A stretch of DNA of 63,005 nucleotides, filler included, from Dimargaris cristalligena (Eukaryota): assembly GCA_003614675.1 (NCBI GenBank). It is 4 parts of 4 records of this genome, joined end to end, with 100 filler letters (N's around TTAATTAATTAA, not from the genome) between each part and the next. Parts side by side here need not be neighbours in the genome. Positions count along the whole stretch, not along the records: positions 31,617 to 47,266 come from ML002879.1; 3 more parts are not named here. One strand, 5' to 3'. The notes beneath the pieces are model-generated. The model did no database searches. It saw only the letters and a list, made by a program, of their open reading frames with translations, and was not told the DNA's origin. Positions within the stretch are counted from its first letter, which is position 1; each line of letters starts with the position of its first letter. The position numbers and the translations under genes were made by a program. Positions 1-63,005 of the stretch are shown here, piece after piece.

Positions 1-55
<55 letters not shown>

Positions 56-57
56 TT
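1..57. repeat. (ACT)n microsatellite at contig start
   Basis: Perfect ACT tandem array from position 1, decaying near 54-57. Confidence 0.95.
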
Positions 58-2077
58 ACCTTAACGACTACGCCAACAGCAACTAAACGGTACTTCCATT
101 AATATGTTTTTTTTTGCGTCTCGTTCGGCGACACGAAATGAACTGGAAACGGGGAAAGCAGGGGTGGGTTAAAACAATCAACCGATTGATTAAAACAGGA
201 ACACGGGGCCGCATTGGACAGTTCGGAAAGGACACCGGTACGCCGGCACATGGTCACCAACGACCGAAATCGAAGGGGCCTCTGAGTCACTATTATCATT
301 ATTATTATACCCTCCATTGGCCAACTAGGTTCAACCCGCTGACTCGTCATCGGTTACTGTACGGGACCAATCGCGGCGCCATACTTGTCCCCGAGGAAAG
401 AAAGAGGTCATGAGGGGGTTACTTTGGGTTCGAAAAGACGTGTCGAATGAAATAACAACCAGGGGGAAGGAGAAGGTGGAAATGTATCTCGCCTGACTCG
501 GGCTAATTTCCATCTTACCCTTCCCTTGGGCGCTCAAGGGTCGGGGGGTTACTCTTGTTCGATGAGAACCATCGACTATTCGAATGGTTCACTCTCGGGG
601 TTTACCGGCCGACTTCCTAAGCATACGCCTCCCTCCTCCGACCAGGTCATTCGAGAGCGAGAACGGGAATGCGTGATCATATATATCCCCGAAACTAGGC
701 TAGGGACCTCACGGCCCGTAAATTTCACAGGTAACCAACGTCTAGTACAATACGCACGGTAGATTGCTGTAAAAAACCCCAGTGGCCAAAACTGGGGGAG
801 GGGACGGCTAATGGGCCACCCCTCTCTCTTATCCCCTTCCCTGTCATCATTATTCGAAACCCGGCCCGATGTTGCCATTATCGCAAAGGGCCAAATACAT
901 CGAGTGATCATCACTGGAAAGGTTCGGAGCTGATCTTGAGCAGCTGAGGAAAATGGGACGAAAATAGGGCAGGTTTTGGACTGCATGAGCCATGTGTAAT
1001 CACTATATTCGATTATTATTTTTTCACAATATACAATGTACAGTGACGCACAGGATGGGGCAGCTGGTCAGATTCCTTCCCTTTCTTCTAATCTAGACCC
1101 AGACCCTATACACTCGCGCACTCAGTCTGTACATAGACCATTTAACCCGAATGTCTCTCTACATGAGAAAATAATGGCATTGGGAGTCCGAACCCGGCCG
1201 GGTTAAAGCCGTGCCCAATGCTATATTATTTTAAAATTGGTAACCCGAATGATTGAGCTGATTGAATCAATGTAGAATGATGTTAGTGTTGGGGGTTGTT
1301 TACCCCAACGCGGTTCATCACTGGACTGTAGTGATCATGCAAAACCTGCAGATCCTTGAATTAGTTGGCTGGGCCAACTGATAGTTTAACATAGAACCGT
1401 TTATAATCATTAACATCCCTAAAACTTTCGTCCCTACCGCAATTATAATATAAATAACACCGCCAATGTGGTAATAGGTCGATCGTTGTATTGGTAGGTT
1501 CAGTGATCCCCAACCATAGCTTTCCAACATTGGTTTCTGATTTCGGTGGCCACCTTTTTTTTCTTTGGCGATCTGATTCACCCCCCGCATGCTCGCGAAG
1601 CCCTAGTATCTCCGCAGAATTGAATACACCGCTACTGTCTATGACCATTTAGAAACGGCAGTAATAAAAAAAGACATTCATGGACAAGTATTGATGGTAC
1701 ACGGACGCTCAAAGACTATCCAACCTCCCCTCCCCTCCAAGTGGCTCTGTGATCAAGAACAATCTTAATGTAAGCAAGCCACAGTTTCCGACTCACAGTA
1801 AGCGAAATATTAGCATTGGCCTAGGGTGCTTTTATGTCCAGCACACGGGGCTGTCATATGGGCCATACTCCGCTACCGACTCGGCCAAAAAAACACCACT
1901 CACATGAGGGCTGATTGATCACCTGAGTTACATTTTTCATCCAAACGCACGTTTCACTGCGAGATGTCCCGCCTAATTAGGTTGTTGACGAGAATGCAGG
2001 ATCGGCTCAACTAAACTAAATAACCATTGGCGGGACAGGGTGATTTGGGCAGTGGTTGGTTTTCGTGTATATACATA

Positions 2078-2218
2078 TATGGGTAGAATTTAAGTCGATT
2101 GTATAAGATGTTAAATAATATAAGGGCGGGTAGGAAGGCGGAATATAAATTTCCAGCCAATAGTGCTGTGTTACCAAACTGACTCTTCATTTTACAGCTG
2201 GCTTGAACTTTGCCCATA
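2078..2218 (-). mobile_element. Degenerate ~140-bp MITE-like element with ~29-bp inverted repeats; extra arm copy at 2266-2293
   Basis: Arms at 2078-2106 and 2190-2218 are inverted, with an 83-bp spacer. The same arms and spacing recur at 52446-52585 and partially at 47367-47420. Confidence 0.5.
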
Positions 2219-2971
2219 CATCTCCTGGGTATTTTTTTAAAAAAATTCATTCATTCAAAATCGGCTACAGCTGGGCTGAACTTCCTCCCATACCTAGTAT
2301 TTGAGAATCAGCATTATACTATAAGTTAATTATTCTCCAACAACAAGCGTCAGATTCCCAATCGATTCAGAAATCCCCCTTCCATAGATGGCTCGAATAT
2401 TTGCCAATTTCACCTGGTCCGTCGGTCAGCGTGATGGCATAGAGTTTCTGGAACCTGTTTCAATGGTTTCGCCATTTTATTGGGTTATAGGGGCATTGGA
2501 TATCAGCAGACCGCTGGTTAAAAGCACTGCAGGGGCCCTAAAGCCGGAGCTTGCGCCTGGAGATTACGTATCATATATGACACGAGTCAAAAATCACACG
2601 AATGCCCACGTTTGTAAAAATCATTGGCGTATGGGCTACATTTTAGTAATCACATAAATAGACGGTGCTATAAAGAAGGGGCGGCCGGGAATACCCGGTT
2701 GTTATTTGACTTGCTAATTGGAAAGGCCCTATCCCCCCCGGTCGTTGGTGGTGACGTCGCTAGGCTGCACCCAATTGCGCAGCTGCTAGTTAATAATGAT
2801 TTTATCGTGCAGGGTACATTTCCTTTTAATAGGCCAATTCTGAATGTAAAATCGTGCGTGGCGGGTACTTTAAAATCAATCATTCGGATGCGCCCCATTG
2901 GGGCGGCACGAACTAATGGCTCTACAAATGGGCCTCGCTTATTAATACTCCATCGGTAGACACATTCGGAA

Positions 2972-4948
2972 CTAGACGGGTTTGCGGCAAAATACCACCA
3001 CATCGCCACGTCGGCGGGAGTCCCCATTCCAGTGGGTGTTGAAAAACCGGCCGCACTATTGAGGCATCGTCCAGAAACAGGTTTAAAACAGTCAACAAAA
3101 GTGGGAGATAAGGTTAGCCAGTTAGGGATTGGTTTCAGGTCACAGGGACACAAACAACAAACTACCGCAATGAAGTCCCAGGAAGATGGATAGGGAATTA
3201 AGCCTAGCAACCGTTGCAGATCATCGTATTTTTTTCCCAAGAAATATTAAAAAAGCAATTCACCATACCTCTGTGTAATTGTTAGCATGGAGGACCGGTA
3301 ACAGCGCTGACGTATCTACATCATAAATCACAATATGACTGGGTGGAGATGAAGTTGGATGGGGGGAACTGGCAATGGACCCCGGTGAATCAAAGTAATT
3401 GTGCAAAAATAGCGCAGGGTTCTCACCATAACTACCCGAATCATATTGGTATTCAGCTAGAGGTCGATTAAAGTTGACGGGTGGTTCACAGCCCAAGAAG
3501 CTGAGACTGACATTATAGTGGATATGGCTATAGTACGGGGTGGAGTGACAGGGCATGAGAAACAAAATGTGTTCGATAGGGGTACTTCCTGCTATGTCGG
3601 ATTGGGCCAAACCGCTGCGCTGTTCGTGGAGCTGATGGCGGAAGGAATTCACGACATCTACGACTCCGCGCTGGTGGACCAGGTTGGTGTATAGGGTGAC
3701 GGGGAGGTTGGTAATCAGCAGGAATATAAAATATTTCAGCGCACCCGGCCGGAGGGAAAACGTACTAGCGGTGGTGGTACGGCCACGCTTTCGAGCAGGT
3801 AGGGCCAGGTGCCGTTGCAGGCCCAGACCGGTCAAGGCAAACATGATGGGTAGTAAACAGCTTAGGAACCGGGCCTCCTTGTGACTCAGGGCGCTATAGC
3901 CCGCGATGACCCCCGCCGCAATCCATAGCCACCTCCGGAAGGGGGCCAAGGCCGGTTGAGTGGAGACTAGATACGTTCCATAGAGAGCATGGGGCAGGAG
4001 AGTAGTGAGGAGGAGTGGAATACCAACGGCGGGATACCAGTACCAGGGCTGCGTACCGAACCAGGCACTGAGATTCTGGTCGACATTAAAATAGTAGAAA
4101 TTGAACGGTACGAATACCCATTCGCCGTAAAAGGAATGGTCAATTAGGAGCATCAGGCCGAGGGCGGTCGCGAAAATGGGTATCGTACAGGCCAGGATAG
4201 AGCCGATCCACCGGGGGTGGTGCCATATCAGCTGCAGGCCAGCCCCCAGCCACAGCAGGGCACTCGTGGGTCGCAACAGACACCCCAGGGCCGCCCAGGC
4301 CAAGGCCCTTGGGAGATCCCGTAGCGCCGGAAATGCGCCGGAGGATCCACTGCTGGACGAAGCCGTCGGCCATGCCGTCAGGGCCAGGGCCACGCAGGCC
4401 GTTTCGGCGGCATTAGCCAACGGCCGCACCATGAGCGTGCCCATAGTCCAGGACACCAGGGATGCCCAAAGGGCCCACCGGGCCACGGCGGGACCCAGCC
4501 AGGTACGCGTAAACCGGTATGTGGCCCAGTCAATAACGGCCGCCGTCAAACCGCACCCGACGACCGGCGCGTAAATAAGAACTTCCGACGTACCGACCAA
4601 ACCGCCCGCCCGCTCCTCGAGGTACGTCAGGACCCGGTAGAGTTGGGCAAATAGCCACGGATGGGCGTACCCCCGGAGACGGTGGGCCCATTCCCAGGTG
4701 AGGTAGCCGGTGCCGAATACCATGTGGTGCGCTACCTCCAGACTCTGCCAGGTTTCGTCCGGTAAGAGAAAGGTCTGGACGGAGAATGCATTGAGCAGAC
4801 GGAAGGTTAGAATGGCGAGGAACAGGCCAAGGCTGCCGCTGCCGGAACTTGGGGATGCTGATTTCGAATTGGGAGTGGTCGACGGGGACTGGGCGGTCAC
4901 GCGTGGTGTCGCAGCCGTCGACTTGCTCTGTCGCTTAACCGCAGGCAT
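2972..4948 (-). CDS. GPI10: GPI mannosyltransferase 3 (PIG-B/Gpi10, GT22); exons 4948-3269 and 3055-2972
   Basis: Motifs PDETWQSLEVAH, GYLTWEW, HKEARF, LMPCHSTPYYSH, plus many TM segments. A GTATGG donor after NNYTE joins the final exon CGRFFNTHWNGDSRRRGDVVVFCRKPV*. Confidence 0.93.
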
Positions 4949-5598
4949 GGTTGTAAAAGGCTAGGAAACGTTCACGCCTGGTGAATGGGCTTGGGCAATG
5001 GGTTGCCCCTTTTTTTAAAATAAATATATAGAGAAAATTAGGGAAAACAAAAACGGGTCGTTTAGTTTGCAAGAATGAACACGTAAGCACGACCAAAGAA
5101 AACATACCTCACCGACTGCCCATTTTACCAAGGCGGCTATCCCACTCATTATCTCAAAAGGAGAAGGGGAATGTAACTAATTGCCACAGCCAACTCAAGC
5201 TGCTGTAGAAACCGGGTTAAATTTTAAGGTCCGTGGCTTTTCTCTTTACCAAATATACATATATGATATTTCAAAAGGTACCACAGTCAAGTGCTCATCT
5301 AGGTTTTAAAGGCACGATAAATGAACGCGTTTATTATAGTGCTTCTAATGCCATTTACGATGTGCGAAAGCCAGCATTACGCCGAGAGCTATAGGATGAT
5401 CGCGAGGCCTTTGTGACCAATGCTGATAATAGGAAAGGGCATTGTAAATAGTACACGAATGGTGCTAATAGGTTTTTGAGAGAGTGAAAAAAAGAGAGAG
5501 AGAGAGAGAGAGAGAGGAAGGAAGGAAGGATAGCAGAGTAATATAGGGGGAGGGGTACCAAAAACAGAGGTGTGCCCCGGCGGCTTAGGTCCAGCCGT

Positions 5599-6120
5599 TT
5601 ACAGGCGGGCGATAAGGGCCACCGTCGTCGTAAGGACCAGGGCGACCATACCCATTTGTCGTTGGGCCGCGGCCGCCGACGTCTTTAGGTCGTCCCCATG
5701 CGTAACATCGACGCACTGAAACTGGGTCTCTTGGACCACCGAGTTTTCATAGTGAATGAACTGGGCGGATACCGTACCGGTCGTGTCCTTCCTGGCCACT
5801 TTGGAGAAGTCAATCTCCTGGCCCACCATTTCGGTGGGTTTCTCGAGGGTAATATTGGTCAAGGGTTTCCACTGGCCCTGGCCGTCCACGGCCGAAAAAT
5901 AGTATAAATTGATGGACCCCGGTAGATAAGGCACCTGGAATTCGAAACGCTGCTTGGCGGCGATTTTCGTGGGCGACTGGGGTCGGTCGAGACCACCGCA
6001 GGGTCCTTGGGACATGGCGTACATGTCTTGGCCGCGCGACGGGGGCTGGGTGACCTTGAACAGACTGGGGGTCTGCGCGGCGATGGCGGGGAGCACGGCG
6101 AGGAAGTAGAGGACCTTCAT
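5599..6120 (-). CDS. Small secreted, GPI-anchored protein, Bim1/X325 (LPMO-like) related
   Basis: Signal peptide, F-x4-PSRG...GPCGG motif, C-terminal QCVDV, and a hydrophobic GPI-signal tail. Confidence 0.7.
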   Translation of the reverse strand: MKVLYFLAVLPAIAAQTPSLFKVTQPPSRGQDMYAMSQGPCGGLDRPQSPTKIAAKQRFEFQVPYLPGSINLYYFSAVDGQGQWKPLTNITLEKPTEMVGQEIDFSKVARKDTTGTVSAQFIHYENSVVQETQFQCVDVTHGDDLKTSAAAAQRQMGMVALVLTTTVALIARL

Positions 6121-9100
6121 AGCGACTTTCTTGGGCGAGGGAGGATCGGCTAGGATATAAATGGGAAATGTATGGAAGTGGATATATGTGTGTGGAGGAG
6201 AAGGGGACTAGCAATGCTATCAGGGAACGGTAGTATTTAAAAATGCGCGATTACGGGAGAGTCGAATATGATGAATCAAAAAGAGGAGCGGTGTTAATAG
6301 ATGGGGGCATGGAAAGCCCTCCTTATTTATATACGCGAAGGTCGCTTTGGTTGGGCGTTGAACACAAGCATTGTATAATAAATAACCTGGCCATACTTTG
6401 ATAAAACAGCGTAATGTGGCTATTTTCCTGCTCCCCCCTCGCGGAAGTAGCGCTGTGGCCGCATAAACCGGCGGCCCTAGCCAGCAACCACAGCAGTGGG
6501 GTTTCTCTCTGTGGTCTTCTTTTTGGTCTTTACAAGAGCCACCCGCCGAGACTGTGTGTAACGCGTAGCGTAGAACGGGAAGGCCAGTATCATCATCCGG
6601 TCAAGCCTCTGTGCGACTAAGTTAACAATAGCGAGCGTGGCATTCCTTGCTACCTCTCCTTCTCCCCCATCCCAGGTCCTTGAACTAGGTCGGCTGGCGC
6701 ATATCATTTTAGGGTATTTGGGGTGGGCCTGATAGTTTAACACAGCCGATTTAAATAATAGATATTGGGAATACCCCGCTACCGAATAGGGCAGTGGATA
6801 GGACCATATATCTCCGGGGATTTGGGGAGGGATTAAATCATCGCCCAGACTTACGCAGTAATAAAGGTCTGGTCGGGCATTGGGTATATAGGTCAGGGGC
6901 GTTCGTTAGCGGCGCCCGTCCCTTCGATCAGTTCGGTCGGTCGATGTTACTTCCCAGTCAGCACCGCATAATGACGTACATGCCCGGGTTTTCTGTTTAC
7001 GGATTTAAGTAGAATGCCTAGGGTGTAATCCTGTATTTTCGTAAATGCCCATATCTTCTAGATGAGAATGAAATCACCAATATTCCCCCCTAAATTTCTG
7101 GGAGGGGCCAAATATAAGAGATCTGCCGTTAAAATCTAGGTGAAGGTCTGGGCGGGCGTTCTTTTTTCTTAAAAATATATATATTAAATTGCATTTCTAT
7201 ACAGTATATTTATGTCCCAGTATACCGGTTAGTAAAGCCGAAAACCGGAAACATCAAAAATAGGAAGGAGCCGGAATGGGCTCCAATATCACTTAAGCAT
7301 AGTCAAAACTAGGTCAATAGTCGCCCAGTCTACTCCACGCAATCGTAATGGTTCTATATGTAGACCACGCCCCGTAAGGAAATCTGCCTCCGATTACTCT
7401 GTTCTTAACCTCTCTTCGCCTCCTACCTTCAAAGTGGGTTTAGGCGCCATTCCGTCGCGTAGAAGAACCGTAATCTTACACATCAGCGACATAGACCCTG
7501 ACCTATCCCTTTGTCCATGCAGGGGTGGGCGAGGCGGTCGCTATATTCCGAGAAGACAACCAAGGCATTTCGGAAGGGTGGATTCGGGCGTCCGAATATA
7601 TTTTTTTATCAATATTGTAAGTCCCCTCCCCTCCACCTTCCTTCTATGGCTACCCGTAGGCATATTCCCTGCAGTCACTAGGGATACTGGAGGCGGAATT
7701 AGAATACTATAGTCCGAATACACTCCCTACTATTACTACTACTACTAGGAGTGGGGTGAATATTCAAACCATTCATTTTCCCTTCTTCACCATGACCTCC
7801 CCCAAAGTAGTACCAGTCCCCTTCCATGTTCAGATATCGACTTTCCGTTGCCCCCCGTTTAAGATTTAAAGTGGGGTTCCCCATTCACTTATTTAACCCC
7901 TAAGTCTACCGCTATTATTTCAGCCTCAACGGTAGTACCCTTTTTAGTCATCAAATTCAATCGATGGTATAGGTTTCCTACCGCAGGCCTACCTGTAATT
8001 AATCCAACCTAAGGACACGTATTTGTTTGTGGGGGGGGGGGTAGCTAATAATACTATCAGTGATGCTAATTCTCAGCACCACAGTATCCCGTGCCTTGAA
8101 GGTTATACAAGATAGCATAAACGGATATTTACCTATGTGGAGTTCGTACATTTGGTTTCCGATATGCTGGGTCATTAGTCTTTCCGGACACCAGTTTCCT
8201 TTTTGGCCAAAAATTGTGCCATTATTTCGCCGTGAATTCGGTTAATTCCGGCACATCTGGGGAAAACGCCACAGGACCTCGATTAATCTATTTATACCTA
8301 ATTGTCAAAAAATACCACCACCGCCGGATTCTTCTTTAAAAAGCCATCTGAGTTCACTTTTCGTTGGTTTGATTTAAAGCATATGTTGTATTACCTATCT
8401 TTACCTTGAAAATGAATATAACACGTACAATCAGCCCATATAAAATAAGAAATGCACCCCCCCTGCCCCCCGTTTAAGAGCTAACAGGATTTACACTAGA
8501 CAAACTTATTGTTATCCTACTGATACTTAGAAGCTGATAATAAATGTCCTTTTTTTTTTTTTGAAAAAACCGTAATGGTAATGATAATAATAATAAAAAA
8601 CATCGCACACTAAATAAAATATGCTGGAAATAATTATATAAAAAAAAGGAATCGCCAATATTAATGAAGTTATACGGATACTAAAGGGAGGTGAGAGAGA
8701 GAGGGGGGCGCGAAAGAAGTACACTGCGAAAACGTATACATTAGAGAAATTTACAGGTATCCTAATCACATCATTCGATTGTGGAGAATGGCCTATGTAA
8801 TATGGTATATATAAGAGTAGTGGGAATATTACGTGAATTAAGAAGAGAAAGAAATGAAAACACAATGGGGCGGGGGATAACGATAGAAACGAAAGTTAGA
8901 GAGAAAAGAGAGGGGTGCCGGGTGGGAGAAAAGCGAAGGAAAGAGGAAACCGAATACCCGTCCTCCATGACATATCGGATTATACAGGTGAGATGAATCG
9001 AGGTAAAAAAGGGGGATTAATTAATATTTAGGCTACTGAACCCATCGGAAACTCCCGCTTCCTCGATTACCGAGACCAGAAAATGGATAGCACCGGGCCA

Positions 9101-9285
9101 ATGCCACTTCCGCAGGGATAATAGTGACAAGCGACGGCAAATGTGCGTATCGTTAAAAGGGTCGTTATTCACAAGGAATGGGTCTGGTGCACCATCGAGC
9201 AGACTGCCAACCCTCCACCTATATAAGTAGGTAGACCGGTGTACCATCCCAGCCAATGGAGTCACCCCTCCAACACCCATTATCC

Positions 9286-11132
9286 CTAATCAAACCACGA
9301 CATGGCATTGTTGTCATTGTGATCGTCATCGTTCATGATAAAGTCGATTTTAGACTTGCGGGGCTGTGGTGGGGCTTCGGTAGAGGGAGGGTTAGCGGGG
9401 CCCATAGACTTGGATGGAACCATTGCTGATGCGGCGGGATTAGTAGGCGGAGGAGGTGGCCGCGGGGACAAATGGGGATGGTGCTGATACATCTGTGATG
9501 AGGGTTGCTGGGGCTGGTGTTGCATTAGATGGGCCATTTGCTGATGCTGCTGCTGATACTGTTGCGGGTGGAGGTGATGTGGATAAGGCTGTTGCATATT
9601 AGGAGGTGGTCTAGGATGACCGGCATCCGCGGCTGACATGGCTACACTATAACCCTCAAGAATCCCGGGCGCCTGACCGCGTTGTACCGGCATCATATGG
9701 TTGGGTGGGGGTGGTGGCCCAGTGTTGGGCGGGGCAGCGTTGTTGTGGTGGGTGTGAGGTTGAGGGCGGGGCGGCGGCGGCTGGTTTTGGAGTTGGGAGG
9801 GTGGATGGGGGTGACCATGCCCGGGTACCATCATCCTTCCACTATGGGGTGGGGGGTACGGCGACATTCGATGACCACTGCCGGGGGGGTAGTTGCTCCG
9901 GGTGAAGATGCTGCGGGCCTTGAGGTGGAGGCGGCGGTTGCTGGGGCGGCCCCGACGCACTCTGGGTATGGGCATGATTGGGCCCCTGTCCGGGAGAAGG
10001 TGAAAACGAGGGAGGTCCAGAGCCTGGCGGATTCGAAAAACTGTTGGCTCGGGCGTTAGAAGGCATGTGGGAGAACGGCGTCATGGGTACGTTCGGTGTC
10101 GACTGTTTACGTACAAACGGGACGGGTGGTTGAGCCATGGCTGAATTGGGGGGTGGTGGGCCACCTATCGCACCGCCCGGGTGGCTACCGTAAGGCGGGG
10201 GGCGAGCCGGATGTGGTGGACCAGCCGATACAGAGCCGCCCAGGGCCGCAGGCATTGGGGCGGGTGATCCTGCGGGTACAGCGCCAGTGCTAGGGGACCG
10301 GCCGGACAGGTTGGGCGATTGTATCATTGATCCCTGGTGACCGTGGAAAGTACCGGAACCGCGGCGAGGGGCCATAGGCGGCCGGTGGGACATCATTCCG
10401 GGGTGTGGCGGGGGAGGCGCGCCAGATACAGTCGCCATATGCTCATGACCGGCGGGCAAGTAGGTCGGTGGACGACCGGGGTGTGGGCCGGGCGGGTACG
10501 GCGGACCCTCGGACGGGCCATTGAATGGGCGAGGGGGTAAAGACGTTCCAGGGCCTCCTCCCATGTATGGGGGACGGTGCGGGGATCCTGGCGGGAATCC
10601 GCCCTGTACCGGGTGCGGATAAGACTGATTAAAAGAACCTCGCCGACTGTTGGAGGGTGACAGATGGGGAGGTAAACCGCCCGGATGGGGACCTCCCATC
10701 ATTGCTCCCGGTTGGGGGCCAAAACCAGGAGAGGGCATAGGCTGGCCCATGGGGTACTGGGAGTGTTGCTGCTGTTGCTGCTGCTGCTGCTGAAGTTGCA
10801 ATTGGGGATGTCCTTGAGAAAGTCGACCTCCCATGCCAGGATGGTGCTGTGGCAGAGGCTGGCCGGGGTGGTAATGCATAGGATGATATCCGCCCGGCGG
10901 TCGGGGTGAAAGCGGGGGCCCAGCCGCACCAAGTGGTGGAGGATGCGGCTGGTGTTGTTGCAGTTGCGGACCAGCCATTCCCGGTTGAAGGGATAGGGAG
11001 TGAGTTCGGTGGAGGCCAGGTGGTGGGCGAGGGTAAGGCATCCCTGCAGGGGGAGGGCGGATTGCCATCGCGTGGGGATCGTGGGGCGGTACATGGTCCA
11101 TTGATTGCGATTGCTGGAGTTGTACCATATGA

Positions 11133-11163
<31 letters not shown>

Positions 11164-24223: not shown

Positions 24224-27200
24224 ATGGCTTCCCATGAAACGGGAACCTTTTCCCCCACCATCCGCGCCCGTAAAGCCAAAGGCTCGTCCGCTACCTTCGA
24301 CCAGACCCATCCCGGCGCCCAACGACAGACTCTGCGCGCCAAACTACCCTTTCATCTTCCTCAGGTATCTGGCGGTTCAGCTCCGGTTTCAGTTGCCTCC
24401 AGCCTAGACCTTCAGTCTAATCGTAACACCATCCCGGCTACCCCTCAAGCCAATGCCATCCACAACAGTAATAATAATAATACCCATGGCACTAGTAGTG
24501 GGAATGGCCCCCACTCGCAAGCCACCGTGTCAGCTGCGGCCCACACTCCCAGGAACCTCCCCAGCACCACCTTTCTAAGTGAACCAGGGCTGCGCCGGGT
24601 CGAAGCCAACGGGCCCACCTCCGGTTTACTCAACCACCGCTCCGGCCTTTCGGTCGTTGGTAACTCCAGCGTAAACAATCGCGAAAAATCCTCGCCCTCC
24701 CCCTCTACCCACTCTAACACCAAGGGCGGAAGCAGCAGCCAAACCGCCTTTTTGTTTGACCGTGGCCACCCCTTCCGTGTGCTGGACGGTCCAGCTGACT
24801 CGGCCACCGGTTACCCCCGGCGGCCCCCCACCACCAACCGGTCTACGTCGCTTAGCCAGGGTCATTCACTCAATCATCCCCTGGCCGCCTCCTCGATCCA
24901 CACCCCCAGTGCCCCCGCTCCGTCCGCAACTCCCTCCTCTTCCTCCTCCGCTACTACCACCAATATTACTACCACCACCAACACCGCCGCCCCTACGACG
25001 GCTACTACTACGTCGACCACCGCCCACTCCAATTCCTCCGGCTTCACCAACCGCACCCCATTTCGTGGCCCGTCCGGGTCTCTGGCCAACGGACTTACCG
25101 GCCCCACTCCCATTGGCCGGGAGGTCTCAGGGCTACGTTCGGGCAACCGGGAGGGTATGGCCCGACTTGGCCGTCTTAACCTGGATGCCACACAGTTCAC
25201 CTTGACGAATGCCCCCGCCACAGCTTCCTTGATCCATCTACCCTCCAACTCGCACCTACCCGCCTCAGCGGGGGGCGGCGTTCCCTCCGACCATCTTGCC
25301 GTGCCTCCTTCTGCACCCCCCTATGTTTTGGATCATGCCTCTATGGGGTTCAATGCAGGCCAGCCCGCCAAGTCGGCCGGACTACTCGATAGTTTCAGTA
25401 GCGCCTATCGCGATGCACCCCTGCATGAGGACTCCTCCCGCTACTTTGGGTCGACTACCCTGGCCACTGATAGCACCCGCCACCCCGCCGGCCCGGGCGA
25501 CCTTAAACTGGGCGGCCCTCGTACTTTCTCCGATGACTTCAATCCTGTCGAGTCCCTGGCTTTCCCCCGGCACCCCTCTCACCCCGGGTCAGGGTATCGA
25601 AACTCCGGGCCCGGCACCGACCCGGCGGAGCCGTACGGATTGCTGAATGAAAACATGCGCAGCATATCGCTATCCACCGATCGGTCAGGCCGCGAGCTTG
25701 TAGATTCCCCGCACCGCTCGGGTACATTTATACCACCTCAGTCAGAGGGCCCATCCGCCGAACTGACCGACGGTCAGGGCCTAGCGAGGGAAGGGCGCCT
25801 ATCCATAGCCTCCGTATCAGCTGCGGGGGACACTATTCCGCTTGACGACGCTCCCTCTGGCGAAGGCGGGCAATCCCGTATTGAGACTCAGCTTATACTG
25901 CGAGCGCTGGTGACTTCCAAAGAAGCGGGCGTGATTATTGGAAAGAACGGGACTAATGTCGCTCGTCTACGTCACTTATTCGGTGTTAAAGCCGGTGTTA
26001 GTAAAGCCGTGCCCAACGTACCCGAACGGATATTAACCGTCTCTGGGCCGCATGATATGGTGGCCCAGGCCTATGCCCTTATCGCCCAAGGTCTACTAGA
26101 AAATCCCATCACGGCCGCGGCGGCCATAACCGGGGTAGTGAACCCGTCTCCACTATCGACTCCCAATCATCCGGCCACTGCCCGATTTAACGGTTCGGGC
26201 TCGGGCAATATTCAAAACCACCTCACCACAGTCCGTATCCTCATCTCCCATAACCTTATGGGTACCATCATCGGCCGCCAAGGGCTAAAAATTAAACATA
26301 TTCAGGAGCTGTCCGGAGCCCGCATGGATGCCCAGAAAGAGATGCTGCCCCAGAGCACCGAGCGCGTAGTTGAAGTACAGGGCACCATCGAGGCCATCCG
26401 GATCGCTTTAACCGAAGTAGGCAAGTGTTTAATCGAAGATACGGAGCGGGGTATGGGCAGTGTTCTCTTTAACCCTGCCACCCGTGTTCCTTCCATTTCG
26501 TCCAACTGCAATCCCTATGTCATTCAAATTCGCGTGCCCCTTGGGAGTTCAGCCGATTCCGGGCCGGCGCCGGAGAGCCTAGCCAATGGGGGGGATTCCC
26601 ACCGCCGTGCCAGTAGTACCACCACTGTACTAGGGGATGGGCCTGGGTCGGAGAGAGCCGGTGGTTTGGGCCCCCAGGGAGATTCCCGGCCTTCGCCTTC
26701 CTTGAGTACGGGGGGGCATGGAGGAGACCCTTACTCTCGCGGTAACTACCCCGATACTGGTCGTCCAGGCTATGGACGACCTCCGCCGCCCCACGACGGC
26801 GGTTCGGCTGCCTATCCGGCTTCCCAACACCGTGGCTTGGGACAGTCCGCTCCTCTGGTGGCAAACTATTCCGACTCGGGTGAGGCCATGGACCCGAATC
26901 ATATGCCCCACATGGGCTCCTACGCCGGCGGCCCCATGTATTCCCCAGCCTATAGTGCACCCTCCGGCCCCTTGATGCCCCCCTACCAGGGCCCGCCGGG
27001 TGCCTACCCCGCACCAAATGGTCTTACTATGCACCCCGGGCATTTTACACACCCATCCGCCCAGCGGTACGGTTTCCCATTCGTCTTCCCCGGTAACGTC
27101 CCCGCCCCAATGTACCCTTCCTATTACCCCATGGCCTCATACCCCATGGCCGGCCCCCCGCCTCCCCATGCTTACGGTTATGCCTCGTACGGCCAACTCG

Positions 27201-27262
27201 GACCGGAAGCGGGTCCGAATTACCCGGGCAATGATGATGGCGAACCACACTCTTCCGGCTAG
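24224..27262 (+). CDS. KH-domain RNA-binding protein (Hek2/Pbp2/hnRNP K-like) with long disordered termini
   Basis: Two KH domains: EAGVIIGKNG and HNLMGTIIGRQGLKIKHIQ...MLPQSTERVVEVQG. Confidence 0.88.
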   Translation: MASHETGTFSPTIRARKAKGSSATFDQTHPGAQRQTLRAKLPFHLPQVSGGSAPVSVASSLDLQSNRNTIPATPQANAIHNSNNNNTHGTSSGNGPHSQATVSAAAHTPRNLPSTTFLSEPGLRRVEANGPTSGLLNHRSGLSVVGNSSVNNREKSSPSPSTHSNTKGGSSSQTAFLFDRGHPFRVLDGPADSATGYPRRPPTTNRSTSLSQGHSLNHPLAASSIHTPSAPAPSATPSSSSSATTTNITTTTNTAAPTTATTTSTTAHSNSSGFTNRTPFRGPSGSLANGLTGPTPIGREVSGLRSGNREGMARLGRLNLDATQFTLTNAPATASLIHLPSNSHLPASAGGGVPSDHLAVPPSAPPYVLDHASMGFNAGQPAKSAGLLDSFSSAYRDAPLHEDSSRYFGSTTLATDSTRHPAGPGDLKLGGPRTFSDDFNPVESLAFPRHPSHPGSGYRNSGPGTDPAEPYGLLNENMRSISLSTDRSGRELVDSPHRSGTFIPPQSEGPSAELTDGQGLAREGRLSIASVSAAGDTIPLDDAPSGEGGQSRIETQLILRALVTSKEAGVIIGKNGTNVARLRHLFGVKAGVSKAVPNVPERILTVSGPHDMVAQAYALIAQGLLENPITAAAAITGVVNPSPLSTPNHPATARFNGSGSGNIQNHLTTVRILISHNLMGTIIGRQGLKIKHIQELSGARMDAQKEMLPQSTERVVEVQGTIEAIRIALTEVGKCLIEDTERGMGSVLFNPATRVPSISSNCNPYVIQIRVPLGSSADSGPAPESLANGGDSHRRASSTTTVLGDGPGSERAGGLGPQGDSRPSPSLSTGGHGGDPYSRGNYPDTGRPGYGRPPPPHDGGSAAYPASQHRGLGQSAPLVANYSDSGEAMDPNHMPHMGSYAGGPMYSPAYSAPSGPLMPPYQGPPGAYPAPNGLTMHPGHFTHPSAQRYGFPFVFPGNVPAPMYPSYYPMASYPMAGPPPPHAYGYASYGQLGPEAGPNYPGNDDGEPHSSG

Positions 27263-28594
27263 TGCCTTCCTTGCGAATCTACCCAAACTGACATCGACTC
27301 TAAGTAGCTCCTGGTTTATGCCTGCGTCATTCGCCCCATTTCTACCTTCCCTTCGCCTCTTATATATAGTTACATAGATTGTCCGATTGCCGCTTTTTAT
27401 ATTACTTATTGTTTTACCCTTCGCTCTCTATTGACTCGTGTAGATTCCTCTCCCTCCGCTTTTCCAATTCTCCATTGAATACATTGATACCCGTGCCATT
27501 TGGATTCTGCCCTTTTCCACCACCTTTTATTCCATTCACATATTTATTCTTATTTCGAACCCCCTCCTCCCCCGTTTATTCTTCAATCTCATTAATAACT
27601 ATCCGTGCGTCCTCGCTATTATTTTTTAACTCTCATATCCGTATGAACTGATATCGCATCCTAATTCCACCTTCACCAAGGTTACCTTATTCATCTCATA
27701 ATTACGCGATCCTTGCTTCCAATTTTCGTTGATCAATTCCGTTTTTTCTTCCCTTCCTCTGTTCCCCACTCCCCAATTAATCATATTCTATTTCGTTTGG
27801 TTGAAATTCAAACCGCTAGCTATTTTCAACCGATAGTTTCTCATTTTCGATATCTTATAGAAATTAATTATTTTTGATCTTTTTGTGTTTGGTATTTCGT
27901 AAACGAGGTGGACGGGGCCAAGCGACCCATTGTGTCTATCCTCTAATGATATCTTCCTGTGCGTACACCTACTTTTCTTCATCTACTCGATATAATGATA
28001 GTCGATTCCAACTATGCTCATGTTTTTCTTTCTCCTGCTGTTGTTGATCGCTTGCTCTCGGTTCTTTAGAATTGCGTTTGCGGATTTTTTATCCAAGTCT
28101 TAATTACCTCGTATAGTAATGTTGCCTTTACTGAATCTACCCTTCCTCGATTAATATTCCGAACTCTAATTCGCCTCTTCTTAAATATATATATATATAT
28201 CCAAACTTACCTTAGTGGTTGATTTCAGCCTATTTTTCGTCTAATTGTTTTTGAGTAGCCCATCTTGCTTGACGTAGACCACCACTTGGTGCCACCTATT
28301 CTGCATGTCCCATTTCATCTCACGGTTATTAAAAATACACTAAACTGGACCCGCGCTGTAATATTTTGGAATGGAGATCTCATCATAGTTGGTGGGGATT
28401 TTAAATGTATTTTATATGCACCAATTTATTGGTTTTCTTACATTTGTAATATATATCGCCATTAGTATTATATACCATACGTTTGCTCTACTAGCTATCA
28501 TGTTATAGGCAGAGATTCATGAGGACGGAACGGATTTCTCAATTGCGAAATACGCACAATGGGCGAGGTGTACATTGTCAGCCAGACCATTGCT

Positions 28595-29518
28595 TCATAA
28601 TAGTAGTCGGATGTCTAGCCCAATTTCCTGAAAAATTTGACGGTAACGATAAAAATGGTCACGTATCTCGGTCATTTGGGTCTGTAGGGCACAATAAGAT
28701 AACAGGCACCGCGGTTTTGGAGTAGCTGACCCAAGCCTGGTTTCCATGACGCAGTAGGAGACTTCCATAACCAACGGGTATTGGGTCGCCGATGTGGGCA
28801 GCGAGCCAGGGTAATCCAGAACGGTTTGCAAAATGGCTTCGCTCACCGTACTATTCTGGGGGTCTAGTAGTGCTCGTTCGATAAGAGGCACCATGGGCCC
28901 ATCCAGATTGTAGCAAATATAGGTGAACTGGAGCTCCATTTCAGGCGAGGTCAATGGATGCAGAATTTGCGTCAAGCCGAGCCGTACCAGCGGTGGATTG
29001 GTGCCACCTGTGAGGCCCCGGGGCGTTTGATCGCCGGACGCAGTGAACGGTTCATTTTGGGGATATGGCACCAAGAGGGGGCCCAAAGCGGGGCGGACCA
29101 CCCGCTGGATAAAGTCATCCAGGACCACTTGTTTAACCCACGTGCGTGACTGAGCACCGCTTTGGGAATAATGAGGGTGATCGGCTAGCCAGTCAACGGT
29201 GACCAGCGATGCCACCGAGCCGGCAGTCCTAGGGCTGGGCCACCGGATATCGTCGTCCCGGCCAAACCAGAATAATACGCAGGGCTTGAGCCCGCGGAGC
29301 AGGGCCCAGACTTCGCCATAGTAGAGAACGTCCCGCAGACGGTGCCGGATATCCGCTGGTGCGAGACTGCCTAAAGGTTCGCCGGGCTCCGTCGCCAGGT
29401 AGGTCGCAAAGTCGTTTGAGAGAGTGTCTAACCAGGTCCATTCACGCTGCCGATAGTCCTTGAACGCCGGAACAACGGACTGGGGAGGCTGGGTGTTCCT
29501 CATGTCGCCTACATCCAT
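28595..29518 (-). CDS. Hypothetical protein (307 aa)
   Basis: Long ATG-started ORF with globular composition. No family recognised. Confidence 0.65.
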   Translation of the reverse strand: MDVGDMRNTQPPQSVVPAFKDYRQREWTWLDTLSNDFATYLATEPGEPLGSLAPADIRHRLRDVLYYGEVWALLRGLKPCVLFWFGRDDDIRWPSPRTAGSVASLVTVDWLADHPHYSQSGAQSRTWVKQVVLDDFIQRVVRPALGPLLVPYPQNEPFTASGDQTPRGLTGGTNPPLVRLGLTQILHPLTSPEMELQFTYICYNLDGPMVPLIERALLDPQNSTVSEAILQTVLDYPGSLPTSATQYPLVMEVSYCVMETRLGSATPKPRCLLSYCALQTQMTEIRDHFYRYRQIFQEIGLDIRLLL

Positions 29519-30626
29519 TAGGTGGGATGGGCCCTGGAAGAAAATAACCGAGTTGGAAGAGGCTGTCTTAGCAAGGAGTCAAGTAGGAGACAGGGTAGAC
29601 GGAACAAACGAATTCAGCCTGTAACCTCAACGCATCTTGAAAGGTCGCGAATCTCTTGAAAATGAGCTACTGCAACTAGGAAAGGCCTCCCCCACCCAAA
29701 GGCAAGAGGCCGATCCCCCCCCTCCACAGTGCATCCATCCCATCCAAGTGAGGAAAACCCAAGGAACTATGGAGTGGTCAACTCGACCCCCCCCTGCTGG
29801 AGGGGGACACCTCCCCCCTAATAGCACAAGAGCAATACCTCACCCCAGAGAAGTAAACTACACCGCCCCGAGCGGCCGACCCTTTGTTCCTTATCTTTCA
29901 AATAAATATCTATCCAATTTATAATTCTTATCTAGTTGTTCTTTGATCCCTCGTCCTACTCGACGGAATAGTTATTTCTTTACAGTTGCTTGGTCCTACT
30001 CGGCCATCCCGGTTACACTACAACTACCTACTTAAGCAAGCACAACACTTGGAACTATTGACGAGTTGCACGTGATTATCCAACCATCATTAAATGGGGC
30101 CTCATACTACCACTAATTAAGGCCAGTTCAGACTGAAATAGTCCCTACCCTATTCACCAAACCAATTTAGCACGATAGTTTACTATTTAATGGATTTAAA
30201 GTCATTTATCTCGGGCGACTAGTACCAGAATCAAAAAAATAACAACCGCACCAGTTTCTTTAGTGTAACCGGGTATTGTTTAATGACGTATCAAAGTAGA
30301 TGGCCAGCAACGGCCTAAGGTCCAGTGCCGGCCTACCCGGTGGCCCCCAGGCGATTTCTGCTATAAAACACTCTAAAACATTAGTTTATGAACATACATG
30401 CGACTAATGATTTGTAATTTGCGTGGTAGCCCTCATGTGATAAAAAGTAACACGAGTGTTCGGAAGGTGGAAATCATAGGGTAAAGGCAGTCTATGAAAT
30501 ATTGGGAGTGTCTAGAGAAAGAGAGATGGCGGGGGGGGGAGAAATATACCAATCAGAGAAACGATTATGGGTAAAGGGAGGAAAAACGGGCAGCTCATAG
30601 GTTCAATTACTATATTCACTGTCGGC

Positions 30627-31516
30627 TTAGCTTGACGATGTTGGAGGACGGGGGCCATCGTCGGACTCCGGGGCGGAAGAGTCCGCCGGGGGATCGGACT
30701 CCGCTGGTGAGTCAGTTGACGACTCCTTCCCGGGGGAAGGGGGGTGTTCACTAATTGGGCCGGGAACAGTAGGCTCCCGCAGAATGAATTCCTCGTACTG
30801 GGTCTTTTCGGGGAAAGGCCGCTTGCCGAGCATGTTGATCATATCCTCCCGGTTAATCACCTCCCGCTCCAAGAGCAGTTGGGCCACTTTTTCGACACAG
30901 TCCCGCTTTTCGGTCAAGAGGGCCAGGGTACGTTCGTAAGCACTGTTGATCATTTTGCGAACTTCTTGATCGATTATTTGGGCCGTATCCTCGGAGTAGG
31001 GCTTCTGGAAACGGGGGTTGGGGTCGGAGCGGTCTTCGAACGACACATTACCAATGCGGGCGTTCATTCCGTAGGCGGTCACCTGGGCATAGGCGTTCTT
31101 CGTCACCTTCTGCAGATCGTCGCCGGCACCGGTGGTGATGATACCAAAGAAGATCTGCTCAGCGGCACGGCCGGCCAGGGTCATGCACATACGATCATAC
31201 AAGTGCTCGGTCGAGTACAAGAACTGTTCTTGGGGCATGAACTGAGCATAACCGAGGGCTCCCGAGCCACGGGGGATAATGGACACCTTCAGCAGTGGTT
31301 CGGCATAGCGCAGGAACCAACCGGCGACGGCATGGCCAGCTTCGTGGTAGGCCACGGTACGCTTTTCGTCGGGCGAGAGCACCCGCGACTTCTTTTCCAA
31401 TCCACCCACCACGCGTTCGATAGCCAGCTCAAAGTGCTTTTCGCGCACCAAATCGTCGCGCATCCGCGCAGCAATGAGGGCCGCCTCGTTACACACGTTA
31501 GCGATATCACCATTGG
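30627..31516 (-). CDS. AFG3: Mitochondrial m-AAA protease (Afg3/Yta12, FtsH family), C-terminal part truncated by contig end
   Basis: [16 protein letters not shown] zinc motif, [28 protein letters not shown]. Yta10 versus Yta12 cannot be resolved. Confidence 0.9.
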
Positions 31517-31616
31517 NNNNNNNNNNNNNNNNNNNNNNNNNNNNNNNNNNNNNNNNNNNNTTAATTAATTAANNNNNNNNNNNNNNNNNNNNNNNNNNNN
31601 NNNNNNNNNNNNNNNN
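31517..31616. other. Artificial contig spacer
   Basis: N run with TTAATTAATTAA linker. Confidence 0.98.
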
Positions 31617-31880
31617 CCCTGATAAGGTTATCGGGCTATATTACCTTGTGGCATTAATTGCAACCACAACAGTGTGTTCTCAAATATTGGAATATTTCTT
31701 ATCATTAAGAATACGACCTGGTCGAATAAGTTTACAAGATTTAGTTGGGCTGAGAATATCCTTTCATTCAGCTATATTTCATCTAAAACAGTATATAATT
31801 CAATAGCCGATAAGGGTACTCTGGTCCAAAGCCTTTACATACAGTCACATTTTGAGGTCTTCAAAATTATACAAAAAAAA

Positions 31881-31998
31881 AGTTGTAGCATTGACTATTC
31901 CCAAGTGGTCACCCACCTTAGTACTAAATCAACTGATCGGGGCTTATCTTCGCAGATCTAACGGGATACGGGGCACATCCCGACATATGGCCACAACT
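31881..31998 (-). rRNA. 5S rRNA gene (type A), intact
   Basis: 118 nt, AGTTGTGGCCATA...GCTACAACT. Helix I pairs. Conserved CCGTATCCCGTTAGATCTGCGAAG and box C AGTACT-GGTGGGTGACCAC. Oligo-T terminator follows. Confidence 0.93.
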
Positions 31999-32099
31999 GA
32001 AAATGTTGTGGTAGGACCTGAGACCACGTAGTCAACCATAGTACTGTCTTTTAAATCACCTTCTATTTTCCTTTTATCAAGCGAAGTTGTGATTTATTA

Positions 32100-33300
32100 T
32101 TTTATAGCCTTGCAATATCATAGCAAGTGAGAGATACATCAAATACCACTTGTATTTATATTTAATATCACCATTAGCCAGATATATTTGTAAATCCCTC
32201 ATTATTAATCAATTCCAGCAGTAATATTACGTAAGTGGAATTTCAACCACATCCTAAGTATAAATACCTTCAGGAGTTGCAGCTCTTAATAAAATATCTC
32301 TTTTTTCATTCTTCTGAACTGTACTGGCAGTTTTGCCTACAGTTGTCTTAGTTATTTTGAAGGATAAACCCTTACTATTTCTTTAAAGTTTGGATAAGGC
32401 ATTCATGCCTATTATTGCTATTATAGCCATTCTGCCACACCACAACAAGAAGTTAAGTAATAGTGCATCCACATAAAATAACATTTTGAATATTAACAAA
32501 TTTTCAGTAAGAACCAGCAAAAGGATTGGGTTGCCTGAAGGTACAAAAATAAATGTCAAAGGGTAGGTTCACTAATTATTGAAAATTACCAATTGGGCTT
32601 GATGCTTTTTTATGAGCCACCACAGGTAGTTCTGGATTACTTGATGTTGATAGTTAGGAACCTAGGATTGTTGTGTGGCTACTGGGTAACTGGAGAGTCT
32701 TAGAGCAACATTGTACAGAGGGTCACCACAGGAAAGGGCCTGGGAGAGGAGGGTGGGTTCCCAGTTATCTGGGTATAGATAAAGGCATTAAGTTTTGGGA
32801 TTTGTGGTTCCTGAGGGGGGGGTATAGTAATACATACATAATTATTTAAAAACAGGAAGCATTGCCAAAAACCCATTAAATAATTGGCTAGAGGTTAGAA
32901 ATAATTTAGTCAACATTGCCCCGTAGTTTACCTACACTAGTATAACTTACCTGGGCTAAATTTTAGATCATCTCACTTTAGGGATCTAGGATGCCTACTT
33001 ATATTAGCAGGAAAGGCCCAATTCAATAGGTACACTATTTGCTACTTTATTAGGTTAATGCCTCCCATGCTAGTAACTATAGGGTAATACAATGGTGCAT
33101 ATAATTTGGATATGTTGGCTTCATCCAATATACCAAAGTGTCCCCTATCCAAACCCTTTGCCACACTCAAAACTATGGGCCAATCCATGGACTGTAGGAG
33201 ATTAAAACTGCAACAGTGAGAGAACCACTTTGATGGGGAAATACTATGGCATCACCAATGGTGTTAGAGTACTAACCAATAGAAATCCCACTATGGGAGA
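32100..33300. repeat. CpG-depleted decayed repeat/TE relic upstream of the 5S gene
   Basis: Almost no CpG over about 1 kb. Stop-interrupted ORF-like stretch on the minus strand at about 32560-32800. Confidence 0.4.
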
Positions 33301-33531
33301 TATATAGCGAATCAATAATTAATCAATAAAGGTTGGTCTTTTTCTTCTCTCTTAATTGATTTAATGCTAACAAATGGCTTCATTCCAAAAGCCAATTCCA
33401 TTCGGGCTTCCGGGTTTCCACTGTTGTTGATTTTGAGCATTCCAAATAGTTACTTTTCTCTTAAACTTCGAAACCTAAAATTGCCGCTTTGCGTCATTGT
33501 CAGTCCCGCATTGCTCCCCCTAAACTCGAAG

Positions 33532-34722
33532 ATGGCTACTACATCGCCCCAGTATAATGGTAAATAGCTTCAGACCGAATCGCAGAAGTGCATTTACCAG
33601 TAGACTTAGCTCCTAGCCATGTCCCTTTTCGGTCAAGCGGTTTGCGTGCTTAAGTCAATAGAGCTGCGTTGATATATATTGACCGTACCATTATTGTCCA
33701 ATGTACTAATGTGTCCGATTATGGAATGTTGAATTTTATAAATTTATACCAGCACTGACCCAGGCCATATTAGGGGATATTAACCAGGATGTCAGCCGCT
33801 CAATGGCGACTATTAAATTTCCCGACTTAAATACCCCAACCGTGTCCAACCAGCCCGTGAAGAGCGAGTCAACCCAAGACCAGGAGTCGCCCAGCGCGGC
33901 TAAAATCTTCGAGTTAAATGTCGTCGAAAAGGTAAGCTTTATACTTGACTCCCTTTTCCCATTAGAAATAATTAACTAATAATCTCGCGGCCTTTGGTCA
34001 TATAATTTTGATACAGGATTTGGGTGACATTTATTCGTACTTGTCTAATCGGCGTAAGTCCACTTATATTATCTAACCGGTGTCCTTTTGGCACCCACCT
34101 ATTGCTTCCTCCCCGCAATACGGCTACTAGAAAATCATACGGCTACTGCAAATCGCTAGCGAGACCCTAAACATGCTTGCTAGTGCCGATCACGAGGAGC
34201 TGTTGAACGACTCCAATTCCACTGCCTTTCTATCGGCCAACTCTGGTCTGAAGCAGTACGACGACAACACTAAGCAATATTTGCAATTACTTGATGTAAG
34301 TGTCTCTCATTCGTTGGGTGTTTGACTAAATGGTGGTAATAACTACATCTGAGTTAACTTTATGCGATGCGACAACGTCTATTTTAGACGAAAAAAAAAT
34401 AAAAATGGTCCTTCGGCATTACAACCTCGAATTTAGAAGAGGACTTGAGCCAATCTTCTATTAATTCGCCCTACCTAACTAATTAAATATGTGTGTGTGT
34501 CTATTCGTTTTTCACATTTCACCGTTCTCCACTGTGCGGAATCATTAGGAAATTCAATTGAGTATGCGTAAGCAGTATCACTATTTGACGTTGTCTGGCA
34601 CGGCTGGCTTTAACCTTCCTGTGCGGGTATCGGTCTACGACTTGGATAAAGTCTTGGATGCTCTCACCCGTGCTATCGGTCTCGTTCGCGCTGAATTGAC
34701 TGCGCTCAGTAATATGCAGTAG
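33532..34722 (+). CDS. MED11: Mediator subunit Med11; exons 33532-33559, 33753-33931, 34131-34295, 34549-34722
   Basis: Manually spliced protein ...AAKIFELNVVEK|KIIRLLQIASETLNML...KQYLQLLD|EIQLSMRKQYHYLT... matches the Med11 helical pattern. All junctions are GT-AG with branch points. Confidence 0.75.
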
Positions 34723-35767
34723 CGTGGTTAGGGCTGGAATGGGAGAGAATACCCGTTTGATTTAGGCCCTCGAAATAACCCGTGTATAATAAACACCATG
34801 TAATTTGCTGACCCGGCAAGTGCAGATTTCTTCCACACCCCATTGCCGCTATCCGGTTCTATTACCAAAGCTATAAGTGTGCATTGCGCTAAGGGGCGGT
34901 CTAATACTGCGTCGGCCGATTACTAGACATAGTGGCAACAATAGGCCGAGTGCCCATTGTTACGTTGGTCATGCTCGTCTACAACTGGGGCCGCCTTTCG
35001 AAAGACGGGTTGATTCTTAACCCACGGCAAACCCCTATTGTAGGACCATTCGTGGAGCCAGCATGACCCCCATTTCATTTGCAATACATTATATTTGCCC
35101 CTCAATAACTGCAATGGCTGAGCCGGTCAGGATACCTTCTGTCGTTGGGGAAGAAAAGGGGTATTGGTGGGTATTGATTTTGGAATCAGTTTCCTGGTTT
35201 GGTTTTAGGAATATTCACTATAATATACCTATGTAATATATCATTGAAATTGAATTGTAATGAGGTGTTCGCCCTTCCAAGTCAAAGGGGGGACACCGGG
35301 TCGGTAATTAGTTTCTGCCGCCCAGCCGACTGTAATATATAATAAGCCGTAATCTGGAACCTTTCCGCCTGCCATTTCCACCTCTTACACTGACGGGACA
35401 TATACCGCCGACCAGCCTGGTGTTCCGCCGGTCTCAGTTGGAGCTACGTAGATAAGTGGGAAAGTGGTGTTACATCACCAGTAAATATACCGCCCGTAGT
35501 GTTGTTGTTTCCCGGTTGTCCTGCGTTTGTTTTTGCCAGCTGCTTATTATCTTCTATCAAGTATACTTGGCATGGTCACGCCTTAAATTCGTATATCCAC
35601 CACCTATTCAATCGTGACTCATTCACTTACTCTTCTGTTTGTCTCTCACCTGTTCGACCATTGCTCGGTTCTATAATTCCTTCGAATTGGTTCTCCGTCG
35701 CCTTTGTCGACCCACCCTCCCCTACTCTTTACCCTATAACCCTCCGGCTCTAGCCCCACAGCCCATA

Positions 35768-37248
35768 ATGGCCTCAGCACGCGCGGCCCCTGCCCGACTT
35801 CCTCCGCTTAGCCAGCGCTTGGTGGAATTGGCTAAAGTAAGTTGCACTATTGCAATACTGTCAGTCAAAGGCTTCTGTGTCTTACATCCCAGAATCGACC
35901 ACGCAATCTATGTACTTCAATTTACCCTTACAGGGTCCTAATTTTATATAAGAGGCCGTGTCTCGACACCTGTTTATCCCATCGGGACGGCGGTCTAAGT
36001 AGTTCGAATAGATCCTCTGACCCTTTCTTGGTGGCATTCACTCATAAGGGGGCCCTCATCAACACCTTAGCACACACTAGTCGATATGACGTCAAACTTG
36101 GAATGGCGGTGGTGGTCACCAATCCAATGAGTTTATCATTCCTGCTAACCATTTCGATTTATTGATATTCATCTGAAATTGATGGCTATAATCCCCCGAA
36201 CTATCCCCTCCCGAACACCAGACTGCCGAATTCGTGTGGTGGATTGGACATGTCATCGTGGTCATATTTGCCAGCCTCTACTTTATCCGCCTATTCCTGA
36301 CCTTCACCTCCGTGCCTTCCCTGTACTACCGAGCCTACCTCGGTGCCCTCCTAAGCTATATCGTGGTCATCTACAAGTCCCACGGCAAGCCCCAGTTCAA
36401 TACCGAGTTCCTCCAGCGCATCGGAGGCGACGAAAATGTGCAGTACTTCTTTTTGGCCCTGACCTGGTATCTCATGGCCCCCCTTTTCGTCACTTTACCG
36501 CCCTTCTTGATCTTTTCGTCCCTGCACACCGCCAACTATATGATCCACAATCTATTGCCGACCCTGTTCCCCCAGATCACCGCCGAACTCGCGGCTCAAT
36601 CGTCGACCGCCTCCGGCTCCCGCCGGTCCGGCAATGGCAGTAAAGATGCTGGTGCCCAGGCCCGTGACTTAGCTAAGCTTACCTTCCCCGCCCGCATGGC
36701 TAGTATCCTGCAGACATCGTACAAGAACCTCAATACCCCTGCTCTGAACGCGGCCGGACTTTGGGAAGTCGCCGTCGTTATGCCTGGTTTAGTTCTGGCT
36801 GCTATCACGTAAGTTGAGATGGGATGCCCCGCTGTATTACAAACTGGGCTACTATTTTAATATGTTTTACATGTGTGTGTGCTCTATTAACCTACTCCCT
36901 GTCGACCTTATCGCTCACTTATGGAGTCCGATCACTGTCACTAATACGGCCAGCTCTATACACATTTTTGATGTATCCATTGCTTCTCCAACCGATAGTT
37001 TCCAGGGATCGTTCATCGCCCCCTTCTTCTACGCCCATTTCCTTCGTATGCGCTATATTTTCTCGAGCAAGACCCAACAGGCCTTTAGTTTTGTGCGTGC
37101 CAAGCTCGACCAATTCTTCTGCCCTCCCTCGGCCCACCCTAGCATCCCCCCGGTGGTTACTTCCACCTACGTCAAGATGAGAGACTGGACCATCAACTTT
37201 GGGAATAAGGCTACCCAGCAGCGTCAGAGTCAACAAGCTGCCCGCTAA
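35768..37248 (+). CDS. POM33: TMEM33/Pom33 family ER/nuclear-envelope membrane protein; exons 35768-35836, 36222-36808, 36999-37248
   Basis: WWIGH, YYRAYLGALLSYIVV, DENVQYFFLALTW, FSSLH, YAHFLRMRY. Introns keep the frame. Confidence 0.9.
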
Positions 37249-37659
37249 TTTGCTGGCCCAGGTTCTTCCCCTCCTGCAGCCTTCTATTTTTTCAACCCCT
37301 CGCCCCCCAGCAATACCAGCCGACGTTACTACATGATTCAGGTATACTTGTCCACATACCTCGTTGTTTCTATCCATCCCGTTCACTACATTCTCTCTAT
37401 TATACATAGCTTTATATATTGATATATATACATGTGTGTGCGTTCTCATATTAGTATGTTTTAAAAGGGTTTCAATTAGTCCAATGTCATTTTCTGACTG
37501 TTTGGTTGAAGCGACTTTGCGTTGTAGCCTTCATTTTGGCCCACCTTGGGCCTAACGAGAACCCATTAAATATTAACTGTTTTCGTATTATGATCAAATC
37601 TAAAGTAAATTTAACACATTGGGTAAGAAAAAATACCTCCGGCGGCGGTTTGTCGTTAT

Positions 37660-39353
37660 CTAAACGGCGGGGGCTGAGTTGATGCGATCGGCAAATAAAG
37701 CGAATGAGCAAATTCACAAAAAAAAGGGGAGGTTAACACGGCCGATTCAATTTATCGACTTTACACGGTACTGTGTCGGATACGGGCCCCTGGGTACCAC
37801 CTGGGCCCCAACGTAATGTTTAACACATTCCAGGGGGTGGTTTCTGGGGAGCAAGGGGCGGGTTGGCCTTGGCCCCTCTCTTGAATTATCCTTGTGAATT
37901 CCGATAACAGTGGTTTAAGGATTCCTAAATGGTGAGCCATCCTCCCCCCCACTCCCCGTCCAACTCCACGACTACTAATGCTAATACGGACACATCTTAG
38001 ATCGACCCCTCATTTAACACCAATTATAGTATACTTACCGAAGCCGACGCGGTGGTTTTTGGCATCGAAGACCGAATAATAATAGCGTAGGAAAGTGTTG
38101 CCCACAATCCACCGCTGGGGTAGACTGCCGACACCGAAACCGGATTTGCACGAGTCGGAGCCGTTGTCAATAACGTAGGCCTCAGGGGGCAGCGGGAACG
38201 AGATGCCGTTCATTTGGATATGGACCACGGGAAGTTCATCCAGTTGGCAGGTGATACTGAACATGCTGGAGGAGGACGAGTCGCGGGTAGCCCCCAGGGC
38301 GTCGTTAATAGTTTCGGCGTCGTCGGCGTTCATCAGGATGAGGGAGGTACCCGTATCAATGATGGCTGATTGACTGCTCAATTCCAGCTGGTCCTGGTCA
38401 GCGGGAAGGATGTTCATAGCATTGGCCAGGCCTACTCCGGTGAGGGCCACTTCCCAGTACAGCTGCCGAGTCACCGGTATGTAGGCGATGGGTCCCCGGA
38501 ACTGGGCGGGATCAACTCCCCCGAAAATAACTTCGGAACCGCCGTTGGGGCCCCGTCGACTATTGACGTAGAATGAAAATATGGGTTCCTGAACGAGATT
38601 GAGGCTCAGCATGTGGTCGAAGAGGGTATCCGTGCCCAATTTGGATAGCGCGCTATAGGCCAGACCAACAATGCCGTCCAAGGGAGTACGGGCGAAGAAG
38701 GGAGCCATTTCCGTGCTTTCCCCGAATGACTGGTGGGGTACAGCAATGTCGCCCACTTCGGCGGTGTCGTAGCTCTGGACGCCCCGGACGAATCCCGTTC
38801 CGTAGCGCACGTAGAAGGTTTGCCCTGAGTTGCCCTGGTAGGAGGACGAGCTGGCCCCGTCGAACCGACTTTTCATGGCGCAGACGGTGGATTCGCATTG
38901 AACCGACGGTACCCAAAAGTCCGCACTACCGGTATCGAACACCACCTGGAAGGTTTGTCCCGGAGTACCCACATTGACGGGTCCGAAGTAAAGCACATTG
39001 TTGTGGTTGGCTAATTGGGTGGTCAGCGGCCGATTGGCCGGCAACGGCTTACGGGGGCGGGGACCCGCCCGGACTTCGCGAACACCGAGTGGCACCGTCT
39101 TGGGATCTGTCGGGTCCTTTGGTTCTTCCTCGCCGGTCTGGGACATATCCAGATCGACGAGTTGTTGGAGTGCGGTGGTCGTGTTCATGAGACCGTATTT
39201 GACTTGGGTCCGGATAATCTGATCCTGGAGAAAGGTATATAAGTTGCGGTCGTCGGGCACATGGCCAACGAGAGGGACCCGGGCTATTTTGGCAGCAGTG
39301 GCCTGGTGGGCCAGGGTCAACAAAAAGAACCCCGACAGAATGTAGACGCGCAT
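37660..39353 (-). CDS. Secreted pepsin-like aspartic protease (A1); exons 39353-38039 and 37673-37660
   Basis: Signal peptide, catalytic FDTGSAD and IDTGTS, WIVGNTFLRYYYSVFD. The final intron gives the C-terminus RVGFAPAV*. Confidence 0.93.
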
Positions 39354-41059
39354 AGTTAGCGGTGTAGGAGGTAGGCAATCTGTGCGAATAAGATACTTAG
39401 GGCAAGATAAAAAAACGTAAAACTGGTGTATCCAGCGATGTCGAATTATTGATCGGTGATATAAAATAAAGTAATCAGTTAGTAAATACTGTGGTGCTTG
39501 AAATAAAAATACAATACGCGTTGAGTCATGGTAAAAAGCTCGAGTTCATTCAGAAATACCCCGAAGTTCGCAGTATCAGTCAAGGTCAAATAAATATACA
39601 GACCGGCGGGTATTTCCCGATCAGGGTAACTATTAAATGGTAGACGATAAATCCGATTCAGTAATCTAGCCCGGCGCGCTAGAGACACTCATTATATAGG
39701 AACTGGGTCCGCCAATTCCCTGGCTTCTCCACCACTCCATGGCATCGGCTTGTCTGAAACCGCCCGGAGTCTGGATTCGGACGATTTGTGCCATTAGAGA
39801 CCGAGGGGGGAATAGGTAGTATAACTCCAACTCTCTCCCTTGGGCGATGGAGCCGTTCACCTGGGGTTAATGCCCTTCTCGTCCCACCCCCATCCCCAGT
39901 CCCCTTGTTAATCCACCTACTACTTTTTAAAACCACCCTGAGTGTCAGCTACTCGATCTCGTGGATGCAAGATAGTCAACTGAGTTAAGGAGTACGTGCG
40001 GGGGTAAATATTAGGGGTATTTTGAGGCCATTACTGTAATATTGGTTAAAGGATACGCGAGTACCGAGATCAAGGGGAGGACAGCGGTCCTAGGAATGGG
40101 ACCAGGGGTATTGTTGAAGTGTCACTGGTCAATTAAAACTCCGAGCACCGTGGCATTAACTTATTAGGTGACACCTATGGCGGGGGATCACAAGGGAAAA
40201 CCTATTTGTAAGGTTAATCATCCCCTTACAATTCATTCAAACTTATGTTTTGCTGGGCAGAACTTACCCTATATGCCTCGTGCGCTATGCAAGGTTCTTA
40301 TTGTAGGTCAAATCGAAGTATAGTCAACCCTTCGAGTTTGCGTAAGCTGTAGCGACTCGTCTATCCACGATGACTACAGGAGAGGCAATAAGCGGTAGAG
40401 GTTGAAAAACTCCCCATAATCCCCCCTCTTCTTGACCCAACCTAATTCCGGTGCTAAGGGTTTCGGACACGTTCCCCTGACGATAGCCTAGGACGCTAGG
40501 ATCCATTGGTAGGGGATAAGTCCGTCGGCATCTAAGTACTGTCAACTATTTTAGGATGCGGGGTTTATTATACAGCAATCTACGTCATCGAGTGGCCTAA
40601 TAATGAGAAACTCCTTCAGACGTAGGTGTTTTAAGGCCGCGTGGTTTACCTTGTGGAACAGATCGGGGTTCAGACTTGTTAGCCCCCTCCCCCTTGAGTT
40701 ACCCTGAGTCTTACACGTCCAGTTTGGTTTATTTTACTAGCTAAAGGACCTTTGAATTTGAATTTTCTTACCAAAAAAGAATAGGATAAAAGTGGTAGAT
40801 AAAGTAAGACTAGAAAAGTGAGTAATGGGATAGTGGCAAGTACTGTAAGGATATGGGGATAGCGGCAATCGAGATATAGCCCAAAGTAGTATTTTTGAAA
40901 CAGGTGGGCAGGGTACACTACAATGGTTGCTGAAGGGATATTGCCGAGTGGAGAATGGCAATGGGTGGTACTGGGCGGTTTCGGCTATCCAATAGCTAGA
41001 CCCTTTTTCGAAAATGGGAGGTCCGTGGGAGGGGTCTTAGGTTAATTGAAGGCCAGCTC

Positions 41060-42469
41060 CTAGCATTTGCCATCGATGGAGTAATCGGGCGCGGTATACT
41101 CGGCCTGGTGCCATCTAGTGACATTATTATTGTAATAGGCCACGGGGTGGTTATTAATATATTCCGCCGTTGGGAAGTCCGGCGTATCACACGACACGGC
41201 AATATTGTTAGGGTCTTGGTATACGCGCACGTAGTCGACCAACATGGCCGCAGGGAATTCGAGTTTGTCCAGTTCGACCGGACTGAACCCGGAGGCCATG
41301 CCCAAGTTGAGAATGATGTACATGGGTTCTTCCGCGATGGAACGCTGACCGATGCCCGAGAACTGGTTGGAACCCACGACATTGTAGTCGATGCCCCAGG
41401 TGGGTTGGTCACCGACGAACCAGTTCACATCCCCCTGGGTGCCTGGCGTGTACTGGAAGCCGTACGTTTGGTAGCCCTTGCCGCCGTACCAGCCGGGGTC
41501 AAGGTCCGTCACGCCCGATAGAGCCTGCTGGTACGGACCGCCGACGTAGGTGTTGATTTTGGTCAGATTGCCGTTGTGAAGCTTAGCGTAGTCAAAGGCG
41601 GCTTCGTAGCGAAAGTCGAAGGGGGCTACTTGGAACGACTGGGAAATAGACCCCGGCGCGCCGCTGTAGCCGCCCGTTGCTTCGAAGATATCAATTTCGG
41701 GCGCCCCCCGTCCCTTACCGGGGTTAGGGTGGTCGGTACCGGTGCATACGCACTTATTGAGCCGCTGGCCGGGTAAGTAGGAGAGCGCCGAGTTGGTTTG
41801 GTTGACCAAGACCCCCAAGTCGCAGTTGTCATAGGTGTACGGCCACAGTCCGTCGGTGGTGGCGCCGTAGCCGGCCCGGCCCAGATTACCGAGGGTCCAC
41901 GCGGCGGGCCACAGCCCGGACACCCCCGACTTGAAGGGCATGGACACATTGACTTCGATAAGCCCACCCTGAAAGCAGAATTTGTTCCAGGACTGTATCA
42001 TACCACTGCGGTAGTCTAGCGTCCCCGTGGGTTTCTTGTCCATTTGGAGGACCAGATTGCCCCCTTCGGTCCAGACCTGTTCGGGCTTGTAGTACTCCAT
42101 GTCCATGGTGGGCCAGTACCACAGGTCGACCGCTTCCCAGTGGGGGTCCTCCCCGGCCTTGAATGTCCGACCGTCCTTGTTGAATTCATCGGAGAACACC
42201 AGCGTGTACTCCTTGCCGTCAAAGGTGGTTTTTGTTAGGGCTTCGGCCGGCGTGTCGGAGTCGATGGGGAGGTTCTTGGGGTGTAGTGGCTGGTAGACAT
42301 GATTGGGATTCTTCTTGGGCGGACCCTTCTTCAGCATGTTCTGGGCGATGGGGTATATGATGAAGAGCGAAAGCAGCGCGAGAACGATAAAGCCGAGTAC
42401 CAGAACATTGCACCAACCCCGTGGAGACCACCATACTTTCTTGCGGAGTTTCTCCCTCAAGGTGGCCAT
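41060..42469 (-). CDS. KRE6: KRE6/SKN1 beta-1,6-glucan synthesis-associated GH16 protein
   Basis: N-terminal TM segment, LVFSDEFN, SGMIQSWNKFCF, GNLGRAGYGATTDGLWPY, GRGAPEIDIFEA, VDYVRVYQ. Confidence 0.92.
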   Translation of the reverse strand: MATLREKLRKKVWWSPRGWCNVLVLGFIVLALLSLFIIYPIAQNMLKKGPPKKNPNHVYQPLHPKNLPIDSDTPAEALTKTTFDGKEYTLVFSDEFNKDGRTFKAGEDPHWEAVDLWYWPTMDMEYYKPEQVWTEGGNLVLQMDKKPTGTLDYRSGMIQSWNKFCFQGGLIEVNVSMPFKSGVSGLWPAAWTLGNLGRAGYGATTDGLWPYTYDNCDLGVLVNQTNSALSYLPGQRLNKCVCTGTDHPNPGKGRGAPEIDIFEATGGYSGAPGSISQSFQVAPFDFRYEAAFDYAKLHNGNLTKINTYVGGPYQQALSGVTDLDPGWYGGKGYQTYGFQYTPGTQGDVNWFVGDQPTWGIDYNVVGSNQFSGIGQRSIAEEPMYIILNLGMASGFSPVELDKLEFPAAMLVDYVRVYQDPNNIAVSCDTPDFPTAEYINNHPVAYYNNNVTRWHQAEYTAPDYSIDGKC

Positions 42470-43190
42470 AGTGAATAGATAAGGTCAAAAGAAGATATTG
42501 ATACACCGAATTCTATGAGTGGTATGGATATGTGTATATATATACCTAGTAGTGGAAAGCGAAGCGTCGCCTATTAGAGGCGTTCGAACATAAAGAAGAC
42601 ACGCAACCGAGAGTCTAGAACGTCGGGAAGTAATAAAAATAGATATCTAAATAAAATTGGAAAATACCGCTACTACGATAATTAAAGAACAAGTGGTGAA
42701 GCAGGTGAAGGAAGTAGCCATTGGCACTCCAAGGCGACGGTATTCAAGATAATTGATGGATGTAATAGAGCGGAGAGATAATCCAAGGGGACCAACAGCA
42801 AGGACGGCCAGTCTATACAGCCGTCGTTGCCCCTATGGTTAATCATGATGGCAATTAGACGATCGCATCTAGGGTGCGTCGGTTCGGCTAGATTAATGTG
42901 ACTTTCCGGAAATAGGCACGCGCAAGGGGTGAAGAGTAGAGTGACTGAGGGAATTGGGCTCAGTGGTGCATCTGGTATCATTGGCGCGAGTGCCTATTGG
43001 TCCGTTCTGTCAGTTAATAACAGCTCAGGGGTTTTACCTCCTCTATTCCCATTCATTCTCTCTCTAAGCTTTTCAACGGTACTTGGTAAACCAGTAAAGC
43101 CTGTCAAAAAATATATATAACTAAATAATGACGTTATTATAAATACCAGAAAAGTTAATAGAGAAATTAATAGCCAAAAAAATAGAAAAA

Positions 43191-43301
43191 AGTTGTAACA
43201 CCAACTATTCCCAAGTGATCACCCACCTCAGTACTAAATTAGCTAATACCAACTTAACTCCGCAGATCTAATAGGATACGGTACAAACTGGTACATATAG
43301 C
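43191..43301 (-). pseudogene. 5S rRNA pseudogene (nt 8-118), 5' end interrupted by a LINE
   Basis: Colinear with the two intact 5S genes over 111 nt, then diverges abruptly at 43302. Multiple G>A changes on the plus strand. Confidence 0.9.
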
Positions 43302-43447
43302 ATCTCTTTCCCATTCCGTCTACTTTTTTCGGCTTTTATAAGAGACCCCTTACCATACCCCCCCCAGCCCGTCCGCAACCTCGACGGCCCCATCCATCCA
43401 TCCATCCAAACCCCAAATACCTACCCGTCTCTACCCCCGGTACACCG

Positions 43448-44441
43448 ATGGCAACTCGTAATAGTGGCCAGCCCCCCCCCTGGCCCCCCCGATCCATCCA
43501 TCCTAGCCCTGCGACAGGAATTCCTCCAAACCCTAGCTACCCATAGTACCGAACTTACCAAGCAGTTTGCATCCCAACTCGCAGACCAGCAGGCCCACAT
43601 GGATACCCGACTAGCTGGTTATGACGACCTCCTTACCCGTTTATCTCTCATTGAGGCCGAACGTGATGCTGCCCGCCAAGCCCTTGCTACATCTGAAGCT
43701 AAGAACAAAGTACTCACTGCCCAGATTACCTCCCTTATGGCCCATACCCCTAGTCCTAACCACCCCAAAACCACATCCACCAGCCCCCAGCCTGAACTGA
43801 CCTATGCTTCCCAGGTAGCTAAGCCTGCTCCACTCACTGGCCCTCCAGGCCCCCATCATACCACTATCAATGCCCGCAACCCATCCACCAATAGCCGCTT
43901 GGCAGCAGCCACCCGTGCATTCCAACTCCCCACTGGTCCACAAGGCTATGAGTACATCATTATCCCCCGAGGCCGTAAAATGTCCCGTACAGAAGCCCGC
44001 CGTAGCCTCTGTGTCCTTGGTATTGACACAGCCCGCATCCTGGATATTATCTTCCCAGCACGTAACCATGCAGCCCTACTGGTACACCAACAGTACTCCA
44101 CAACCCTCTGTGCCACCCTTAAGGCTGCTAAGGTCACCCCAATTGAGGACTTTGAATTCTGGGACCCTAAACACCTTGCTGATCCCAAATTTGATAATGA
44201 GTCTGATGCTTCCAAGCATACCATTGCTATGGAGATACACCGTGATCGCTGTATCCGCTCACTTATGTTTCTGAGTGCTAATCGCCCCCATGTTGCAACT
44301 GCCATTGGCTACTTCTTTGCTGAACAGGGCTGGATTTCTACCTCGGATATCCCACCCAGCCGTTCTAATCCCTCTAAGCGTTCCTGCCCAACCAATGGTG
44401 ACTCTGACCAGGACTCTATGGATAACCATATGCAAGAATGA
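43448..44441 (+). CDS. LINE ORF1 (coiled-coil, putative nucleic-acid chaperone); ATG 43448 needs a 1-nt correction in the C9 run 43472-43480
   Basis: Coiled-coil N-terminus and TYAS motif. Lies directly before ORF2 with an ATGA overlap. Confidence 0.8.
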
Positions 44442-47266
44442 GTCCCCTTAGAATAGCCCTATGGAATGCCCGCTCACTCTCCACAGCTAAAGCTCAGGAT
44501 GCCCTCCGCCATGCCTCCCTCTTTGATATAATCTTTATTACCGAAACTTGGCTTCTGCCCCCCAAACGCCTACATACCCCATGGACCCAATACCACCAAT
44601 ATGGCCTACCTACCTCCAACCAGCGGCTTGGTCATATGGGTATCTGTGCCCTTATTAATCCCCTACTTAATATCCCTATTATTAACCTTAATCTTACCTC
44701 TCCTCACTGTCTCGGCCTTTCCCTTGGCTCATTCCAAATTATATGCCTCTATATTCCCCCCCTTCTCCCATCTGAGACGCTCATTTCTACCCTATCCTCC
44801 CTCCCCCTCACCCCAAATACCATCCTCTGTGGGGACTTCAACTCCCGACATAGACAGCTTACAGGGGACCACCGCCAAAATACCCTTGGTATAGCCCTCC
44901 TTGAATGGATTACCACTACACCATTCCAAGTCCTTAATAATACCCTGGCCCATGGTATTCCTACCCTCTACCGCTACTTCCCTGGCAGGCCTACCCAGAC
45001 CAGTATCATCGACCTATTTATATGTAACTTTGAAGTGGAATCTGCTTCCTTAAATATCCATAAGGACCTAACACTTGGATCAGACCATGCTGTCCTGATC
45101 CTTACCTTTTCCCCCCCACCCCTCCCTACTCCTCTCCCCCCTACTAGCACCCCCTACAAATGGCGCCTCAATAGACTTGCAGATGAGAAGCACCGCCTCC
45201 AATATACCACCTCTTTTACTACAAACTCTACACCCCTCCTGAATCAATTACTTCCCCTTATTACTAACCCCCCACCCCTAGCCCCTGATATCCACCAACT
45301 CACTCTTGCACTTAATAGCTGTATCTATACTGCACTGGACAGCTCAGTTGGCCGTCAGGGGCCACATACACCCTTCTCCAAGCCTTGGTGGACACCCCAC
45401 CTTACCTCTGCTGTGCAACTTCGTGACCGCCTGTATAAGCAGTGGCACCAGGCTATTGGTATTAACAAAATAGTTAAATGGGCTGCATATCAATTAGCAC
45501 AAAGGAAATTTCGTAATGCTATCCACTCCCACCAGCGGCGGTCCTGGCGCCAATTCTGTACCTCCCTTGAAGAAAACCCCCAGTCAGCCATCTCCCATAT
45601 CAGCCGCATGAATCGCTATCGCCAATTACAGCCCTCATTCACCCATCCAGAGGGCCCCCTAACAGCTACTACTATTATGGCTACTCATTTAGCCCGGACA
45701 TATGATGGGAAACACCTCCCTTCCCCCCGTCCCCCTCCCATCCTATCCAGTGATACTCCATATACACTACCTGATTCACTCCTATCACCATCGACTGTGG
45801 CATACAATATCTGCCGCCTGCCCTATAGGAAGGCTCCTGGCCCTGACCATATTAAGGCTGAAATGCTTCGGCCAATTGCTGGTCCCCTCTCCCTTATCCT
45901 CTCTGCTATCTTCAGTCTCTGCTGGCAGTGGGCCTATACCTCCCCCCTCTGGAGGACAGCTCTAGTTTTCCCTATTTTTAAAAAAGGTGATAGGTCTGAC
46001 CCAGCCAATTATCGGCCAATCTCCCTCACATCACACATCAGGAAATTACTTGAATACTGCCTGGCCCCCTCTCTTAATATATTCACTCCACCCCTAGACC
46101 CAGCACAAGGTGGTTTTCGGCCCCAACGGGGTGCCCCTGACCAGGCACTATGCCTCCATGAGCTTATACAGGCCCATTATAATACCCACCACCATTTTCC
46201 CACTATTGCCTTCCTTGATATTAAGGCAGCCTATGATACAGTAGACCGTTCAGTGATTTGGACAGCTATCTCTAGTGTATCCCCGACCCCTGGGTTCCTC
46301 CCCCTACTTTCCCATATTTTTGATGATATATTCATATCAGTCTCTCTTCAATGCTTTATTTCAGAGCCTTTTAGGCCAAAAACGGGGGTTCTACAGGGCT
46401 CAGTTCTGAGCCCACAACTCTATTCCATCTTTATTAATAGTCTACCCATCTTTCTCCGGCAGGCTGCACACCCATCCACACCCTCTATCCCCCCTATAGT
46501 GGATATAATTACCACCCTCTAGCTATTAACTCACTACTCTATGCTGACGATGTTGCTATTCTTGGCTCCCCAGATGATGTCGCTAACATGTTGGTCCTTG
46601 CTGAGAGGCACTCAATTTTACACGGGTACCGCTGGAGCCCCTCTAAGTGTGTACTCCTCACCACAAACCAGCGGCTCCCCTTTAAACTATATGATACCCC
46701 TCTGACCCGCCAAGAGGATTTTCCTTATTTGGGTATCCCATTTACACGAAAGGGGATATCTCCTCCCCTTCTCCTGGCCCACACTACCAGTCGTGCATAC
46801 AACTGTATGAGGCTGCTTACAGCTATGGGCTTGAAGCGGTCTGGCTTTGACACTGCCCTATGCCTGCGCCTATACACTGCCCTTGTGCGCCCAATTTTTG
46901 AGTATGGTATAGCTATATGCTCCCTTAATACAGCCCAGACAAAAACCCTAGAAAAAGCCCAAGATATCTGCCTACGGCAGATTATTGGTGGCCAGGATAG
47001 ATCATCTACCCATGTCCTCCGTCATATCTATGGCCTCCCATCAATGGCACATAGGGCCCAGGTCCTCATTGCTAAATACTGCCTCCGGGTGGCCCTTCTG
47101 CCTGGGGATAGCCTCCTTACACTCATCCAGCCGATCCTCCGAGAATCATACCTCTCTTCCACTCTCTGCCGATCCCCTCTCTTCCTCTCTATCCCCCCAT
47201 CCCCCTCTAATTCTGATATTAGGACTGCCATACTGAAGGCCCGCCTCACTGAAGTTGATTTAATTT
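44438..47266 (+). CDS. LINE ORF2: AP endonuclease plus reverse transcriptase; frameshift near the C6 run 46489-46494; 3' partial
   Basis: APE motifs WNARSL, ITETW, GDFNS, IIDL, SDH. RT motifs KAPGPD, NYRPISL, FLDIKAAYD, GVLQGSVLSP, YADD (second frame), YLGI. Confidence 0.93.
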
Positions 47267-47366
47267 NNNNNNNNNNNNNNNNNNNNNNNNNNNNNNNNNN
47301 NNNNNNNNNNTTAATTAATTAANNNNNNNNNNNNNNNNNNNNNNNNNNNNNNNNNNNNNNNNNNNN
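47267..47366. other. Artificial contig spacer
   Basis: N run with TTAATTAATTAA linker. Confidence 0.98.
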
Positions 47367-47420
47367 TCCCATACACATATCAGTTAAACTCTTATACAGC
47401 CAAGCTGAACTTCACCCATA
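47367..47420 (+). repeat. Right half of the MITE-like element at contig start
   Basis: CCATACACATATCAGTTAAACTCTTATACAGCCAAGCTGAACTTCACCCATA aligns with 52534-52585. Confidence 0.5.
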
Positions 47421-48822
47421 TGTATTTATGGTTTGCCGCACGTGAGCCGACTGACATAACCATCTAATATTTACATTGGATGGTTATCACAATCGACAGC
47501 CCCTTTTCCCCCTTAACTCCGCAAGCCGATCACAAAGGGTGTCTATTGATTACGCACTATCTTCCTCACAGAGCAACCCAGTCAACAAACATAAGTAATA
47601 CGCTATAAACCCTTCATCGGCAAAGGCGCAATGGGGGGTCGTGGGGGTGTTCATCCGCAACTGCTCAACCCCAATAATGGTATTTCTATATTTTAAGGGT
47701 AAATCAGACGTGATATGGTCATCGAATACCTGATAGTATTTTTGCTAATGACTAATGCCCTAGTTTATTCATGGTGGTGCCACACCAATGGGTAGACTAG
47801 TGGCATTGCACCCTGCTGTACCGGAAATCCGTCCCAGACCGACGAATTAGGGATTATCGGAAACTAGGCTCCTAAAACAGGTCAAGCATGGTGGCATTCG
47901 ATCAACTGTGCCCCCCCCGCTCTCTTTTCGTTTTGCTGTGCTACTTTATACCCCCCACTCTCTTTCCCCCAGCTGAAGGGGCTTACTATTGATTTTTTTA
48001 TATAAAAAAAAGACACTTCAGCAGTTAGCCTCCCTCCACTCTTGCTAATGGGGGTTTATTGCATCCTTTTGGGGCTGTCCAACTATACCTAACGTATACA
48101 CTATCTCATTATCCATACTACAGTGGCAACAATCAAGTCATCGGCGCGATTTGGGGGGAGGTACAATATTTCCCGATTTGGCGTACCAGTAGTACACCAC
48201 TGCTCTGGATGTTTGGGCTTTTATTGTAACATTTAGAGTTAGACATTTACCTAATCTATCTTTGGGCTGAAGGTTTTTGTTGGGCTGTGTGAGTCATTTC
48301 GAGACCTCCCGGCTCGATGACTAATACAGTGAAACTGGGTCATGTCTAATTTCCCCCCCAAAAGTCGGTAGGCTAGTTTCTCCTCACATGTCATTAAACC
48401 TAGATTTTTCTCCATTCCCCACCACTTTCACTCCACTTTAGTTACATACTGCGGCAATCATTGCGAACCTCCCCCATCCGCGCTGGGATATGATTACCCT
48501 TTCATTCGGTAAATAAATGTCCCACCCACTGTTTACTTTTCGTCCGGCAAAACACCTTTCCAAACAAGCCTCAACTCTCGATTATTCCTATGCACTGGGG
48601 CTCTCTTTTGTCGCTTGTCCACTTTCTTCTAGTCTTTGGCACCCGAGCCTGTTCCCAAGCCCCGCCTTAACCAGAGTGGCTTATTTCTTGTAACCACTGC
48701 TCTCCGTTTGATTTTTTCCTTTTACAGTTCCCTGTACGCTGTACTAGTTAATATCCCGGTTAGTCTCCAGTGCATACCCCCAAGTACCCTCCTAACCCTC
48801 TAAACCCACCTTCGCACCCATC

Positions 48823-49806
48823 ATGATTCTGAACCCGCCCACGACCAACTCCCCTACCACCCCAGCTGCCGCCTCCACCCCGACCGGTCTAGATCGGCAT
48901 GAGGAGCACCAGTACCTTGACCTGGTCAAGCACATTCTCCAAAATGGAGAGAAGCGGCTGGACCGTACCGGAACCGGCACCCTGGCTCTATTCGCTCCCC
49001 CTCAGCTCCGCTTTAATCTGCGTGACCAGGCCTTTCCCCTCCTCACCACGAAGCGCGTGTTCGTGCGGGCCGTCATTGAGGAACTCCTGTGGTTCATCCG
49101 GGGGGACACCAACGGCCGGAATCTGGCCGCCCGGGGGGTCAAAATCTGGGAAGGTAACGGTTCGCGGGAGTACCTGGACCGGGTGGGTTTAGGCCACCGG
49201 GAAGAAGGCGACTTGGGACCCATCTACGGCTGGCAGTGGCGGCACTTTGGGGCCCAGTACGTGAACTGCCACACCGACTACACGGGCCGGGGGGTGGATC
49301 AGCTCCAGCAGGTCATTCACACTATCCGCACGAACCCGGCCGACCGCCGGATCATCTTGAGTGCCTGGAATCCCGCCGATATCCCCCAGATGGCCCTACC
49401 CCCCTGCCACATGTTCTGCCAGTTTTACGTTGCCAATATCCAGGACGGCGTCGTTGATCACCCCGACGAAACGAAACGCCCCCGCCTCTCGTGCCAGCTC
49501 TACCAGCGTTCGTGCGATATGGGGCTGGGCGTACCCTTTAATATTGCGAGCTACGCCCTGTTGACCTGCATGATTGCTCACGTGACGGGGTTGGCCCCAG
49601 GCGAGTTCGTCCACGCCATGGGTGATACCCATATTTATGTCGACCATGTGGACGCCCTACAGACCCAGATTCAACGCGAACCCCACCCGTTCCCCAAATT
49701 AACCATCAAACGCCGCGTTCCATCCATTGATGAATTCACAATCGACGACTTTGAAATTAGCGACTACAAGACCCACAGTAAGATTGTGATGGCGATGTCC
49801 GTCTAG
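48823..49806 (+). CDS. CDC21: Thymidylate synthase
   Basis: [65 protein letters not shown]. Confidence 0.97.
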
Positions 49807-51582
49807 TCTAATCTTTTCACTATTATTCTCCTCCCTCACGCTATACTCCCACTGCGTTGTTCATAAATAAATAACACATATTCGGCTTGATGAGACTGAT
49901 CACTATAATTGGTTAAAGTATTAGTACTTCCAATTTATATGTCATTCACTATCATTTTGGGTTGTCAAAATTCACCTCGTGTGTATCATATATTTGCATG
50001 GGGTTATCTCAATTGGTTGAATTAGATTTCTAATAATATATTGGGAGTCGTGGGAGGAACACCCCCTAGGAAATCACAGAGTAGTCCAGACGTAGAACAA
50101 CCAGAACAGCAACCATTAGGGGGGATAGTCCAGCCCTGCTGAGGCTTGGTAAAGTGACGTATGTAGGGGCGCACCTCTCAAGTAGAATTCGTGTTATTAA
50201 TGAGTGACGTTCGAATATCAATAGAGGTAGTAATAGCAAGACCAAACCTGGTTGGTGTATATGGCATACAATTTAACGCATGCGGAAGTATTATCTCCAT
50301 TTTCGAAGGCTTGGATATCGTTAAAGTAGGGTGGGTAGAGAGTATCACAGATAGTTTGGATAGTATTTTTAAATAGTTTATAGCCCAACGCCTCCTTCCA
50401 GTTTTAGTGTTTTGTGGATTGTTAATGACGCCCACGCTTTACCAGAAGCAGCTAGAGTTGAGTAAATCAATCCACTATGCCGAGCCAACTGATTGGATGG
50501 TGCGTATAAAGCGTGTGTCCTGTTAGTAGTAAGCCAGGAGGGCCAGTCGTAGCCTTTAAACGCCTAGCGCCACACATTTCTGCCCAATGATGCCGGACTA
50601 GCCGGCGCAACCCTGGACGCTTAGTTACTTACGCCCTTTTCTTGTCGAGTCAACGCAATTTTTAAAAAAACATTCCTATTCGTTTGGATAGTCGGCTGGT
50701 CATTTTTCACTCGATGATCCCTCGAAAAAATAATAATAATCACCTCACTCCCCTGATCAGAGAACCCCTCAGTGACATCTAGCTGACTAACATTTTGTTC
50801 CTCTTGCCGTGGCGCCTATATTCTTTACCCATATGCCATTTACGCCACCGCATTGATCCTCCTTACCAATAGAGGACGTTCGACCTCCGGGCGCAGTAGC
50901 TTATGGGCTGTGGTGAGTTACTCCCATCTTACGAACCGTTTTCCCTCCTAATAATCCAATATTGGGCGTTCATGAGGGTGGGTGGGGGGGGGGCAGGGCC
51001 ATTTACCCTGAACCCTCTGTCCCCTCCCCCACCACTTAACCAATGATCCGATTACACCGCCAGGGCGCTTAGCCCATAGCTCAGGAACCAATTTGCCCCA
51101 TTGGCCGGATTATCCGGCGCCCGTAGGTGGCGTCGCTCCAGGGCAAGCCCGATCAGTTAATATCCAACAATGCTCCAGGAACCGAAGTGCAATGATGCAT
51201 CTAGTTCGACGCCGTCTCCGTCATTTGACCCGACCCTAGTCACTTCGGCGACATTATTTGACAAGCAGCGGTAGAGAACCAGTCGATTCCCTTACTAAAC
51301 AGGTGGGTGCAAGGCCGAGTAATGAGAGCGAACACTGGTCAGGTTTGGGTATCCTGGATCGAATATATAAAAGGAGGGGATAACCTACTTCAAAATTTAC
51401 TTAATTCATCTCAATTATCGTCTACTTAAACCACTGCTTATAGCAACTATAAATCCACATCCATCACCTCTTTTTCCAACAATAATCGATCGCATCTCCT
51501 TTCTATTCTTAAAGTCTAAGCTATACCTAACAATACCACCTCTCTTATTTTCTTTCGTAAATAACCCACATACTACATCAAC

Positions 51583-52098
51583 ATGGTGAAGTTTTCGCAA
51601 GCCCTACTTTTCCTAGGTGCTGGTGTGGGTACCATCGTATTCAACGGCGCCCAACAAGCCGAAGCCGCCCAAACTCGTACAGTGTACTCCACTCGTACTG
51701 AAATGATCACCACCACAGTCCCAGCCGGCGGCGCCGCTGCTGCCCCTACCCCACGGGATTCCGATAGTGGTGGTGGTTCTGAAGAATTCACCGGCGACGG
51801 TACTTTCTACAGCCCCTCGGTCGGTACCGGTTCCTGCGGGACGGATCACAGTGACAGCGAAAAGGTCGCCGCGCTCAACGCTCCGCAATTCGGCAACCCG
51901 GCCAATCCCAACGCCAGTCCCTTCTGTGGTAGAAAGGTCCGAGTCACTGGTCCCAAGGGAACCACCGAAGCCACCATCGTCGATAAATGCCCCGTCTGTA
52001 AATCCGGCGATCTCGACTTGAGTCCCGGCGCCTTTGACGAAATTGGCGACGAAGATGCTGGCCGGATACCCATCACCTGGTCGTTCATTGACGGCTAA
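51583..52098 (+). CDS. Secreted RlpA-like/DPBB expansin-like (loosenin-type) protein
   Basis: Signal peptide, GDGTFY..G.GSCG, VAALN, CGRKV, IVDKCPVC...LDLSPGAF, GRIPITWSF. TATA box near 51364. Confidence 0.9.
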   Translation: MVKFSQALLFLGAGVGTIVFNGAQQAEAAQTRTVYSTRTEMITTTVPAGGAAAAPTPRDSDSGGGSEEFTGDGTFYSPSVGTGSCGTDHSDSEKVAALNAPQFGNPANPNASPFCGRKVRVTGPKGTTEATIVDKCPVCKSGDLDLSPGAFDEIGDEDAGRIPITWSFIDG

Positions 52099-52445
52099 AG
52101 CATAAAGGGGATTTGGGTTACTTTTTTTTCCTGTAAATGCCTGTCTCTATATATAAATCACCATCTGTATTAATGAGTCTCTCTATTCCCAGTAATTATT
52201 TCCCTAGCGAGGTTTTCTTTTTGGAAGCACAAAAATAGATAGTTTTAAGATCATCAATTATTAAAACCCTCACATGTCAAGTAGTAGAATAATAATAAAT
52301 TTCTCGCGACTACCACGGAATCCTATAATCACTTCTAAGGAAGTTTTGGACTAAGTAACGAAATTAACCTGAATGTCACCCAATTATTTATTGCTCCGCT
52401 TAATCTTTCCTTTATGTCCAAAGATGCCCAGTCGATGTTTATGAA

Positions 52446-52585
52446 TATGGGAGAAGTTCATTCGGGCTGTATAACGAAAAATCCATTGGATGAGGCCAAT
52501 ATTACTGGTTAAAAGATATTCTCACATATTCGTCCATACACGTAGTATGTAAAACCTTATACAGCTGGTTTGAATTTCTTCCATA
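52446..52585 (+). mobile_element. ~140-bp MITE-like element with 29-bp inverted repeats
   Basis: TATGGGAGAAGTTCATTCGGGCTGTATAA, then 82 bp, then TTATACAGCTGGTTTGAATTTCTTCCATA. Homologous to 2078-2218. Confidence 0.55.
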
Positions 52586-52962
52586 TGGAGAGTGTAATTA
52601 TTTTGTCAGGCAACTTACTCCCCTCCTCTTTAGGTATCAATGCATAAAATGAATGTACAATGCACATTGGACATGTGGAACGTTATAAAACATTGTTATG
52701 GGGGTAAACTCATTTAAGCACACATTTATGTCAATTCTAAGGAATGTATCCCAAGGTAAAAATGAAACAAGAGTGTCATAAGACACAGCAAAAAACCCCC
52801 CATTCTTAGAATTTGGGAGTGTGTAGAAAAAGAGCAATTTACTGCCATATCCGAAGCAAAAAAAAAAGAAACATCAGAGATACTACGGTCATACTGTCAG
52901 TAATTCCATCAGCTTGGTATACCCCATTCCTTAAAAGTGGAGGGAGAAGAGGTATACATTAC

Positions 52963-54387
52963 TTATACAAAGCTCCACTCAATAGGGACACGACCAGCGT
53001 TGCGGTCCGCAATTTTATCAAACGTCGCGGGGCTCAAGTCAAGCGACCCATGCAGGCATTCGTCTCCAGGGCACGTATCGGTCACGGTGGCTCGCACGGT
53101 ACCCTTGGGTCCCTTAATTTCGACTTGCTTGCCACAAACTTCGGCCATATTAGGATTGGGCATTTCACCGTACTGGTGCTTATTGAGAGCCACCACCAGT
53201 TCGGAGTCCTGATGTAATTGGCCGCACGAGCCAAGTCCTACAGCGGGGTAGTAGAAGGTACCGTCACCCCGGAATTGAAAGTTGGTGGTGGTAGCGGTAG
53301 TGGTAGTGGTGGGGGCAGCGACGACGGGAGGCGGAATTTCGGTAGGGGGAGTAGGGGATTGGGGAAGTGCGGGTGCCGCTGGGGGGGCCTGGGCCGGAAC
53401 CGGTGAGGCAGCGGCGACGGGTGGGAGGGGGAGTGGTGATTCGATTGGAGGAGAAGGGGAAGGTACCACGACAGCGGGAGCCTCGACGGGTATTTCGGAA
53501 AGGATAGGCAGAGCAACCGGTTCTTCCATCATGGGTAATAATGCCGTCTGGGGAATTTGACTGGCCTCGGGGAGATTATCTTCAGTAACGGGGAGAAAAT
53601 TCTTAGGGACCGGATAGTTGTAGTTACTGGGCTCTGCGTTAATCAGGGATTCCATAGTAGGAGGGGAGTGGGCCGGTTGGACTGACGGAGTCATCATACT
53701 GTTCTCCATTATGCGCATGGGGTCGTCTTCAACGGGGGAAGGTGTCACCTGGCTGGCATTATGGCGATGGTTCATAGGAAGAGGGCGTCCGAACCAGGGG
53801 CGGGTCAAGCGTCTCCGGGAACGATTGCGGTTAGGGCGACTGCGGTGGGAGCCGAAGCGAGGGCGGTTCAGCCGCTGACGCCGACGATAGGGCGACGACC
53901 GACGGGGATTTTTCCCGGCCAGCATCCGGAGCCGGTGCAATACATGGGCTAGGCGCATATGAATCTGTTGATTCATATCGGTGGCGGTGGTGGTGGTGGG
54001 ACGATGGCTATTATGGGTAAATCGTTGCTGTTTAACCCGTCCCATTGGAGGAGAGTAGTAGTAGGGATGCTGGCGGCTACCAAAGGTGGTGGTGTCCATT
54101 GATACCGCGGGAGTGCGGACCATAGTCAAGGGCTTCGTAAACTCGGAGCTGCCGGACTGCGAGTTGTCTGGTAAGTAGTTGTTGGGCATATCGAAGGCTG
54201 ATGCTGCCTGTTCATTCTTTCTGCCCAGGCTAAAGCGTAGTTTAGCTTCTTCCAGTTGGGACGTATTGGGGGAATCGATGGTGTCACTACCGCCACTTAG
54301 GAGGGCATCAGCCGGCATACGACCATAGACGGGAAGGGCCAGGCAGCCTATAGTGACAATGATGAGTTTGGAAATGGGACCAGCCAT
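52963..54387 (-). CDS. Secreted DPBB expansin-like protein with long Arg-rich and Pro-rich N-terminal region (paralog 1)
   Basis: Signal peptide. C-terminal GDGTFYYPAVGLGSCG...DTCPGDEC...LDLSPATF...GRVPIEWSFV. Confidence 0.9.
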   Translation of the reverse strand: MAGPISKLIIVTIGCLALPVYGRMPADALLSGGSDTIDSPNTSQLEEAKLRFSLGRKNEQAASAFDMPNNYLPDNSQSGSSEFTKPLTMVRTPAVSMDTTTFGSRQHPYYYSPPMGRVKQQRFTHNSHRPTTTTATDMNQQIHMRLAHVLHRLRMLAGKNPRRSSPYRRRQRLNRPRFGSHRSRPNRNRSRRRLTRPWFGRPLPMNHRHNASQVTPSPVEDDPMRIMENSMMTPSVQPAHSPPTMESLINAEPSNYNYPVPKNFLPVTEDNLPEASQIPQTALLPMMEEPVALPILSEIPVEAPAVVVPSPSPPIESPLPLPPVAAASPVPAQAPPAAPALPQSPTPPTEIPPPVVAAPTTTTTATTTNFQFRGDGTFYYPAVGLGSCGQLHQDSELVVALNKHQYGEMPNPNMAEVCGKQVEIKGPKGTVRATVTDTCPGDECLHGSLDLSPATFDKIADRNAGRVPIEWSFV

Positions 54388-54610
54388 TGTTGGGGGTTGT
54401 CAAGGGCGTCGGGGAGTTCTTTTGGTGACGGGGAAAGTAGGTAGGCGTAAAGGAATACCGGTCGGGCTGTTTTGGGCGCTGGCTAAGATGGGGAGAGGGT
54501 ACAATAGGGGTAAATGTATCAAAACGTATACAATAAAAATGAATATGAGATAAAATGTTTGGTAGTCGAATAGAAAATTGGGGATTTTCAGAATCTTGCT
54601 AAATATATCA

Positions 54611-54642
54611 AGGATGAATGCCAAAAGCACAGCTTATTGACA
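54611..54642 (-). promoter_or_regulatory. Conserved 32-nt 5' leader element (copy 1)
   Basis: 31/32 identical to 57949-57980. Lies between TATAAATA (~54726-54733) and the ATG. Confidence 0.55.
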
Positions 54643-56511
54643 TAAAAAAAAGGCGGAGGTGTGTAAAAGTAAAACAGAGACAACTAATTGAGATAAAGAG
54701 TGGGTAAAAGGGTCTTCGCTATCGTATTTATAATAGCAACGGACCTGGCGTAGACCAGTTCACCCCATAACAGGAACACATGTGGTCGAGCTGTACTATT
54801 AGTCGACTGTTTCGTGCATCGAATATACTGTATTTCCCTAAAGTATCGATTTCCATGGGGTGTGGAAGAAGGGAAAAGGAAACGGTATACCCTAGTAGCG
54901 AGGAAAGGTAGGTGGTGGTGGTGGTGGAATCGAGGATGAGGAAATCTCGAGCATCTACGACCGTGGTGGTGTCACAGAGGTCACGCATAGCTTAGTTATT
55001 CCGCGCCTCTTGTAATACGGGGAGGGATGGACGAACGAGACCTTTCCTCTCCCTCCCTTCCCCTTTTCCTTACGTCAATTGCATGGTTATTCTTCTGGCG
55101 GTATAGTCCCCCCACTCTGAGCCTCGAACAAGCCATTTACGTACCACTTGGCTAAGCGGGGATAGACAAGCCAGGGGGGGGCATGCCTTTGTAGCATCCC
55201 GTGTATTTCAAGCGTAACCCTCGGGTTGACGAATAGGTTAATAGTGACACACCAGTCATGGGGTCCGACTAGTCAAGGGTCCAGAATGTAAGAGAAGGGG
55301 AGAGGAAGTGTCCATAGCAAGACAGGGCTACGTCAGGTCGTATTAAACGACTGGAGGGCCATCGTGTGCAGCGAATGAATGGGGTTTTTCATTATGCGAA
55401 CTCTTTGCGGGATGCCTAATGGGGCGGGGTGTAGCGTGTACCAGTCAGATCACCGGTAAGCCGGATGTGGCTTCCAGGTTTGGCATACCCCAGCTAAAAA
55501 CCCTCGCTTATACATAGGCCAATAGTGCCAATTGCACTCTACGGACTTAATAGTCGGGTTTGGAGATGATCTCTGATATCGGCGCTACTTTGGGCTGAAG
55601 AGTAGTGGTAGCTTGGTTCATACATTTGCGTTTATTTTGCTATAGTAGAATATGTTCTATTTGACGCCATTGTGGTCAGTTTCTTCGATTTGTTTAACAC
55701 TATAGTAAACCTTTAGTAGATGGTGGTGCGCACCGTAAGTTGAATCTGATGGTATACGTGAGAATATCCTTTTATGTTATAAAGGAGGAGCACTGGATTT
55801 TCCATAATTGGTTTGCTTATCGGGGACCACGCACTCTGTATCCACAATTTAATAATACACCGCATAGCTACCCTCTCCGCTTTAGTGTCTATATTCGTCA
55901 AAGAATCCAAATTACGATTTATGCAATGCCCTTTATTTTCTTATATTTCGATAGGCCTATCATCCACTCTACTTCATGTGCAGTTTGAGTGAATACACAG
56001 TTAGTCCCTGCAGTTATATAATAACACTGGCTTTAGGAACTGGCAACAATTGATTGAGTGATTGATGTAAGCTAACTCATTCACTAAATTAAAGTCGTTA
56101 AATATTAACCTTTTCAGCGGGACTTACTCCTCGTGTTTGATGTATAGGTGATCTACGTTTGTCACGCCTATAAATTTATGTCAATCTTACAGTGAAATGG
56201 TCCGATTTAGATAATATATTTTAGACAGGAAACCATCCAAGATGGCCAAGTGGAACTAATCAACATTACATTGTAGAAATAACAATCATCATTTATTTTC
56301 ATACTTATTCGTGGCAAATCATTAAGAAAAAATGTCAACAATGTATAATATCATAATATTGTAATGGGAGGGGGGCATGCTCTCCATTCCGATAAAGTAT
56401 GCATTGGTATACTTGGAAACAGGAAATGGCCGGTTGGGGATACCACTGGTAAGGGTGCGGTATACCCATTTCCAATATAAAAAAAATCAAAACAAAAAAG
56501 GCAATCAAACC

Positions 56512-57726
56512 TTACACAAAGCTCCATTGGATGGGGACGCGACCAGTGTCAAAGTCCGCAATTTTCTCAAACGCAGCGGGACTCAAGTCAAGCGAGCCGT
56601 AGCCGCAACCGACTACCGGGCACGTATCAACGATGGTAGCCCGCACACTGCCCTTGGGTCCCTTGATTTCGACCTGTTTGCCGCACACCTCGGCTAAATT
56701 AGGATTGGCCATATCACCATATTGTTGCTTATTGAGAGCCACCACCAGTTCGGAATCCTGGTGTAATTGGCCGCACGAACCCGTGCCTACCCCGGGATTA
56801 TAGAAGGTACCGTCCCCTTGGAACTGGGAGCCCGCGGCGCCACCGGATGGTGCGGAGGGGGCGGACTCCGGAGCGGAGGGAGAGGCAACCACCGCCGGAG
56901 TTGCAGGTACCTCGGAGACGGTGGACGGGGCCACCGGTGCTTCCATTGGGGGTAACTGAGGGACCACTGCACTAGCCTCGACCGGAGCAGCTTCGGACAC
57001 GGGAGGAATGTCGAGTACCGGATTGGCGGGGAATTCGTTCATCTGGGGCTCTGTAGGAGGAGACTGGGCCTGAACCTGGAGTGACATGCTCTCGCTCAGA
57101 CGTAATTTGTTAGCGGTGGGTCTCATGAATAAGTCCTTGAGGTCAATGGGCAGAGGACGCCCGAACCGGGGACGGCGGTTCTGACCGTACTTGGACTGGG
57201 AGCGAGTGCCGGTGCGATGACGCTGGGGACCGAACCGCGGCCGACTCAGGCGCATACGCCGGAGGTAGGGCGTTGTACTGCCGAGGCTTTCCTCAGCCAG
57301 GGCATGCAGGCGGTTTAATAACCGGGCCCGGCGTTCATCAATCGGTTGGGTCATACCGGCGGTAGGTCGTTGGCCATTCCTCATTAGGCGTTGCCATCTG
57401 GCCCACGCCATGTGGTGGAGGGACTGTTTCTCATCGGCGGAGGTTGACCGGGGGTTATCCGCATCCGACTCGGAAGGGTCGTTCTCAACGGTCCAGGGCT
57501 TGGGAAACTCGAAGCCGTAGGAACGAGGCCCGTTGGATAGGTCATCATCGCCATCATCATGATATCCGCTCGGGTTGAAGCGAGGCTTGACCTCCTCCGT
57601 GTGGGGGCTATTGAGGGCTATAAACGTGTCACTACTTAGGGAGGCATCGATTGGCATACGGCCGTGGACCGGCAGGGCCAGGCAACCGATGGTGAACAGG
57701 ATGAGTTTGGAAATGGGGCCAGCCAT
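56512..57726 (-). CDS. Secreted DPBB expansin-like protein (tandem paralog 2)
   Basis: Near-identical signal peptide (MAGPISKLI) and DPBB domain to 52963-54387. Confidence 0.9.
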   Translation of the reverse strand: MAGPISKLILFTIGCLALPVHGRMPIDASLSSDTFIALNSPHTEEVKPRFNPSGYHDDGDDDLSNGPRSYGFEFPKPWTVENDPSESDADNPRSTSADEKQSLHHMAWARWQRLMRNGQRPTAGMTQPIDERRARLLNRLHALAEESLGSTTPYLRRMRLSRPRFGPQRHRTGTRSQSKYGQNRRPRFGRPLPIDLKDLFMRPTANKLRLSESMSLQVQAQSPPTEPQMNEFPANPVLDIPPVSEAAPVEASAVVPQLPPMEAPVAPSTVSEVPATPAVVASPSAPESAPSAPSGGAAGSQFQGDGTFYNPGVGTGSCGQLHQDSELVVALNKQQYGDMANPNLAEVCGKQVEIKGPKGSVRATIVDTCPVVGCGYGSLDLSPAAFEKIADFDTGRVPIQWSFV

Positions 57727-57948
57727 TGTAAATATTGGGGAGGTTTAAGAGTTCAGTTGGTGACAAGGAACGTATGTAAATGTGTATCAGTTGGGCTTTT
57801 TGGGCTTTGGGTGGTACGGCGATAGTGAAGATGGGTTCAATTGGAAAATGTGTGTAGAAGTGCGAAATCAAAGGATTGGTTGTGGTTTTAAAAAGAGTGA
57901 ATCTATAATTATTGGCTAAGAAACTTCGGGAGTTCGTAAATTATATTT

Positions 57949-57980
57949 AGGATAAATGCCAAAAGCACAGCTTATTGACA
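57949..57980 (-). promoter_or_regulatory. Conserved 32-nt 5' leader element (copy 2)
   Basis: Matches 54611-54642. Lies downstream of TATAAATA (~58058-58065). Confidence 0.55.
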
Positions 57981-60900
57981 CTAAATGATGCGGAAATGTA
58001 AAAATCGGACAGAGGATACTAAATACGAGAAAGAGCAAGTAATGGACGCTGTCGCCGTATTTATATTGCAACTAAATTATGCGTAGCCTAGTTAACCCCG
58101 CAGCAGGGATACAGGCAGCTGGGTTGTGGAGTATGCTGGCTGATTCGTACATTCGTGTTGATTTGTGTTACGTTAATGTAACGGTTTTCATGTGGGGAAG
58201 GGGGAAACCCAAACTTTATCATGTTAATGGGAAGTGTCAAATTGGACAGCTTATTAGCGTGATGGTATCACACTGGTTGCGCAGTCCAGTCTCCCCTCTT
58301 CGATGCGAGATTGGGGAGGAGGGCTACTCATATTAGGCGTATGAATCTCTTTTTTTATTTATTTTTTTGTCCCTTTTATTGCCACCGGGTTTTCTGTGGC
58401 GCAAGCTATAGTGGGGAGGGCCAACAGACCAGGGAGATAAGGCCCTGTAACGCACTGTGTACCTCAAGAGTAACCACCGACTTGAAGGGATATATATTGG
58501 GATGCACGTCACGGGGTTTATGCTAGAGATAGATAAGGACAGGGTGGGTGGATAATGCCCGTGGCACAGAGACACTCGGCCAAACTGCCCACTATGCGGT
58601 GATGGAATTGTATCATGCAAGAAAGACACTGGGCGATTATGCGGCTTTAGAGGCAGTTAGTAAGGGTGGTATTCGTTAAAGTAAAATTGAAGGTACTGTC
58701 GAGAAGATGCGTCAGTTGGGTGAATACACACGAATGGGAGCCACTAAAAAAATAGCAGAAAGCAATAGTGTTGCTGACTGTTTAACTGACATGGCCTTTG
58801 GCACACTTGTTTTTATTTACCCTGCATTCAAGGGCTAGGATACTAGGTTCGCCTTTGACACCTTATCGCTTCATCTGTCTAGTTATATCTGACCGATCCA
58901 TTACTTAACTACCATTTCTACTAGCTAGGTATTTTGGCTCACATTTGGCAATGTCACTCCCTTTAATCGGATGTCCGTATACAATTAGTAAATAATAGTA
59001 ATATTCGCTTTTTGGTATTGAGATCACTATTTTTTATATATATTTTAATATGTGGTATAGCTGTAAGGATCAGTTCATTGAAACCCCAATTAATTTCTGT
59101 TGGCTACATGGGGTCTTCGTTGGGGGGTTAGGAAGGTCTTTAGAATGTCCTCGAAAGTCGCGTCTGATAATGATGGAGAGGGTGAGTGAGTTACACGAAC
59201 CACGGCCCTTCTCTGCCGGCTTCTCGACCACTTGTTTTGCGAAGCTACGCCTACTTTTTATCCTTGTATTATGAATTGGATGGATAGGAGTCTAAGAATG
59301 GGTAAGCTGGGGGATGTGGACCTACAGATAGGCACCACACCATCGTGAAGTTCTAACAACAACAGCCGCTGAAGCCAGCCGTTTCATAATAAGCCAGTAA
59401 TACATGGAACGGAAGAGACCCTTTGCCCCCCCATGTCGCAGTGGAGGAACCCGGGTAGTACCGTATGTTACTCAACCAGGGGGTGGAACAGGGTGGCGAG
59501 GTAGGTGGTGGACGAGCCAGTGAATAATAGTGGGAAAGGTGGGAATAGGGAAATGGCGTATATTATGACTAATACATGGCGGAAGTGCCAAACCGAGGCG
59601 GACATTAAAAATACGAAAAAGTACAATCGGTCTAGCATCGACTTGGACGCGTGCTTGGCTAGGATTCGGCACTAGCTGCCCTTAAGGTGAGCACCTTGCG
59701 CGATCGTCCATGCCAGCGATTAATGGTAAGAACCGGTCTATATGTAATATATCTAGTTATGGCTGAATCCCACGAGCCATTGGAGCTAACCATTGCATTG
59801 CTTCCGGACTTACTATTTTAACTACAATTGTTGGTTATTTGGGGATCATGTCCATGGCGGCACTAGATGAGGCTTTGTATGGAGTGTAATTTGGAACTTT
59901 TACGCTTATTAGTTTAGGACATCCTTGATGACTTCTCACGACCAGGTGGTCTTTAACAATTTTATTACAGTGATCATATTTCGGAGCGTGTGTCCCACCC
60001 ATAGGCCTCGCCATTGTACACTTAAAACCCCTTTATACTTGACAGCATTAGCATTTGTTGACGGACTGGATATGAGCATTCTAAACCATTCGTTGACTTA
60101 AAAAAACAACATTAAAATATCTAGTTTACTAGATAAGGGTTTACAATTTAACAATAATAATATCGAATCGAGAAAGACCCGGGCTTCCGGATATTCGTAC
60201 TTCTTCCGAATACTTGAAGGTTATATTGTGCAGGCTTGTGGGTCGGCGGAAATTTCACACGACTGGATTCCATCCAATGGTGTTTTTCATCTGACCAATA
60301 TTTTTACCATTAAGGTTTCTCTTTGTGGTCAGACATGTAGGGTGGTGTTATACTATCCACCAAAATGGGACCGGTATATGGTTTTATAGTTGACTGTGCA
60401 TGGTCAAGCACGATTATAATTTAAGTTAAAAAACTGGTGTGGCCATTCTGGAATCCAAAATAATAATTATCGTGGCAATGAAAACCTCTTCGAGAAATGA
60501 TATCTATCAGTAGCGAATGCTTTTGACCATTCATAATTCGATAGATGTGTAATTATCTATCAGGCCGCAATGCCTGCTGATAAACACCATTGGTTTAGGC
60601 CAATTCATCACAGGCCCAGTATTTCAAGACTAGGAATTTTTGTAAAGTGGGAAATGTTAAGGAGGAAGGAGGCCTCTTTGTGAAACACATGGGCCAAAGT
60701 ATTATTTTATAGGGCATTACATAGTCCAAGTTGGTGGCTGGACTAAGGACCCCTATATATCGCTGTGGGGCTGGCCCTGCCTAACGGGTTATTGCGATTT
60801 TGAATGTGTTCCACCCTGCTCCATTAAATTCATCTTTCATCCAGCCTATTATCGTTTCGTCGCTCCAGGGTTTTAAACCCAGCCAACAGTATCTCTACAA

Positions 60901-61844
60901 ACATGTACGCGCTAAATTTCGACGATGAGTGGTCCTATTTGGAAGAAGGGCGTAAGTTGGTTTTAACGTAATATTACTTGACGATTATTAGGACGTGGTC
61001 CCAGGACTATATTGTTGGCTGTCGGGTTTGACAATGGCAATTGTACTACTTCTATACATTCAGTGCCGATGCATTTTATCAGAATAGGACAATTCTAACC
61101 TCTTAAAATTTGCTTTTATTTTTTGGGCATGTACATGTCAATATCATATTACCATCGCCCCATCAAATAGTGTGGATTTCATTCGTCGACCGCAGATATC
61201 CGGATACTAAACGCTTCGCCTTGATCCATACGGTCGACGAAATTCGCCCAGCAGTAACTCTTGAAATTGAATTGACGGATTTACTCGAATTCCATCCTTA
61301 TAATATACTATTTGAGTACCTCTGAGGGCTATTGGCTTTTCTGACGAATAGGTAACAGCTAACTCTTCCTAAGTCATAATTTCCAAATGGCCCAGGTTTC
61401 GCCAATAGGATGTAGTAAATAAATGTCCTTAAGTGTAAGAAATCTCCCTTTATAATTCCCACAAGCCGCATTCATATAATGAATACATTTAGTGTAGCCT
61501 ACATATATCCCGGAACCAGCTATTGAGATATTAAATAATGCAGGCCAGTGGCTCGAATTAATATCAATACATAATAAAACATTTTTGAGAGTAATCCAAT
61601 CCAAATATATAACCAAAAGGCAGTTTAGTAAAACTGGTTATAAAAAAAACACATATTTACTAATCTACTAGGCATTTTTTTTTATCCATCCACAACTAAG
61701 AAAAAGAAAATACAGGGTTAGTATACCCTCTAGGTCTATATACACTATCTCACTATTCTCTGTGCAAAGTAGTTCTGGCTATTTAGGGGTAAAATATATT
61801 CATATTGTACTAGATTTAGCTTAGTTTATAATAAAAAACTAAAA

Positions 61845-61962
61845 AGTTGTAGCACCAACTATTCCCAAGTGGTCACCCACCTCAGTACTAAATTGGCTGA
61901 TAACTACTTAACTTCGCAGATCTAACGGGATACGGTGTAAACAGCTACATATGGCCACAACT
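61845..61962 (-). rRNA. 5S rRNA gene (type B), intact
   Basis: 118 nt, same ends and conserved boxes as 31881-31998. Helices are maintained by compensatory changes. Oligo-T terminator follows. Confidence 0.93.
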
Positions 61963-62029
61963 GAAAATGTTTTGCAACAGCGGAATAATACTTAGAATAA
62001 AAGTTTAAACAGTAATAATCGTCTGGTAA

Positions 62030-63005
62030 AAATTGGCAAAAGAATTGGTCATCTTAAGGGCAAGAAACAGGGTATCAAAGTCTGGTTTATTAAAGATGGG
62101 TGATTACACCTTATTTATATGTCAGGAAATAAATCAAGGGGTTAGGGTATTCAGGGGCAGCAGAAAGCAGTGGTTGGTCTTGAAACCATTATTGGAGTAA
62201 CCACCAGTGGTCCTGGGTCACATGATGTTATTAGCTGGGAACATTGGGGATGTCAGTGGCATCACTGGTTTTGATTGAGTTCCAAATAAGTTTGTTCTAA
62301 TAAACTCAGTGGCTTAGCTGCTGGGGACATTATGGAGACATGTGGTACTTGAGGGTTGGGGATTCCTGCAAGATGACTGGGGGAATCACCAGACCAGTGT
62401 GGCAAGGTGGAGTGTCCCCTTAATTACCACAGGTACAGAATATTAATATTTAATTATTATATTTATATACAAGGTATGAAGTGGCTTTTTTATCTGGTAT
62501 ATCCAGTTTTTTTCCCTTCCCTTTTAACCCATTCCTTCCATATGAATTTTTCCTTTAATTTTATTTATATTTCTATTAGTGGATACATGCTATCCCTATG
62601 ATTGGATATGCACATTCATGCAAGATTACTAGTGGTTATTTGATTTTATTCTCTCTCTTCTTTTTATTGGTTTTACTATGTTAATTCATTATTTACTTTT
62701 TATTGGTTATGCAGGATTACTTACATTCTATTGGTTTTAATAATTATCTACCTTATACAGAGAATGGCTTAGTACTCTTGGCCATAGAGCCAAAAGTCTT
62801 AGCATTCTTTTGGATTAAATATGCAACATTGATGCAGTTGATCAGGCTATACATGTGAGTGATCAGTGCATGCATTAGTATGCATATTTTTGTATATAAG
62901 GGATAACTCTTCCCCCTCTTTTTTTCATATCAAATTTTGGGTATTGTAAAGAACTGAAATCAAATCCTTGAAAACTGAACTTTATTTGAAAAGATAGATA
63001 ATAAA
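62030..63005. repeat. CpG-free decayed repeat/TE relic upstream of the 5S gene
   Basis: No CpG found by eye in about 975 bp despite G/C-containing sequence. Runs to contig end. Confidence 0.45.

Follow-up and report, generated by a model that had tools for sequence, protein, structure and literature searches.

The LINE and the interrupted 5S rRNA gene

The window, i.e. the whole stretch of Dimargaris cristalligena DNA analyzed here (63,005 nt, four joined parts with filler included), contained three matches to 5S rRNA, all of them on the minus strand (Rfam, 3/3). Their combined length (3 x 119 nt) is approximately 0.6% of the ~62.7 kb of window sequence. tRNA genes were searched for as well and none was found in the window. 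Two of the 5S genes are intact and the third one adjoins a LINE. The features of the locus and both reference genes are as follows:

31880-31998, minus strand: intact 5S rRNA gene, second reference, on the same contig as the LINE (91.2 bits, Rfam)
43176-43189, minus strand: T-run, TTTTCTATTTTTTT in 5S sense, directly 3' of the 5S pseudogene and aligning with the T-runs of both intact genes
43190-43301, minus strand: 5S rRNA pseudogene, nt 8-119 (RF00001 at 64.5 bits, gathering score 38; alignment with flanks)
43302-43447, plus strand: LINE 5'UTR (146 nt); the element apparently starts at 43302, as 5S similarity stops at 43301
43448-44441, plus strand: ORF1, similar to the ORF1 portion of P0002, a fusion model from Mucor; 0 families in a Pfam search
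44438-47266, plus strand: ORF2 (Pfam matches, reading frames), cut by the contig end ~300 codons before its end
~44462-45088, plus strand: AP endonuclease (APE) domain of ORF2 (Pfam)
from ~45980, plus strand: reverse transcriptase (RT) domain of ORF2, with YADD at ~46534-46563 in the next frame
61844-61962, minus strand: intact 5S rRNA gene, reference for the uninterrupted target (100.7 bits, Rfam)

The Rfam match to the third 5S copy extended from 43190 to 43305 (E 2.8e-11) with helix I unpaired. In the alignment the 5S similarity stops at nt 8 (G8 and C9 correspond to 43301 and 43300), and unrelated sequence follows from 43302. The intact genes continue past nt 8 with AGTTGTG and then with a common upstream AACATTTTC; read on the plus strand, the upstream motif of the 5S genes is GAAAATGTT. 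When aligned to the two intact genes, the pseudogene lacked nt 1-7 and the upstream promoter region, retained the internal control region and showed several C>T and G>A changes. An orphan 5S 5' end is absent from the window: AACATTTTCAGTTGTG had two matches, both of them the intact genes. The T-run at 43176-43189 is the predicted Pol III terminator of the interrupted gene. Other 5S contigs of the public runs had loose ends at 43186/43187, in A-runs on the plus strand.

The LINE lies on the plus strand from 43302 and the 5S copy on the minus strand with its 5' side at 43301, which places the two head-to-head and the LINE antisense to the gene. Contigs from all four public runs (X1-X4) span this junction, reaching from 42300 to 43331...43479, and the junction is real. 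The first-pass annotation had described a minus-strand 5S copy cut at nt 8 and an antisense LINE starting at 43302; the former was confirmed by Rfam and the alignment with flanks, the latter by the alignment and the bridging contigs. In run X2 the contig of the locus stops at 43331, 30 nt (k-1) past 43301, and we therefore infer that the sequence common to other copies begins at 43302 and not inside the 5S gene. The strain of run X2 carries two additional C at this junction.

At its other side the element runs off the contig, as had been noted at first pass. The contig end at 47266 is genuine, with N spacers from 47267, and the contig on record for the window protein P0063 has 15650 nt, exactly as many as 31617-47266. 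The end lies inside ORF2, and the 3' junction of the window LINE, at which the specificity of TPRT would be clearest, is lost.

Residues 27-298 of P0002 match window positions 43587-44381. One extra C in a C-run near 43472 separates the ORF1 ATG (43448) from the reading frame of 43464-44441, and the long ORF1 frame of the window copy (43275-44441) does not have this ATG in frame. Contigs of the runs X2-X4 omit one base at 43472, which brings the ATG into frame. ORF1 and ORF2 overlap by ATGA (44438-44441). Within ORF2 (44438-46519) the Pfam matches were Exo_endo_phos (7.8e-07), Exo_endo_phos_2 (6.2e-12) and RVT_1 (1.9e-15). A frameshift was located by frame analysis between 46441 and 46522, near 46488, and contigs of all four runs carry an additional C behind 46488. 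The catalytic columns of the endonuclease (E36, D133, N135, D192 and H217) are invariant, and RT motif A (FLDIK) as well as YADD are present. Full-length relatives of ORF2 comprise 1229-1393 aa, and the C-terminal continuation is visible in P0060. Judged by its domains and catalytic motifs the window element is an APE-type LINE. The copy itself is not intact because of the two frameshifts, near 43472 and near 46488.

The initial assignment of APE and RT domains to ORF2 was borne out by PF03372, PF14529 and PF00078. Position 43448, proposed then as the ATG of ORF1, is outside the long ORF1 frame in the window copy. Similarly, the element had been called 5'-complete and looks so, but with ORF1 and ORF2 both frameshifted it is not an intact one. 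A promoter and terminator scan was run with a bacterial consensus and is irrelevant to this fungal locus.

Further copies of the LINE family

Between 114 and 196 contigs per run were found to lie on the element in the four public runs, with identities from >99% to <90%. Furthermore, three named gene models on other contigs (P0060, P0064 and P0065) derive from further copies with 78-89% aa identity. The element is a family and not a one-off. This family is low-copy and CpG-decayed. Copies free of both defects were present in the public runs, and in these the frames of ORF1 and ORF2 are kept where the window copy is broken.

P0064 and P0065 give no information on the flanks because both start inside ORF1. 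A second LINE copy was found in the window neither by blastn nor by tblastn with six relatives. Among the loose ends listed (24 of 91) none was a LINE 5' junction flanked by anything other than 5S, and such junctions may exist among the others. Those at 44795/44841 and 45979/46020 represent similarity islands of 42-47 nt and not element ends. A search of genome contigs returned one fragment of 1077 nt, wholly inside ORF2, and a search of viral contigs gave no match to the element. The depth of the last bin compared with the single-copy flank was 803 versus 47.8 in run X1 and 43 versus 43.6 in run X4; such depths are sums over contigs that differ widely between runs, and they were not used as copy numbers.

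A second 5S junction

In run X1 one contig (n=1) carried antisense 5S sequence up to 43300 followed by 'TA' and then by a diverged LINE copy from 47072 onwards. The LINE part begins 3.77 kb into the element, i.e. it is 5'-truncated, and is joined at the same 5S base as the full-length-looking window copy. In total, two types of junction were found at 5S nt 8/9, that of the window copy and that of this contig, and at both of them an A follows (GCA and GTA, respectively).

The LINE side represents another copy, since it differs from the window LINE at 47085, 47103 and 47105 (3 differences in 47 nt). The 5S side is not that of the window locus either, because the X1 contig of this locus runs unbroken and unbranched through 43301, so that the 5S of the junction contig cannot be identical to the locus over the last 30 nt. 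Judged by these differences the second junction is a separate, apparently old locus and not an artefact of the window locus. It looks as expected for a LINE that was truncated at its 5' end on insertion into this 5S site, and such joints would be predicted by site-specific TPRT. The common A would also fit a shared origin with subsequent internal deletion. A joint of this type was seen in 0 contigs of the runs X2-X4, where contigs show presence and not absence.

The earlier caveat that a single junction cannot prove specificity is partly lifted by this second one, although the two junctions amount to n=2, with the second coming from one contig in one of four runs and its letters read as far as 'TA'.

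Relatives and phylogenetic position

The nearest named proteins belong to Dimargaris cristalligena itself, with distant kin in Mucorales (38-47% aa). Of the relatives, P0002 is located on a scaffold of 1.72 Mb and P0006 on a contig of 53 kb. The relatives P0001-P0006 contained only PF00078, PF14529 and PF03372 and no PF13966. In a FastTree analysis of 60 rows the 7 rows of the window family grouped as a separate clade with a support of 100. The branch linking this clade to the half with the zf-RVT L1-like rows had a support of only 54, in a tree with no named Tx1, Mutsu or R1-clade sequence. Common descent with Mutsu is unsupported because of this value, and so is a link to Tx1/Mutsu; the RT tree leaves the family unplaced. 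Arachnid proteins, which had the best scores outside the family (E 8e-46 and 2.6e-36), fall elsewhere in the tree. In a PDB search the RTs of R2 and human L1 scored alike (5.6e-11 to 7.8e-08).

At the metagenome relatives no 5S was found at gathering score in any of the 40 listed loci; the closer JGI proteins P0003 and P0004 lie on contigs outside this listing. Blastn of the three 5S copies against the same 40 loci gave chance-level matches only (E >= 0.2). For the two closest among the loci listed (L001 and L002, 41-42% aa) nothing was found at E <= 1 beyond two chance matches. Upstream of the ORF1 ATG their contigs extend over no more than 121 and 186 nt, which are lower bounds for the 5'UTR, and both stop inside ORF2. 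The absence of 5S from these two says little, since both probably start inside their own 5'UTR.

Comparison with known elements

In the R1, TRAS and SART-type APE LINEs of arthropods the endonuclease reads a multicopy target, integration proceeds by TPRT and 5'-truncated copies are found at the same site, as is proposed for the window family. These elements occupy 28S rDNA or telomeric repeats and are usually in sense there, whereas the window LINE is antisense to 5S. To our knowledge, antisense orientation to the target is unusual among the rRNA-gene-specific LINEs.

The closest counterpart by target is Mutsu of zebrafish (Repbase L1-2/3/5_DR), which is described as a two-ORF LINE of ~5.5 kb with APE and RT that inserts into 5S genes near the 5' end and disrupts them (PMC5340908). 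The window LINE shares this ORF and domain composition, the position inside the gene near its 5' end and the disruption. However, the Mutsu site is ~20 nt from the 5S 5' end, and the window junction lies at nt 7/8 in antisense. The host differs as well, being a zygomycete with dispersed 5S genes and not a tandem 5S array as for Mutsu.

Dada-5S DNA transposons of fish target 5S genes by primary sequence (PMC8869645). They resemble the window family in its proposed targeting, but they are DNA transposons with no RT and their mechanism is unrelated. Grem-LINE1 of Mucorales has an ORF1 with a CCHC zinc finger, a zf-RVT domain and a pericentromeric location (bioRxiv 10.1101/706580). Like the window LINE, which has relatives in Mucorales too, it is a LINE of early-diverging fungi; identity with it was rejected on domains, i.e. 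the lack of Pfam families in the window ORF1 and of PF13966 in P0001-P0006. A LINE in 5S genes of fungi was not found in the literature searched.

Proposed insertion mechanism and alternative explanations

We propose that a nearly full-length, low-copy non-LTR retrotransposon of the APE+RT type, now with two frameshifts, integrated head-to-head into a dispersed 5S gene. The insertion would have taken place between about nt 7 and 8, parting the first 7 nt and the upstream promoter region from the rest of the gene, and the 5S remnant would have decayed afterwards. The ORF2 endonuclease may nick the 5S sense strand just 3' of AGTTGTG, and the freed 3'-OH would then prime reverse transcription of the LINE RNA (TPRT). 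Joining of the second strand would leave the LINE 5' end, full-length or truncated, against 5S nt 8. Site choice may depend on recognition of the sequence by the endonuclease, or else the element may be tethered to the Pol III/TFIIIA-C-B complex that assembles on 5S genes.

The LINE family most likely aims at this 5S site, a reading to which we assign a probability of roughly 60%, because another copy, which is truncated, abuts a different 5S gene at the identical base. The original proposal of a site-specific 5S retrotransposon is partly supported, having gained by this second junction, with only two junctions seen.

The main alternative, which we regard as unlikely but to be taken seriously, is chance insertion. 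A LINE with no target preference would have hit one of the many dispersed 5S genes, and the second joint would either descend from that one event by duplication and internal deletion or be an artefact of assembly or amplification in one run. With 5S genes as dense as here (3 in ~62.7 kb), one hit by chance would be nothing rare: with a 5S share of ~0.6%, several to tens of LINE insertions give a chance of a few percent of hitting one. The restriction of the second junction to a single contig of one run, the A common to both junctions and the lack of 5S at the 40 listed metagenome loci would be in line with this as well. However, the breakpoint of a deletion or chimera would need to fall no more than 1-2 nt from the element's 5' boundary, for which a random breakpoint in ~4 kb gives a chance of ~1 in 1000 or less. 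Also difficult to reconcile with a single event are the diverged LINE side of the X1 contig and its 5S side, which departs from the window locus.

Still less probable is positional targeting in the manner of Dictyostelium TRE5-A, a sub-case of targeting in which the ORF1 or ORF2 protein would tether the LINE to the Pol III initiation complex. Insertions would then lie head-to-head near Pol III starts, and 5S would be only the most abundant target. 5S genes are among the integration targets of TRE5-A, whose ORF1 protein binds TFIIIB (PMC5911963). The window LINE, likewise of the APE+RT type, shows the TRE5 arrangement described there, with its 5' end beside the 5' end of the gene. Furthermore, its junction at +8 adjoins the Pol III start site, and the 5S copy has kept its internal control region. 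In contrast, TRE5 elements integrate 37-54 bp upstream of a gene that stays whole (PMC5911963), whereas the window insertion is inside the gene at +8 and cuts it. Two junctions at one base fit a reading of the sequence better than a range of positions, and with no tRNA gene in the window there is no indication of further Pol III targets in it.

Chimeras of small RNAs with LINEs and 5' transduction are known for L1, and in a template-switch chimera the small RNA has the same orientation as the LINE, with its 3' end fused to it. It is very improbable that the 5S piece was carried along with the element by 5' transduction or capture, or arose as a chimera of the U6-L1 type, in which case it would be uninformative on the target: more than one copy does have 5S on its 5' side, but the window 5S is antisense with its 5' end meeting the LINE 5' end, the common repeat seems to start at 43302 and not inside the 5S gene (the X2 contig ends 30 nt past 43301), and the X1 copy still has 5S although the first 3.77 kb of the LINE are gone, which is impossible by 5' transduction. 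A template-switch chimera and 5' transduction were rejected on this orientation.

Returning to targeting of the 5S site, we would go further with about even odds. The family may represent an undescribed lineage of zygomycete APE-type LINEs, with a Dimargaris-type host and distant kin in Mucorales, which would be 5S-specific at nt 7/8 in antisense orientation, independent of the Mutsu elements of fish and using the very large dispersed 5S family as a safe harbour. Given the copies in frame, it may be active.

Implications

Target-specific LINEs are natural models for safe-harbour integration, for which R2 is being engineered, and also models of how selfish elements persist in compact genomes. 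If only a chance insertion had taken place, the locus would be an ordinary finding, a decayed LINE in a pseudogene. If the family does aim at 5S genes, LINEs would have evolved 5S-gene targeting a second time and independently, in this case in a fungus. The target site would be a new one, at the extreme 5' end of the gene, and in its unusual antisense arrangement the element would need its own promoter. The family would furthermore offer a handle on the turnover of hundreds of dispersed 5S genes in a fungus.

The interrupted 5S gene and its junction with the LINE

By Rfam, all three 5S rRNA genes of the window were located on the minus strand, and one of them is interrupted where the LINE begins. 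The features are:

15738-15837, 31517-31616 and 47267-47366: N spacers separating four pieces of ~15.65 kb
31880-31998, minus strand: 5S rRNA gene (91.2 bits)
43190-43305 (Rfam extent), minus strand: interrupted 5S copy (64.5 bits, helix I unpaired)
from 43302, plus strand: leader of the LINE, 146 nt
61844-61962, minus strand: 5S rRNA gene (100.7 bits)

In an alignment with flanks, similarity of the interrupted copy to the intact genes ran from its 3' end, which is adjoined by a T-run (43176-43189), to nt 8, corresponding to position 43301. Beyond nt 8, AGTTGTG and then the common upstream AACATTTTC follow in the intact genes; the interrupted copy continues with unrelated sequence. The alignment therefore bears out the first-pass annotation, which had described a 5S match from the 3' end to nt 8 followed by the start of a LINE. 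Compared to the gene at 61844 the remnant differed by a number of C>T and G>A transitions; it is a decayed pseudogene. Three dispersed 5S copies within ~62.7 kb of four unlinked contigs, with the AACATTTTC upstream motif common to the two intact genes, imply a very large dispersed 5S family.

Five public runs of one organism contained 76-81% of the element's words, and the Logan contigs of four runs (X1-X4) were aligned to 42300-47266. In each of these four a long contig bridged the junction, running from the unique left flank through the 5S remnant and across it (from 42300 to end points of 43331 to 43479). Thus, the junction cannot be ascribed to misassembly of the window. The locus contig of X2, i.e. 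its contig of the window's own junction, carried two extra C behind 43300, so that the 5S is readable to nt 7 in that strain, and the cut itself may lie anywhere from nt 6 to nt 8. For the extra C at 43300-43301 both slippage in the C-run and the original junction are conceivable. This contig ended at 43331, exactly 30 nt past 43301, as expected from a k=31 graph if the sequence common to other copies starts at 43302. Its stop is a weak hint that the true 5' end of the element lies at 43302.

Structure and copies of the element

The leader is followed on the plus strand by ORF1, in which no Pfam family was found, and by ORF2, which overlaps ORF1 in ATGA (44438-44441) and matched Exo_endo_phos, Exo_endo_phos_2 and RVT_1. 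In the family alignment the endonuclease catalytic columns E36, D133, N135, D192 and H217 as well as RT motif A were invariant; YADD follows in the next frame of the window copy. An ORF1 ATG at 43448 and a subsequent APE-RT ORF2 had been annotated before. Order and domains hold, but in the window copy the ATG does not share the reading frame of the long ORF1, and a frameshift in its ORF2 between 46441 and 46522 has to be added as a correction.

Other copies were found in the contigs of the runs without these two defects. Contigs of X2-X4 are one base shorter at 43472, so that the ATG comes into frame with ORF1, and in all four runs contigs with an extra C behind 46488 rejoin the two ORF2 frames. 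The defect at 43472 is real for the window copy, since the X3 locus contig has the same reading there, with no gaps.

Between 114 and 196 contigs per run fell on the element, with identities from >99% to <90%; the element is a family. The nearest named proteins were gene models annotated as Dimargaris cristalligena, namely P0060 (89% over 93 aa of the C-terminal part of ORF2), P0064 (82% to ORF1) and P0065 (78% to ORF1). Per run, C>T (155-201 places) and G>A (105-146) prevailed over T>C (54-85) and A>G (32-46). Among the differences of the two named ORF1 models from the window, R>H and R>C predominated (16 of 50 and 13 of 46), and the observed/expected CpG ratio was 0.41 in the element versus 0.87 in the remainder of the contig. 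These data indicate that the copies are decaying by CpG deamination, with the window copy among the less decayed, and suggest that repeats of this fungus undergo deamination linked to methylation. Two islands of 42-47 nt in ORF2 (44795-44841 and 45979-46020) were matched by contigs unlike the element on both sides, and contig depth was raised in the bin 44790-44955; the islands may be small element fragments or a common motif elsewhere in the genome.

The third piece of the window ends inside the element. In the protein database the window's own ORF1 fragment (P0063) is recorded on a contig of 15,650 nt, exactly 31617-47266. Hence the element is cut by a real contig end, in agreement with the earlier statement that the 3' junction is lost there. 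This junction, past the contig end, would bear the best witness to TPRT specificity. Elsewhere, repeats of three families, 300, 96 and 47 nt long and 78-87% identical, recur at a constant spacing of ~3.34-3.55 kb in 52947-54647 and 56496-57985, suggestive of a tandem duplication of a segment or gene. Two different contigs carry at their ends the arms of a 61-nt inverted repeat (15860-15920 and 62945-63005; 90% complementarity), which may break the assembly. An intronless ORF of 327 aa at 48823-49806 looks by eye like a putative thymidylate synthase.

A second junction and the proposed specificity for 5S genes

In X1 a contig linked window position 43300 to 47072 with the letters TA between. 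A contig of the joint's depth enters at 47072-47085 with three changes (C>T at 47085, T>A at 47103 and G>A at 47105), and by 47148 it is no longer present. On this basis the 47-letter side of the joint contig is its LINE side and stems from a diverged copy. Since no branch occurs in the X1 locus contig through 43301, the joint contig cannot be identical to the window locus over the last k-1 bases of its 5S side. It follows that there is a second locus, in which antisense 5S sequence stops at the same base and is joined to a LINE copy without its first 3.77 kb. This junction is known from one contig in one of the four runs, by coordinates and two bridging letters. The loose ends considered were 24 of 91, with 586 further contig pieces outside these, and junctions with non-5S flanks may occur beyond them.

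The second junction is expected under target-primed reverse transcription at a fixed site, because 5'-truncated copies then abut the same target base. We therefore favour, with a probability of about 0.6, that the family targets 5S genes, and within this reading prefer sequence reading by the endonuclease over a TRE5-like tethering to the Pol III complex. The 5S-specific LINE of the first-pass annotation is accordingly supported in part and more probably right than wrong, yet short of demonstration.

A chance insertion of a LINE into a 5S gene is unlikely, but has points in its favour. As 5S genes fill ~0.6% of the window (3 in ~62.7 kb), a handful to tens of insertions give odds of a few percent for a chance hit, so that one LINE within a 5S gene is no strong argument by itself. 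Furthermore, an A follows the 5S end at both junctions (GCA and GTA), for which a common origin is the simplest account, and the second junction depends on that single contig. However, chance would require either that a duplicate of the first junction lost 43303-47071, the deletion having its start no more than 1-2 nt from the end of the element, or that an artefact broke there by accident; each is a roughly thousand-fold coincidence. A 5' transduction was rejected, as it cannot leave 5S on a copy without the 5' 3.77 kb of the LINE. A template-switch chimera of the U6-L1 kind would join the LINE to the 3' end of a sense-oriented small RNA; it was rejected because the 5' end of the LINE abuts that of the 5S, which is antisense.

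Relatives of the family

The closest full-length proteins were 38-47% identical and came from Mucorales (Mucor velutinosus, Parasitella parasitica) and from Logan and JGI contigs; fragments of Fennellomyces and Mucor mucedo matched the C-terminal part. The relatives carried only APE and RT families, RNase H and zf-RVT being absent from them. The nearest kin outside the species (P0002, P0006, P0061 and P0062; 38-47% aa) all belong to Mucorales, and Dimargaris is a mycoparasite of Mucorales; either ancient vertical inheritance or a transfer between host and parasite may lie behind this kinship.

In a FastTree phylogeny of RT-containing parts (60 rows) the family formed a clade of 7 with a support of 100, attached to the rest with a support of 54. 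The tree contained no named Tx1, Mutsu or R1 reference, and kinship with Mutsu is unsupported by these sequences. A 5S gene was found in none of 40 related metagenome loci among the matches listed; the two close loci, which have only 121 and 186 nt ahead of ORF1 and break off within ORF2, are unable to show either junction. One distantly related metagenome contig (L023) carries a complete U2 snRNA gene (72-263, 190.5 bits) ~3.3 kb upstream of a same-strand APE/RT LINE match (3606-4316), and may represent a U2-associated LINE of the Keno/Utopia kind.

Comparison with known elements

The known 5S-gene LINE Mutsu of zebrafish uses sites ~20 nt from the 5S 5' end (PMC5340908), whereas the window junction is at nt 8 (cut within nt 6-8). 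In a 2024 review, Mutsu is the only LINE tabulated 'into 5S', and the fungal rows are without a 5S-gene LINE (PMC10946416). Dada-5S DNA transposons target fish 5S genes (PMC8869645), and in Dictyostelium the head-to-head insertion of TRE5-A, at 37-54 bp upstream of tRNA and 5S genes, is mediated by TFIIIB contacts (PMC5911963). Grem-LINE1 of Mucorales is described with a CCHC ORF1 and zf-RVT (10.1101/706580); identity with it was rejected, as the window family has neither. No fungal LINE specific for 5S genes was found in the full-text literature searched, a scope that excludes Repbase, subscription journals and supplements. If true, specificity of this family for 5S genes would extend the target-specific LINEs of multicopy RNA genes to a new host group and a new site, in an unusual orientation.
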